Of a stretch of DNA of 64,000 bases, positions 1 through 64,000 are shown piece by piece. Source of the DNA: Alloascoidea hylecoeti. Lineage: Eukaryota. The DNA is taken from assembly GCA_001600815.1 (NCBI GenBank), contig BCKZ01000022.1:1-64000 (forward strand), in the 5' to 3' direction. Position 1 is the first letter of the stretch. Each line of letters begins with the position of its first letter. The translations under genes and the position numbers were made by a program. Under the pieces are notes generated by a model that was given only the letters and a program-made list of their open reading frames with translations, ran no database searches and was not told the origin of the DNA.

Positions 1-247
1 GTTAATTGATGTCCTCAGATTGTATAAACACGTTGTTCTTAAACTCTTGGAAATTAAATATTAATATACTTATTATATTATATTTTTACGATACTTTCTA
101 AAATTGTGGGAATTCCTCCATATTTATTATGGAATCCCCGAAAACTATTTAGTCTATAAATAAAGTTAAACTAGATTTATTCTAATAACGATTAATATTC
201 TTTCTTTCAGTATAATTATTATATATAAGGCCTTATAATAAGGTGCT

Positions 248-592
248 TATCGATCAATTTTAGTTATATTTTTGAAATATCTATATTTATCTTCAATCTC
301 CTTTTCTTGTTTACCACTATATTTTATTTTTCTATTGGTCCATTCATTTAACTCAAAAAGATTGATTTTATTGAAATTCCTTTCCGATTTTTCTAAAGGT
401 CTAATCTTTTCTGGAGTTAAAACTTCTTATCTGAATTTTTCCCATCTTGCTTCCTCAATCTATCCTTGAGGTGCTCGGATTTCAGGCACCCCACTCTATG
501 AATTCTTCTAGGACCCTTTTTCTATGACTCTATACTCTATTCCATTGACCAGGGCCACGATTTCTTGGATATCCTGCAAAATGAATGACAAA
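248..592 (-). pseudogene. 3'-terminal fragment of a GT34 glycosyltransferase paralog
   Basis: Aligns to 9857-10201, the 3' end of the intact GT34 gene (FVIHFAGYP...RKIK). It has small indels and TGG>TAG / CAA>TAA stops. Confidence 0.9.
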
Positions 593-998
593 CTACTACT
601 AAAAAAAACTTGCTATACGAGATTGCTATAGTAGATAGAAGACTATAAAAAGAGTACGTAGATATTCCCTTTTAATAAAACTTAACGGCTAGCGCTGGTC
701 AACTACAAAATTGGTGTCGAAAGATATTTAAAATTTGAAACTTATAAATATTATTAGTCTTTTACAATAAAAGCTATAACAAAAGTACCTTTCTGATCAT
801 AAGTAATTGTACAAATTGATCTCTTAGAAAAATGGAAACGATTATAAGCTTTACGTATGCATCGAATGTAAGCTAATACAGAGTTTTATAGCTACATCGA
901 TTGCAACTTTTAAAAACGGCGAAAGAGTGAAACATTTAATGTAGTATTTGTAAGTTAACTATATAACACAATTTTAAATTTGATAATAACCTTTATGA

Positions 999-1553
999 TT
1001 AATGGGCTTTGGTTAAGTACTCATCGTTAAAAGTATAATCATATTTTTTCTCTTCTTTAGGATCAATAATATTAGCATCACTTGCTAAGCTTGATGATCT
1101 TCTATTGCGGGTACCTCGTTCATTGATACTTGGTAATTGATCTGATCCTTTAACCGATGATTTCCTCCTATTTAGCAATACATCTTCTGATTCACCGATA
1201 TCGTCGGGATTTTTTGCAACACCGATTCCAGGAATTTTTGAAGCACTTGATCGTGAATTCGGATCAAATTCATGAATGTTTTCAGGTAGCTCTTTTTGTG
1301 AAATGAAAGGTTTACCATCAAATTTATAATCAACCCCGTTTTCTTCGTCATAAGATAAAATTGAATCAACACCTGGTGAATTCGGTGAATCATTTGTACT
1401 TGGCGGCAAACTGAACCCAGCAGCGACAGATGGTCTTCTTTCGGACCTTATTGATCTAGAACGGTTTGGTTTATCGATTATAGGGACTGTGTTATCATCT
1501 GGATGAACGGAACTTGGACGACGTAGGCCATTTGAATTATTGGTTGGGGTCAT
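999..1553 (-). CDS. Hypothetical hydrophilic, probably disordered protein with several RRxS (PKA-type) motifs
   Basis: Clean ATG-to-stop ORF of 184 aa containing RRPSS, RRPSV, RRKSS and RRSSS. No recognised domain. Confidence 0.7.
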   Translation of the reverse strand: MTPTNNSNGLRRPSSVHPDDNTVPIIDKPNRSRSIRSERRPSVAAGFSLPPSTNDSPNSPGVDSILSYDEENGVDYKFDGKPFISQKELPENIHEFDPNSRSSASKIPGIGVAKNPDDIGESEDVLLNRRKSSVKGSDQLPSINERGTRNRRSSSLASDANIIDPKEEKKYDYTFNDEYLTKAH

Positions 1554-1730
1554 TTTTCTAAATCTTAAAGAAATATGAATATAAATTAGATGGATTGATT
1601 AATATTAATGTTATACCATAATTAGTAACTCGTAAACGCGTATAATTACGTAGTGGTCAATTCCGTCACGATGCATTTAATTTATCTTTCCTTATTTGAT
1701 TTTATGCATATGCAGCAGAACTGTTTTTTT

Positions 1731-2642
1731 TTAACCAAAACCAGACCACTCAATCGAAAAGCATACCATTTCTTGATCAACTTCATTATTGAGTATTTTC
1801 TCTTCATTACCTTTCAGTATCCTTTTGGCACCTATTAACCATAATTTCTTAACAGCAGTTCCTAATCTTGCTCCTCCTACAATATCTAACACTTTAATAT
1901 CTTCATCCCAACCATATCTATTCACAATCTGATGAGAATAATACCTCAATGGATCTCCAGGGTATGATATAAATTGTCCACCAAATCTTAACCCAGAAGA
2001 TGAAGAACAACCCAATGAATATAAATATTTGAATATATCATATGATTCTGCTGTTGGATGTTGCCATTTTGTTATTCTTCTTTGTTTGGCTTCAGCTGAT
2101 CCGTATTGTGATTGAAATAAATTAAAGTTTGGTAAAAACTCGGTAGTTGGCTCTATAACATATGATATAGCAGCTTGTAATGTATATTTATCTGTTTTCT
2201 TCTCTATATTTGTAGCAACTTCATTACTGGAAGTCTCATTTTCATTTTTTGTTGAATCAGTTTTCTTATCTTTCTTAACATGAATTTTCCTTTTAATTGA
2301 TTGGGTCTCCATATATTGCTTAACCTGAACATCCCAAACTTCTTGTTTCTTAGTTTTAATATATTCTAAATCTTCCTTAGATAATAAACTAGATATAGTT
2401 TCATGTAATTCAAAATCAATAATAACATAAGCAACTTTTAATTCAATAACCAATAAATATATTTCTTCTGACATTAATTCAACAGGTAATCCTAAAAAAA
2501 TGTTTTGTTGTGGTACAGATGGTAATGTACCAGTATTTGTACCATAGATATGATATTTACATCTTAATGTTTTAAGATCTGACAATGAAAATATAAATCC
2601 TCGGGTTCCAATGATATGAATTGGAATTAATACTTCATTTAT
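1731..2642 (-). pseudogene. SEN34: tRNA-splicing endonuclease subunit Sen34, probably a defective copy
   Basis: Motifs GTLPSVPQQNIFLGLPVEL, GLRFGG-F--YPGDPLR and ARLGTAVKKLW. Homology continues upstream of the ORF-track TTG start (NEVLIPIHIIGTRGFIF) with no in-frame ATG: ATA at 2640-2642, then a TAA near 2670. The catalytic-His position reads TAT (1938-1940). Confidence 0.8.
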
Positions 2643-3191
2643 TGTTATTTGATCTTCTCTTTTTAAATTTTATTTTCTATTTTGTTGGTTAACAACAATT
2701 TGAAAAACATCCGGTTAATTAAATAGATCTACAGAAGTTAATATCGACCATTTGATGATACATTCGCCCACAAAATTTATACGTATAGCCTATATGAATC
2801 AGGTAAATTGCCATTAAGGATAAATAATGAAAACCTCTCATTAATTATGACAATACGTTTTTTCATTCACAATTCATGTTAAGATCTAGGTATTTTGAAA
2901 AATAATATTTCATCTTTCTTCTTGTATGTACTATCTTTTACAATTGGATATTCATCTTTTCCTTAGGACCTATAGCTCGTTTCATTCAATATATCATCCT
3001 CCTAAATATAATTTACGTAGAAATATTAAAAGACAAGAAATCTCTATAAACTAATTAAAGTTTTTTTGGTCGTCCTCTGGAACTCAAGAAATTCAAATTG
3101 GAAATTCGGAATTGTGTGTATTCAATCAATCTAATTTTGATTTAGCGAAAAATACAATTCAGAAATATTTATTATATAGCTATGCTATTAT

Positions 3192-5174
3192 TTATTTATA
3201 AATTGGAATATTGACAAAATATTTACCAATAAAAACAAAATCCAATTTATTATCAACGATTAAAGTTTGAAGCAAATCTTTACCTGGTATTTCAATAAAT
3301 CTCCATTTTTCAATTTCAATATCATAAAGTATAAGATATTCGATACGTTCAACATCCAAAATTACATCATCAAATGGATCAATATTATCTCCAAGGTAAT
3401 ATTGAACTTTTAATGCTATATTATTATTATTCCAAAAGTATGGATAAACTCTGATTCCCTGTATTTCAAAATTAGGATATTTAATGTCTATTGAAGGTTT
3501 AAGTGTATCAATTTTAGGAGTTTCCAATATAACTTTCCAATCGTAATTATCGTAATTATTATCATTATCATACAAATTAAAGTTATAGCTTTTATCTGAT
3601 GTATCTAAAAATATTGAATTAAAAGATTCAACATTAATTTTTAAATTATCTTCAATATTGTTATCATTGTTAATCATATTTAAAAATTTTATAATTGGAA
3701 TCCATAATAATTGAAAGTTATCAACACGTTTGTAATTATGCATATTTTTCCAAATATAATTAATTTGAAATAAATTTGAACCAATCATGATAATTTGAGG
3801 AAAAAAGAGATGGGTATTGTTTGTAAAAGTGTCAAGTAGCAGTTCCATTCGAAATCTTTGTATCCCATGCCAATAGGTATTTAAATCATAATTGATTTTA
3901 TAGTTACCCAAATATTCACCATTTGTAGTTCTGAATATTAACCAGAAGTAATTATTATAACCAGCTTGTACTTCATAATAACTACATATCATTATTGGGA
4001 TTAAAGTATAAAAATCTGATACTTGGATTTTTAAAAAAGTTGGAATTGATAAAAACTCTTCAACTTCAAGATCATCAGACCTTATTTGCTTCTTTTTCAA
4101 TTGAATTTTAACCTGCCAAACCATTGTTGATTGTAATTTGTTATCCACATCACTATTTTTCTTATAACAATTTAAAATTATAGGTCTTGATGGATAATTA
4201 TAATTTGGAACATTAGTTGATATTAGATATTTTCCAGCAGTATTATCATTAATTTTTAAAAATTTCTCAGGTGTGAATAAATCTCCGTATTGCAATGCAT
4301 TAGAATTTTTTTCTCGTTGTTTTCTTTTTTTATAAAGGATGTTAAATAATATAGGATCATAAAATTTTTTATTACAATTCCAAGGTGATGGTTCTGAATA
4401 TAATTTCTCATGAAAATTTACTGGTAATCTCCAATTACTATAATTATTAACAGTTGTTTCAGATTCCATGGANATTGTATTTTCCCAATTAAATTGATTT
4501 AAAGGTTTATTAATTAATGCANAAGTTTGTGGGAATTTTGAATATAATTTATTGATAGATNTATTTGATTTTGAATCGGATTGAAAATAAACACTTGAGA
4601 CACCANTATNACTGGACCAGTCATTGATTAATGGAATTATTTGNATCACACATTCATCATCAATATCATTTTCATTTATATTATCGTCNTTCTCAATGAT
4701 AGTATTTTCAATAGATGATAAATCAAAAAGTCCAACAACTGGGTAGTTTAAAGAACTACAATCATAGTACTCTTGGTTGGTTAGAATGGGGTATTCAGTC
4801 GCCCCATANCTATCANNANAATTCNGAANAACTTTATTTTGCCATAGAGTGAATGGTACTTTTTCGTTATGGATTTCTTTAAAAATTGGTACTTCAAGTA
4901 TATCAGGATCAAATAAATTCACGATCTTAACATCTCCATTGTTTAAATTCTTGATCATTTCTTTATGTTTGTTTTTCAATGATTTGATGGATTTTCTTTG
5001 ATTTCCTTTAGTGAAAGAATCCAGTATAACAGTAGCATATTGTTTATTACTATAGTTCTGTTTATACAAGGTGAAAAGGAGTTTACATGTCTTGAAGAAT
5101 CTGAATGCATCTACTGGAGTAAGCTTCTCTGTGATAAGAATGATGGTCTCTTCAGGTAGATTTATGATTTGCAT
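3192..5174 (-). CDS. F-box protein, lineage-specific C-terminus
   Basis: N-terminal F-box signature IINLPEETIILITEKLTPVDAFRFFKTCKLL in a 660 aa ORF. Scattered N bases at about 4470-4830. Confidence 0.8.
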   Translation of the reverse strand: MQIINLPEETIILITEKLTPVDAFRFFKTCKLLFTLYKQNYSNKQYATVILDSFTKGNQRKSIKSLKNKHKEMIKNLNNGDVKIVNLFDPDILEVPIFKEIHNEKVPFTLWQNKVXXNXXDXYGATEYPILTNQEYYDCSSLNYPVVGLFDLSSIENTIIEXDDNINENDIDDECVXQIIPLINDWSSXXGVSSVYFQSDSKSNXSINKLYSKFPQTXALINKPLNQFNWENTXSMESETTVNNYSNWRLPVNFHEKLYSEPSPWNCNKKFYDPILFNILYKKRKQREKNSNALQYGDLFTPEKFLKINDNTAGKYLISTNVPNYNYPSRPIILNCYKKNSDVDNKLQSTMVWQVKIQLKKKQIRSDDLEVEEFLSIPTFLKIQVSDFYTLIPIMICSYYEVQAGYNNYFWLIFRTTNGEYLGNYKINYDLNTYWHGIQRFRMELLLDTFTNNTHLFFPQIIMIGSNLFQINYIWKNMHNYKRVDNFQLLWIPIIKFLNMINNDNNIEDNLKINVESFNSIFLDTSDKSYNFNLYDNDNNYDNYDWKVILETPKIDTLKPSIDIKYPNFEIQGIRVYPYFWNNNNIALKVQYYLGDNIDPFDDVILDVERIEYLILYDIEIEKWRFIEIPGKDLLQTLIVDNKLDFVFIGKYFVNIPIYK

Positions 5175-6739
5175 GATGGTTAGAATTCAGAATCTAGGGC
5201 CTACCTCCTTAGTATAACACTATTGACTTACTAGTATCTAGTAAAAACTCTTTACCTAACTATAGTAGTATTTATGTTGGAGTTTAGAGAGATATAAATA
5301 TTTAAAGGGAATTTATAATTGGCTTGAGTTAACATTAGTTTTTTTGACTAATAATGATACATTTATTCCACTTAATGTAGGCCATGCTGGTTACTAATTA
5401 TCGGCAGGATTATCGCCTGTATGAGTTCGTAATACTCTCCGTTAATTAATATGCAGGGGTATGGAACAACTTCTGCCAAACCAGGGCGAACTCATGAAGA
5501 ATGATCGAAATTAAGTAGATCAATTGTCAAAACCCCAATCCAATTCCTTATTCAATGACCAATCCAGTCATATTACCTTTCGATATGTGACAGAATGCAT
5601 TAAAAATGGTGTTAGACTCTTTATTATTCTTGCTTACACTAAAAAGAAGTTGAATAAGCTTGCAATTGTAACAAATCACATCAAGGGGAAACTTGATTAT
5701 CTCAGATGTCCACCACATTGCTCTCTTCTTGGAATAAGAAAAGAATGTAAAATAACTGATTGACTATAATTAGATGAATGTTCAGATGTAAACTACAAAT
5801 CTATATAAATGTCTATTTTTCTACTTTTTCTATAATACATATAAATTCAAAGAAAAATACATTTAAGGAGTCATATCATTATAGTAAAAGTTGTATAGCA
5901 ACATACTTAAATCTTATATATTTTGAAAGATATATAACAGATCACATTTATATCTTATAGGACACAAATAATGATGATAAATTAAATACTATCTATTATT
6001 ACATATTTAACGGCGTTCTTGAAGTTTAAGAATTGGTTAACAGACACCTTAACGTATACAGTTTTGGTATCGAGTTTACTATCTTATTGAACTATCAGTC
6101 TTTATGGTTATATGGAATCATTTTTAATCTGAATTTGAACATTCAAATATATCAAGCTACAAAAAGAGAGCGTGTATAGTTATTCATCTAATATTAATTA
6201 TTTGTTTTGTTTATTATCGGTACTATCAATTAGATGCAACATTAAATACCTTTAGCTTTAGTTGCGTAGTCAGTACTGGCGAATATCTAGTGTATTATGT
6301 GCTGGAATATTTAGCCTAATAATTGGCCTAAAGTAAGTGGAAACACAGCATCTTTATTTCCTTACAACCCCATGGAAGAAATCTCACACTACAAACATAA
6401 AATACAAAAAGAAAATTTTGAATAATGATTATGAATAACGATATTGAGTGGATTTTATTGGAAGTACATATGTATAATATTTTATCTTCGTTGCTGGTTT
6501 ATAATTAGTTGCTGCAACAGAACAATGGGGATCTGGGTATGCTGAGCTTAAGCACTAACTCGTCCGACTATGCCATCTACGGTATAGGTGTTTAAAATGA
6601 TGTAGAATTATTAAAGGAGATGTATGCTATATAAGAGAGTTTGTACTTGAGATTGAAAAAAATGAAGCGAGGAATTTTATTCTAAATGATAAAACAGTAT
6701 GTAAAAATTAAGTACAATCAACTAAAATTCCAGATTGTT

Positions 6740-8140
6740 TTAACCAATATCTTTTAACAATTTCACCAGTTCACCTTCTGTAAAAATATTTTCAATATCA
6801 TTTCGATCTTGACTCATTACTGAGGCTGTTGTTTTCATTGATACAAGTGCGACTTTTTTTCTAAATTCTGGTGAATTAATAATTATCTCAGCAATTGTAC
6901 TCTGTTCTCTTAATCTTAAATTTTTTTGAAATGGTGCTTCAGTATCCCAATATTGGAGAACATGTTGAGTAAACTCAGATCTTCGAAAAAAGGTCTCCCC
7001 TGTATTAATTTCGTAATCATCTTGACCAAATATGAAATCCATATTATAAATATCTTCATCTGTTATTTCTGGAATTGGTGGGTAATCTTTTGGATCCAAT
7101 CCAACTGATTCCATCAAACTTTCTGAATTATAGAACTCATTTTCTCCATCTTCAACTGGCCATGGAGCAAGGCCATATATTTGACCTACATAACTTTGTC
7201 GATCTCTAACAAATGGCTTGAAATACGATAACCTATTCTTTAAAGCCTTTGGATGCAATAAATATTCGGCAAGGTCAACTTCATAATCCATGATAATAAC
7301 ATCAATATCTAATAAATAGACCCATTCAACATCTGGGAAATCATCAAACACTCTTCTTAAAGCTTTTATTTTGCTCCAATATTTTTCTCTATCACTTGGA
7401 ATATCAATATATGTTAAATTATACCATGCATTAATGTAACCATGATAATCACAATATTCTTGTCTATTTTGATAGACTTGCTCAAACATATTTGGTTGTT
7501 TACTACCTCTGCCATCAGTTGATGATAAAATTGCAATTTTTGCACCTGATGGTTCTAATTTCCCAGTTTTGGGGTCTAAATCTTTATCGGTGAATTGAAC
7601 AGGTATCAAATTTCTTAAAAAATCTCTTAAAACAGCCCTTCTATTAATTCTATCAAATTTAAACTTTTTGGACATTTCATAATCATTACCCTGTTTACTT
7701 GCAATTTCAGCTTCTTTTTTCATTATCGGTGTACATTTCATTCTCAGTTGCAAAAAATTCTGTTGAGGAGGAAGAGAATGATTCCATTTTCCGAACATAT
7801 ACATCATTATCCCTAAACACAGAAATGCCAGAATAAATTTCACTAAAACAATAGTATAAAATACCAATCGATAAGAAAACCGATATGAATGGTGGTATTT
7901 TCCTAATGTTAGCTGTAGTTAAATTATTTTTGAAAACATTTGCAGATTTTGTATAACTATGAACATAGTTATTTGCAACTTGTAATATCATTACTGTTAT
8001 CGCGATCAATTGTAATTAATCTCACCAAGAAAGATAAACCGGAAATTGTCATTAATCTGCAGATTAATAGGATAATTGTATGATTATGATTATATAATGG
8101 TTGAAAAAGAGAAATAGTATTATTCTTTGTTAATTATTAT
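6740..8140 (-). pseudogene. 5' and central part of a GT34 paralog; internally deleted, frameshifted, 3'-truncated
   Basis: About 6789-7724 appears identical to 10221-11156. About 7725-8140 is a diverged match to 11410-11860, including upstream sequence. The N-terminal ORF (7707-8009) is out of frame with the catalytic part. Homology stops at ...IFTEGE. Confidence 0.88.
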
Positions 8141-9856
8141 CTCAAAAATTCTGTAAGACTGTTGTATTGTTTTAATATGGAAAGGTATAATATAGCGGAG
8201 TTGGTTATTTAGGTTGGGATAGGGTTAATACATAAATTGACGACCTAACAGTTATATTTGTGTCTCTACATTAGACTGGTCCATTACTAAGTTTATAGCA
8301 TAGTAGCTAATAGTATGAAGTTTTACACTATAAGAAAGATTAGATTATATAAAAGAGTAAATTATCCTATCTAAATGGGATATCAGTCAAATTACTATTC
8401 ATAAGTTATTATTATTCATTTTCATCAATTCATTTCTGCTATAGTTAATACCTAACATTTATTACCACAAGACCAATATATATTCTTACTCCTATACGCG
8501 TATAGTACGCCATATGCTCTAACGATATGATTCATCAGGTTTGTTTCATAAACAAGTGCAACAGAAACCTAATACATAATAATAATATTAAAGTTATTTA
8601 TTTAGGATGGGATTGGTTTAATCTATGAATTAATGGCATATCAGATATTTAAATTTGTGTTATATAAGTTTCCTGAGTAGTAATAGCATAAGTAAAATTA
8701 GACTATAAGATATTATAGAAAGTAGATATGGTATCCCAATATAAATAAAAATCATTAACTAATTATAACAGTTCCAAGAGGAAAATTTTAGATCTTATTT
8801 TCTTTCTATGGTTCGCGTTAGTTACAATAAGCAACTTGAAAGAGAATCAAAAAACTTTCAATAACCCTCGCGGAAAAAGTAACCACACGTACATCACCAA
8901 AATCACTTCCATATACATATTAAAGACAATAGAAGATAGATAAATGGCAAACTTGAATCCTGTCGTTTCAAATTAATTCTTGAAATTCTCTGTCAAATTA
9001 TTTGTCCCTTTTTCTTAACTGTGTAGGACTCCATACTTCCCTGCCTTACAAATATAGTTATTATGATTCTTAAATAGATGAATGCATGCATATGTATGCT
9101 GGTATATTTCCGTATGCAATATGTACAGTTGCAGTTGCATATATATATTCTCAGGAGACAAAATTGAAAGTTAGTATAATTATAAACTATGTACCGATTA
9201 TAATATAATTTAAGTGTACAAGTTTTATACGGAAGTTTGATATATTTATATTTTGCTTCAACTATCTATTCCCTATCATCACTATCGTCATTCTTTAATT
9301 CTTCAACATAGAACGTGGAGGTCCAACCTTGAGGATTGGGCACATATACCATAATAACAATGGTCACACATAAGAAAATGTCGCTTTAAGTTTGAATGTA
9401 GTCCCAAATATTTTACTATTTATATGCATAAGAGCATATGTAGCTTTTTTAAGAGCTCTAAATTTTACAAGTATAAAGCTTAAGAAACAGCGGTGTATAC
9501 GGTATACATATATGTAATGTTTTTCAGAAATTGTCATAAACACATATGGATTTACATTTGGCCTCCTTTTCTCGGGTTCACTAAAAAATTAAGTAGTATT
9601 ATAAATGGGAATTATATGAACATCATTTATAACAGATTCATTCAATTCAACACGGTAATGAACTATTCGCTTTATAGATATATGTCTTATGGATTTATTT
9701 CGTCAAATACTAATTATATTATTAAATGATAAGCTAGAACGTTCCTTATTTTTTACAAAGTACATGTTATTATTTCCAAAAGAAAAGAACGTTACAATTA
9801 TGTATGAACTCGCTGATTTTAATTTTAATTCTTTCTTTAATTTGTATGACAATTGA

Positions 9857-11716
9857 TTATCGATCAATTATATCTTTGAGATATCCATATTTATCTTCAA
9901 TCTCCTTTTCTTGTTTACCTCTATATTTTATTTTTCTATTGGTCCATTCATTTAACTCAAAAAGATTGATTTTATTGAAATTCCTTTCCGATTTTTCTAA
10001 AGGTTTAATCTGTTCTGGAGTTATGGTCTCTTCTTGTCTCATTTCTTTCCAAAATGCCGGCTCAGTCCATCCTTGAGGTGCTCGGATTTCAGGCACCCCA
10101 CTCTTTCTGAATTCTTCTGGGACCCTTTTTCTATGACTCCATAATCTATTCCATTGACCAGGGCCACGATTTCCTGGATATCCTGCAAAATGAATGATAA
10201 AATCACCTTCTGAAAAATTGTTTTCAATATCATTTCGATCTTGACTCATTACTGAGGCTGTTGTTTTCATTGATACAAGTGCGACTTTTTTTCTAAATTC
10301 TGGTGAATTAATAATTATCTCAGCAATTGTACTCTGTTCTCTTAATCTTAAATTTTTTTGAAATGGTGCTTCAGTATCCCAATATTGGAGAACATGTTGA
10401 GTAAACTCAGATCTTCGAAAAAAGGTCTCCCCTGTATTAATTTCGTAATCATCTTGACCAAATATGAAATCCATATTATAAATATCTTCATCTGTTATTT
10501 CTGGAATTGGTGGGTAATCTTTTGGATCCAATCCAACTGATTCCATCAAACTTTCTGAATTATAGAACTCATTTTCTCCATCTTCAACTGGCCATGGAGC
10601 AAGGCCATATATTTGACCTACATAACTTTGTCGATCTCTAACAAATGGCTTGAAATACGATAACCTATTCTTTAAAGCCTTTGGATGCAATAAATATTCG
10701 GCAAGGTCAACTTCATAATCCATGATAATAACATCAATATCTAATAAATAGACCCATTCAACATCTGGGAAATCATCAAACACTCTTCTTAAAGCTTTTA
10801 TTTTGCTCCAATATTTTTCTCTATCACTTGGAATATCAATATATGTTAAATTATACCATGCATTAATGTAACCATGATAATCACAATATTCTTGTCTATT
10901 TTGATAGACTTGCTCAAACATATTTGGTTGTTTACTACCTCTGCCATCAGTTGATGATAAAATTGCAATTTTTGCACCTGATGGTTCTAATTTCCCAGTT
11001 TTGGGGTCTAAATCTTTATCGGTGAATTGAACAGGTATCAAATTTCTTAAAAAATCTCTTAAAACAGCCCTTCTATTAATTCTATCAAATTTAAACTTTT
11101 TGGACATTTCATAATCATTACCCTGTTTACTTGCAATTTCAGCTTCTTTTTTCATTTTATTGATTTGATTTTCAAGAAAATGGTCTAATTGAGCTTCTTC
11201 CTCAAAAGTCATAACTAAATTATTTTTGATTTCTGCAAGTGTATCAGGAAGAATATAATCATATATTGGATCTCTGAAATATGTTGCATATAATTCTGTT
11301 ATATTTACAATTGATTCCTCTGAAATTGCATGATATTTTGATTTTGTTAACGGATGATTTAAGTCTTTAATATTTTCGACTTGCAATTGATTTAACTTCG
11401 ATTTTTTATTATCTGCATCTAATTCCATTTCAAAAGATTTTGTTGAAGAGGAAGAGTGATTTCTATAAGATGCAGGTTCAGTTCTAGATCTCGGTATACC
11501 ATTATTTCTAAAATCAGAAATGTCAGAATAAGCGTCACTAAAATAATAGGATATAACACCAATGAATAAGAAAACCAATATAAATGATGCTAAAAATAAA
11601 TAATAGGCATATGGTCTTTTCTTAGCTGTAGATAAATTATGTTTGAAAAAGTTTCCAAAATTTTTATAACTATGAACATAGTTATCTGCAATCGGTAACA
11701 TCATTACTGTTATCAC
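9857..11716 (-). CDS. GT34-family (Mnn10/Mnn11/Gma12-like) Golgi glycosyltransferase, type II membrane protein
   Basis: N-terminal transmembrane segment, NRQEYCDYHGY, WSKIKAL, WVYLLDIDVII (DxD), INTG and GDFIIHFAG. The true start is probably one of the two adjacent ATGs near 11704. Confidence 0.9.
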   Translation of the reverse strand: MITVMMLPIADNYVHSYKNFGNFFKHNLSTAKKRPYAYYLFLASFILVFLFIGVISYYFSDAYSDISDFRNNGIPRSRTEPASYRNHSSSSTKSFEMELDADNKKSKLNQLQVENIKDLNHPLTKSKYHAISEESIVNITELYATYFRDPIYDYILPDTLAEIKNNLVMTFEEEAQLDHFLENQINKMKKEAEIASKQGNDYEMSKKFKFDRINRRAVLRDFLRNLIPVQFTDKDLDPKTGKLEPSGAKIAILSSTDGRGSKQPNMFEQVYQNRQEYCDYHGYINAWYNLTYIDIPSDREKYWSKIKALRRVFDDFPDVEWVYLLDIDVIIMDYEVDLAEYLLHPKALKNRLSYFKPFVRDRQSYVGQIYGLAPWPVEDGENEFYNSESLMESVGLDPKDYPPIPEITDEDIYNMDFIFGQDDYEINTGETFFRRSEFTQHVLQYWDTEAPFQKNLRLREQSTIAEIIINSPEFRKKVALVSMKTTASVMSQDRNDIENNFSEGDFIIHFAGYPGNRGPGQWNRLWSHRKRVPEEFRKSGVPEIRAPQGWTEPAFWKEMRQEETITPEQIKPLEKSERNFNKINLFELNEWTNRKIKYRGKQEKEIEDKYGYLKDIIDR

Positions 11717-12379
11717 GATCAGTTAATGTTAATCTCACAAAGACAAATAAACCAGGAATTATCGATAGTCTGCAGATAAAAAGGATAACTGTATGATTTT
11801 GATTATATATAATGGTTGAAAAAGAAAAAAAAAAGTGTTATTCTTTGTTAATTATTATATGACCTGTCCACATAAACAAACTTTGGAAATTGGGTACATT
11901 TACCGGTATCGTATTTACGATCGTAAAAATTCGGCATAAATATGCAGGATGTAAGGTTTATAAGGCCATATTTACGTGGTTCAATAAATATTCTTGGTCT
12001 TATCAATATGAAATTATGTGATTAATCAGGCTCTAAAGGAATCTTTTAGATATGTATATTGAATCCTTATTCTAGATTAACCGGATATTCTTCAATGAGT
12101 CTTCATCAAATCTGATCAAAAATAGTGGGTCAATTAATCCATCTCTCTCTTAAACCTCTTCCTATTCACCTACTACTAACAGTTTATATAAAAAGAATGA
12201 ATTAAACTTACATGGTGGGCAACGTTACGGTGCACTGGTGCAGACGCCCTCCTAATTAAGAATATGCGAGAGTATCTCCATAAAACCTTAATAATCTTCC
12301 ACTGATCCAGACGACACCTATGCTGAAACCGGTTTTTCAATGAACCCATTGGCACCGTAGACTATACGCGTATACCAAA

Positions 12380-13350
12380 CTAATTGGTGAAAACCCAAAG
12401 TTATCTTCACGTAAAGGCCGGGTACAATTATTACAAAATAATCCGTCACTCACTCAAGATTTGGGTGTTTCGCAGAGATTCCAGATGGCCTCCAAGACAA
12501 TTCAAAGAAATTTATATAAAATGAACTTTACTTGGAAAACATGGCAAAAAAAGTAAAGGCAAATCATATAAGTATAGAAAAAAAGCGGGAAATGGACAAC
12601 TGACGTTTCAGATTACAATGAAGCACTTTTGACGGGTATCGGACCCCTACAATATCCCGTAACACGATCGTAAAATACTTCGCCGTTCTTTTATCTTCCA
12701 AAATAATACCTGAGATAAAGATCTTCTAAATCAAAGAATTTAATAAAACAAAACAAAAATTTTCGGCTTTTCATGAAGATGAGATGTTTGTGAACACTTG
12801 GGAATTGGCCAAACGTGGCTATACTGTTTTTAGATAACCAATATTTATGGTTGTCGAAGAGTATATACCGACGCATTCTAAATCAACTCTGAACAGATGT
12901 CAATATCTCATCCTTATAGAATCTTGGTGATGGATAAATTTAACATGCAAAGTTGGTTCGCATGACCGACATGGGTTATGCGACGAGTATAAAGACAGAA
13001 AATGCAACATTTTAAAATCTGGAAGGGAATTTCTGTATTACTGGGAATATCTGGAAGTCGAGGGGTTTTTGGTTCCATTGGAATTGCTATCTATTTCTCA
13101 GTTTATTTCTCAGTTTATTGTTCCTCGACTGAACTTCGGCCTTGTATTGAATATGTCAATGTCATGGATGACTCGACTCCACTCCCCCCATGATTATTGT
13201 TAAATCATAAAATGTCCAGAATGCATGCTCTAAAGAATTCAGAGATGAAAAGGGGGAAAAATGGTTCATTCCTTGCTCCCAATTGGTTATATTAGTATCT
13301 GTTTCTCCTTAACAAGCTGCAGGACATGGAAAACATTCTGGTTGAAAATA
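12380..13350 (+). mobile_element. Highly decayed IS630/Tc1-mariner-like transposase relic
   Basis: Hand translation gives HTH-like LLQNNPSLTQDL...ASKTIQRNLYKMNFTWK (12380-12555), FHEDEMFVN (about 12770, first-D-like) and VNVMDDSTP (about 13155, second-D-like). Many stops; no terminal inverted repeats found. Confidence 0.4.
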
Positions 13351-15525
13351 TGAAATTTCTAGAAGGTGAATTATCCCTTGATAAAGTCATCCACGAAAAC
13401 CTTGCTGTTAATTAGGGTCTGCGAGATGTTAAGGGGAAAAGATGAGGCTACTAAGACCCAGCTTGTAGGATGTGCGTATGTATAAGAGGAACTTTATTTA
13501 CTTAGCAGATCACAATTTGATCAGTGATCTACCTGCAAACATGATAAAGCCTTAGGCAGAACGCTTAATTATTGTTCCGACAAAATATTGTTTCAATCTC
13601 CCCGTGCATTATAGAAAAGTGAAGGAAATGATCGAAAAAATAAAATAATTTTCGAGGTGAAAAAAGCCCATTAGTACGACTACAAGACAATTTATTATAG
13701 TAAAACACCTGGAGAAGGTATAACCGGATTCTCCACTTGATGATACATACAAATACATAGTTTTATATTTTTCTGGGATACGTTAATTTATTGTATATAT
13801 AGTGATGATTACGACGGGGATAACATGACTACAGAAGATTACACTCACAGGAATAAGGAATCAGAGTGTTCGATTAATCCTAAAGTTCCACGCGTCAGGT
13901 TTGAAGAGTTCAATATAAATCCAGGATAATATAATGATCAAGAGAAGCAACAACATCAAGAAAAAAATCAAGAATCCGAAGAAGAAATGGTATCTGAAGG
14001 GGAAATGGTATCTGAAAATTTGGACGATGATTACTCAAGAAAGTCTAATACTAGTCGGTAATGGCTCGTATAGGATTCGAGACATCCTTCATTGAAGAGA
14101 TTTATGGAAGTAATCTAGGAAGCCTCATATGCACAATACTGTAAGGGTCTGCCCATTGTAAGTAAGCTGTAGCTGAATCAAACGAGTCCATATTAGTTAC
14201 TAAATCAACCATCAACATCACCGAAAAAGTATGAATACACTAGATATTTTGTATATATAAACTACTTCTCTTGATAATTTTGCTTTCAATTCAAAGTTGG
14301 AGAGTTTCTTCAATTTTACCCTGGTACCGGTATTCATCTCTACATTTCAAGAAGATTACCTCTTACCTGGACATCACCAACTACTGGATTTTCTCTACGT
14401 AACTTTTCTTTTTCTACCTATATAATTAACTGTTTCGTTTCATTTTTCCAGAACTCTGGGTGTTTAATGATGGAAATTGAACTGATTATCGCTCGCTATT
14501 AGACATCTACATATGCATGGGCCTCGACATATTGATAGTTTTTAGCCATTTGCGTCGCCATAACAGCTAGGTTTTGATAAATTTCTCTTAATTCATCTTT
14601 ATTGTAAAATCCTTTTCTAAATGTTTCATCAAGTTAAGCAAGCTGTCTTTTGGTGGTGGTGTATCCATAGAAACAAACTTCACCACTATACTCGGTTTCA
14701 AGTTTCAACTTTCAAGGGCTATATCCTAGCCATCCTTGACCCTGATATTAAATTAGAAAACGTTAAAATCCCTTGCTCCTGCATATGAGATCATTGTTGT
14801 GTATTATGTTTCCGCCAGTGGACTTAATTCTAGTGTAGAGATTTAATTTTGTTGATATATGAACTAAATTATATTATAATTAATGGAGATGTTTCCAAAT
14901 AATTAAGGAAGCATTCATTTTATATGTCTATTTACCTTTCTTCATTGAGTGTGTAAATGAAACTCTCTATGGCAGGAGAAATTGAAAACTTATGAGATAT
15001 CTGATGATGATCCTTGCAGTTGGTCTCCAAGGATGCGTGTGACTTTATTAGGTAGCGCTCATATTTCCACCACAATGCTCGAAGGTGATCCCTTAAAAAA
15101 ATTAAAGTGGAATTCAAAATTCTAAGAGGGGGACGGAACTACTTACACATAATTATCCGGAGATAACAAAAGGGATATGTGTTAGAAGGTTGGACTTAAC
15201 ACTTATAATAAATCCATAGAAGTCTAGTACTAGAAGAACGCTCAGACTACAACAATATTTACAAAATTAAATATCAAACATATATTATCAGAATTATGGG
15301 ATTAAGAAGATCTCATAATTAAAATTGATTCATATCTTATAAAATATTTAGCAAATTAGACCAATATATTAATTATATACAAGTTTTAACAATAACTAAT
15401 TGTAATTTATATAAAAGACAATTTCAAAATCCTTCAATTACTTCCACATGGTATCTGTTATTTTTTATTTCTTTCATTTCTATTTCCATTTCTACTTCTA
15501 TTTTTTATATATATCTTATAAACTA

Positions 15526-17525
15526 TTAAAGAGAAACACTTTGATTATTCACTTTAACAAGGCAATATGCAACAAAACTAACCTCACTGCCAGTTATACC
15601 ATCCAATTTCTTTGGCAAGAAAAAAGTCCTACCTATACCTTTTGATTCACCAGATATAAATGCAGTACAATAGATTGGAGTATATTTATTATTACCAAAG
15701 AGATTAACTTCACCAACTTCTTCATTAAATTTAACACCTTGGTCAATAATATAAGAACATTCTTCAATTGGAACAAGTTTTGATTCATCAAATTGATTTT
15801 TATTATTCATATTTGGTGGAATTTTATAAGTACCAGGTATATCTAAAAATGATAAATATTTTTGTAATAAAGTTTGATTATCATTATCAATAATTATATC
15901 TTCTTGAGCTAATTCTTCTGAAAATTCACCAGGTAATAATCCATCAAATCCACTTTTAATAAATTTCAATCTCATATTATCAGGTATAAAATATGAAGAA
16001 GAATATCTATACCATTCTCTACCAAGACAAATATTACCACCTTCAATATTCCATGTTTGACCATTATTATCATATTTTAAACCACCATCATTTTCTTTTG
16101 ATAAATTTTCATTAATAAATTGATAAATTTCCATTGCACCACCATAATAATAACATAAAGCAATTATTCTTGATAATGATAATAATTGAATTATTGCAAC
16201 AATTAAATAAATTGCCAAATTTTTAATAAATTTTGGTAAAAATTTAGATAATAATGATTCAATGAAAACAATCGTTAATGAAGCATTAAGACATAAACTT
16301 GGATAAATAACATAAAAAAATCGTTCTTCTTTATGAGGTTGTGGTATAAATATTAAACTCCATAAAAATAATGGTGATAAAATTAAAAATAATTGTGATG
16401 AATTAAATTTTGTAAATTTTAAGAATGATGATAAATTAATAATTGGTAATAAAATTGAAAAATAACTTAATATTGAAATTAAATTAAAATTTATAATTAA
16501 ATTTTGAAAATAATAATACCATGGTTCAATGCCAAAGATTTCTGGTCCAGTTATTGTTGAATCTTTTGGAAAAACATTATATAAGATAATATTTAATGGT
16601 ACAATAACAAATTTTTTATACATTGTTGAATCAATTGTTATTTGAATACCAAGTAATAAACCAATTATTGCTCCACTTCCTAAAATAATATAGGCTAATT
16701 GTTTTGGATATGGGAATTTGGTATAAACTGTATAAAGTAAAAACGGTAAGGCTATTGCTAAAGCAAATGGCCAACCAATTAAACCACCAATTGCAAAACT
16801 TACAATACCATAAATTGCATAATTATTAGGATTTGTGTTGTCTTCAATTTCAATTTCAAGTTCATTTTCTTGTTCATTGTCATTTTCATTCTCATTTGCT
16901 TGTCCATTGGTTCTTGCACTTTCATTTGCAATTGTATTTTTATTTTCATTATCCCTTTCTTCTTTATCAACATGATAAGAAATATATCTTATAAAATAAC
17001 TTAAACCAAGCATTCCCATATACATTGCAAAAGAACTTGGTAAATAACTAACTGAAGCATGAAACATACCAGGACTAACAATCATAAAAATTAAAAACCA
17101 ATTCCCAATTGATTTTGAGATTGTATCACAAATAGTTTCATATAATGTAAATTCAGAAAACGATGATAATAAAGCAAACCATAATCGTAAACCATAGAAA
17201 AAAATCAATTTATTATTATCCATAATTAAATCTTTTATAATTGTTATAATATAAGAATGAATAAAAATATAAAACCATGATCTAATTGCATAATCAGGTG
17301 AATATTCCCATGTTTGTAATCCAAACCCATTTGTTATAAAATGAGTTGGTTCCCAATAATTAAAAACTAGGATAAAAAAGAGTATCATAATTAGTTTTGC
17401 ACAAATAGCAATGCCTAGAGATTAGTTTGATGATATTTACCTTCATCGCAGTCATTGATGATACAGAATATAGCACATACTGTTCTAACACCGAGAATAA
17501 TTAGAAAAGGTGTTAAATTCCCCAT
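15526..17525 (-). CDS. ALG9: Dol-P-Man alpha-1,2-mannosyltransferase Alg9; exons 17525-17441 and 17366-15526
   Basis: Splicing the GTAAAT...CTAG intron (17440-17367) gives INDCDEVFNYWEP. Also GLQTWEYSPDYAIRSW, QPHKEERF and GREWYRY. Confidence 0.96.
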
Positions 17526-18109
17526 ATTTGTGCTTTTATATGTCAAAACTTAAGTAAGAAGAGAATTAAAGAGGTGTATTCGGAAGTAAATGGAACCACG
17601 TGCACAATAACCACCATCAAATAACCTGATACGGATTATCTTCTAAATTTATACAAAAAGATGTAGATATTTTGCTATAACTTCAAGCATGGAGTTATTC
17701 TGCTAATTTATTACCTACAAGTTATAAATGGTATATTAATTGCAATTGCAAGCTATCTATAATCATAAGAATCATTATAATTATACTACTAGGTTCACTA
17801 CCCATTCTAAAGACGACTCAATCACTGGAGTTGAAACTTATCATAAAACTTATTTACAAGTCTTGTGTATTAATTGAACCTCTTAATAAATTTAAAAGAT
17901 AAATATATTTAAATATATAAATTCTTCGATTAATAATGCATTATATTTGATTTTTTATGAATAATATTCCTCATATCATATTTCTCATCCCTTTAATAAT
18001 CTATAATCATAGATAAGGATTCCAATCACAATTCCATTCTTTGTTTTTTTTGTGCCATCATATATGATTTGATATACCAACTCTTTGATTCATTGATTCA
18101 TTAATATAT

Positions 18110-18558
18110 TTATTTAGGTGGATTAACAATAGATAAAGCAGGTTGTCTAAATCTACCATCATTATAAACACTTTTACCAGCTTCCCAACCAGGAACATCT
18201 TTCATGATTTCCCTTTCTCTTTCTAAATCTGCAAAATATCGTCGAACACTATCTCTATCTGCTTCTGCTTGTAAAAGTGGGAAAAGATAAAATCTTGACC
18301 ATATTTTTTCTCTTTTTAATTCACTATATTTAAGAAATATGGTTAGTTATCAAACTATCATTTAATATGTGTAAGATGTACATAAAAAATAAGAACTTAC
18401 CGTCTTTCTCTAATAGATTTCATCATTATATACCATCCATAACCACAAAATCCAGCTAGACCAAGTAAGAAAATACTAGGTCTAAAACCTCTAGATGGCA
18501 AATTTCTCTTCCATTGAATAGGTTCATAACCTTGTAGAGGTGGTAAATCTTGAGGCAT
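18110..18558 (-). CDS. NDUFA13: Complex I accessory subunit NDUFA13/GRIM-19 (NB6M); exons 18558-18401 and 18323-18110
   Basis: Not in the ORF track. Spliced translation MPQDLPPLQGYEPIQWKRNLPSRGFRP...PLLQAEADRD...MKDVPGWEAGKSVYNDGRFRQP. Intron GTAAGT...ACTAAC...TAG. Confidence 0.93.
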
Positions 18559-18864
18559 TGTTTTGATAAATACTGTTTGAAACTAAAGAAGTTCAATATG
18601 GAGGTTGGAAAAGTACAAATGTTCAGCCAATCAAAGCAGACATTTTTACAACCACTTTTCAATGGTCACGTGTGGTGTGTGTCAGTGATAAGTAATGAAA
18701 GTACACGTGATAAGAAACAATATATAATTAACTATATATTTATCAATTTCAACTCAATTCATACTTATAATAATCCACGAAATATGTATATCATCCTAAT
18801 TATAAATTATATTAATTATATATCATAATAGTAGTATTTAGAAAAGTATTCACATTTAAACAGT

Positions 18865-19568
18865 TTAAGCGGAAATTCCAACGACACCGCAAGCAAGTCT
18901 TAAACCAGCATTACCAGTCTGTAAAGAAAGTTCATGACCACCTTTTCCCAAATCATCAGGAGCACCATGGACAACAACAGTTCTTCCTAAAATAGAATTT
19001 TCACCTAATAAAGAAATCAATCTATCGGTTTTAGAACCTTTGGCAACACCGGAAGCATCAGTTGTAACATTACCTAAATCACCAACATGACGGACTTCAT
19101 CTTCTGGAGCACCGTGGGTTTGTTTGAAAGGGTTAAAATGAGGACCAGCAGAGGTACATCCATTGGTATTGTCACCAAATTCATGAATATGGAATCCACG
19201 TGAAGCATTGGCTTCATTGCCTTCAATGTTCCATGCAACTGTGGTTGGTGCAGAGGCTGATTCTTGTTCGAATGTAACGGTACCTTTAACAGTAGAATCT
19301 CCACGGAGGACGGCGACTAAAGAGGCAAAGGAAAAAAATTAGTTATTTGAACTCGCTCAAAACTCCAAAAAAGAGATATGTAAAGGGGCAATTGATTGTA
19401 AATTGAATGAATCTTGAATCACGGAAAATTGATGATTTGTAATTATAGATCTCAAATGCCGATCTGACCACCACCACTAAAGCCGTTATTTGGCTTGTTC
19501 CTTTTACAATCGCCCCATACAGATAAAAAAGAGTTAAGTTCATATTGTTACTTACCAGCTTTGACCAT
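18865..19568 (-). CDS. SOD1: Cu/Zn superoxide dismutase; exons 19568-19556 and 19316-18865
   Basis: Not in the ORF track. [12 protein letters not shown]...[23 protein letters not shown]...RHVGDLGN...[14 protein letters not shown]. Intron GTAAGT...TAG. Confidence 0.98.
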
Positions 19569-19888
19569 TTTGTAATTGATTGAAGTGTAATTGAAAGTTA
19601 AAAATGAGAATAAATTCTTAAAGAAAGAGAAAAAAGAAATAAAAGATGTGACCTGTGGAGGCCATTAAATAGTTCTAGATGTGGATTGCTCGGTGATCGT
19701 TACTAATAGTGATCACATTTACGCTGATGAAGAGCTCTTGTGCGAATAATTGAGAATATGCAATGTGCGGGTAATAAAAATATGTAATGCAAACAGAAAT
19801 AATAGACAAGATATATGATTTGAAAACAACATCAGATAAGCAAGATTTGAAAACGAGTGGAGTCATAATATTGGTTGTTAATATAGAT

Positions 19889-20089
19889 TTATTGAGTTTG
19901 AGTCTGTCGATCAGTCTTTGGTCCATTTTGTTGATCTTTATCTTTGGTGGCAACTTGATCTCCTTCTGAATCTTCCTCATTATCACTAGGCCCTATGAAT
20001 AAAGCTAAAGCCGATGTAACTATGATACCAGTAAAAGTATACATCAACAGCTTTGCCGGAGCTCTCATTATTTGGTCAAGTTTAGTCAT
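19889..20089 (-). CDS. Small (66 aa) single-transmembrane hypothetical protein
   Basis: MTKLDQIMRAPAKLLMYTFTGIIVTSALALFIG followed by an acidic tail. The ATG at 20089 follows a pyrimidine-rich leader. No family recognised. Confidence 0.5.
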   Translation of the reverse strand: MTKLDQIMRAPAKLLMYTFTGIIVTSALALFIGPSDNEEDSEGDQVATKDKDQQNGPKTDRQTQTQ

Positions 20090-20327
20090 AGCTAACAGGA
20101 CAAAGAAGAAGGAAAAGAAGAAAAGAGTTAAAAGTTTCGGGATGTTGAAAGTATTTAAAGCAAAGTAAAGTAATATTTGCTCATAACTCCATCTGTCCTC
20201 TTTTGGAATAATCTGCTCGCAGTAATACACCCACACACCCCTGTCATTGGACATCACGTGTGGGACGATCTCTTAGCGATTTTTATCTTGATAATCTAAG
20301 AATTTAAAAATAATTAAACACCCAAAT

Positions 20328-21410
20328 ATGAAATTTCCGCTTGTGTTTATAACTTTTATCACAACAGCGCTCTTTTGGGGTTCAACTATTGCCAATACTG
20401 ATGTTGTTGATATTATCGAGGTAAATCAAAGGATTTTACCTGATTTCTTGAATAATAGTGAAAAATACACTATATTGAATTTTTATTCAGATCAATGTCA
20501 ATATTGTGCAAAATTAGAACCAGTGTATCACCAATTATTGGAACTTTTCGGAAATTCAAAAGAAATACAAATAGCTCGAATTAATATGTTAAAGAATAAA
20601 AAAGTTCAACGACAACATGAAATAAAATCATTTCCTACAATTAAAGTATGTTCATATATTTAAATTTTACTTTTAATTTTTATTTGATTTTCTAATGATT
20701 TAAAATAGTTATTTAACAAAAATGGTAAATTAATTTCAACATTTAATAATTTCCGAACACTTGATAATATTCAAAAATTCATTACAGATAATACAAATAT
20801 TAAACCATTAACACTTAAATCAAAAATTCCAATAATAAATGATTCAAATTCAAAGAAAATATTTGAAAAAGATACAGTTCTTATATTTTTAGGACCATGG
20901 ATGAATGATTTTACATCACAAGCAATGACTGTATTTGATGATTTAGCACAACATTTTTATTCCAACAAAGAAAATAATGGATATAAGAAAAATATTCCAT
21001 TTTTTGCAAAAGTTAATGGAAGATCAGAAGAATCAACTGGATTAACTTCAAAATATAGAGTTGATCATTTACCTTATATTGTGTATATTAGAAAAGATAA
21101 TCCTGATAGACCTATTGCTTATCATACAAATACTCGTTTTGAAGGTGGATATGGAGATGGTGGACAAATTGCAATGGGTAGATTAGCTATTATTCAAAAT
21201 GCCCATATTGAACTTGGTTTAGATAATTTAATTGAATTTGTTGAAACTGCAAGACGTCATCCAGAAGAATTAAAAGATCAAATTATTGATTTAACACAAA
21301 AGTTTGATATGATATATGATATGGATGATGATGATGAGGCTTATGGTAATGAAGATGATTATTTTGGAGATGAAGATGATACTTATTTAGATTATTATGG
21401 AAATTTATAA
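20328..21410 (+). CDS. Secretory-pathway PDI-like thioredoxin-domain protein; exons 20328-20645 and 20709-21410
   Basis: Signal peptide, FYSDQCQYCAKLEP (CxxC) and IKSFPTIK. The GTATGT...CTAAT...TAG intron joins the two track ORFs in frame. Confidence 0.85.
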
Positions 21411-22062
21411 ACAAATTATAAAATGTATTTAGCAATAGATTTAATAGAAAAAAGTTAACAAATATTATACTGTTTTAAAGTAACTGTAGCTATAGGAGAA
21501 GCGTATATATATAAAAAGGATTAATATACATGTTAATATTTTAAAAACTTGGACATAATCACTACTCAGACCTTATATACCTTATACTTACTCCAAACCC
21601 TGTAGACATCATAATTTAAAAGAATCATCAGTTAATTAATATATTATGTGTATGACTTGGATTTAACGAATACAAATATTTTTCTCCATAACACTAAAAA
21701 AATCATGTCTTGGAATGAAAAATAATATAATTCAGTTAATCAACTTAACTTCAAGCCATCTTATATACGGTATATTATTATCATTACCTGGTTGCTATTA
21801 TCTAGGTGATGGCTTTAGAACCGAATCTATCTTGTATTTACTGCTATTGAGTGGTTAGGCACCAAGATAGTTGGAACAAAGCTTGGCTTTCTTCACTAGA
21901 AGGGAGACAAGCGAGCTTTTATATTCGCCTGAATACTATATAACTTATAATTACGAGCATTACATAATCATCTATGAAACATGGTCAGGATCTGTTGGTA
22001 CCAGATCAGACCAAACATGTAATAGTTGTTGTATCCTATGCTATAATTAGTAGATTCTAAAG

Positions 22063-22079
22063 CAGGTTATGAGCCCTGC
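22063..22079 (+). mobile_element. Ty5-type primer-binding site preceded by CA; remnant of an LTR retrotransposon 5' end
   Basis: CA|GGTTATGAGCCCTGC is complementary to the initiator tRNA-Met anticodon arm; the same motif occurs at 34055-34068. The LTR start cannot be defined. Confidence 0.65.
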
Positions 22080-22568
22080 ACCATCTTCGAAAGAAGCTGG
22101 GAATACTTTAACACCACGTCACAAGCTGTTTACAAACTGATATTTACGTCTTCTATTCCCCAATTACTGAAAGAAACTGAAACATTGTCTAGCGATAGTA
22201 GCAGTCTTACCCTAGTGATTAAGTAATTTTATCCATATATTACCCTAACAGATATTTGTCACGTGGTGAAATGTATTAGTAAGACAACTGAATGAAAAAA
22301 TATGATTATTATCGGTTATATTAAAGGTTATATGATTATGATTTTATATTAATTGTAATTGAAAAGATGCTTCTTTTATTTACAAGCGTAGCCTTCTGCT
22401 CTTTTACTCTATTTTATGTATTAATTCTTAAGCTTGCAATTGTGTTTTATTTTTGAAAGGTGTAAGGTGTATCATTATCTTTGTCAAGAAGATCTTGTAG
22501 AATTATAATCATAGGATATCCAATTTCAACTCCATTTTTTTCTCCTTAACTTTTTACACATATAATTA

Positions 22569-25500
22569 ATGACTTCCTTGGTTAGAAATTTAGCAGATTA
22601 TTTGGATGATGATGACGAAAATGACCTATTAAAGAAGAGAAAGTTACAGAATGAGAATGTGATTAGCAACGCGTCGTCTGAAGATGATTGTAAGTAAATA
22701 AACTACTCCTCGATTTTTAAAAAAATGATTAAAAAACTAATCACCATGATACATTATAATTAGTGATGAAGAATGCTCCTGCTGGAACAATTGTACGCGT
22801 TAGATTAAAGAATTTTGTTACCTATTCTTCAGCTGAATTTTCATTTTCACCTACTCTTAATATGGTTGTTGGTCCTAATGGAACAGGGAAAAGTACATTT
22901 GTTTGTGCAATTTGTCTTGGTCTTTGTGGTAATCCATCATTATTAGGTCGTCAAAAAACTATATCTGAATTTGTTAAAAATGGTCAACAATCTGGAATTA
23001 TTGAAATCGAACTAAAAAATTTTAAAGGTAAAAGAAATTTAATAATTACAAGAAATATTAATATTAATAATAGTTCACAATGGTACTTAAATGGTAATTC
23101 ATGTAGTGAAAAAACTGTTAAAAATTCAATTAAAGATATGAATATTCAAATTGATAATTTATGTCAATTTTTACCACAAGATAGAGTTGTTGAATTTGCA
23201 AGATTAAAATCTGAAATGTTATTACAAGAAACTGAAAGAGCTGTTGGTTCAATTAATTTATTATCAAATCATAAAAAATTAATTGAAATTGATGAAATTT
23301 TTGAAGAAATTTTAAAACAAATTAATTTTATTAAAAATCAAATTAATGATTTAAATCATTTACAAGAAGGTTTAAAACCTGATGTTGAAAAAGAGGAAAA
23401 TTTAAAAAAATTTAAAAAAGATATTGATTATGCTTATATTCACTTATCAATTATTAAATATAATGAATTAAAAGATGATTTTACAAAAGCAAGAGATGAT
23501 GTTAAAAAAGCAGCTAACGAACTTAGTAAATATGATGATGATACAAGACCTTTAGATAATAAATTAGCACAAAGAAAACAAGAAGGTCGTGAAATTACTG
23601 AAGAATTAGATACAATTACAAATGTTGTTTTTAAACAAAAAGATCAATATAATACAGTTGTTAAAAAAATGGAAAATCTCCAAAATGAATTATCTTCAAT
23701 TCAAGGAGAAATTGATAGTAAAAAGAAAGAAAGAGATCGTAATATTAAAAAAAGAGATCAATATAAAGAAAGATTAGGTCAAGAAAAAGATCGATTTAAT
23801 AATTTAAAATTACCAAATCCTGAAGAATTAACTAGAATTAAAGATGAATTACGTCAATTAAATTCAAAAAAATATAAATTTGATGAAGCTTATGATGAAG
23901 AAAAAAAATCTCTTCAACGCGTTAGAGCAAGAATTCAAGAAAATAAGATTCAAATTAAAACATTATCAATTAAAATTCAAAAAAATGATAGAATTGGTAT
24001 TTTAAGAAGTATTAAAAATAGACAAGGCACTAATCTTTTTAACGCTATTAACTATTTAAGAGATAATCCAGATAGATTTGAAGGTAAATATCTTGAACCA
24101 CCAATTATGACAGTAACTGCTTCCGACCCTTATATTGCAGCAATTTTAGAAACAGTCTTGACTTTTCAAATGCAACTTGCCATTACAACAACTTCAAGAG
24201 AAAACTATAAAGAAATTGCATATGAAATTTTAGATAAACGCCACTTTAACGTTGGTTTACGTGATTATTCTAACAGAAGGCCCATAGACCATCCTCCAAT
24301 GGCTCTTGATGAACTTAAACAACTTGGATTTGATGGTTATATCACAGATTTTATTAATGGACCACCAGAAGTTATAAAAATGTTATGTTATGAAGCTCAT
24401 ATTAATGAAATACCAGTATCTAAAAGAGATTTTACACCACAACAGATGGAAAGAGTTAATAATCTTGTTCGGAATGATAGAAATGTTTTTATACGATATG
24501 TAGCTGGTGGAATATCATATAGTATTGGAAGATCTAAATATGGTAGTCGTCAAAGATATACAACATCATTACCTATTAAAGATAAAGCTTATCTTTTCTC
24601 GGTTACTGGTATAACTGATTCAACTTTAAACAGAATTGAACAACAAATGGCGGAAAAGGGTAAGCAAAATGAACAATTGGAAGAAGAAGAAGTTCGAATT
24701 CTTGAAAAAGGAAGATCTGTTAAAACTGATACTGATGAAATTATAAATGAAATGAGGCAATTAACAAATGACAAAGAACGTATGGTAAGGGCAAGGAAAG
24801 ACTATCAAAGATCAGAATCAGATATTAATCTTTTACAAGAAGAACTTGATAATATAATTAGAAGTTTAAGAAAAGATGATTCGACAGAAATAGAAAGGGC
24901 AGTTAAAAGAAGAGGTAAATGTTTAATGAAACTGGCTCATGTTGCTATTGAAGCATCTACAACTTCAAGACATTTAATTAAATATAGTGATAGACTCACA
25001 AAGGCCAAACTTACAAAATTGTCATTTGAAAGTGATATAAATACTTTGAAAGAATTGATTGAAGCATGTACTGGTGGAAAGGAAAGATTAACGCGTCAAT
25101 TAGAAGAACTTAAACATCAAGCGAAAATATTACGATCTAGTTTGAAAGAAAGTCAAGGAAGAGTGACAGATATAATGAAGGATTTAGAAGATGTTGATAA
25201 AGATGCTATTAGTGAGAAAATGGCATCATACCAAGAAGAAGGTATTTTTGATCAAGAACATATTCAAATTGAAATACAGAGATTGAAAAATCTTGTAAGA
25301 TTAAATACTGTTTCTAATCACGGTGCTAAAGAACAATATGAAACTCGATTACAAGAAATAAATGCCTTAGAAGAAAAACTTGAAAGACTTGTACAAAATA
25401 GACAGATCATGGAACAAGATATAGTTGATATTCGAGCAGATTGGGAACCGGAACTTGATCGATTAATCTCAGTTATTTCACAAAGATTTTCTGAATCATT

Positions 25501-25945
25501 TTCAACTGTTGGAAGTGCAGGTGAAGTAAGTGTTGCTAAATTGGATCGTTTCCGTGATTGGAGACTTGAAATCAGAGTGAAATTCAGAGATGAATCTGAA
25601 TTAAGACAATTAGATGGTTCATTCCAATCTGGTGGAGAAAGAGCAGTATCAACAGCATTTTATATGCTTGCTTTACAAACATTAACTAAATCTCCATTTA
25701 GAGTTGTTGATGAAATTAATCAAGGTATGGATCCTAGAAACGAACGAATTGTTCATAGACATATGGTTAAGATTGGTTGTGAAGAATCAGCATGTCAATA
25801 CTTTTTAATTACACCAAAACTTTTATCAAATCTTTATTATCATAAAACAATGAGAGTACATTTTATTATGGCAGGTGCATTTGTTCCTGATCCATCGAAA
25901 GAACGAAAATACTTAACATTTGGACAAGTCAGACGTTATACCTAA
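22569..25945 (+). CDS. SMC5: Smc5 (SMC5/6 complex); exons 22569-22689 and 22764-25945
   Basis: LKNFVTY, GPNGTGKS, DNLCQFLPQDRV, QSGGERAVST and FRVVDEINQGMD. The GTAAGT...ACTAAT...TAG intron preserves frame. Confidence 0.97.
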
Positions 25946-26745
25946 TTATAATGATTGTTAAATACTTGTATTAGTAGTGTTACATAATATGTTATTTCTT
26001 CATATTCTAATCTTATAAGGGTGGTAGCACGGATGCGACAACAATGCGCCAATCGACAACCCTCTCGAAATTATCTGCCCTGTTTTCTTTTTCATCACAC
26101 AACCACCAACAATGGCAAAATCCAAAAGACACCTCAGAGCACGTGCATCAAGAGACAAAGAAGCAAGATACTGAAAACTGTGGGAAGAAGAAGTCATCCC
26201 GAGCTGAGCATATCCATTGAATGAGTTTTTACATAGACCGGGTTATCCCATTTAAATCTCAAATATTGTATTAATTATAGACAATCCGTATCAACAGCTA
26301 TGAGAGTTCCCAAGATCGACAGATTCCGAAGAGAATCGGCTAACTGATGTGCGACTTTAATATGCAAAAATGGGGATGACAATCGATAAAACACTGCTCT
26401 ATTGTTTCATGAATTAGTTGATTGACCGGCGGTATTCACCACCATCAAGAAGTCAACAAAGAACGCCATTACTCGCTAGTATGGTTGTTTTAATTGGGTG
26501 GATCTCTTTCTGAAGAGGAATCTGATGATTTCTATCAAAAAAGAAAAGGGATTAGACACATCGGTCTTTTAGTAGTGATGCTTACAAGTTCAACAAAAAG
26601 ATCCTCTATGGACCAGAATGACAGCCCCGGCCGAAAAAAAACAATTTAGACTAGGGATGATCTATGTAAGGAGCAAAGGATCGGCATCTTTTAATATCAT
26701 CTAGGGGTCTGGAGAGACTGGAATTTGACCGTATAATACGACTAT

Positions 26746-26938
26746 GCTGGTGAAGCCTAATTAACTGTTTGGAGTTCAACATTAAAAAGAACTCAACAAA
26801 CTGTAATACATTTAAAATATCCTCAATTACAATGGAAAGCCTTATGCAGAAGTTGAAGAAAAATTACCTGATCATGATGATTTTAAAACTCGTGATGATA
26901 ATAAGTTTGAATATATATATAGAGGTGGTGAATCTTAT
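26746..26938 (+). pseudogene. FBP26: Internal fragment of fructose-2,6-bisphosphatase (FBP26-like)
   Basis: LTVWSSTLKRTQQT..HLKYPQLQWKAL / YAEVEEKLP..DFKTRDDNKFEYIYRGGESY. The intervening DELDAGxCDGxT segment is missing. Confidence 0.88.
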
Positions 26939-27099
26939 ACTATCATAATTAATTAATACATATTCATTTATTTCATATACGTATAAATAATACATGTCAA
27001 TAATCAAAAACTACACAAATTCATTAAATAGCAAAATTATCACAAGTCAAGTAGACAAAAATATAATAACAATAATAAATTATTTAATCATCATCTCAA

Positions 27100-28330
27100 A
27101 ATAAATCATTTAATTATTGAAAATCTCTTGCTTTTCCAATTTTTAATTGTTCTTCTATTTCTTCATTTGATTCTCCTTTAAGTTTTGGTTTATTGCTGGA
27201 GAATCCAAAATCGATAAAGTAAATAGTTTCATCTGAACTTTCAATTAAATTTTCTTTTCTGATATCTCCATGTATAATATTTTGAGAACGTAATATTTTT
27301 AAATTTGATACTATTTTTGGCAAATTATCGTCATTTGTAAAATCTGGTTTCTTTCCCGTTATATTCCTCATTAATATATAAATGCCTCCATCTTCATGAT
27401 GCTTATCAGAATCAGATTTAATTATAATAGATCCAAAACAGATTAAGTCTGGAACAAAATTAATCTGATTTTTACATTTCTGTATCAAGCAATAGGTGTC
27501 ATATTCTGTAGCAAAATGTTCCATACATTTCTTTGGCATATTTTCAATATCATCAGTTCCTTGATTCGCGCAATAGGGATCATATATTTTTAAGATGTAT
27601 TGGGTATTTTCTTCCAATGGAAGGGAAGAACTCCATTATCATCACTCATATCTTCTAGGGTGTTTTTAGAAACCCTAAGAACTTAAGAGTGATACTCTCT
27701 GTGGCGCGAATATTGCACCGTTAATTTCTCCAATTTCAACGGTGTCAAAGCATCTTTATTTAAACATAAATCTCTTCGTATAAAACTTATTGTTTTTTTG
27801 ATCTGATTATTTTTCTAATGAAAATGATTGAGTACAAAAGTAATTGTTTCTCTTTGATAATTACATATTTTATAGGTATTTTCTTGTAAGAGGTGATATT
27901 ATCAAACTGTGTTTCATAATCATCATATTTTATTTTATTTTCAGCGTCGATATCAATTTGATATAATATAGAATATAGTTGAATAGTAATTGGAAACCCA
28001 TCCGAATGGTGTACTACTCAATAAACACTGATGAACCGATTGAATAAACATATCATTGAAATCTTTTTCGAAAGGTAAATCATCTTTGTTTAGAATTTGA
28101 ATGACCGGTCTTTTCAGTTCAATACAAATTATTGTATGGTGTTCTTAGTAAAAAATCAGGGACAACTCTATATCCCGAGAGGATGCGATCTCAATGAATT
28201 TTGCGGTGCAAATTTTAGCCTACATTGGTCCTGGTAATCAAGAAGCCGTATTAAATATTTTGTTACTTGAAAGATTCTTTTTTCTAGGATCGAAGTAATT
28301 TGAGCTTCATTAATTGGCCTATATACTTCA
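27100..28330 (-). pseudogene. Decayed PD-(D/E)xK nuclease plus protein-kinase fusion gene
   Basis: Kinase motifs ILKIYDP, VPDLICFG, IHGDIRKENL and YFIDFGFS (27114-27617). Upstream, frameshifted RVVPDFLL / IICIELKRP (28100-28170) and QSVHQCLL..PFG / SDG (about 27990-28050). Confidence 0.7.
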
Positions 28331-28863
28331 ACTATTTCCCGATTTAAAGTTGATAAAATGATTTAATTTAGTTTGGTAATATCCATATGTGACAATTTGA
28401 GTAGTAGTAATTGTATATCAGTAAAGGTTTACATTTATGTATTCTCAAGTGGTGACCAATTTGAAGCTGATGTTCACAATTATGTAGGGAAGGAGCTATT
28501 TTACGAAGGGTTCTCGTAATATCTGTGAATTTACGAATTTTATAAGTAAAACAAAAGTTAGGTAGCAATAGTAATTTTAAAAAAATTTTAGAAGTAAAAT
28601 AATAATATATATCAACTTTAATAAAATGACGATTGAATCACTAAGTGAAGTCAATACCAATATTTGATAAAAGTTCATCATAATTACTTTAGATCGCGCC
28701 AGTAGTTTAGGGTTTTATCAAATGGTACTGCCTTGGTCCTTTCATATAATTTCCAATTAAAAATTATAACTAGAAACTGTGTAGGAAATGTCTACTATTG
28801 TGAAGATAAAACTATATTTTCCAATTAAATTATATAACTAATTTTTTTTTTAACTTTAACAAA

Positions 28864-29200
28864 TGTTGGTATCTTGAGATGGGAAGTTTTAACGACGACT
28901 GGCCTTTGTGGCGTAGGGCGAGCAAAGCCCACCACGTATTCAATAGCGGTCTACAAACGGAAGGTTAGGGTCCGCAATAGCGAGTTACTGTAAACTCAAA
29001 CTAAATTGGTACGTTGCTAGCATTGAGGGGAACTGATGAGATAGTTATAATCTTAACTTTCGGTAATATTAACTACTTCCTTGTCACCAAGATCAAAATC
29101 CCCCTTTTCTCCAACTATGTGCATGACCAGTATGAAAACTACTTAAGATTATCATATTATAAATATCCATTAATGAACATTCGATATTCTAGAATCAACA
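28864..29200 (-). repeat. Candidate 3' LTR (TGTTG...CAACA, 337 bp)
   Basis: On the minus strand it begins directly after the polypurine tract GGGGGAG (29201-29207). 5-bp inverted termini. Confidence 0.65.
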
Positions 29201-32200
29201 CTCCCCCGAAATTGAAAAATCATAATGATTGAGAAATTTTAAAATATGTGAATAATACTGGATAAATTTGATATAATTCATAAATTTAAAGTAATAAAAA
29301 CATATCAAATTGCTTAATACTCGAACATGAATATAACAAATCTTCAAAATACAATCCAATCGTAGTATCTTGATTTTTAGATGTAAAAATACAATTTTCT
29401 CCTATAATTGAATTAAATGCTTTTTCTTTTAAGTACTTAGAAATATTTCGATGCCAATTTACGCTTGCCTGAGGTAATCCATAGGTGTATCTGCCGAGCA
29501 ACCAACAATGATTTTTGGATGTACTAAAACCTTGTGGTTCTCGACAGATAATAACGTCTTTGTTGTTGACTTCTGCATTAAGATATGCGTTTTGAAAGTC
29601 GATGTGGAAAATAACATGTTTCTTAATTATTGCATTTACTAAGCATCTAAAAGATTGTAAATTTAAAACAGGAGAGTAAAAATTTGGTTTTAGATCAATA
29701 TATTCTTTACCCTTTTTTAACATATCTCCTCGTAGTACCAACCTTGCCTTGAATTTGGTTACAAATTTGTTAGACAGGTCCTTTTTGAGTGCAAAATCCC
29801 ACATTGTATTGATGGGTTTACATCCTAAATTTTGTAGTTCAGAAGTATCAATTACTTGAAAGACATTCATGTGTCGAAAAACTTGTATTTCAGATTCCAT
29901 CGCATTCTGCCAAAATGCATGAAATGGATTATTAATATTAATAGCTTCAGTATAAGATGACGGAATTTGTACATCAGTAACTTTAATTTTTTTACCATCA
30001 TAATACGGTAATTTTCCATATTCAGAAACTTCATCTATTTCTTTACTCTGTTGATCATCAGATTTCAAAATGGTTAATGCAATTTTATGAGGTTTTCCTT
30101 CTTTAAAGAATATTCGAAACATTTTAATTTTGCGTTTTTTCTTTTCCTTCCTTTTCATATCGTCAATCTTATCTTCTTCATCCAATTTTCTTTTATTTTT
30201 ATTTATGGTATTAAGATTTTCAACTTCAGTATTATCAATTGTAACTAAATCATCATCATTTATTTTTGATGTAGTTTCTTGAATATTTTGATTGGAATCT
30301 TCATGATTATGCCATTAATATTCTTTATTAAATTCTTCTTCAGTTAGAATATCATTCATACTTGATGCATTAATATTTTTATTATGAATATTTTCTTCTA
30401 TAATTAATTCATTTTTATCCGAATCTATCACTTCAGTAAATTTACTATTTTCATCAACAATTATAGAATTTTGTGTTAGCTCAGAATTTTTATTATCCAT
30501 TTGCTTAGTAATTTGATTATCCTTATCATGAATATCATTATTTTGGGCGGTTTCAATATGTCCACTTTTCTGAGTAATATGATCATGATCTGATTCAACT
30601 TCAACAGTTTCAATATGTTTAACACCATGATCAATATTTGGTTCAATACCAACAGTTTCAATTGGTTTCATACTCTGATCAACATTTGTATTAACATTTT
30701 GTTTACTAATATTTTTATTAGAGTCAATATCTTTATTTTTAAATTTCTTAGTAATTTTTGTATTGTCTGAATCATTATTAACAGATATCAATTTTGGTTT
30801 CACATTTGTCAATTTATCTCTTTAGGTTTATCGGATAATTTATCTTGACTAACATTAGGTTGCTCAATAATTTTTTGTTTTTACTTTATCATTGTCTAAA
30901 TCACTTGTTGAAATATTACTTTCTTTTTCAAGTTGAGTATCATTCATATCAATATCCATGGATGTGGACTCTGTAATTGGAGATATAATTATTTGTGATT
31001 GTTGATATCCTTCATTTACTTCCAAACTATTCAACAAATTTGAAGATGAATATTCATTATTGCTTGTGGATGTTTTGATTCCTTTCAATTTTTCTATCTT
31101 GTTTTTTAATAATTTTAATTCTTCTGGAAGGAGAAATGTTGCTGACAGTTTGACATCTCTGGAAAATACAATTTCGTATTTTTCTAAGTCCATGCATGTA
31201 AATCCAGACTTATTTGTTGAGATACCTAAAACAATAACTTTGAGTCTCTTTCTATTATCCAATGATTTTTTTGATTTTTTTCTTAACACCTTAGGATTTA
31301 CCATGCAACCTATAGATCCGAATATGGGTAATGAATTTGCGTTGAAAGCCATTTCATGCAATGCAAAATAGGGTGACGTCTGAATGGTATTGTGATATAT
31401 AGCATTATATATGTTTGTTCAATGCATAATCCCAAAATACCTCTGGTATTCCAGATGATATGAGCATATTTGTTAATAACTGTTTTACCGTTTTAACTGC
31501 ACGTTCAGCAATACTATTCTGTTGTGGAGTATAATTATAAGAAGCTTAATTTTATTCCCATCTCCCAAAGTTGTTTTCTCATAGCTATAATATCAGTACC
31601 ATTATCGGAATGTGCTTCTTGAATTTTTTTTCCCAGAATTCTTTCTAAATATAGTAAATTTGGTTTAAATATGTTCATTAAATTTTTCGAATTATTTATT
31701 GATAGTGATCAAAGAACGAATATTTTGTTCTACAATTAAGAGAAACTTTGTGTTATTTCTTATACTTGTACCAAATCCAAATCCAATGTCTATTTGAAGG
31801 ATTCTTTCAATAGCATCATTCTTTCTTTTTCATTGTTCCCTTAAATGATTCACGGGCAGAGTGAGAAACAGCACATGTCTCACATTCTTTTTGAGTAATC
31901 TTCTTATTTTGTGTTACTAAGACACTAGCTTCAATACTTTTACATATTTTTAAAGCACTGGTATGAGCAAGCCGTTGATGTAGTTCCTCAAAATTTACAT
32001 CATTCAAATCTTCATTTAACTTATCATCAATTTTTTTATTGTTAATCACTAACAAGGAAGTTATTGTCAAATTTGCATTTATATCAGTCCTTATTATAGG
32101 TGATTTTTTTTAAAATATAATTGTTGTTTATTTTTTCAGCAATAACAACATCCGTCTTATTTTCAGGTGTGATCATTTGTACTACTCCATTACCAAGTTG

Positions 32201-34054
32201 GAATACATGTTGATGGAAGGCAGAAGGAGCGAATAGGTTAAATGGGAACGAGGGAACATATAAAGCATATAATTCATACACTTATGAACCTAGTTCTAAG
32301 TCTATGTATCCAGCGCCCATTATTATTTGCTTTGATCCGTCCGCTATGGTAACTGTTTGTTTATTTGCATTCTTCGAATAATCGATGAATTTCTTAAAAA
32401 CTGATTTTAAATTCAGAATAATCTCTGAAGCTCCTGAATCAAAGATCAATCTGTTTCCCTCAACAGATTTTTTTTCATTTGAAATTTCTTTTTGTACTAC
32501 ATTTTCTTCTTGTTTTTAACTATCTAGCCATTTTTTCTGATATTTGTGATATTTAGGGCATTTGGATGTCATGTGTTTGATGGAATGACAGAAATCACAA
32601 CATAAAATGCATGGTTGTCCTTCATAAGAATAAGATATCAAATCAGAAGTAACTGTATATTCTTTTTTAGACCAAAAATCTCCAGGTAAATGAGATGGTT
32701 TATGACATTTTGAACAAAAAACTTGCATTTCTTCTCCTTGAAAATTAATTGTCCCTGGACGTTTAATTTTTTCTTTCGTCTTTTTATTATTATTATTGTT
32801 ATTATTATTAATGTTTTTATTTTGTTTTCTTTTATCAACATTAATTTTATTTATCTTGTTTTTTTTTCATTAGTACCACTTTTATCACTTTTATTTAATT
32901 TTGAATTTTTTGTATAAAATGCATTATTTTCATTTAAAGTCTCATTTAACACAAATTTATTTATCCCATATTGATCAATTGTTTCCTTAATGAGTTTTTG
33001 CATATTAGGGAATTTAAAACGGTTTAATATTTCAGTATTATTGTAATCGATTTTTCCGTCTTTCAATAATTCATCAGGTTTAAAAGAATTACCGACTAAT
33101 ATTGCTAAAACGATCTGAATGGGAGGATTTTGTAAGTCTTTAAAGGTAAACTTTAAGTCAGAAATTAAGTTGCATAAATGTTCAAATTCTTTTGTTATCT
33201 CTTCCGATGAAGATAAATTACTATTCATGGCTTTGAAATAATCCTTTATAAAACTCTTTAATTTATCAGTGAGAGTGATTAGAGGTGATTGTGTTTCTAA
33301 AGTTTGAATTTGTTTGAATAGTTTATAAGACTATCTTTCAAAAAGACTAAGATCTTCTAAAATGTTTTTAATTTCAGTCGTTTTATTGATATATTCCATG
33401 ACAACTGAATCAATTTTTTGAACATTTCCCATTGCTTCCTTTATTTCATCTGAAGCTTTTGGATTATTGTTCCTTGTAAAGTAATTGCTTAAATCAAACT
33501 TGAAATAATTAAGAGTATTTATTCCAGCTTGAGATAACTGCAAATCAAGGCCAAATTTTCATTCTTCCTTATTACTTCCAATGAAAATATTTGTAGGTTT
33601 TGCATCATTTAAAATTGATACAAAAGTTTTGTAATTAAAAGTTGGTTCTAATAATTCAGGTAAGTTCAATAAGTTGAACTGTCGATTGAAGTATCTGGCA
33701 TTCAAATCCCTCATATCACTTTGTATCATCATTTGCGCATCCTGATTATATTGACTTACACCAAATTGTAATTTGTCGTAAATAGTTTGCAAATCCTTGG
33801 TTGATCTCGACATAAGTACGGCATTTAAGCTTTGATCATAGTCTTTGTAATTTTCAAATGTTACTATATTTCCCAAGAGATCTATTTCAGAAGAGGTTGA
33901 AATCTTTTGAAAAATATCGAAATTTTTTCCATCTAATAAACTTTTTAATAAATCTTTGGCTGCATTTCTGTCAAAAGGTTTATCTGTTGTTTTTTGTAAT
34001 TTTTTTAATCTTTGAATTAGTAGTTGAATTCATTTTGGATTGCTCAAGTACGAA

Positions 34055-34068
34055 CAGGGCTCATAACC
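34055..34068 (-). promoter_or_regulatory. Primer-binding site complementary to the tRNAi-Met anticodon arm
   Basis: Minus strand GGTTATGAGCCCTG just upstream of gag, the Ty5/copia half-tRNA priming type. Confidence 0.85.
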
Positions 34069-36083
34069 TCTTCACCGAGATCAAAATCCCCCTTCATTTG
34101 TGATCCAATCGCCCCATTGGCTTCAAAGGACAAGTACTTCTTACTAAAGTTAAAAATTACTCCAGAGGAAAGCGAAAAGATGGCATGTATAATATTATAA
34201 TAGCTATAAACTCAATTTTATTTATATTATGTGTTATTTGATGGTAAAGTTTCAACACTATTTCTTATACCTTCTTGATATTATGTTATTTATGATCCAT
34301 ATACCGTTAAAAAATGTAGGATCTATTTTTACCATTATTGCCAGCAATCAATACTCTAATAAATATATCATATAACTGTGAAAAAAGCTTATTTGGCTTC
34401 TGTAATTGATCAAGATAAAAAGGCCAGACAAACTTCACCGCAACATTATCACAGTACTATGCATACCGGTATACACAGTTTTAAAAGGGTCTGATGTTTT
34501 CAAGTCAATTGGGAATAATTGTCAAAAAGATCAAAGCAATCAACCCCGAAACAAAATATCAGCCACCTTGAAAAAATACCAGTACGTGCTTGAATAAAAA
34601 TCAAAAAACAATTTTCTAGATGAGAGCAAAAGTATTGATTCAAGATGATCCAAAACAACCACAAAAATGGTCAAATCCCATAGATTGTAATGTACAAATT
34701 GACCGTTGTACCCATCCAACTACTCTTGTGAAATCTAGATCTAGAGTACCTCCCATACTTTGAACTCTATTTATATTTTGCTTTGTTCTCCTTTTCATCA
34801 TCATCATCATAGAAGAAGACACAATTTTTATCTTATAACTTTACCTCTCCTATTATTATCTTAACTACCTTTTTATATTTCTTTACATACAAATTTAATA
34901 CAAATTATTTTATTTTAAAAACAAGCACTTAATTACCCAACAATTGGTTGTGTTTTCTAGTGTTAAAAAGACTACAGACATCTGAATTACAAAATCTGAA
35001 AATTGGTTTATTTGATCCTGCTGTATTCGTGTTATATCTAGCTAGATTTAGTTTTATATTTAAATTATATCTTCTAGGAGGTGTTTTACTCTTTTTAACT
35101 TTTCGCACTTAACTTCTTTCTTATCTTATATAAATAATTCATAAGTAACTTATTTGTATGATAATACAAGCTACTGGGAAACCGCTCCGTAAATTATTGA
35201 AAAAATTGGATATGTTAGAAGTTGTGAGAAAAGGCCCTTATTTTTGAGGGTGGTTGGTTCTTACCCACGAGAATGAATTATTTTTGAGTTACATAGTTTG
35301 AAAGAGAATTTATTGTTTTTAATTTTAGTTGACCAATTACTATACTTGTTTTTATTATTAAAGCTATTAATGAGAGATCATTAGCTATTCTCTTAATTAT
35401 AGAAAAAATACCTATTGGAGATATATATAGGAGAAGAAAGAATCTTTTCTTTTGGAAAAAAAGAGAATAAAAGAGAAAAAAATAACATTATTATTGGTAT
35501 AGGTTTTTTATTGTTATAAGTTTTTATTATACAGCTTTGTTATAGCTTTATAATACATTTTTACCTTTATATTAAATAAGTCTATTATTATCAAAAGTAT
35601 TAAGTCTTTTCTGTTAAGAGCTATCAAAAAGGTTTTGTATAGTTCTTGAACGAATGTAACTCACGATATAATAAATACTCCACCAAAGATGCAAGAGCTT
35701 GAGAGTTTTTCTACATTATTGCAGTTGAAAGACACTCTTATTGATATCTCTCTATATACTAGAACAAATTAGATCAAAAGGCTCACAAAACATATTTGAA
35801 GATGTTAGATAATTGGATCCTGAATGCGCTTCTTCTTAACTACTGAGAGAGGGGAAATGCATGCATAGCATATTAGCAACAATGGGGTTGCAATATTTGG
35901 ATATCTGCATTAATATAACGAAAGTAGTGATTTGGCACCATTAATTGCATAAATATTTCTTATCCAATATCAAATATTATAAATTTAAAAAAATAATTAT
36001 AGAATACATAGGTATGATAAAAGTAATTAACAAATCAAAATAACAAACAAAAAATTTGGGAGTGAAATAGTAAAACATCAATC

Positions 36084-36920
36084 TTATTTCTCATCTTTAC
36101 CAGAATTTGATGCATATTTTTTCCAATTTTCAATTTCTCTATAAGATTTTTCTAATTCAATTTTTAATTTTTCATTTGAAGTAGTTAATTCATTAATTGT
36201 TTGATCAGTTAATAATTTTTCTAAAGTCCATTTTTCCATATTATTACTTTCAACTTCTTTTAATTGTTTAATATAATCAACAGCACGTCTTATAATTTGT
36301 GATTTATTTTTATCACAATTTGGAACCATTTCTGCTAAAGCATTAATACCTTGATTAATATTTTCTCTTCTACGTCTTTCAACTTCTTTATGATTATCTT
36401 TTCTTAAACGATGCCATTCTTCAGTTCCAATAGCAGGTTTTGAATCAGGGTGACAATCACGGTATTGAAGATTTTGAACATCTGATGATGATTGTAAATG
36501 TCTTAAATTCATTGGAATTTGAGAAGAATTCAAAAAATTTAAATGATTTGGTGAAGATACTGAATTAGATGATGAACCACCATTAATTGATCCATTACCA
36601 CCTTGATGATGAAGATGAATATCATTATTATTATTATTGTTATTCAATTTATTATCATCACCATATAAATGAGATGATTGTTGCAATAAAGCATTATCAA
36701 TTGCCATCCCTTCATCCCTTTGTTTATCACCTTCATTTTTAATATCATTATTATTCCCTTGCTCTTTATTCATTCCAAAACGTAGGGCAGCAGCTGCTGC
36801 ATTCATCTCTGCTTGTGTTATTGAATGTTGTTGTTGTTGGTCATCATCTTCCGAAGCAGTCTTGAACCTCTTCAAATGATTGATTTCTTCATCGGAAGGT
36901 CTCTTATTGTTTACTTGCAT
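36084..36920 (-). CDS. CBF1: bHLH-ZIP transcription factor Cbf1
   Basis: KPAIGTEEWHRLRKDNHKEVERRRRENIN...NKSQIIRRAVDYI...NMEKWTLEKLLTDQ. Confidence 0.95.
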   Translation of the reverse strand: MQVNNKRPSDEEINHLKRFKTASEDDDQQQQHSITQAEMNAAAAALRFGMNKEQGNNNDIKNEGDKQRDEGMAIDNALLQQSSHLYGDDNKLNNNNNNNDIHLHHQGGNGSINGGSSSNSVSSPNHLNFLNSSQIPMNLRHLQSSSDVQNLQYRDCHPDSKPAIGTEEWHRLRKDNHKEVERRRRENINQGINALAEMVPNCDKNKSQIIRRAVDYIKQLKEVESNNMEKWTLEKLLTDQTINELTTSNEKLKIELEKSYREIENWKKYASNSGKDEK

Positions 36921-36957
36921 TTTACCCTATTACCAAAAACTACCACAATTTATATAT

Positions 36958-37154
36958 CTAAATTAAAAAATAAAGGTTAGATATATCAAGTTCACGCGAT
37001 AATCACGTTTCCCCATTGGCAGCTCGACGAACATCATCAACCATCCTTAATCCAAAACTCAATACCAACAAAAGCCAAAAAATCACATCATAACAAAACT
37101 TCAAAAAGTATGAGATGAAATTGGTGATGGAACCATATTAAAAGAGGAACTTAC
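36958..37154 (-). other. Putative 5'-UTR intron of CBF1
   Basis: GTAAGT at 37154, TCTAAC branch site, polypyrimidine tract and TAG at 36958. In-frame stops lie between the acceptor and the ATG. Confidence 0.7.
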
Positions 37155-37878
37155 TTTAAATCTTAGAGTGATTACGAAAGGTGTTGTTTTTTGTTATTTC
37201 TTGTGGGCGGCGGGGGAAACGGGAGCAGATATGGGTCTGATATATACGCAAGGGATGCCATGTGTTGCGTGTATATCTTGGTCCGAGCATATTACTTGAT
37301 ACGTGTGCGCATGTGATCGATATTTGAAATATGATTGATCGCGTAATACATACACCAAGAATATTAATAGATTTTAAAAGTGTTTTGTTTGTATTTTTTA
37401 TATCCTTTTTCTTCAAATAAAAGATTAAATAAAAAATAAAATCTATTTATAATAATAGTAATAATAATAGTAGTAATAATAGTGAATAAAAATATAAGGA
37501 TAAAAATATAAAGATAAAAAATAAATCATTTTTTTTGAAAGAACTGTCTAAACATTCGCGATCAATATCGTGGTCTGATAATATGTTTTTTTAAACTTTA
37601 AAATATTCTTTTAGCCTTTTATCCTTGCAATTGTGCCTTTTTAAAAACTCCATGATTTAATACATCATCATTACCATCGACATCACTATTTATATATCTT
37701 TTTCTTTGATTGAATCAACTATATTCGAATTCATTTGATGGGATTGATGGTTTTATATATGCTGAATTGTATGATGTATGTATTTTTTTAAAAAAAATAT
37801 ATGTGTGTAAAGTAAATGAAGGAAATTCTATAATAACAAATATTTTGTTTTGTTTTTCTTATCTTTTCAATTGAAAAA

Positions 37879-39993
37879 TTAGGCATAAAAATGTGTATAA
37901 ATCCTTGATTTTTCATGGACTTGCATCATCATTTTTAAATCATTTAATTCTTGTTTAATTTGTTCTGCAACAACAGGATTTAAACTATTACAAGTTGCCA
38001 GATCTGGCCTCCGATCATAATCTTCTGGATTATAAGTTTCATATATAATAATCTTTGATGAAAAATTAACGGATCTAGGAGGTGGTATTGCTGGTGTAGC
38101 AGTAGCAGGATGCTGATACATTGATAAAGCATTCATTTGTTGTTGTAATTGTGTCATCATACTGAAACTTGGTTGACTGTTATTTTGCGGTAAAGATCCA
38201 TTTCCAAAAAATGAAGGCATAAATGGATAATGTGGGGTTATTGGTTGATGCTGTTGTAACTGTGCTGCAGATGGATAATGATATTGATTACCGAAATCTA
38301 ATTGTGTTGTTGAAGAAGCAGAAACTGAACTTGAATGGCGACGATGATGTCCTTGTGGTGGTGATGTTGTTGCTGTGGTTGATACAGAACCAGAATTTTT
38401 ATTATGTCCTTGATGACGATAACGGGATTTTATCTTTTTACCATTATTTTCACTATGTGTTGATTTAGAAGATTTTGATGATGATCCTTTTTCACCATCA
38501 GGATTATCATTTTGAATATTATCACCTTCATTTTTGCCATCTTTATTATCACCCATAATTGTATTACTACGATTATTATCAGGTGATATTGGTTCTTCAG
38601 TTTCATTAATTGTAGCTATAGATAATTGATTTTGATTTTGACTTTCACGATTTAATTTTTTAATTCTATTTATTGATAAATCATCATCAGAATAACTTTG
38701 TTTACCAACTAATGATTGAACTAATTTTAAATCTTCTTGTTGTTTTTTAACTTTTAAATTTAAATCATTTGTTAAAATATTATTAAATAAAATTAAATTT
38801 TCATCAATTTTTTGTTTTTTAAATTCTTCATCATTCATTTCAATTGGTACAACTTCAATAATTTCTCTATGAGCAGTTTTTTTAATACTTCTTTTACGTT
38901 CAATTTTTTCAGGTGTACGCTTTTTTAATGATTTTTTTCTATCTAATGATGATTTTATTTCAATAACATTTAATTTTTCCATTGTTGGGAAAACAGTTTC
39001 ACCTGAAGTTACATCATCATCAGAATCATTATTATTTGAATTTAAATTATTTTTCTTATTTTGTGGTGGTGTTGGTTCAACATCTATTACTTTATCATCA
39101 TTAACAACAGTATCTTCTTCATCAGTACTTCCTGAACTAATACCAGTAATATTTTGATTTTGATCTTTTTCTTTTTCCTTTTCATTATCAATTATAGGTT
39201 TTGAATTTGAAATATTAGTCGTATCTAAAACTTGATCCTCACTAATTGCCATTGAAACATCAAGACCTAGATTTATATCATGATTAAAACTAGGATTAAA
39301 ATGATCATCATTATCATTATTATCATAATCAGATGCTTTATGTTCTAAAACAATCCTTGAAGGATAATCATTATCATCTCTATTTGATTTTTTTTGACCA
39401 AATCTTGAAAAGCCATGTGTAATTTTCCTACCAACAGAAAATAAAGAAGATTTTGAACTAACAGAGAATTTTGAACTAACACTAAATTTAGAAGTAACAG
39501 ACATTGTATCAGAAGATTTATTTTTTCTTGAAAATAATCTTGGAGAATATTTTGAACCACTACTATCATCACTATTATATCTCGAGAAATCAGGGGTTGA
39601 AACAACACTTAAACGTCGAGTTCTATGATTACCATCATGAAGTTTTGTATCAGCAGTATAATAGTTATGATTATTATCAGTACTTGAAGAGTTTTTAATC
39701 GAATTATTCTTCTTTGTCTTTTTGGAAGAGATTGCAAAAGTTTTTTTGAAAAATGAACCTAAACCCTTCCGGGATTGTTTTAAAGTTGGCTGTATAAGGT
39801 AGTCTTGATGATTCGGATTATCGATTGTATTTATGTTCGAATTTTGAAGGCCAGTGACGGTATGGTTCAAGGATTCGTTCATATCGTTAGACTCCGGGCC
39901 GTAAAGATTGTTGGTCCCAGAAAGCATAATTTGGGGAGAGGTGTAGGAAGAAGCAGGAACATTTAGATGGGAGGGTGTTGAAGAAGACTGCAT
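37879..39993 (-). CDS. BNI4: Bni4-like PP1 (Glc7) targeting subunit
   Basis: Low-complexity body with C-terminal RSVNFSSKIIIYETYNPEDYDRR...TCNSL...IKQELN...VHEKSRIYTHF (RVxF-like motif plus phactr-like tail). Confidence 0.85.
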   Translation of the reverse strand: MQSSSTPSHLNVPASSYTSPQIMLSGTNNLYGPESNDMNESLNHTVTGLQNSNINTIDNPNHQDYLIQPTLKQSRKGLGSFFKKTFAISSKKTKKNNSIKNSSSTDNNHNYYTADTKLHDGNHRTRRLSVVSTPDFSRYNSDDSSGSKYSPRLFSRKNKSSDTMSVTSKFSVSSKFSVSSKSSLFSVGRKITHGFSRFGQKKSNRDDNDYPSRIVLEHKASDYDNNDNDDHFNPSFNHDINLGLDVSMAISEDQVLDTTNISNSKPIIDNEKEKEKDQNQNITGISSGSTDEEDTVVNDDKVIDVEPTPPQNKKNNLNSNNNDSDDDVTSGETVFPTMEKLNVIEIKSSLDRKKSLKKRTPEKIERKRSIKKTAHREIIEVVPIEMNDEEFKKQKIDENLILFNNILTNDLNLKVKKQQEDLKLVQSLVGKQSYSDDDLSINRIKKLNRESQNQNQLSIATINETEEPISPDNNRSNTIMGDNKDGKNEGDNIQNDNPDGEKGSSSKSSKSTHSENNGKKIKSRYRHQGHNKNSGSVSTTATTSPPQGHHRRHSSSVSASSTTQLDFGNQYHYPSAAQLQQHQPITPHYPFMPSFFGNGSLPQNNSQPSFSMMTQLQQQMNALSMYQHPATATPAIPPPRSVNFSSKIIIYETYNPEDYDRRPDLATCNSLNPVVAEQIKQELNDLKMMMQVHEKSRIYTHFYA

Positions 39994-40941
39994 AGATGTT
40001 TATAATTTTGGGATCTAGATGGATTGTTTAGAGTTGGTCCAGTGAACTATACATAAGATGAAAAAATGTGAGAAAGAGCAAAAAAAGGAAAAAAGAAGAG
40101 GCTTTTGAGGGAGGAAATGGGTAAAAAACAGGCGAATTTGTGGGCACCACCTACCAGAAGCAAACTTAGATTCAGATCATGTGTGTGAGGCGTAGAAGAT
40201 AAGAAAAATGACAAGATGACGAGGGAAAAAAGTGTAGTAAAATTCAAAATTCCCGTTTCCTTCCATTCTACAGTGTCTTTTTATCATTCTTGTTCTCTAT
40301 TTATAGATTTATGTTACTATTCGTACTTTTAATTCTAATATGATACTCCAAAAAGATTTGAAAAGTGGAGCAAAAACACTCCAAAGCACCATGCATGAAA
40401 TAAGATTATGAGCATAAATCTATCATGGTCTACAAATAGACTTCTCTTCTTCTGTAACCTCCTTTCCTGTTATTGTAGATCGTTTTCCTTTCGGTTCTTT
40501 CCTCGACGTCTTGAAATCTTCCACTATTCACATCTCAACAAATTCGTAACCCTCTCACCTTACATTTATAAGGCTCTGCGTATCCGGAATAATAGACTTC
40601 GTACCTTGGATTATATAGACCATTTCAATTTCAATTGGGATTCTCAAATGCCTAAACATGGCTATGCACATTCATCTCGGTCTTACCCAACAACATCTTT
40701 TTTTAGCAGTCTGATCGGCTTTTTTGAAGGGTTTGAAGGCTCATGTAGTTTGTTTCGTTATATCCCTTTTCATTTTAAGGTTTAACCTTATTCTGCGATG
40801 CTCAAACTTAATCTGGAGGCTTCTCTCGTAATCGGAAAATAATGATGTAAGTGTAATTAACATCACCGTGCACATCTCAGCACGAACATATCTAATTCCA
40901 AACCTCCAAACCTCAGTTCTGAACTTGTCCATCACGACAAA

Positions 40942-43900
40942 ATGTATATTAAACGCGTATGTTCGCGATTGTTTATTTGCGCGACGCGTCCAAAGTGTTT
41001 TCATCAGCAGCTTTGGACGTGTTTTTTTGAAGCTTTTATTTTTTCATCAATTAACAATAACTTTCAAATGCTCTAGATTGCAATTCAGGGGTTCAAAACC
41101 TATAAGGATCAAACTGTGATTGAAGGTTTAAGTCCAAAACACAGTGTCGTTGGTATGAATTTTATATCCTTATCATTTAGCACAATTGTTGTAGGAGGTG
41201 GATCAACATGTCAAGAAATCTTATCATTGATTTATTGAATGCTTTTCTTTGTCTTCAATCCATAAGATAAAATATCAGATCTTGAACTACTCTAACAACC
41301 TCCATCTCTATAGTTGGTAGAAATGGATCTGGAAAATCTAATTTCTTTGCAGGTATGCTTGGTTAAAAAGGAAAAGAAAGAAAAGTTCCATTCATTAACA
41401 TTAATTTAGCAATCCGCTTCGTTTTATCCGATGCCTATACTCACATGTCCAAAGAAGAACGTCTCGGTCTTTTACACGAATCTGGGTCCGACCATATAAC
41501 TGTTCTTTCTGCTTACGTAGAAATTGTTTTTGATAACACTGATCGTCGTCTTCCTTTGAACAGTAACGAGGTTATTATTCGTCGTACCATTGGTATGAAG
41601 AAAGATGACTACTCATTAGATGGTAAATCAGTTAGTAAATCTGATATTATGAAATTGTTTGAAAGTGCAGGCTTTTCTCGTTCAAACCCTTACTATATTG
41701 TTCCACAAGGTCGTATAACTGCTCTTACTAATGCAAAGGACTCAGAGCGTCTTGAACTTTTAAAAGAAGTTGCGGGTGCTCGTTTATTCGAAAAAAATCT
41801 TCGTGAATCTGTAAAAGAAATGGAATCAACAACACATGAAAAGGAACAAATTGATGAAATGCTTGGTAATATTAAAGAATGGCTTGATGATCTTGAATCT
41901 GAAAAAGAAGAACTTAATGCTTATAATTCAAAATTTAATGAGAAAAAATGTATCGATTATACATTATATGATAGTGAAGTTGCTGAAATAACTGATGCAA
42001 TTGATCAATTAGATGAAGATAGAATTAATCAGCTTGGTGGTAATGATCGTCATGTAAAATTATTAGATGATCGGGAAACTGTTATTGCAAATCTTGATAG
42101 TGAAATTGTTAATTTAAAACAACAATATCAATTATTATTACTTGATAAATCTCAATCAGAACAAGATTTAAGAGATTTATTAACAGAATCTGCAAAAGTT
42201 GAAATGAAATTATTAGAATCAAAAAGCAATCAAATTGATTCAAAAAAAAATTCAAAAAAAAAAATTGAAGAATTAAAATTTATAAATCAATTAATTTTAA
42301 AAAAAGAAAATGAATTAAAAAATTATTTACCAAAATTTGAAATTCTAAAAGAAAATGAATTAAAAATTAGAAAAATATTTGATAATTTGGAATCAAGACA
42401 AAGATTATTATATGAAAAACAAGGACGTTCACAACAATTTAATAATAAAAAACAAAGAGATAATTGGTTAAATGGGAAAATTTCAAAATTAAAAAAATCT
42501 ATATTAAATCAACAAAATGATTTAAATAATTTAAAAAATGAAATTTTAAAATTTAATAATGATAAATTAAAAATTGAAAAAGAAATTAAAGAGACAAAAG
42601 AAAAAATTTTAAATTTAGAAGAAGAAATTTCTAAATTACGTGAAGAAAAAATTAAATCTAAAAATATTTATGATCAATTAACTGATGAAAGGAAAATCTT
42701 ATGGCGTGAAGAAGCAAGACAATCTTCAATAATTGATTCAGCTCATGATGAATTAGAAAGATCAGAAAGAGCTGTATCTGAAACAATGGATAGAAATCAA
42801 TCTCATGGTCTTGAAGCCGTTAAACGAATTGCAAAAGAATTCTCCTTAAATGGTGTTTATGGTCCATTAGGTGAATTAATTGATGTTCATAATAAATATA
42901 AAACAGCTGTTGAAATTACTGCAGGTAATAGTTTATTTCATGTGGTTGTTGATTCTGATGAAACTGCTTCTAGAATAATGCAAGAATTAAATCGAAGAAG
43001 AGCTGGCCGTGTTACATTTATGCCTCTTAATCGTTTAAATCCTCAAAGACAAACTTATCCTCAATCAGATGATACAATCCCACTTATTACTAAAATTCAT
43101 TATAATTCAGAAATTTCAAAAGCTGTTGAACAAGTCTTTAGTAAAACAATTGTTTGTATTAATCTTGAAAAAGGTGTTGAATACTCAAGATCTTATCAAG
43201 TTAATGCAATTACACTTGAAGGAGATAGAGTTGATAAAAAAGGTTTATTAACTGGTGGATTTCATGATTCTAAAAGATCTAGAATAGATTCATTAAAAAC
43301 TTTAAGAAAATGGAAACAGGAAGTTGAAAATGGTCGTTTAAAACAACGTGAAATAAAACAAAATATAAATGAAAAAGAACAACAAATTACTTTAGCACTT
43401 AATTCAATGACAAAGGCAAATGGTAAATTTGAACATATTCAAAATAAATTAGAAAGTTTAAAATCAAAATTACAATCACAAATTTCTGAAATTCGTAGAT
43501 TAGAGAGTTATTCAAATTCAAGTAAAACTTCACAACATTCATTAGAAATGGTTTTAAATTCAATGATTACAAATCTTGAAGAACATGAAAATGAATTAAA
43601 ATCACCATTTGAACAATTATTATCAGATTTGGAATTAAATGAAATTGAAAATATTAATAATCAATTACCTGAAATTAATAAACAATTAGATGAATTAACA
43701 ACAAAAAGAACAACAATTGAAGAAAAAATTGAATTTTTACAAACTGATTTAAATGAAAATTTATATTTAAAAAGAGATAGAATTGAAAGACAGGAATTTG
43801 ATAGAATTAATATTGATGAAAGTATTGAAAATTTAAATGAAATTGAAATAAAATTTAAAAGAATTAATAATCAAATTGATGAATTAAGAGAAAAAGTTAA

Positions 43901-44924
43901 TGAATTAGAAAATGAATCTGAAAATATTAGAATAACTCTTAATAAAAGAGAAAAAAGTTTAGAAACTGCTAATCAAAAACAAGTTGAATTAATTAGAAGA
44001 TTAGAAAATTTACAAAAAAATGTTGAAAAAGGTCTTGCAAAAAGAGCATTACTTTTAAGTAGGAGAGAAGATTTACAGAAAAAAATTAGAGATTTGGGAT
44101 TCTTACCTGAAGAAGCATTTACTAAATATAAAAATATTTCTGCTGATAAATTAATACGAAGATTAAATAAAGTCACCGAAGAATTAAAAAAATATACTCA
44201 TATCAACAAAAAGTCTTCTGAACAGTATATGAACTTCCAAAAACAACAAGCTCTTTTGTTAGAACGACGGGCAGAGCTAAAGAAAGCACAAGAGTCAATT
44301 GAAGGATTAATGACTGTGTTAAGTCAAAGAAAAGATGAAGCAATTGCAAGAACTTTCAGACAAGTATCAAAAGGTTTCTCTGAAGTTTTTGGAAAACTTG
44401 TTCCAGCAGGGGTTGGAAAATTGATAATGCAACGACGTATGGATAAAGATATGGATGCAATGGACCTTGATTCAGCATCCGAAGATGAAGAAGATGATGG
44501 AGGAAAGGATTCAAAATCAGGCACAATTGAAAATTATATTGGTGTATCTATCTCTGTTTCCTTTAATTCTAAGAGCGATGAACAACAGCGGATCGAACAA
44601 TTATCTGGAGGTCAAAAATCTTTATGTGCTATTGCTTTAATTTTGGCAATTCAATCCTGTGATCCTGCTCCATTTTATTTATTTGATGAAATTGACGCTA
44701 ATTTGGATACGCAATATCGAACGGCTGTTGCTAATGTGATTAAGAATCTGTCAAACAATGCACAGTTTATTTGCACAACATTCAGAAATGAGATGCTTAA
44801 TGTTGCCGACCAATTTTATGGTGTTATGTTCAACAATAAGATTTCCACGGTTGCTGATATTTCAAGAGAACAGGCATTAAATTTCGTTGAGGGAGATAAT
44901 AAATCCAAATCCAAATCAAAATAA
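40942..44924 (+). CDS. SMC3: Cohesin subunit Smc3; exons 40942-40956, 41077-41152, 41314-41352, 41410-44924
   Basis: Three GT-AG introns rebuild MYIKR|IAIQGFKTYKD...VV|VGRNGSGKSNFFA|AIRFVLSDAY. Hinge domain, LSGGQKS and FDEIDANLD present. Confidence 0.97.
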
Positions 44925-45067
44925 ATAGCTTATAATAGTATAATACATAATACAGTACCTTACACCCGTACAGACATACGAAGACTGATAACCGAGTGAA
45001 ACACCTCTCCACCTCTCCATCAGTGATCTCTTTACTTTCTTTTGGTCCGCCCATAAACCCCTTTCAT

Positions 45068-46453
45068 ATGGCTTTTCTCTTCAAGCGAACCCCAAAGACG
45101 CCTCATGAGCTTGTCCGGACCCTCTCCGATTATATATCTAAACTAAATGGGTCAAACGAAGGTTCTCCAGACAGGAAACGGGCGCAGGATGAGATTGGGC
45201 GTACCCTTAGCCAGATGAGGGCTTTACTACAATCTGAGGATAGTGGAACTATGGTACACGAGCTGATGCTGAACGATGCCCTCGGACAGTTGGTGGAGGA
45301 TCTTATACTACTTGATGAGGATTCACGCAAAGATGTTGCTGCTGTTTTGTCTACTCTGCTACGATTATCACAGATGGAAATTCAAGTGATCGACTACCTG
45401 TGTACCAGACCACATGCTATCAGTTTTTTATTAAGAGGACCCGAGCAAAAAGATCCCAGCCTTGTGCTAATTATTGGTGCAATTTTACGAGAGTGCATCC
45501 GCCACGAGGCGCTGGCTTCAAAGGTCCTAAACAACCCCTTATTCTGGAACTATTTTCAATATGCTCAGGCTGGTTCTTTTGAAAATGCAACTGATGCTTT
45601 TTCCACTTTACACGATTTATTAACTACACATAAAAAATTAGCTGGTGAATTTTTCGCTAATAATCTGCCCCGTTTTATATCTCAAATAAACTCTTTGGTT
45701 GGATCTGGGAATTATGTTACAAAACGGCAGTCAATTAAACTTTTGGCCCACCTTATGCTCCAACGATCAAATTACATCTTAATGACAAATTATGTCGATT
45801 CTCCGGAAAATTTAAAATTAATAATGATTTTACTTGGAGATAGAAGTAAAAATATTCAATACGAAGCCTTTCATGTTTTTAAAGTATTCGTTGCCAACCC
45901 TAAGAAATATAAACCAGTGGCTGATATTCTCATTAAGAACCGGGATAAATTATTAACATTCTTAACAAATTTTAACCCTGAGAGAAGGGATGACGCTGTT
46001 TTCAATGAGGAGCGACAATATTTAATCCATCAAATTCAAGAGTTACCAAGGCTAACAGTTTCAACAACATCTTCTTCAATGTCAAATAATAATGCTAGTC
46101 CTGATACTGACAAGCCATTATCTGCAAGATCTGTAACATCAAATCCCATTTCCAGATCTACAACCAATACAACTCCATCTCCCAACACTAACTCATATCC
46201 ATATTCATTATCTAATGGTAATGGTAATGGAGCTTCTGGTAATCCTCATATTCCCGGAAATTTATACCATTCACAATCCACCACTTCTTTATCACACCAA
46301 CAACTACGAAATAAAAGTTCAAGATCGGGCTCTGTAAGCTCAAAATTTACTCATCCTCATTCTCATGCTAAATTAAAGAAAAGTTCAACTTCAAATAATA
46401 TGTCTTCAGGTATGATTGGAAATGGAATGCATTCAAATATAGCTTATCAATAA
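45068..46453 (+). CDS. HYM1: Mo25-family RAM network protein Hym1
   Basis: MAFLFKRTPKTPHELVR, NYVTKRQSIKLL and IQYEAFHVFKVFVANP; Ser-rich tail. Confidence 0.95.
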   Translation: MAFLFKRTPKTPHELVRTLSDYISKLNGSNEGSPDRKRAQDEIGRTLSQMRALLQSEDSGTMVHELMLNDALGQLVEDLILLDEDSRKDVAAVLSTLLRLSQMEIQVIDYLCTRPHAISFLLRGPEQKDPSLVLIIGAILRECIRHEALASKVLNNPLFWNYFQYAQAGSFENATDAFSTLHDLLTTHKKLAGEFFANNLPRFISQINSLVGSGNYVTKRQSIKLLAHLMLQRSNYILMTNYVDSPENLKLIMILLGDRSKNIQYEAFHVFKVFVANPKKYKPVADILIKNRDKLLTFLTNFNPERRDDAVFNEERQYLIHQIQELPRLTVSTTSSSMSNNNASPDTDKPLSARSVTSNPISRSTTNTTPSPNTNSYPYSLSNGNGNGASGNPHIPGNLYHSQSTTSLSHQQLRNKSSRSGSVSSKFTHPHSHAKLKKSSTSNNMSSGMIGNGMHSNIAYQ

Positions 46454-47054
46454 TTTAATGTATATGTACCGATTGATTACTAAATATATGCTAAAGTTAA
46501 TAAACAAATAAAAAGGGATCCGTATGGTTAATTTGGTGGGCTTGATAGAATATTTTGTAATATCAAAAAAACGAGTATATACATGTAATACCATCTGAAA
46601 TGGTAGCTTTTATATCATGCTAACATATTATAAGATTAAATAGCTAAGCTTAGAATGATGATTATAAATATATCTAATATACATTGCAAAAAATTCAATC
46701 TTAAGTTATCTGAATATACGTGTGATAAATATTAATAGAAAGACTGTAGAATAAAATATTAAAGAATGAATGTTAATCACTAAGACTATCTTATAATTAA
46801 GTTCAAGCTATTCAATTTCTCTATTGTTTTGCGAATATAGTCTAGCCACTATTTATAGCTAAATCTATAAACTGCTAGTAAATTGCCGTATAATCAGTTA
46901 AATATGGATTAAATAGGATTTTCATGAACAGTTAATACATTGGAAATTCAGTTTCCAAAAAAATAACTGGATACGCTAAGTAAACGAGTTTCGTATACTT
47001 TTTATACTGTAAAACTATTATATTGAGTCTTCAGACTCTAGTGTCTTTGCTTGA

Positions 47055-48590
47055 TTAATACACACTGATACTAATATCTTCAGATTTTGAGAGTGATCCA
47101 TTAGAACTGCTTTCCGATTCTCTTCTTAACATCAGAATGCTAGGATTAGTGATCGTTTCTTTGAACTGTCGTCTTAGTTCCTGTAGTTGAATATTGCTCA
47201 ATGAATTGGGACCTGCTTGAATATAAACCGTCATTACCGGGGAATTATTATTGTTTGTTGAAACACAATCAACTAAGACACCAGCATACTGTGAGTAGGT
47301 AAAAAATGTCATTCTTTCAACATTAAATTTAGATTCTTGTTTATAATCAACTTTATGAAACCCTAAATTTGATACTGTTAATGAAGACTCTCTATTTGAA
47401 ACAGCCATGGAGGTTGCAGCTTTATAAGAATTAAATATGAAAGATGAAAATAAACAAGGCAATGTATATGTCATTAAATATTTTTTGTTTGTTTTCTTTT
47501 TTATATCTTCAGTATTTTCTTTAACTTTATCCCAGAATGTATGGCTGAAATCTTTGTGATAATATGAATCAATAATAGATGTGAAAAATCCAAGGACATG
47601 TTTAGGATTGAGATTATTCAATGCTGGATTATCTTGTGATATGAGTCTTCGAACATTAACGGGTGTATCATGCAATAATGTGTCTTCCTTGGTGATGTTG
47701 CTAATGGCTTCGACAATCGCTATATTAATAAACGCCGTTACTGTACTATTATTCTTCTTACAAGCATTGATTATATTCTTTGTTTCTTCATGAGTAAGAT
47801 TTACCAGCGTAAATTTGACAGGATCTAGGTTCAGCTTTACTGGAATTGGAGAGTTTTGTCTTTTCTTGGGTAAAGGAGATGGGAGTGGGGTATATCTTAA
47901 GTAATGTGGTCTGAGGAACTTTGGAATTACCGGTAAAAAAACTGTTTTTAAAAGGTAGGAAATTGAACCTGAATATGGAAGAAATGCTGCTGGATTATTA
48001 ACATGGGTAACCATTTCCGGTAAATCAAATTTACCAATAGTCGTAATTTCTTCATGTTTTAATGGAAAATTTTCCCATTTTCTAAGTGATTCCAAAAGAA
48101 ATTCTTGAAAAATTTGTCCTGACATTCCATCAAATATACCATGATCAAAAATAAAACAAAGTTCAGTCTCATTAACAACTACAATCCTCCATAATAATCC
48201 ATTCACTGTATTTATAGAAAAGTTATGAGAAATTAATTTGTTAACAGTAGAATTGTCTAAATGACTCTTTGGATCTTCATCATGAACATTTGTCACATTA
48301 ATAAATTTAACAACATCATTCAAATCAACTTCATCAATATATTTCCAATAACAATCTTCTGGATTAGCTTCCATACTCTCAGTAAAAACATTAGCCAACA
48401 ACCAAGGATTTTCAAGAATAACTGGTCTGAGTGCACGAATTAACTCTAATTTAGAAAGAGGTTTGGTGTATCGCGAAGTAACAGAAACACTGCCTAAAAG
48501 TCCTCTATAGCCTAAAGTTGTATAAAACCATTCGGATGCATTCAAACTTCGAATAGGTTTTGTTCTTTCCGTGATATGAAGAGATGACAT
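47055..48590 (-). CDS. Alcohol O-acetyltransferase / Sli1-Atf family acyltransferase
   Basis: HxxxD motif FDHGIFDGMSG, LLWRIVV, CKKNNSTVTAF, TPVNVR and VSNLG. Confidence 0.88.
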   Translation of the reverse strand: MSSLHITERTKPIRSLNASEWFYTTLGYRGLLGSVSVTSRYTKPLSKLELIRALRPVILENPWLLANVFTESMEANPEDCYWKYIDEVDLNDVVKFINVTNVHDEDPKSHLDNSTVNKLISHNFSINTVNGLLWRIVVVNETELCFIFDHGIFDGMSGQIFQEFLLESLRKWENFPLKHEEITTIGKFDLPEMVTHVNNPAAFLPYSGSISYLLKTVFLPVIPKFLRPHYLRYTPLPSPLPKKRQNSPIPVKLNLDPVKFTLVNLTHEETKNIINACKKNNSTVTAFINIAIVEAISNITKEDTLLHDTPVNVRRLISQDNPALNNLNPKHVLGFFTSIIDSYYHKDFSHTFWDKVKENTEDIKKKTNKKYLMTYTLPCLFSSFIFNSYKAATSMAVSNRESSLTVSNLGFHKVDYKQESKFNVERMTFFTYSQYAGVLVDCVSTNNNNSPVMTVYIQAGPNSLSNIQLQELRRQFKETITNPSILMLRRESESSSNGSLSKSEDISISVY

Positions 48591-50488
48591 TTTTTTATCA
48601 CTAATTTAAAAAGGTTCAATTGAATTGATTGAAGTTTAGATATGTATGTAGATTCTCTGCCGATCGAGATATCATTTTATTTATATACCTTATATATATT
48701 TTTATATGCGTACTCATTAATCCCCTTTGAAAATTGCAATTGCAGTATTTTAAGACGAAGAAAAAAAAACTTTATATTTAAACCTTATCCGTCAACAATT
48801 ATACCGAATATAGCTAGTTTATAGACAAAGTTTCATAATAAATACCTATACAAATCTTCTCCAATACCGTATAAGAGTCAACTGCGAGGATATGTAAGAT
48901 AATTATTACTATATGGTCAATGGCTAAGCAAATATATTCCAATCGTTTATGATGGATATTATAATTTGTTAGAAAGTGAAACATTGCAGTAAAAAAGTTC
49001 TTATTCAGATAATAAACGAACGCATATGGAGATTTTACCATGATTTTATACCTTAATATATTTCATTAATTAAGTTTGAAAGAACTTTAAAACACCTAAA
49101 TATATGGTTAATTAATTATATATATATATATATTATAATAAGAATCATACGATTGAGCTTACCTTTTCAATCAAGTAGGTCAATGTTTAAGCGCTGAAGA
49201 TGGATCCGGAACTTGAGAAATCGGTATTTGTGGCACAATTGCGATTTAAAAAAAAATGGAATCATAATATTAATTAAATACTGTACAGCTATAATCTGAG
49301 ATACGTAACTTACTATTGAACAGCTATAGATAGGCCTGAAACTGGTAGTATAGGGCCATAGGCCTATATTTAAATCTAGCACTATACCCAGCTCCATACT
49401 CTAAGTAAATTCTGTTTGAGAAATGTGAAATTATAATTATATTGTGCTAAATGCATAATTATGTAAAATTATTTATAATTTGGACAGGATTGAAATTTAA
49501 ATAATTCAACAGTTAATAGCTACATGTAGTTGTTTTCAATCAATTTGAAACTAACATTATAATGAAAAATATTGGTTGTTGATTGTACAGTTTTTGATGC
49601 GCGGAGCTCTTGATTGGTGCATGCTAACTTCTAGTTAAGTATGTCAAACTGGGAAGGTGACTTTTATCAACAACTTTGTCCATTAATAGATCGAGGAATT
49701 GGAAGCTTAGGTCTAATACTCAGTTATAAGGGTGGGTTTATCGATATCTTATTCTGCAGAGTTGCAACAAAAAATCGTAAAAGTGTATTATAATCTTAAG
49801 AGTTATTTTTAGATGAACAAAATCTCCATCTAAAGCTAAGGGAACCAACTATTGATTATAACTTATATCTGATCATGATGTTCTGGTGTACGACGTACGC
49901 GTGACAGCTCAATGGCAGGTAGGAAACTAATAAAAATAGGTCCAGATCAAGATATATAATCAAAAATATAACTACAGTTATAGGTGTACCTTATACATAT
50001 AAATATTTATACCTTTACATAATTACATGAAATCATATAAACGTTAACAGATCTGATTAATTGCAAACAGATAAAACACTAACTCTCTGACAATTTCAAC
50101 AAGCTTAAGATTTATCTCAGGTATTTTAATATTTTACTTTATAAATTCTTAATTTTAAACTTGCTACCTTTTTAGCGTTGATGTTTGATGGTTGATAGAA
50201 ATAGGCATTAATATTACATTACATATAGAAAAGTATCCTAACTCTAGATCTAGAGTCTAGATATTCCTTACTGATTTGTTGATAGAGTGATGACGACGTT
50301 TAATCAAATTTAGAATTCCACTATTATCCAGCGTGAGTATTCAGTTACTTTTACAGGCACTAATATTAATAAATAATTCTCAGTGGTATGTTGCTTCTTT
50401 TTAGATATATATTATTGATTATAATTCTATACTTTCAATTGAATTACAGGAGTAATCGTTTCAGTCAAGATACTGCCACACTTTTAAC

Positions 50489-50508
50489 TTTTTTTTTTTT
50501 TTTTTTTT
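50489..50508. repeat. Poly(T) run of about 20 nt (poly(A) on the minus strand)
   Basis: Directly visible homopolymer. Confidence 0.95.
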
Positions 50509-50599
50509 GATTTTACTCAATGTAGGAAACTTCTTAAAATAGGGTTCAACATCTCCATACTTTGACACATTCTGTTATCATTTTCAAGAAACTATATAG

Positions 50600-50690
50600 T
50601 TTTTAGGATTTGTGATCGGAGTAAATATCGCAATAAGTTCTGAAGTGTTTGCTAATTTTGATTATGATTAAAGATCCTATTTTAATTTGA
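50600..50690 (-). mobile_element. Short Ty3/gypsy-type RNase H relic
   Basis: Translation LIIIKISKHFRTYCDIYSDHKS* resembles the gypsy RNase H motif LKHFRHYL...IYTDHKSL. Confidence 0.45.
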
Positions 50691-50704
50691 AAGAATTTCA
50701 ATAT

Positions 50705-50955
50705 AGATTGGCCTTTTGATCCTCCTATTTGTCCTGTTACCATGTTTAATATTGTTCCATATATAGCTTCTTGTACATTAAATCATCTTGAACCTATGAT
50801 TTTTTCATTATTATCTGNTAATATATGTAATCCTAAAATTACGAATAATATTGTTATTATTAGATATAAACTAAAATTTGTAAAATTAACTGCACTTAAA
50901 TTAAAAAAAGGTGCTTATTTCAAACTGATCTAAAGGAGATAATATATGTCATATA
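50705..50955 (-). pseudogene. ATP6: NUMT: 5' part of mitochondrial atp6
   Basis: SPLDQFEI...NFTNFSLYLIIT...NNEKIIGSR(TGA=W)FNVQEAIYGTILNMVTGQIGG. The in-frame TGA sits at the conserved Trp, and ATA codons are frequent. Confidence 0.92.
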
Positions 50956-51837
50956 GATTTTTGTTTAATTTTATTTTATTTTTTCCAGAATAAAAGCTAT
51001 AATTATTTATTATAAATGATATAAACTATCTGGTACATCTTATTGGATGGTTCGATATAGCTTTCTAACACAAATTGTAGTCGGCAGATCGATGGAACCA
51101 AGAATTAAAGTTCATAGATTTTATCAACTTTCGGTACGTACGCGTGATATTTCTTTTTGAGTGGAATATTTGGAACAGATACTATATATATAGAGTACAG
51201 CTCAGTAACAAAATACTATGAAAAAAGCAATCTATGAACTACTTTCGTTTTTCCATTTCCAACAAGTTATAAATCTAAAATAGGAAATAATTCAATTATG
51301 CAAGTTTAACTTTAATTACAAAAACTGTCCTGGTGAGCAAGCCCAAGATGCTTCACGAAAAGATAAGAACAGTATAAGAACGCAAGATTTCTGAAATTAA
51401 ACGCGTCATATTGTAGTTCGGATCTTCCTTTAGCTAGTAAAGGGTCAACTCCTCTCAGATATCAAAACAATCACCCGTGTAAAGTGCCCTACTGTGCCCA
51501 GATACAATGAAAAGTGCCCCACTTTCTACAAAACTTTAGCAAAAATTTCAGAGATAAGATGATTTTCATGCAAGATAATTTTCCTACTCACAAAACTGGT
51601 GATACCATGCCATAGTTTGAAGATACAGAGGAAGTAATTGAAGTGATGCAGTGACCTGTCACCCGCGTTATCTAAACTCAATTAAGAAAAAGTGCAAATC
51701 TGAATTATTAATGCGCACAATAAAAGTCTGTGAATAATAATATAAGTAAATTAGTCATTATCAGCATGTTCAATTCGTAAAAATATATAACTATTTATAA
51801 TATTTATTTCGTTAATAATTAAGCATCCACTTTAAGA

Positions 51838-52075
51838 TTAGTAACCAAAATCTTAATATTTGTCTTTATGATTAATAAGTTCTTGAAATCCTCCTTCAAT
51901 TGTATCCTTTACGTCAATCTTACCAGTAATCATTTGCCTTGCCTTGTCCATAGACAGTTTACCTGATAAAGCTTCTACAACTTGTTCAAAATCAAGTCTA
52001 ACTTAGCCCATACCAGTAACAAATTTTTCCTGGAGTGTCACATCCATCAGATAAAAATCAATTGGTTTATGGGCT
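51838..52075 (-). pseudogene. BDH1: 3' fragment of 2,3-butanediol dehydrogenase (BDH1-like MDR)
   Basis: HKPIDFYLMDVTLQEKFVTGMG*VRLDFEQVVEAL...MITGKIDVKDTIEGGFQELINHKD/NIKILVT, with one stop and one frameshift. Confidence 0.85.
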
Positions 52076-52428
52076 TGATGTACCAGTCGTCGGGAATTTT
52101 GAGAATTTCAAACACCTGACTTACGCGTCGACAGAAAAAACCATAAAACCATCAGCTTGTAGAATTGTCAAAAGTATAATATTAAAGGAAGATAAAAAAG
52201 TTTTCCTCTGATACGAATAAATATTCAAGTATCCTATTGTGTTCTTTCTTGCATCAAGAAATAGTCTGATAATATAAAAAAGCAATTCAAAATAACCCTC
52301 CGAAGAATGTTCAAAATTGACAATAGCAGACGATTGTAAGCGGATGTTTTATTCCATTCATCTGTTGAATTGGTGGAAGTGTTTTGAGTTGTAGTGTTAG
52401 AAGTTGATGTTTTAATAAATTAGTAAAT

Positions 52429-52613
52429 CAAGAGTTCTGACTTAAGTAAGAAATCTCTGAAACCAGTAGAATGGATACCGACGTAACTTCCTTTCTTATC
52501 ACCATCACCGCCAGCCTCAGCTGCGACCTCCCCTATGGTTTGGTTTCTGTTGGAACTGTAATTTCCTCTGAGTCAGAATAATCGAGGAGTTCTTCTTCGG
52601 CCTCGTTCGACAT
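52429..52613 (-). pseudogene. SUB2: 5' fragment of DEAD-box helicase Sub2/UAP56
   Basis: [18 protein letters not shown].../...[25 protein letters not shown], with one frameshift and an abrupt end. Confidence 0.93.
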
Positions 52614-53705
52614 TGTTTGTTTAAGTCGATAAAATGGATTAAATTGAGTTAAAATGAATAAAAAAAGTCTTTTTTCCGGTTGAACTGAAAACACAAAAAG
52701 AAAAAGATAATGTGATGGTTGTTGAAGATATGTTGTAAATAGAAGAGGGTCTGAGAATTAATCTATTCCGTGAGAAGAATTTTCCTGTCTCAATGGATAC
52801 TTGCAATTGTGTAATATCCATGACTGCTATTTGACTACAAATATTATTGTTGAAATACTCTTTCTGACCCAACCAATATGCGAAATTGATTGATATGAAA
52901 TGAGTTTGTATCATTTATTTCGGCGTATAGATATCCTCCGCCGTTGGATTTTTGATAGTATGAAAAGTATATACCAGCGTTTGGATTGAAAAAGAGCATT
53001 CGGTTACTCGCTTGTCCTTATAGTTCATTCTATTTCCTCAAATTGGTATAAACTCTAATTGCTATCGCTGAAAAGAAATGTTAAAACTCTTAATATAATA
53101 GACAATCAGTAGCATATCAAAAAATGAGACCATTCATGGATAAACCCAACAATAAATACCGTTCATATATAACAATTTACTAGCTTAAATGAGCTTATCA
53201 TCATGAAAATATTTGGGTATCGTAGCCATATACCGGTATCTTAAGGCTCGATATTACCCAACCAATTACAACTATAAGATAATCTTACGTGTAAAACGTT
53301 TTGACACCTATTTATGACGTGACAAAATAATCTAGATTAGATTTCCAATCGACTTTTATAATTAGTATTCTACTTCTAATTTAATAATAATATTATAAAC
53401 AATTATATATTTAATCAAATTTTTATATACTACTGGATTTTTTAAACTTGATTGTCATATCACACACGTGACTCTAATAAATACCTTACCCTCCTTTTAA
53501 GAGCTTTGAAATAATAATATTTCAAGAAGAATAATAATATAACATTAAACACAAATGTTTTAAATTTTTTTTATAATTTAATTATAAAGATTCATATAAT
53601 ATTTCATTATCATTTATTAAAAAAGTCATAATGACAGCAATAATAAAAGTTTCATATTTGTGTGTGATTCTTAAAACCCAAGAATATATAATTTTTTATT
53701 TAAAA

Positions 53706-54536
53706 CTATTGTTGATTGCTTGATGGATTGATGGCTTCTTCATTCTCTTTTTCAATTGTAGGTTTCTGACCATTTGTATTACCATTGTCAGTTGGCGTAA
53801 TAGTAGCAGTAGATTTTAAAATATTATCATCTTTAGGATTATTATTTTCATTTGAAGTAATTTGTTGTTCCGATAGTGGTTGTTGTAGTTGTGATTGATC
53901 ATTATTTTTTGTGCTTATAGCTGAATTAGGTAAAGTGTTTGTTTCAATGGATTCATTAGTATTTGGATTTGGATTTATATTTGCAATTCCTTCAGGATTT
54001 GTAATTGAGTTTGAAGTTGGAATTTGATTTGGAGTTGGAATTTTATTTGTAGGAGATTTAGAGTATCTTCTTGTCGGAGATGTTGACCTTGAACGATATG
54101 AAGAACCAGAGCGTAGAGGAGAATGAGAACGGGAACGAGCTGGAGAACGAATTGGGGAACGAGAACGGGAAATCGAACGAGAACGAGTTCTTGAAACGGG
54201 AGTCCTTGAACCTCTTGAACGCGAAACAGAACGTGAATCTCTATCACGATATCCCCTTCTTCGACGAGGATGATCCTTCCTTCTAGACTTTGCGTACTCC
54301 ACACTGAGTATATCACCTCCTGGTATTCTCCTGTTGTGCATTTCGTAGTAAGCATCTTCAGCATCGTATGGATCTTCAAATTCAACAAAAGCATACGGTT
54401 TCTGAGACACACGAGGAGCCGGAATATCACATCTTATAAGTCTTCCAAACGACTCGAATTCGTATGCCAAATCACGGGCTCTGATTTCCGAGGAAAACCC
54501 AGTCACATGCAGGGTTCTTTTGTGAGGTCTTCCCAT
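53706..54536 (-). CDS. SR-type splicing factor (single RRM plus RS domain; Srp1/SRSF-like)
   Basis: TLHVTGF..IRARDLAYEFESFGRLIRCDIPAPR...YAFVEFED..DAEDAYYEMH followed by RSRS repeats. Confidence 0.9.
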   Translation of the reverse strand: MGRPHKRTLHVTGFSSEIRARDLAYEFESFGRLIRCDIPAPRVSQKPYAFVEFEDPYDAEDAYYEMHNRRIPGGDILSVEYAKSRRKDHPRRRRGYRDRDSRSVSRSRGSRTPVSRTRSRSISRSRSPIRSPARSRSHSPLRSGSSYRSRSTSPTRRYSKSPTNKIPTPNQIPTSNSITNPEGIANINPNPNTNESIETNTLPNSAISTKNNDQSQLQQPLSEQQITSNENNNPKDDNILKSTATITPTDNGNTNGQKPTIEKENEEAINPSSNQQ

Positions 54537-54700
54537 TTTCGTGAAGTGAACAGAAGGAGGTTTGACTGAGATGAGATTAGCTGAAAATTAAAGTGTGGCA
54601 ACCCGGGTTGGGTGTACGGATGTTAACATTGCTCTCCCAACATTTTTTGTATAAAAGAAGCTCGCTCGCCACTTTTTTACTCCAACAGCCTTCAATTTTA

Positions 54701-56363
54701 ATGGAAGAACTACACAATCTGGCTTTTGGCAGGCAACAGGCCGTTTGTGCGGATCCAGCTGCTCTAAAACTTCCTTCTCTTCCATTTCATGTCCCGGACT
54801 GGCCTGCTGGGTCGGCCGAGTCCTCAGATCCACCAGACCTGAAATATAAGCTCAAGATTTCAGGAGTGCCCGAAACATCAAGGGTGGAGACTCAGATCAA
54901 AATCAAGTTAGAACTGTCCCCAAAACCAGAAGAGTTATTACTTCATTTACCACCAGATACAATCCCCAAGCCAAAATTTAGATTACAGCATTTATACAAG
55001 GAAAGCGTAAACACTTTAATGTGTGAGACTTTTGTGGTTGGGAAATCTGCAGCGAATGCTTTTCGAGAGGTTAACTGTTGTAAAAGATGCACAAGACGAG
55101 AAATGAAAAGAGCTGCACGTAAAAAATTAAATAATGCAAATAATAATCTCGGGAATAACAATGAACTCGGAGAAGATGGAGGTTGGAGTGAACGTTTTGA
55201 TCGCAGGGCCGTCATTTTCAACTGTAAAGAAGTATTACCGTTGAATTCCACCAATTCGAGTAAATTCGTGGAGATCCCAACTCGAATAGTTTGTTATTGT
55301 CGACATCATAACGAGCCACGCGGCTTTAGATTACTCATCATAGTTAAGGATTCAACTGGCAAAATCGTGGCCGGAAATGTTTCTTCTCCGATTATGATTA
55401 TGGATAAGAAAAAATCAGCTTCTTCTGTTCCTAAAATTAATAGTCCATTACCAAATATGAACAATACTAGTAATTTTATGAATTTTTTGGAAACTCCTCC
55501 TTCTCCTTTATCAAATAATGACTCTTCATCTGAGGTGCAATCTTCTACAACTGCAACTACGGATTTCGGTTTCCATTATACAAATCCCTACGATAGATCA
55601 TCAATCTATGATGATTCATCTTCACGGCCATATAAGAAGCGAAAGGCTGAAAGTATGCCGTATAGCCCTGGTAGTACAACAACTACAACTGCTTCTGATG
55701 GTTATTGTGTTACAAAACCAAGAAATCCAAAGCAAAATAATAATAACAACTCTAATAGATCTTTATCTCCAAATACATTAACAAATGAAATAACACAATC
55801 TCTTAAATTTTCAAATTCAAATAATAACAATTCATTAAATGTTCTAGATTATCAATCTCAATTAAATGGAGAAAATTCATTTTTAGAACAAGGTTCATTA
55901 TTTCCTGATTTGGATATTATGTTATCCCCTCATCATTCATCTCTTGATCTTGATGATTTAGATCATAATCTCGATCATGATTCTGATATGACAGGTACAG
56001 GAAATGAAAGTCTATCTAATAATCATAGTTTTAACGTTGCTGCTGCAGATTCATTAACGATATCATTATCGGATCCTTTATTACAGTTTACAATACCTGA
56101 TCCAACGCAACCAATCATTCAAAGGGTTATTCCATCTCAGGGTCCGATGCGTGGAGGGGTAGAAGTCACACTACTAGGATCTAACTTTTATCAAGGTTTA
56201 CAGGTTAGTTTCGGTAACAATAAATCTTTAGCTTCTCATTGTTGGGGTGGGAATACTATGGTTACATATTTACCTCCTGGTGATATGCCGGGTCAAGTAG
56301 TTGTTGCTTTATGGGCTCCAACGAATGAAAATGAAAATAATAATTCAAATAACAATAATAATA

Positions 56364-56410
<47 letters not shown>

Positions 56411-58663
56411 CAAAACAATAGTAATAGCCCTAATGCAAATGTTGATTTAGGCATTGGTAATGGACAATTAACTTCAATGAATACAAATTCATTATCAACA
56501 ATGTCTCAATTTCAAGGTTTATCATTAATTGGTAATTCAAATGTTATATTTACATATCTTGATGATACAGATAGACAATTAATTGAATTAGCTTTACAAA
56601 TCGTTGGATTAAAAATGAATGGTAAACTAGAAGACGCAAGAAATATTGCTCGTCGTATTGTTGGTAATTCAAATGGTAATTCAAATAATAATGGAGGAAA
56701 TAATGAGATTACTTCTGGCTTAAAAGAAAATGATAATTTTAATGATGATATTGAATCAATTATTATTTCATTATTATCTTTAACTGATATGAAATCTCAA
56801 ACTAATAGTTCAAGTTCTAATAATAATTTAGCTACTAGTATTAATAATGGGGATGGTATTAAATCAAATAGTAGTGGTATGTTTTCACCAAATTTTCAAT
56901 TAACAACACCAGAACGTCAAACTTTATTACATTTATCAATCATATCAAATTATTATCAGCTATCTTTAATTTTATTAACTCGTGGTTGTAGAGTTGATTC
57001 TCAAGATGCAAATGGTTTAACTGCTTTACATTATGCTATATTATTTTCAAATACTAATAATGGGAATGGAACAAATAGTAATAAAAAAAGAAAATTAATT
57101 CAATTATTATTACATTGTAAAGCAGATCCTTTTATTAATGATAAATCTGGTAGAAAACCACAAGAATTAATTAAATTGGTTAATAATGGAATTAATAAAG
57201 ATTTAATTCCTTGGAATAATCGAAATGAATGGGTTAGATATATTAATAATGATAATAATTCAAGTAAAGGAAGTTCAATAAGTTTAACCGATTTATTAAA
57301 CAATCACGTTAACCATAATCTACATAATCAAAAAGATGCCAATACTAATGATATTGGTGGTGCTAAATGTGGTAGAAGTGGTTCAAGTAGTTCAATATCA
57401 AGTATGTTTAGTGTTAATAGTGAATCTTTTAGATTTCATGTATCTAGAATGATTGATGATACAGATAATAATGGCCATAATGTTATTGATGATAATGATA
57501 ATATTGTTGATGTTAACGATGATGATTTGTTATCAAATGATGAGGATTTAAGAGAAGATGATGAAGATTGGTTTGAATTTGGTGATCAAGAAGAAGTTGA
57601 TTTATCATTTGATAATGATGAATATTCACTTGCATCTGAAAATTTAAATTATGATTCTGATGAAGATGAAGATGAAAGTGATGATCATTATTATAGATAT
57701 GGCAGTGACACCGAAATCAATACAGATATTCAAAGGGATTCACAACATGGAAATGAAACAGAACTAGAAAGTCATAAAATCAAAGAAGATGATGATGAAG
57801 ATAAAATAAATGATATCAAGAATGAAGATGATGAAGATATTGATACAGATACAGATTCAGAAAATGAAAATAATTTATGTTCTGGTGATGAACTGATAGC
57901 CCAATTTTTAGAAACAAGACAATTTAAGGCAAAATCAAAAGAAATTAGAATAAATATTGAAGATCATGAAGCAGAATATGATGATGAAAATACAGATAAT
58001 AGTTTAAAAAAGAAACAAGAAATGGTTTTTAATAAAATTAAGAATGCATCAAGGGCAATATTTACTCAAATTAAACAACAACATTTAAAACAAAACAATA
58101 ATCAAAATAGCGATCAAATTTTTGATAATGATAAAAATCTCGAGGCAAAGAATATTGTTGATGATGATTCAAAAGTTCAAACTGAAAATAAGACAACTAT
58201 TGGTCAAGAAACTGACTTACCTAGATATGATGATTTATTCCCCTCATCACCACAATCTCAAGTATCACCGGATAAAAAACAAGAAATTGAATTAATTCAA
58301 GATACAACTACTGTTAATGATCATTCTACTTCTGTTGATGCTACATCATCTACCGGAGAATCATCTACATCAACAGAATCTGAATTTCAACGAGAACAAT
58401 TTTTAATGTCTCAATGGACAAAACAACGTAGACAATTGAATAATGATCGAATGTTATTTTTCTTTTGGTTACCTGTTTTATTAATTTTATTAACCATTGG
58501 AATGTGTCATTATTTAGATATTAAACCTAATTGGTTTGTTAAATGTGTTGAATTTAGTAAAACAAACTTAATTAAAGAATATGGAATTGATACAAAAATT
58601 GGTAAATTGATTGGAATTAATAAGAATAAATCTGTGAGTATAAATCTGAATGTTGTTGTATAA
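54701..58663 (+). CDS. MGA2: Spt23/Mga2-family ER-membrane-bound transcription factor
   Basis: SRVETQIKI, RIVCYCRHH, IPT/TIG domain (IQRVIPSQGPMRGGVEVTLLG), DRQLIELALQIVG, ankyrin repeats, C-terminal NDRMLFFFWLP transmembrane segment. The start is taken as the ATG at 54701. Confidence 0.93.
56336..56425 (+). repeat. (AAT)n coding microsatellite (poly-Asn) in MGA2/SPT23
   Basis: Visible AAT array inside the IPT/TIG region. Confidence 0.95.
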
Positions 58664-59864
58664 AGTGATAGATATAAACGATAAAAGAATTGAATATGAT
58701 TTTGTTTTTGCTACATTAATGTTAGTATGTTATTGATCGTTTTTATTTCGTTTATGGCTGGGATTTTTTTATGAGAGAAAATAGGAAGGAAAATAATAGA
58801 TATCGATATTATATTCAGCAGCTAGTTTATAGCCTTTTTTAATATTTTTATATTATAACCGTTTTATTTACCTTGATAGACATAGTGAGACCCATGCCCA
58901 ATATTTTTTGTTTTGCCTTGCTGTGTTTTTTTGTTTTGTTATATTTTGGTTTGGTTTGTTTCGTGTTCTTTTGCTTTGCGATATTTTTTTAATTTTATCT
59001 TTATTTAAAATTTTATACCTATACCAACCAAATTTTTTTTTTCCTATAATTTTGAGTTGTCTTCCTTATAGTATTTTATATTCAAAGCAGTTAATAATAA
59101 TATAAATTAACTTGAATAATTTTACCATTATATTAATTAGAGTCTTGTACCATAGTTTTAGATGAAAATAAAGATTGAAATAATAAAATAGATCATTACG
59201 GTCTATGGTCCAAAAAATTAACGGTACCGATTTTTGGATGAATCGCTCTAATTCCTAGACGAATAAATTAACTAATTAAACCCCAGGAATTCCTAATTAT
59301 TGTTCCAAAAGACATGGAAATAACTAAGCGAATATTCTGAAAAATATACAAATGATTATAAATCCAATCGCTAAAATTTTAAATTGTTAGCCAATTAATT
59401 TGAAGCGTTGTGATTAAAAACTTTTATGCGATTCACCAATTACTACATGCAGGTCCCTACATTACGAATGATTCTCTTACAAAATCATTACTATATTAAC
59501 TTTTATGGCAATAAATCAAATACTTTTCTTATATTATGTAAACTAACTTTCAAAATATTGGCTGATTAATTAACGCATTTGATGCTAATAAATCCTAAAC
59601 AACTTTCTGATATTATGCGAAAAGATCTCTAAGGCAATGTATACAATGAGAAATCTGCCTCATCATGTATATGTAGTGGACAGTACCGATGTAAAATATT
59701 AGCGAGCGGGGTACTGTAAATTGATATACAACACATAAATAATAATAGTTGATAAATGGAATAATAATATTTTATCTCAGGCTGACCTGAAAGTTATATA
59801 AGGACCCTCTTGTACCCTATTTGTCATGGTTAATTTTTCTACATCCTCCTAATACTAATTAATT

Positions 59865-60674
59865 ATGTCTGACTTTGATATTGAAAAGGGTGGAACTGAA
59901 ACAACCCCACCAAACGAGAGAAATCAAGCTCCTGTTCAAAGAATAAAAACATCCGGTGCCAATAATGAAATTGTCCATATTGGAGACACAATGGTCTATA
60001 AAGATGAATTTATCAGAGCGTTTGGTGGTTCTTTAGTCCCTGGGTTGATGCATAGGCCAGTCCACAAATTTGCCAATCCGGCTCCTCTTGGTTTATGCGC
60101 TTTCTCTCTGACAACATTTGTTTTATCTCTATGTAATGCTCAGGCACGATCAGTGACTACTCCAAACATTGTTGTTGGATTGGCCTTTTTTTATGGTGGT
60201 CTTATTCAATTATTAGCGGGTATGTGGGAAATGGCGGTAGAAAATACATTCGGTGCAACGGCTTTGTCATCGTTTGGTGGCTTTTGGATGTCCTATGCCT
60301 GTATACAAATTGATGGATTTGGAATTGTGTCTGCTTATGGTGATAATAAAAGTGAATTACAAAGCGCCATTGGATTTTATCTTATTGCTTGGTTTATATT
60401 CACATTTATACTGGTCCTATGTACGGTGAAATCTACTGTTGCTTTCTGCGCATTATTTTCATTTTTGGATTTAACTTTCTTAATGTTGGCTATTGGTGAA
60501 TTTCAAAATAGTATCGGATGCACAAAAGCGGGAGGAGTTTTAGGGGTTATTACTGCTTTCATTGGATGGTATAATGCTTACGCTGGTATTGCTAATCATG
60601 AGAATTCTTACCTCAGTATCAGACCATTTTATCTTCCTGGTAGTCAACAAAAGCCAAGCGATACTAAAAAGTAA
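59865..60674 (+). CDS. ADY2: Gpr1/Fun34/YaaH acetate/ammonia transporter
   Basis: AFGGSL, FANPAPLGLCAFSLTTFVLS and FYGGLIQLLAGMWE. Confidence 0.95.
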   Translation: MSDFDIEKGGTETTPPNERNQAPVQRIKTSGANNEIVHIGDTMVYKDEFIRAFGGSLVPGLMHRPVHKFANPAPLGLCAFSLTTFVLSLCNAQARSVTTPNIVVGLAFFYGGLIQLLAGMWEMAVENTFGATALSSFGGFWMSYACIQIDGFGIVSAYGDNKSELQSAIGFYLIAWFIFTFILVLCTVKSTVAFCALFSFLDLTFLMLAIGEFQNSIGCTKAGGVLGVITAFIGWYNAYAGIANHENSYLSIRPFYLPGSQQKPSDTKK

Positions 60675-62419
60675 AATAGTAAAAGAGTGAAATACTATCT
60701 ATAATATTTATAAGTTTATATTTAAAAGAATTTAATATGGTATAAAACGTAATTTAATGAACTTCAAAAACTCTAATTTTTATCGAAATGGTTTACATGT
60801 AAAAATTGCAATGCACAATGGAAAGGCGTATGAATTAGCAGAAAGAGTATATAGTTGTTTACAAGAGTCATGTAGTAAACATGTTATAAATCATCACTGA
60901 AATTCGAAATATGATAAATATAAATACATCTATTTAGATTTCCTAGATGTTACTAAAGAATTCGAGATAGATTATATTATAATTTCATGCAACAAAACCT
61001 GAAGCTGATTAAGCTTATAAACAAGAATTATAATTAGTTTTATTTGAATGACTGACCATGATCCGTAATACCGTTACTATTTTTTCATACCCTCACACAC
61101 GGAAAGAAGGAAAAGAACAAGAAAAAATAGAGGAGGTTTCAATGTGGGGTTTTCTCAAAATTAACTATAATATGATTATATTTTAGATCAATGACTTGGC
61201 AGATTTTTTTTACTGAATATTTTATTAATTGATTAAAACTGGCGTGTTTCTTCCTTTTAACTGGATATGAATGAATCTTATGATTAATAATAGGGCATCA
61301 ACTTATTGCAACGTTATAACTGTCGACTCCAAAACAAATCATATAAGGTTACATATACAAAAAACTGCCATTGAGAGTATGAAGATATATAAAGTCACCT
61401 AGCTTAATCAAGCTAAAGCTGAGACTTGGAGAAAGATCAATTATTTATAGTAAACGCTCAGTTATTGTGATTGATATTGATTATAACGTTAACTTTTATA
61501 TGTCTGCGGACTATTTAGCGCAAAATAGTATAAAAATAAAAAAATAGTAAAAATGAAATGAAATGAAATTAAGTAATTTATAAGTGATAATAATGGAGAA
61601 TATTTTAATAAAAAGTACAAAAACTCTTTAATCTTTTGGTTCTTTTCTAAATACCGTTTGGAAACTTAATTTCGGCCATACTGACTACTAATTTTTGGCT
61701 ACTCTTAACGACTGAAAACTAATATATGAGAAAAAATTAGTAGCCAGCGTGGACAAAATTAAGTAGAATGACTGCACTACTTGTGTCTGTCTGTTTGTTA
61801 ACAATTCTCTCAATTGTCTTCCTGATCAGCGCTTAAGCTCGGAATTAGTGGACATAGAATTTAAATTACAATAGAAAAATTTAAAGCCTCCAATTAAAAG
61901 AAATTTAATACATATGAAAATATATAATGTTGGTATTGATATAAATCATCGCAATTGATGTGTAAAATTGAGCTGCAATATTACTAAAACCAGCTAGATC
62001 TGAATAACTAAGTGTCTATAAATTTACAGACACCGAGATCGCACATGCCGGATTATATACATGCTTCACGGGCTTGGAAAGTCAATATAGCAATTATACC
62101 GTCTACGTCTTCATTTGTCATATAAAATTCGAATCTGATCCTCGATTTGATATAATGTAGCTGGTGGGAAAACTGTCGCCAAGCAATCACAGGCAGCTGA
62201 TGCAACTAAGTACTGGTATACTAAATATATAAAGCTGGATATGAAAAGTAACATGGGCTTAAAACTAATTATAAATAGGAACCACATAACCGAGAACAAG
62301 CGTAGTGGGATGAGAGATTAAGATGAGCAAAAGAGATAGGGTACATTAAAGGAAAGTCTTGGTTTCTCTTCCATTGTTGAATGTACAAATCATGGCACTC
62401 CCGATGAAGACCAGTTTAT

Positions 62420-62810
62420 CCGACAATTAATATTCCCCATTAAAACCGTTAATGTTACCGTTGATATATTTTGTCCAGGAAAACGATTACCTGGGCTTTA
62501 TTTTAAAAATAAGCTTACCATCCATACTACAAGTATATTAATGATGGTTCTACTAATGGTTTGTGATAGTATTTCAGGTTTTTGCTTCCAGGAGGAATTT
62601 TCTATGTTAAATTTTCCAACTTCTGCATGAAACTCTCCTAATAAGGAAATTTAAGGTTTTAAAATTGATAATGATGATTTTGCGGTTTATTAATATTAAA
62701 TACACGCACCTTGGGTGAATATTTACTTGAGCTGCTTTTCCCTTCATTCCAGTAACATTTACATTCATTAATTTGATGGCAAATTGTTTAGGAGAAGGCT
62801 CTGTTAATTA
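62420..62810 (-). pseudogene. Possible heavily decayed ABCC transporter nucleotide-binding-domain fragment
   Basis: Weak resemblance only: FAIKLMNVNVT..KGK and LLGEFHAEVGK...QKPEILSQTISRTII versus QEPWILNATIRENI. No intact Walker A motif. Confidence 0.25.
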
Positions 62811-64000
62811 TCTGTTATAATATTTGCAATTTTACTGAATTTTTCCTACTGATATGAATTATACAACGTTAACGAATTATAAGTTATTATTAATTAATTA
62901 TATAGTGTTCTATACTAGATCTAGGGTGGACGTCCCTTAGTTAATATTTTTACTGATTCATTTAACGGGTTATTTCGCGTATTGTAATTCTATGGCTAGT
63001 ACCAGTGCCATAAACCAATTAGACTTAGTATCCAATAGCTAACTTTCATTTTTCTATTCATCCTTACAATAGCTGGCTTTAGTGTGATATGCATATCAAA
63101 TATTAAACTTGTTTTTAAAGTACAAACTAAGTTAATATAATGAACTCTTAATTTTACTAAGCAGGAAATCATTTATATATTTTTCATTAAAGATTTTCAG
63201 TTGAAATTGTGATGTGGTTTATTGATATTGCAAAAGAAGTGAAAGCTCAAGAAATGCATATTAATTTAATTTATAGCTGTTTTGTATGTATTGCTATAGC
63301 TATTATATATCATACTCTTTAAATTTTAAAATTAGGAGTGTTACAATTAGGTATTATATGTCAGTATTATGCCGGATGTTATTAGATATGACTTACCCAA
63401 CTCCTTTTCAAAAGGATAGATAGATAGGTTTATATACTAGCTAAATAATATATAAATTGGAAGTTAATAGAATAAACATTAATACTTCTAGTACAGAAAC
63501 TTTAAATATGTAGGACTTGATATATGTCCTATGATATGCGATTTAGCTAATTTTCTGTCATCAATAAAGCTTAATACCAACTTTAACTTTTAACTTTTGA
63601 ATTTTCTTATATTAATATAATTAAAGCACAATTAATATAGGCGAATTTTATTTTGTTTATAGTTATGCTGCTGAAATTTATTTTCAATCACGATTATCAA
63701 GTATTGAAATCATGTCAATTACAATTACAATTGCAATGTGACAATGCCCAAACAATCAAGAGCCTAAGAGATGAACAAACAGTTCAATTGACATATGCAT
63801 CCTTTAAAACCCCGCAGCTCTTTTAAAACAAAACAAAACAATTGAGTAAGTATAAAAGGGCCAAGACAGAAATGCCGAATGAAAATCCAGCAGTTGATGA
63901 TGTCATTGTAAGACGAAAACTTCTTGCAGTAGGGATATGTGATAGACAGCGTTTTAGTTATACCAGTTGCGCCGTTATAAATAAACAAGGTAAACAAGAA

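Follow-up and report, generated by a model that had tools for sequence, protein, structure and literature searches.

A multi-gene segment apparently copied from a second locus into a tandem GT34 gene copy in the yeast Alloascoidea hylecoeti

A 6.2-kb segment carrying several genes has very probably been copied from contig C18 of the Alloascoidea hylecoeti genome and pasted into one of two tandem copies of a GT34 gene, and the event was probably a duplicative transposition by DNA break repair, in which the copied C18 segment was captured by end joining. The stretch analysed here, referred to as the window, comprises 64,000 nucleotides at the start of contig C22 (BCKZ01000022.1) of a low-GC fungal assembly of 24.8 Mb. 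An earlier note on this DNA proposed that a multi-gene segment had been inserted into a tandem gene copy, and our analysis supports that proposal. The rearrangement is of a known kind and represents neither a new class of element nor a new mobile element. It does provide a natural record, resolved to the base pair, of transposon-free gene movement in a non-model yeast, in which one can read the donor and target, the two junctions and what later became of each passenger. It suggests that breaks can capture a copied segment of 6 kb with several genes and leave end-joining-like junctions, the segment being far larger than the captures seen in the laboratory, and it documents one route by which an orphan F-box-like family has spread. 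The features of the region are collected in Table 1.

Table 1. Features of the split GT34 gene, its intact neighbour and the inserted block (window coordinates)
Feature	Position	Strand	Remarks
3' half of GT34 copy B, from the F-V-I-H-F-A-G motif	244..592	-	2-nt frameshift and stops; 8.5% divergent from copy A
Left junction	591..592		2-nt microhomology common to target and donor; three A bases, two shared
Inserted block	593..6770		collinear copy of C18:103218-108661
Truncated solo-LTR-like dispersed repeat	593..790	+	first ~40 nt missing in window
184-aa ORF	999..1553	-	intact in both copies; dN/dS 0.21 (7 N, 9 S; Fisher p 0.003)
SEN34 copy, apparently decaying	1731..2660	-	ATG lost, catalytic His to Tyr, dN/dS 0.91
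Decayed CorA-family 3' end and terminator region	2778..3095	-	75% to C18:145652-145989
F-box-like gene, orphan dispersed family	3192..5174	-	open frame
Stretch kept in window, apparently deleted from donor later	5349..6056		708 nt; 2-nt TA at ends
Dispersed repeat, second family	5965..6170
Dispersed repeat, third family	6373..6560		12 matches, including window and donor
Importin-13-like gene tail, last 20 codons and stop	6708..6770	-	carried along as block end
Right junction	6771..6771		1-nt microhomology (one shared T)
5' half of GT34 copy B	6771..8010	-	core 6789-7724 equals copy A; 5' end ~15% divergent
Intact GT34 gene, MNN10/GMA12 family, copy A	9857..11722	-	621-codon open frame

Self-BLAST and pairwise alignment confirmed that a GT34 paralog, copy B, is split at one point with its halves in order. 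On the same strand, positions 244-592 align with 9854-10201 of the intact copy A at 88.7% identity, 6771-7724 with 10203-11156 at 99.7%, and 7798-8140 with 11495-11858 at 77.3%. The breakpoints had been placed within about 1-7 nt of each other, and just one nucleotide of the intact gene (10202) is left uncovered between the two halves; two independent truncations agreeing to within 2 nt would have a rough chance of 5/1866, or 0.003. Pfam places the GT34 domain (PF05637) in both copies. The break lies directly 5' of the I-H-F-A-G motif, the His of which we take to bind metal. The DxD/H motif named in PMC12892413 gives indirect support for this role. No nucleotide differs between the two copies over the 936 nt of the copy B core, and three differ in the 18 nt adjoining the insertion, while the unconverted parts of copy B are 8.5% and 14.9% divergent from copy A. 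The 5' end of copy B also contains a frameshifting deletion in the stem region. Since both halves are frameshifted, copy B is a pseudogene, which may have died before the insertion or through it. The GT34 family occupies at least 7 loci in this genome, including two convergent genes at C7:819325-825395, each 82% similar to copy A, and a pseudogene at C24:38490-40054 that ends 13 nt from a copy of the solo-LTR-like repeat also found in the block.

The block was searched against the whole assembly, a comparison that the earlier note had suggested, giving 50 matches, with 40 of 62 candidates scored, and revealing an end-to-end second copy at C18. Among the matches listed, only the window and C18 (2 of the 50) cover the block as a unit, and the remainder are F-box-like paralogs and short repeats. 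The two block copies are 94% identical over 4.8 kb and 86% over 0.7 kb; they differ in every segment, by up to ~7%, and the non-coding parts of the window block are 1.7-6.6% different from the donor. SEN34 and the 184-aa ORF are each present in exactly two copies in the genome, one in the window and one on C18. On C18 the right end of the block falls inside an unbroken importin-13-like ORF of 1041 codons (C18:100156-103281), and the left end falls inside a whole dispersed repeat, the start of which is present at C18 and absent from the window. A search for homologues in which the importin tail might prove conserved found none. Because the importin ORF and the repeat run through the block ends, the changes in the window SEN34 are derived and the target is split, C18 appears to be the source and the block ends appear to be arbitrary cuts, not the termini of an element. 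The window as donor is ruled out by the importin ORF on C18, the whole repeat there and the derived window SEN34. The C18 donor locus likewise excludes the scenario, raised in the note, that the passenger genes lay ancestrally between two independently truncated GT34 copies.

Two features of structure bear on the history of the donor. The 708-nt stretch seems to have been lost by the donor and not gained by the window, because a dispersed repeat that is complete in the window is interrupted at the donor break. We considered this stretch as a TA-targeting transposon or a fold-back copy and rejected both, as it has no inverted ends and its alignment score of 73 lies within that of shuffles (maximum 107). 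The CorA-derived piece is found in both block copies between the F-box-like gene and SEN34, directly upstream of SEN34, and has the opposite orientation to the CorA gene, which lies 39 kb away on C18. Judged from its presence in both copies, it would be a rearrangement older than the block insertion and already in place in the donor, arising either by duplication or by an inversion that duplicated a breakpoint. No relic of SEN34 was found between RFA1 and CorA on C18.

An Asp codon stands at the position of the break in all four GT34 loci with a readable motif, indicating that 1 nt of target was lost; if the lost target codon was Glu, then 0 nt were lost and there is 2-nt homology at both junctions. 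In agreement with the earlier note, neither a target-site duplication nor an inverted repeat was found at the block ends. No terminal inverted repeats are present (0-9 of 8-30 terminal bases complementary), the two ends of the block show no likeness to each other, no terminal hairpin exceeds shuffles (z -0.35 to 0.61), and there are no direct repeats at the block flanks. Divergence of about 5% could have blurred features of the junctions.

The structure was compared over 4830-12500, a range limited by N bases, with contigs of four sequencing runs (X1-X4; three samples from three studies, one of which may be the source of the assembly). One X2 contig follows the GT34 gene up to the equivalent of 592 and then enters the window version of the block start, and it thus represents the left junction, separately assembled. 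The donor form, in which 5348 is joined to 6057, is present in all four runs, as are contigs inside the 708 nt specific to the window, and both block forms occur in three samples (X1, X2/X3 and X4). In X1, X2 and X4 there are contigs that run between copy A and the 5' end of copy B, and in the same runs the copy-A contigs end at 10250, 30 nt beyond the last difference between A and B, which is expected if copy B reaches the right junction. The right junction is in this way supported indirectly as real; it is absent among the contig pieces listed, beyond which there are a further 277 pieces and 129 loose ends. The NCBI protein P0001 carries the SEN34 changes of the window type, with one residue different. 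Since the neighbours ALG9, SOD1 and SMC5 have no second close copy, the window is not a hybrid haplotype; a hybrid or allelic haplotype was ruled out, and 14500-27000 has short repeat matches only. None of 80 metagenome SEN34 loci (43 of at least 8 kb) shares any of 14 neighbour proteins, a comparison that is uninformative at this distance as all of them come from distant fungi.

These contigs also bear on whether C18 sequence was simply mis-joined into a collapsed GT34 repeat during assembly, which we regard as very unlikely. It is true that the split-gene structure begins 244 nt from the contig start, that the GT34 core is 100% identical, and that N bases at the same codons of both F-box-like copies point to local collapse. 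However, the block copies differ by 3-7% in every segment, three samples contain the window-type as well as the donor-type form, a separate contig crosses the left junction, and the window-type SEN34 corresponds to P0001 but for that single residue.

The earlier note left the choice between break-repair capture, integration of a circular DNA and a cargo-carrying element. Capture by break repair fits best; the circle lacks the permutation expected of it, and the element is unsupported. We propose that a tandem duplication of the GT34 gene, suggested by the 8-15% divergence of the unconverted parts, came first, and that the spare copy would then have broken immediately ahead of the I-H-F-A-G motif and the 6.2-kb copy of C18 been joined in with 1-2 nt of microhomology and the loss of ~1 nt, the donor keeping its genes. 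The copy, its direction and the junctions are evident, and the pathway would be end joining of the Ku/ligase type, acting on a copied fragment that was free. The event may have survived because it was a redundant gene that was hit. Decay of the pasted SEN34 and the 708-nt loss in the donor would have come later, as would gene conversion from copy A, which appears to have overwritten the core of copy B to within 18 nt of the insertion. The divergent ends, the unchanged core and the differences next to the insertion suggest the order of tandem duplication, insertion, and conversion stopping at the insertion.

In Saccharomyces cerevisiae, insertions made by NHEJ show 0-4 nt of junction microhomology (PMC11724301), and those templated insertions, as described there, resemble the block in a retained distant donor, microhomology in this range at both ends and little loss of target. 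The block junctions also resemble those of natural region B insertions in wine yeasts, which have 2-3 nt of homology and 1-2 nt lost or gained (PMC3053389). Unlike the laboratory insertions, the block is natural, apparently old, found in several samples, and at 6.2 kb contains whole genes. It also lies in a genome that has Dna2 and two Ku genes, and a loss of either function as the cause was ruled out. Natural transposed segments of S. cerevisiae with junctions inside exons (PMC2682701) likewise place a multi-gene segment at a second site. The laboratory captures described in PMC11724301 have medians of 88 and 187 bp and for the most part stay below 200 bp, and because 6.2 kb is far above these, two template switches at microhomology must be weighed, in which repair synthesis (MMIR/MMBIR or SDSA-like) would have moved from the GT34 end to C18 and back with no free fragment. 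This would account for the block size and the undamaged donor. It would also suit the left donor end, which lies within a repeat, in low-complexity sequence made up of short triplet repeats and a run of A. Target and donor moreover have a word of 5 nt in common at a distance of 8 nt from the right junction. Switching at microhomology or microsatellites does generate segmental duplications in yeast (PMC2518615), which, like the block, can put a multi-gene segment at a second site with junctions in ORFs or at LTRs. The duplications described there hold dozens of genes and have LTR-LTR or 8-9 nt junctions, whereas the block is a small interstitial insertion with junction homology of 1-2 nt, and LTR-like sequence is confined to one of the donor ends and missing from the target. 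As the target is also almost untouched and no templated bits are seen at the junctions, we consider such a double switch unlikely.

Little probability attaches to a circle excised from C18 and integrated at the GT34 break. There is a precedent in the 17-kb region B of wine yeasts, a multi-gene segment that is described as inserting with 2-3 nt of homology and a loss or gain of 0-2 nt, once into a gene (PMC3053389). Region B, however, is foreign, multi-copy and circularly permuted, while the block is native, two-copy and collinear with its donor from end to end. Integration of a circle usually permutes the segment, and here there is a single extra copy only.

We also think it very unlikely that the block was moved by an unrecognised cargo-carrying element of the Helitron, Starship or Pack type. 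Some features do recall such elements: there is no target duplication, as when Helitrons move host genes (PMC4289320), the target is almost intact, an A|T insertion of the Helitron kind can be read at the target (microhomology makes the position of the cut ambiguous), the minus strand of one end has GTAG, which differs from CTRR by one base, both ends have repeats close by, and members of the F-box-like family are scattered over 14 loci. Against this, one end of the block interrupts a host ORF and the other a repeat, and the hallmarks of Helitrons and Starships given in PMC4289320 and PMC11162782, namely a 5' TC, a 3' CTRR with a hairpin, RepHel, a captain and direct repeats, are all absent from the block. 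Its ends begin with CT or AC on either strand, the 3' candidates are GTAG or CCAG/CAGT, and no subterminal hairpin exceeds shuffles. As the note had stated, the block holds no obvious transposase, and none was found by Pfam; nor does it contain an ORF for a DUF3435 captain. Genome searches for RepHel (PF14214) and DUF3435 (PF11917) each gave 0 matches in weak searches whose controls were also silent, and Starship recombinases are reported absent from Saccharomycotina (PMC11162782). Pack-type transposons are disfavoured by the lack of terminal inverted repeats and of a target duplication. An LTR retrotransposon with cargo fares no better, as the block has one truncated LTR-like repeat, dissimilar ends and no 4-5 bp duplication. 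Finally, what the other F-box-like copies have in common is limited to the ORF plus 60-200 nt of flank, and the copies of the left repeat that were examined stand alone between ordinary genes.

The window contains other repeated sequences. At 14278-14855 and 26054-26762 lie two relics of a dispersed repeat that also occurs on C6, C8, C15 and C27; its ORF is decayed and has no Pfam match, and it may resemble pogo-type transposases. As the two relics overlap in element coordinates they are two copies and not one element split by an inversion. At 26760-34030 lies what is left of a broken retrotransposon of the Ty1/copia type, recognised by RVT_2 and SH3 matches, and a fragment resembling a kinase (27114-27635) is situated within or next to it.

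The block was said to carry a 184-aa ORF, SEN34 and an F-box gene. All three ORFs are present and SEN34 is matched by PF01974; the F-box label is weak. The block further contains the importin tail, the decayed CorA 3' end and three dispersed repeats, one of them solo-LTR-like and truncated. No tRNA genes were found, and there were no Rfam matches in 1-12500. The 184-aa ORF has no family and no homologue in Pfam and homology searches. The nearest named relatives of SEN34 are in yeasts such as Sugiyamaella and Trichomonascus. The His lost from the window copy is kept in 10 of 11 other aligned sequences, the exception being the window-type P0001, and by alignment and its spacing from the catalytic Tyr it corresponds to H255 of human TSEN34, for which the catalytic triad is given in PMC10539383. 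The changes at conserved columns thus appear, from the alignment, to be derived in the window copy. The left repeat is ~215-255 bp when whole, with TG...CA ends and 21 matches in the genome, and two of the copies with both ends readable have a 4-bp target duplication; we take it to be a solo LTR. It was rejected as the terminus of a cargo element, being cut internally in the block and standing alone between ordinary genes in the copies examined.

A genome search with the F-box-like gene gave 26 matches, spread over 14 loci, eight of them with long open frames, and the family includes many relics. The window and C18 copies have no Pfam match, F-box matches in three paralogs are sub-threshold (E 0.01-0.1), and F-box clusters in the Atlas at 0.87 for this passenger are a lead only. 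Relatives are few: of 1.84 billion representatives, 15 were hit, and 12 of these hits are short pieces with 44-76% identity. The 12 N bases at 4473-4829 and those of the C18 copy occupy identical codons; the assembler may have written one consensus into both copies, so the region would be nearly identical, possibly by conversion. Older pairs in the family have dN/dS of 0.32-0.54. For the youngest pair, the window and C18 copies, we obtained by simple counting in this AT-rich genome, with the middle part collapsed, a ratio of 1.95 for the whole gene (50 N, 6 S; p 0.16) and, for a C-terminal partition chosen post hoc, of 3.1 (41 N, 3 S; p 0.045). The changes fall on both copies (17 and 16, with 13 ambiguous). 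This weak excess of amino-acid change in the C-terminal part is a lead and not a result. A possible role for the F-box-like gene would be that of the driver, as a core duplicon or conflict gene of which new copies are favoured, dragging along flanking host DNA (SEN34 and, earlier, the CorA end) and diversifying in its C-terminal, presumably substrate-binding, part; this seems distinctly unlikely to us. As they have no poly-A and no boundary in common, the F-box-like copies were rejected as retrocopies or as elements with common ends. Inverted duplications were observed at C2:1736737-1738376, C19:459988-460462 and C11:84766-86588 (98%, 87% and 98%, respectively); those on C2 and C19 are within 1-2 kb of F-box-like copies, and the one on C2 contains a 193-codon ORF twice, in a head-to-head or tail-to-tail arrangement.

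Follow-up and report, generated by a model that had tools for sequence, protein, structure and literature searches.

Introduction

The tRNA splicing endonuclease (TSEN) is regarded as essential in eukaryotes, and its Sen34 subunit is the one that cuts the 3′ splice site. The catalytic histidine is the residue that is mutated when the enzyme is to be killed. The S. cerevisiae mutant sen34-H242A is reportedly viable; our search of the literature for H242A returned nothing, and the viability of this mutant is not used as evidence here.

For human TSEN34, the H255A change is reported to abolish 3′-site cleavage in vitro (bioRxiv 10.1101/2020.08.03.234229), and H255F is described as making an inactive complex that still binds pre-tRNA (bioRxiv 10.1101/2022.09.03.506465). 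The histidine of the archaeal endonuclease is a proposed general acid that is also said to stack on the bulge base (PMC2761253). In S. cerevisiae, SEN34 is reported to be essential even when spliced tRNAs are supplied (PMC5824351), and both TSEN and tRNA introns were thought to be universal until a report on a nematode in 2025 (PMC12530127). With regard to initiation at codons other than ATG in S. cerevisiae, values of ~20% (ATA) and ~50% (ATT) of ATG initiation are given for the ALA1 context, and ATA is described as having essentially no initiator activity in that of GRS1 (PMC2909995).

Here we describe a SEN34 ortholog from the yeast Alloascoidea hylecoeti. None of the strains sampled has an AUG start codon for this gene, and most of them carry tyrosine at the position of the catalytic histidine. 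The gene resides in a 64,000-nucleotide stretch of DNA (hereafter ‘the window’). A sequence-only reading of this stretch had proposed that the gene is dead, and that it is a decaying duplicate carried within an inserted block.

Results

A SEN34 ortholog with tyrosine at the catalytic histidine position

The minus strand of the window carries an open frame of 313 codons in a region of ~25-31% GC, where values across the window range from 23 to 39%. Read from an ATA codon at 2642, the frame comprises 303 codons (1731..2642, minus strand; stop codon at 1733-1731) and contains ...GQFISYPGDPLRYYSHQIV..., with TAT at 1940-1938. This open reading frame is an ortholog of SEN34/TSEN34, as evident by its family, sequence and fold matches. 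Residues 199-270 match the tRNA-intron endonuclease catalytic domain (PF01974) with a score of 34.8 bits (curated cut-off, 27), and the best PDB sequence matches are human TSEN34 chains (E=2.4e-19), which align with residues 6-270 and cover both domains. An alignment of 49 sequences was used to build an AlphaFold model (mean pLDDT 76.2, pTM 0.70), which has confident N- and C-terminal domains joined by a disordered linker at residues 139-177. When this model was compared with the PDB by Foldseek, the top five matches were TSEN34 chains (E 5.6e-12 to 9.8e-10), with archaeal EndA and TSEN2 ranking behind; the TSEN2 chains reached E values of at least 2.4e-3, which places the protein with Sen34 rather than with Sen2. 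Its nearest named relatives are the Sen34 proteins of Geotrichum/Galactomyces reessii and Sugiyamaella lignohabitans, at ~40-42% identity, which places this AT-rich budding yeast near those lineages and on a long branch.

The signature motif of the catalytic domain reads YPGDPLRYYSH, compared to YPGDPLRFHAH in human TSEN34, such that Tyr235 (TAT, 1938..1940), located eight residues past the triad tyrosine, faces the histidine of RFHAH (human His255). The other two members of the Tyr-His-Lys triad are retained, namely Tyr227 (TAC, 1962..1964) and Lys266 (AAA, 1845..1847), whose columns hold Y and K, respectively, in 158 of 159 database homologs aligned with MAFFT. In the same alignment, column 235 is H in 157 proteins and Y only in the record that we call P0001; the remaining protein is truncated and has a gap here. 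P0001 is a record from the same species that is 99% identical to the window protein, and its exclusion leaves 158 other homologs for comparison. The proposed loss of the catalytic histidine to tyrosine is therefore confirmed, since TAT at 1940-1938 aligns with human His255 and 157 of the 158 other homologs have histidine. Orthologs with tyrosine at this position, which the earlier reading had named, in combination with a spliced upstream ATG, as evidence that would speak against it, were not found: the one homolog among the 158 that lacks histidine has the gap. The PDB chain 7zrz carries F at the aligned position, which corresponds to the engineered inactive H255F.

Assignment of the gene to its family stands on orthology, and catalysis by the tyrosine allele is putative. 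Given the reported stacking of the archaeal histidine on the bulge base (PMC2761253), an aromatic tyrosine could still serve in this role, and its hydroxyl group could in principle act as a proton donor.

Histidine and tyrosine alleles segregate within the species

Logan contigs from sequencing runs X1, X2, X3 and X5 were placed on positions 1000-3600 of the window. Runs X1, X2 and X3 come from three studies, with X3 being derived from an isolate and X2 from a metagenome; X5 has no coverage at 1940. An X1 contig spanning 1592-2212 (621 nt) carries TAT and has no differences from the window, and an X2 contig spanning 1517-2212 carries TAT and differs only at 1919. An X3 contig that accounts for a depth of 69.8 of 136.1 has G, C and G on the plus strand at 1889, 1919 and 1940, respectively, and the change at 1940 converts TAT to CAT, which encodes histidine. 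The full triad is absent from the window allele, with tyrosine present in the window, P0001, X1 and X2, and with histidine found on one X3 haplotype.

Because TAT and CAT occur at approximately 1:1 on linked haplotypes in X3, this site represents a His/Tyr polymorphism within the species. The haplotypes over 1889, 1919 and 1940 are A-T-A in X1, A-C-A in X2, and both A-T-A and G-C-G in X3, a pattern that looks like alleles recombining in a population and not like fixed differences between paralogs. Run X1 exhibits a 1:1 bubble at 2183-2300 (6.6 + 7.6 versus a collapsed depth of ~13) and no bubble at 1940. Since X1 is heterozygous at the former site and uniform at the latter, both of its haplotypes appear to encode tyrosine. 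The X3 bubble branches sum to 136-160, versus 93-102 in collapsed contigs, and ploidy is unreadable from these depths.

The proposed start site was likewise evaluated, and contigs from X1 and X3 that span 2586-2796 show no differences from the window, which confirms ATA at 2642-2640. The absence of any variant at these nucleotides in X3 means that its histidine haplotype also lacks an ATG, and therefore the missing ATG is no marker of a dead copy. The earlier reading had recommended a check of the raw reads at 1940 and 2640. The contigs reproduce TAT and ATA, no ATG appears at the start site, and CAT is also present at 1940 on one X3 haplotype. It is exceedingly improbable that sequencing or assembly errors at 1940, at 2640 or at both have created the unusual letters, as these recur in contigs of X1, X2 and X3, which stem from three studies, and P0001, an independent protein record, agrees.

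The reading frame offers no AUG for a full-length protein

The frame is closed upstream by an in-frame TAA (2670..2672), and no in-frame ATG occurs between this stop codon (2672-2670) and the codon for Met57 at 2474. The claim that SEN34 has no start codon within a frame closed upstream is therefore upheld, with ATA at 2642-2640 located where the start would fit and with the first ATG at Met57 (2472..2474). This ATA (2640..2642) has A at -3. A second in-frame ATA (2646..2648) has C at -3, and ATT, ATT, ATC and ATT codons lie downstream at 2627-2612. An out-of-frame ATG opens a three-codon reading frame (MKY-stop, 2627..2638) that overlaps the putative first codons.

Translation from Met57 would be one way to explain this arrangement, and would yield a 247-residue protein without the N-terminal domain. 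This ATG is the first in frame; however, three out-of-frame ATGs (2638, 2562 and 2545) precede it, and the sequence upstream of Met57 (2475..2627) encodes part of a conserved domain. All eight near-invariant residues located before Met57 (R27, G34, G38, P41, Q46, G51, P53 and L56) are kept, residues 1-30 have pLDDT values of 85-94, and the region is confidently modelled as two strands and one helix of the N-terminal domain. Because these 56 codons are conserved and their product is predicted to fold, initiation at Met57 would cut away part of that domain, and we judge this route to be improbable.

Alternatively, a short upstream exon spliced onto the frame between 2669 and 2630 might supply the start codon. 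A scan of the 550-bp upstream region found 35 in-frame combinations of ATG, GT and AG, and branch-like TTAAC and TATTAAC motifs are present. However, none of the combinations has a canonical donor (GTGAAT, GTATTG, GTATAA, GTCCTA and similar sequences are used instead), and the acceptor would need to skip earlier AGs. Ortholog N-termini match the frame as it stands, without a break. Those of the two nearest orthologs read M-IPI, compared to L-IPI in the window protein, and show no sign of an extra exon; other orthologs have N-terminal extensions of up to ~30 residues. A spliced upstream ATG, which the earlier reading had named as one part of a finding that would overturn its view, gains little from the scan because all of the donors are weak, and we hold such an exon to be quite unlikely.

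The P0001 protein begins at the TTG codon of ...SLSDL and differs from the window protein by F77S. This start is consistent with an independent assembly that likewise offered no upstream ATG. P0001 (260 aa) stops at ...KGN (~1806), 24 codons before the stop codon in the window, and lacks the invariant EW motif. One X2 contig (8.5 of 15.4 depth) gains three bases directly behind the ATA at 2642-2640 and loses one base at 2660, and when translated by hand still has no in-frame ATG.

Two other routes to a start codon were considered and rejected. A ribosome that initiates at ATG 2638 cannot be brought into the gene frame, as evident by hand-worked translations in which a +1 shift at the stop codon enters the third frame and in which no -1 slippery site is present. 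An altered genetic code in which ATA specifies methionine is contradicted by an ATA codon internal to the reading frame, which aligns with I, L or V in orthologs (FISYPGD versus FLAYPGD).

SEN34 resides in a block inserted into an MNN10-family gene

Positions 593..6770 form a 6178-bp block that contains SEN34, an open reading frame at 999-1553 and another at 3192-5174. The latter two have no family matches, and ORF 3192-5174 (660 aa) has no Pfam match. An intact MNN10/GMA12-family paralog at 9854-11156 serves as the reference for the flanks of this block. Its segment 9854-10201 matches 244-592 at 88.7% identity, its segment 10203-11156 matches 6771-7724 at 99.7% over 954 bp, and the two breakpoints abut. 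The interrupted gene therefore comprises 6771-7724, which is the part upstream of the breakpoint, and an orphaned 3′ fragment at 244-592. These comparisons demonstrate that the block was inserted precisely into a second MNN10-family copy, and so the proposal that SEN34 arrived as part of an insertion was correct. No terminal repeats of the block and no other copy of it were found within the window.

The 11% divergence of the orphaned fragment suggests that the insertion is much older than the ~3% variation within the species. The 99.7% identity on one side of the block, in contrast to 88.7% on the other, suggests that gene conversion has acted on the larger fragment and that it ended at the breakpoint.

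Several additional features of the window were observed. The region 3131-3600, which includes the 3′ end and downstream flank of ORF 3192-5174, looks multi-copy, with an X3 depth of 349 at 3349-3435 (versus ~93 nearby), many loose ends and two skipping joints. There are 14 N letters, of which 13 (eleven single letters and one NN pair) fall at 4473-4829 within ORF 3192-5174 and one at 50818; heterozygous sites that were masked or left ambiguous may account for them. Two short reading frames at 29286-31352 contain pieces of a copia-type retroelement, with RVT_2 and retroviral SH3-like domains.

Searches for a second SEN34 copy

Among 5.8 billion clusters formed at 90%, P0001 alone exceeded 35% identity to the window protein. 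A search for shorter homologs that might be allele fragments gave 41 candidates, none of which passed, and an exhaustive phmmer search of 1.84 billion representatives gave no paralog candidate among its best 150 matches. Those AT-rich-looking phmmer matches that were looked up proved to be from other named species or long Logan contigs. A scan of JGI metagenomes with the SEN34 protein produced 92 pattern matches, none of them confirmed.

The depth of SEN34 approximates that of the neighbouring ORF 999-1553 (13 versus 12.6 in X1, and ~93 versus 102 in X3), which speaks against a near-identical extra copy. Within the protein collections searched and the depths observed, we infer that SEN34 is a single-copy gene.

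Contigs of X1 and X3 match the window rightwards from position 1598, but the sequence to their left is another one, which occurs nowhere in the window. A short repeat or a structural variant may be responsible, or the partial match may be spurious (85% threshold). The same position was also considered as the edge of a second copy, but an X3 contig runs unbroken over 1303-1888 and the depth is not doubled.

Conservation and relaxation of the SEN34 sequence

We defined near-invariant positions as columns in which conservation across the 158 other homologs reaches 90% or more. The window protein keeps 29 of 32 such residues, among them Tyr227 and Lys266 of the triad and each of the ten that fall within the N-terminal domain. 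The three broken columns are P216S, H235Y and G258A, which puts the window protein among the worst 8 of 158, and its haplotype additionally has C212 and S213 where homologs show Y and F/Y.

No indels are among the differences from the window listed for 1731-2637 in the four sequencing runs, and six are listed for 2638-3286, including a pair adjoining the ATA with a net change of +3 nt. Among the 13 coding differences listed, from a table that comprises 15 further rows, 9 are nonsynonymous and 4 synonymous, whereas those listed for the neighbouring ORF 999-1553 give a ratio of 5:6. The 9:4 ratio among listed differences is compatible with neutrality (P=0.27); an omega of 0.1 is rejected (P=0.002), but omega values of at least 0.3 are not. 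For five of the nine listed nonsynonymous differences (Y33C, C212Y, S213Y, Y235H and R242G), the alternative allele is the family consensus, and therefore the window haplotype carries several derived changes.

These data bear on the idea that SEN34 is under relaxed constraint and decaying, either because a second functional copy, related to the block by duplication, resides elsewhere, or because the role of Sen34 has become dispensable. The latter could occur if the species had few or no tRNA introns, or if some other nuclease made the 3′ cut. The absence of an AUG from every dataset, the loss of an invariant histidine on most haplotypes, the further substitutions at conserved positions, the compatibility of the listed 9:4 ratio with neutrality (5:6 in the neighbour) and the location of the gene within a 6.2-kb inserted block are all in keeping with decay, and the nematode Levipalatum texanum is reported to have lost both tRNA introns and TSEN (PMC12530127). 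However, the frame is open, with no stops or indels among the differences listed for the coding sequence in four runs, and the ten N-terminal near-invariant residues and two of three triad residues persist. Moreover, protein searches gave no paralog, depth speaks against a near-identical extra copy, the insertion (dated by the 11% divergence of 244-592) is much older than the variation within the species, and the reported essentiality of SEN34 in S. cerevisiae extends to cells supplied with spliced tRNAs (PMC5824351). On balance, we consider decay to be possible but rather unlikely.

The hallmarks of a processed or decaying pseudogene, which are stops, frameshifts and widespread loss of conserved residues, were not found in SEN34. 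The claim that the gene is a decaying duplicate is therefore unsupported, given that no second protein was found, that the variation behaves as allelic, that the frame is open and that 29 of 32 near-invariant residues are kept.

Discussion

The existence of isolates that appear to have only the tyrosine allele, despite the reported essentiality of SEN34 in S. cerevisiae, is most simply explained by a functional gene with a near-cognate start and a tolerated allele that is probably hypomorphic. We give about an even chance to the specific reading in which this is the sole SEN34 of the species, is translated from a near-cognate codon and carries a tolerated, hypomorphic active-site allele. Under this proposal, the window gene would be the working, and probably the only, SEN34. 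Initiation would most likely occur within the cluster of near-cognate codons just ahead of the conserved motif IPIH, where ATA 2642 is favoured owing to the A at -3, and would give full-length Sen34 at low abundance. The change of histidine to tyrosine at the general-acid position probably weakens cleavage at the 3′ splice site but would keep the protein fold, assembly of the complex and aromatic stacking on the substrate base, and would be tolerated even in homozygotes. The initiation codon, the residual activity and the single-copy status are the parts of this proposal that we infer.

Certain facts weigh against it. Histidine is present in all 157 other homologs that cover the column, and H255A and H255F are reported to be inactive in human TSEN34. 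The three broken near-invariant columns, the C212 and S213 residues, the listed 9:4 ratio and the location of the gene within an inserted block likewise count against this reading. In addition, an out-of-frame AUG begins 4 nt after the ATA, and the published GRS1 data describe ATA as essentially inactive in that context (PMC2909995). A further proposition, which we advance tentatively and place on the doubtful side, is that a sole, AUG-less SEN34 either makes the 3′ cut with a Tyr-Tyr-Lys active site or is on its way to a structural role, with cleavage at the 3′ splice site achieved in some other manner.

A wild yeast with both His and Tyr alleles, and with Tyr/Tyr isolates, constitutes a natural experiment on how much 3′-site activity is needed and on which functions of Sen34 are structural. 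If the tentative proposition above is true, this yeast would provide the first example in nature of a eukaryotic TSEN whose triad is altered, and the His/Tyr polymorphism would be available for study in living strains. Likewise, an AUG-less ortholog of an essential gene would, if true, clearly exemplify near-cognate initiation that is obligate. The finding shrinks to an ordinary decaying duplicate if a second SEN34 copy is present.

Comparisons with known systems help to define what is unusual about this gene. It resembles S. cerevisiae Sen34 and human TSEN34 in its two domains, YPGDPLR..SH motif, catalytic tyrosine and lysine, C-terminal EW and overall fold, but differs from them by having tyrosine in place of the general-acid histidine on most haplotypes, no AUG, the P216S and G258A changes and, on the window haplotype, C212/S213. 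The human H255A and H255F proteins are altered at the same position, and H255F is likewise aromatic and reportedly retains pre-tRNA binding. Those laboratory mutants are reported as inactive in vitro, whereas the change described here is a natural allele for which viable isolates are apparently homozygous.

Subunits that have the endonuclease fold but a solely structural role are described for archaeal (alpha-beta)2 enzymes, and a related precedent for eukaryotes that have only one kind of catalytic subunit (PMC10485636). In the window protein, by contrast, two of three triad residues persist, the catalytic-domain motif is complete, and a histidine allele segregates alongside it. A more distant analogy is provided by metal-independent RNA endonucleases, some of which are reported to function without a catalytic histidine, such as Sulfolobus Cas6 (PMC5965381).

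With regard to translation, the ACG of ALA1 and the UUG of GRS1 illustrate how translation could begin at a near-cognate codon when the leader is A-rich (PMC2909995). In those genes the non-AUG isoform is described as being made beside an AUG one, whereas the putative near-cognate start of SEN34 would be the only route to the full-length protein. Finally, L. texanum, which is reported to have neither tRNA introns nor TSEN (PMC12530127), indicates that TSEN can be dispensable in a eukaryote. The nematode has lost the genes outright, whereas in this yeast an intact SEN34 reading frame persists.

What the first reader, a model, noticed from the sequence alone, without database searches (positions are those of the whole stretch)
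50489..52640. Co-oriented patchwork of captured fragments: SUB2, BDH1, mitochondrial atp6, gypsy RNase H, poly(A)
Seen: within about 2.1 kb, four unrelated 90-250 bp fragments (two nuclear genes, mtDNA and a retroelement), all in sense orientation on the minus strand and followed by an A20 run. The atp6 piece abuts the RNase H relic, and unidentified coding-like DNA lies between the pieces. Known: yeast double-strand breaks can capture mtDNA and retrotransposon cDNA. Inference: a capture hotspot or a reverse-transcriptase template-switching product. With the FBP26 scrap and the split GT34 gene, it suggests a genome that routinely absorbs gene fragments. Four co-oriented pieces would arise by chance 1 time in 8.
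Basis: partly seen in the sequence, partly recalled or inferred. Interest (0 to 1): 0.78.

Follow-up and report, generated by a model that had tools for sequence, protein, structure and literature searches.

The report
Circularly permuted duplicate plus mitochondrial insert
In a yeast chromosome, a dead 1-kb copy of two neighbouring genes sits with its halves swapped, as expected if the DNA passed through a small circle before re-inserting, beside a separate scrap of mitochondrial DNA and an old transposon remnant; these are known kinds of DNA-repair accident rather than one RNA-copied chimera.

Summary
The SUB2, BDH1 and atp6 pieces are real, but they are not four unrelated, co-oriented fragments. 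Intact BDH1 and SUB2 are neighbours 110 kb away on the same contig. Window 52716-51756 is one ~1-kb copy of that locus with its halves swapped; it keeps 222 nt of intron and intergenic DNA, and its junction has no microhomology and no splice sites. Contigs of three public runs span the junction unchanged. This fits excision as a circle and re-insertion by end joining. The atp6 piece is a true mitochondrial insert with 0-2 substitutions against 3.4% for the nuclear copy, so probably younger, although indel density is similar. A Tc1-like relic on the opposite strand separates them. The RNase H call is unsupported (13.7% of random windows score as well); A20 runs are common. A second copy from the same donor starts 79 bp from where this one ends and lies 152 kb the other way. 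Other copies checked also carry intron or intergenic DNA; 1 of 8 multi-piece copies is permuted. Known kind; modest interest.

The parts
52428..52716 (-). Copy of SUB2 5' flank (105 nt, weak extension to 52732) and most of exon 1; donor G000:C22:163645-163357; frameshifted
   Evidence: 94% identity; alignment; parent splices to an open 433-aa DEAD-box helicase frame
52328..52427 (.). 100-bp filler of unknown origin inside the SUB2 exon copy, replacing 2 donor bases, no target-site duplication
   Evidence: Alignment; spanned by contigs of X1 and X2; no donor found by DNA, protein or pattern search of the own genome; no high-depth mitochondrial contig on it
52075..52327 (-). End of SUB2 exon 1 and first ~222 nt of the 736-nt intron 1 (5' splice site damaged by a 4-nt deletion); donor C22:163348-163091
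   Evidence: 92% identity; intron bounds from the parent; 13 substitutions in 226 aligned sites
52074..52075 (-). Head-to-tail junction joining the two ends of the donor segment (SUB2 intron, C22:163091, to BDH1 codon 297, C22:164088); no microhomology, no GT/AG
   Evidence: Junction sequences; spanned with 0 differences by records of X1, X2 and X3
51756..52074 (-). Copy of BDH1 codons 297-384 and 62 nt of 3' flank (weak extension to 51729); donor C22:164088-163759
   Evidence: 93% identity; parent is an intact 384-aa zinc-dependent dehydrogenase; paralog on C17 only 77%
51234..51720 (+). Old Tc1/mariner-like transposase relic, opposite strand; bounds approximate
   Evidence: Dispersed family, 69-82% identity; DDE_3 match E=0.067, below cut-off; D-rich 'MQDN..H' and 'Q.P' motifs read in the + frame
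50705..50972 (-). Mitochondrial insert (NUMT): start of atp6 with a little upstream DNA; 20-nt and 5-nt deletions and a 3-nt insertion against the mitochondrial contig
   Evidence: high-depth contig with 0, 2 and 1 other letters in X1, X2, X3
50509..50704 (.). Unidentified DNA; the proposed gypsy RNase H relic is not supported
   Evidence: no match to 5 LINE 3' loci beyond A-rich runs
50489..50508 (-). A20 run, probably a slippage tract; a LINE or mRNA tail is not shown
   Evidence: 9 runs of 20+ in C22, 2 in 200 kb of C23; no target-site duplication and no upstream likeness to 15 other runs

Best explanation
The stretch is an intergenic pile of separate DNA-level insertions, not one molecule and not a functional unit. 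Oldest is a Tc1-like transposon relic. Beside it, a ~1.0-kb piece of the BDH1-SUB2 locus (C22:163091-164088) was copied or over-replicated without loss of the donor (shown: donor intact), its two ends were ligated bluntly into a circle (inferred from the swapped order and the head-to-tail junction), the circle was opened in the BDH1-SUB2 spacer with loss of 71-113 bp and joined into a chromosome break by non-homologous end joining (inferred). The dead copy then took a 100-bp filler and 11 small indels, mostly at short repeats (shown). On the other side of the relic a ~270-bp piece of mitochondrial atp6 was captured, probably later (capture shown, order inferred). The A20 run and the 'RNase H' stretch are incidental.
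For: Adjacent donors and swapped order: window order A-B-C against donor order C-A-B, same strand; a contig of the donor shows as a 'goes back 962' joint in X1, X3, X4. No second copy of the segment at the donor, which is the false-positive pattern named in PMC7188851. Intron and intergenic DNA kept; junction not at splice sites; no microhomology. No poly(A) behind the BDH1 piece. In yeast break-repair data, two pieces from one locus are mostly inverted and same-orientation pairs are 'very rare' (PMC11724301 passage), which favours a circle over two linear pieces. Substitutions: 28 of 824 sites in the nuclear copy against 0-2 in 251-268 NUMT sites, 7.4 expected at equal age, P 0.0006-0.02. Other copies are DNA-level: 5.4 kb with three genes from C18 inserted in a GT34 duplicate; C10 gene plus spacer plus next gene; SUB2 intron plus far downstream DNA at 315.5 kb. 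Ku-domain genes are present with open frames.
Against: One permuted insertion only: no second integration opened elsewhere, no free circle, no origin test; 7 of 8 multi-piece copies checked are collinear. 71-113 bp are missing at the opening point. The missing part lies in the middle of the 281-bp spacer, and the two outer ends could coincide with the SUB2 start site and the BDH1 poly(A) site, as an RNA route predicts; no transcript-end data were available. A 6-nt direct repeat lies within a few bases of both ends, weak in AT-rich DNA but not excluded as a target-site duplication. Indel density is alike in NUMT (3-4 in 268 nt) and nuclear copy (11 in about 870 nt), which does not support different ages; the substitution test mixes nuclear and mitochondrial lineages, and one NUMT base reads N. 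No empty site was seen, so the order of events is inferred.
Confidence: 0.62

Rival explanations
1. Two linear pieces from the same donor locus (SUB2 5' part, then BDH1 3' part) were ligated into one break, or copied in turn by a polymerase that switched template backwards; or a transient tandem duplication at the donor supplied the junction. DNA-level, no circle.
For: Explains the 71-113 bp gap without extra loss. Two to four fragments are captured together in about 4000 of 33000 yeast insertions (PMC11372161 passage). A further piece of the same donor begins 79 bp away, so the donor may have been fragmented.
Against: No microhomology at the junction argues against polymerase switching. Same-locus pairs in the same orientation are described as very rare. 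No tandem trace at the donor.
Confidence: 0.22
2. The SUB2-BDH1 piece is a cDNA chimera: a reverse transcriptase began at the BDH1 mRNA 3' end, jumped to unspliced SUB2 pre-mRNA from the neighbouring gene, and copied it to its 5' end.
For: Both pieces are sense; outer ends lie 62-91 nt after the BDH1 stop and 105-119 nt before the SUB2 ATG, and the middle of the spacer is missing. LINE-type and gypsy elements occur in the genome. A 6-nt repeat lies near both ends.
Against: Intron retained and broken in its interior; no poly(A) or retroelement DNA at the BDH1 end; needs two neighbouring genes' transcripts to meet; the other copies examined cross gene boundaries or spacers.
Confidence: 0.1
3. 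One reading: all pieces from SUB2 to the A20 run are one reverse-transcribed, template-switched molecule.
For: SUB2/BDH1 and atp6 are sense on one strand with an A run downstream; indel densities are similar.
Against: Antisense Tc1-like relic in the middle; different substitution loads; RNase H unsupported; A runs common, no target-site duplication.
Confidence: 0.03
4. Cargo of a gene-capturing DNA transposon (Helitron or Pack-type element).
For: Such elements gather co-oriented, intron-bearing gene pieces (recalled); transposon relics are frequent here.
Against: No terminal inverted repeats around the block, no other locus shares its flanks or cargo, and the Tc1-like relic does not resume beyond the insert.
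Confidence: 0.03

Closest known systems
eccDNA-mediated (circular-intermediate) duplication, as defined in PMC7188851 (parts 1-2 of 4 of the text read)
   Same: Donor order abc-def appears as def-abc, same strand, at a distant site; donor intact; junction supported by independent sequence data; no new gene made.
   Different: About 1 kb in a yeast rather than human segmental duplications; 71-113 bp lost at the opening point; no outgroup to show the empty site.
Region B of wine Saccharomyces cerevisiae (PMC3053389; 12 passages read)
   Same: Circularly permuted integration in a yeast, intergenic site, little or no homology at junctions, attributed to end joining.
   Different: Region B is 17 kb, foreign, holds five genes and a working replication origin, and is integrated in eight forms; this copy is the yeast's own DNA, 1 kb, dead, and seen once.
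Templated and complex insertions at yeast double-strand breaks, including NUMTs (PMC11372161 and PMC11724301; 12 passages each)
   Same: 45-300 bp pieces of mitochondrial and nuclear DNA joined by Lig4/Pol4 end joining, donor not deleted; the 268-bp NUMT and 100-bp filler fit that size range.
   Different: Those are laboratory events at an induced break, several pieces at once, same-locus pairs mostly inverted; here the pieces are fixed, seem to be of different ages, and the same-locus pair is direct and permuted. Dna2 and an EndoG-type nuclease, whose loss raises such insertions, have open frames here.

Membership tests
eccDNA-mediated duplication | Same-strand copy with donor halves in swapped order | tested here: met
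eccDNA-mediated duplication | Outer ends of the copy adjacent in the donor | tested here: inconclusive
   71-113 bp of donor missing between them
eccDNA-mediated duplication | No tandem duplicate at the donor that would mimic the pattern | tested here: met
   Self-comparison of C22 shows each segment once at the donor; a lost ancestral tandem cannot be excluded
eccDNA-mediated duplication | Free circle, or several integrations with different opening points, or an empty site in an outgroup | not testable with these tools
   No relatives held; runs X1-X4 are contigs and match the window nearly letter for letter
NUMT | Near-identity to the organism's mitochondrial DNA, embedded in nuclear-depth sequence | tested here: met
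   Depth 1365 against 58, 0-2 other letters; nuclear-depth records overlap both ends in X1; TGA=W reading
Retrocopy or cDNA chimera | Loss of introns | tested here: not met
   About 222 nt of SUB2 intron 1 kept
Retrocopy or cDNA chimera | Poly(A) at a parent's 3' end and target-site duplication | tested here: not met
   No A tract after the BDH1 piece; A20 lies 1.2 kb further; only a 6-nt repeat near the ends and none at the A20 run
Retrocopy or cDNA chimera | Ends coincide with transcript ends | not testable with these tools
   No transcript-end data were available; distances are compatible
Ty3/gypsy RNase H relic | Significant likeness to RT_RNaseH or to the genome's own gypsy elements | tested here: not met
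   a 30-codon relic of a lost family could fall below these tests
Tc1/mariner relic | Dispersed family with DDE_3 transposase motifs | tested here: inconclusive
   Dispersed family clear; Pfam DDE_3 E=0.067, 13.5 bits, under the 28.6 cut-off; terminal repeats not sought
Helitron or Pack-type capturing transposon | Element ends shared between loci or terminal inverted repeats around the cargo | tested here: not met
   Helitron end motifs were not searched on their own

The most novel reading that the evidence does not exclude
One over-replicated ~5.8-kb stretch of the BDH1-SUB2 region (C22:158267-164088) broke inside SUB2 intron 1 and both halves were pasted into the same chromosome in one event, the 1-kb half through a circle at 52 kb and the 4.7-kb half inverted at 315.5 kb, making this a fixed natural fossil of a chained templated insertion in a wild yeast whose genome absorbs copied DNA far more often than model yeasts despite open DNA2, EndoG-type and Ku genes. 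Basis: the two copies' donor ends are 79 bp apart and their intron divergences are 5.8% and 5.1%. A fragile site in the intron hit twice explains the same data, and the higher rate was not measured.
Probability: 0.2. Interest if true: 0.55.

Novelty: new member of a known kind. Interest (0 to 1): 0.3.

Why it matters
It gives a small, clean, fixed example of a circularly permuted self-duplication in a wild budding yeast, a process shown before for a 17-kb foreign region in wine yeast and for a few human duplications, and it shows that this genome records DNA-level copy-and-paste captures, including a three-gene block. It makes no new gene and no new mechanism. The practical lesson is that such dead copies mimic odd alleles: the 'His-to-Tyr, AUG-less SEN34' in this window is a duplicate of an intact gene on C18. 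A genome-wide count of permuted against collinear copies here would measure how often circles feed gene duplication in nature.

Tried and rejected
Gypsy RNase H: Pfam scans, family search, blastn and tblastn against 15 of 18 own gypsy loci, pairwise test on 13 domains with a random control: unsupported. Six-frame Pfam scan of 48601-53700 found 0 families in 6 of 6 frames, missing even SUB2, BDH1 and atp6, so it is too insensitive to count. LINE tail for the A20 run: 5 of 32 zf-RVT loci compared, only A-rich matches; no shared upstream sequence with 15 other runs. Donor of the 100-bp filler: three own-genome searches found only itself; only one of its reading frames was searched as protein. Terminal or long direct repeats around the block: none beyond AT-rich chance matches. 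Intronic snoRNA or tRNA: nothing near threshold. Same-contig bias of donors: of 26 C22-C22 rows I dropped 4 self-palindromes and 2 multi-copy repeats, leaving 14 events, 3 of them over 50 kb apart, against 3 events between C22 and the first 200 kb of C23 in a similar search space, unfiltered for genome-wide copy number: bias at long range not shown. Loss of a nuclease as cause: Dna2, EndoG-type and two Ku-domain matches all have open frames; RAD27, RPA, LIG4 and POL4 not searched. No RNA holder listed. Runs X2-X4 give no cover at 50514-50687, which the tool says proves nothing. The profile built from alignment A1 contains the window itself, so only its lack of a second hit is used.

Full report
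Setting. The window is G000:C22:1-64000 of a 24.8-Mb, roughly 30% GC assembly with budding-yeast-type genes. The finding lies in a 5.1-kb gap between an acyltransferase-like ORF (47055-48590) and an SR-type RNA-binding ORF (53706-54536) (names recalled from sequence features).

1. Observation. A search of the whole genome with 48600-53700 gave 22 matches: the locus itself, three at 92-94% on the same contig, a 77% BDH paralog, 16 pieces of a dispersed repeat and a 47-bp match on C10. The three strong matches fall within 1 kb at C22:163091-164088, where an intact 384-aa BDH1-type dehydrogenase is followed 281 bp downstream, on the same strand, by SUB2. SUB2 has a 736-nt first intron and splices to an open 433-aa frame. 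So the two 'unrelated' nuclear pieces are one donor segment. On the sense strand the donor runs C (BDH1 codon 297 to 3' flank), A (SUB2 5' flank and exon 1), B (intron); the window runs A, B, C. B ends at donor 163091 and is joined at 52075/52074 to donor 164088 with no shared base and no splice dinucleotides. Between the end of C and the start of A, 71-113 donor bases are missing. A 100-bp filler replaces 2 bases inside the exon copy (my notes first said 96). The copy has 28 substitutions in 824 aligned sites, 20 of them at G or C, and 11 small indels counted by hand, most at short direct repeats.

The structure is not an assembly error. Four public runs hold the stretch, from at most three samples and three studies, one of which may be the source. 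Records of X1, X2 (a wood-decay metagenome) and X3 cross the B|C junction with no differences; X1 and X2 cross the filler; the donor's own contig appears as a joint that goes back 962 bases in X1, X3 and X4.

atp6 is real: Pfam E=2.7e-5, yeast subunit a E=4e-14, and a contig at about 23 times nuclear depth covers 50705/50712-50962/50972 with 0, 2 and 1 other letters in X1, X2, X3 and 28 gap letters (a 20-nt deletion between 9-nt direct repeats, 5 nt, 3 nt). It is the only ATP-synt_A match in the assembly, so the mitochondrial genome appears not to be included. The C10 match is a separate small NUMT, since it carries bases deleted here.

The RNase H call did not hold: no Pfam match, absent from 18 family matches, E=4.8 against 15 own gypsy loci although in the expected place of one of them, and a score reached by 2.5% (one frame) or 13.7% (six frames) of 1500 random non-coding windows. 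It is not disproved, only unsupported. The A20 run is one of 9 such runs in C22, roughly a 4% chance per 2 kb of non-coding DNA on a given strand (from 213 kb non-ORF), noticed after the fact, with no duplication behind it.

2. Ages. At the nuclear copy's rates per GC and AT site the NUMT should carry 7.4 substitutions; 0-2 are seen (Poisson P 0.0006-0.02). Against this, indels are equally dense in both, non-coding nuclear divergence accrues on two lineages, and mitochondrial rates differ. The Tc1-like relic is 69-82% identical to its family. I read three separate arrivals, with moderate confidence for the NUMT being last.

3. Surroundings. The same donor fed a second copy: C22:315540-316176 matches 163012-158267 inverted, with a 4.2-kb deletion at a 2-nt microhomology and a 218-bp filler, and matches nothing else in the genome. 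It starts 79 bp from where B ends and differs by 15 of 292 sites, against 13 of 226 for B. At C22:158742-159359 lie four collinear pieces of a C10 gene, its spacer and the next gene, cut down by deletions, two with 4-nt overlaps; next to them is a piece of an oligopeptide-transporter gene in the opposite sense. Window 591-6771 is a 94%/86% copy of C18:103218-108661, three genes and part of a fourth, set into a GT34 duplicate without target-site duplication. All three hold intron, spacer or multi-gene DNA. Of 8 multi-piece copies whose order I could read (these four; C22:129694-132934; the C2 match; the C13 match; C22:196780-196977 with C23), 1 is permuted. A census on C22 and 200 of 349 kb of C23 gave 14 curated events within C22, most under 30 kb apart, and showed no same-contig excess at long range; 8 tiles searched genome-wide were mostly filled by repeats. 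The census covers about 2.5% of the assembly and gives no rate.

4. Mechanism. Best reading: copy, blunt circularisation, opening in the spacer, end joining into a break beside an old transposon relic, then decay, a filler and a nearby NUMT. Shown: donor, order, junction, retained intron, NUMT identity, opposite-strand relic. Inferred: the circle, end joining, order of events. The main rival is two linear pieces or a lost tandem at the donor. An RNA route for the SUB2-BDH1 piece alone stays open because its outer ends could be transcript ends and the middle of the spacer is what is missing; against it stand the interior intron break, no poly(A) at the BDH1 end, and the DNA nature of the other copies. 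Dna2, an EndoG-type nuclease and two Ku-domain genes have open frames, so simple loss of these does not explain the captures.

5. Known systems. PMC7188851 (parts 1-2 of 4 read) defines the swapped-order signature and its tandem false positive and kept 3 human cases. PMC3053389 (passages) reports circularly permuted, end-joined integrations of a 17-kb region in wine yeast. PMC11372161 and PMC11724301 (passages) show mitochondrial, Ty and nuclear pieces of 45-300 bp captured at breaks, singly or together, with same-locus pairs mostly inverted. Six literature searches (listings and abstract starts only for the other papers) showed no report of a small permuted self-duplication fixed in a non-model yeast, but the library lacks most subscription papers and no supplements were opened, so novelty in print is not established.

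6. Earlier notes of this scan. e1-7785138 describes a 5.6-kb patchwork elsewhere in this genome with an eccDNA reading; not checked here. Notes on LINE relics prompted the poly(A) test. e1-7785638 calls the window's SEN34 single-copy; one search shows a C18 copy with an ATG and the histidine, so the window copy is the derived duplicate.

Verdict. Observation partly confirmed; RNA-chimera reading not supported; capture-prone genome supported in kind but not measured. New member of a known kind, interest 0.3.

Noticed in passing
window 591-6771 and G000:C18:103218-108661 (L045): A 5.4-kb DNA copy from C18 (three genes and part of a fourth, 94% and 86% identity, with 706 extra bases in the window) is inserted into a GT34 duplicate.
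   Followed up: yes
window 244-592, 6771-7724, 7798-8140 against 9854-11858: The split GT34 duplicate is 89%, 99.7% and 77% identical to the intact copy in its three parts, which suggests recent gene conversion of the middle, or an assembly collapse.
   Followed up: no
G000:C22:315540-316176 (L118 541-1177): Inverted copy of SUB2 intron 1 and far downstream DNA from the same donor, with a 4.2-kb deletion and a 218-bp filler; starts 79 bp from the end of the window copy.
   Followed up: yes
G000:C22:158742-159563 (L023 3743-4564): Second patchwork: eroded copy of a C10 gene, spacer and next gene, beside a C6 oligopeptide-transporter piece in the opposite sense.
   Followed up: partly
G000:C10:793713-793759 (L015 1501-1547): Small independent atp6 NUMT inside a Tc1-like transposase relic.
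   Followed up: partly
window 3192-5174, 607-745, 14278-15306; G000:C14:80310-83094: A dispersed F-box-like gene family; on C14 a copy is flanked by inverted matches to window 15059-15182, as if carried between terminal inverted repeats.
   Followed up: no
G000:C22:129694-132934 and 146184-143202; 113390-113656: Inverted 99% duplicate of parts of two genes 14 kb apart, abutting a further 86% inverted copy.
   Followed up: no
G000:C22:176095, 274075, 275249, 402547; C23:1879, 3688: Six self-palindromes of 65-294 bp.
   Followed up: no
window 26759-28419: Young repeat family (85-98%) with several copies on C22, C4, C9, C10, C26; window 1-161 is the end of another high-copy repeat.
   Followed up: no
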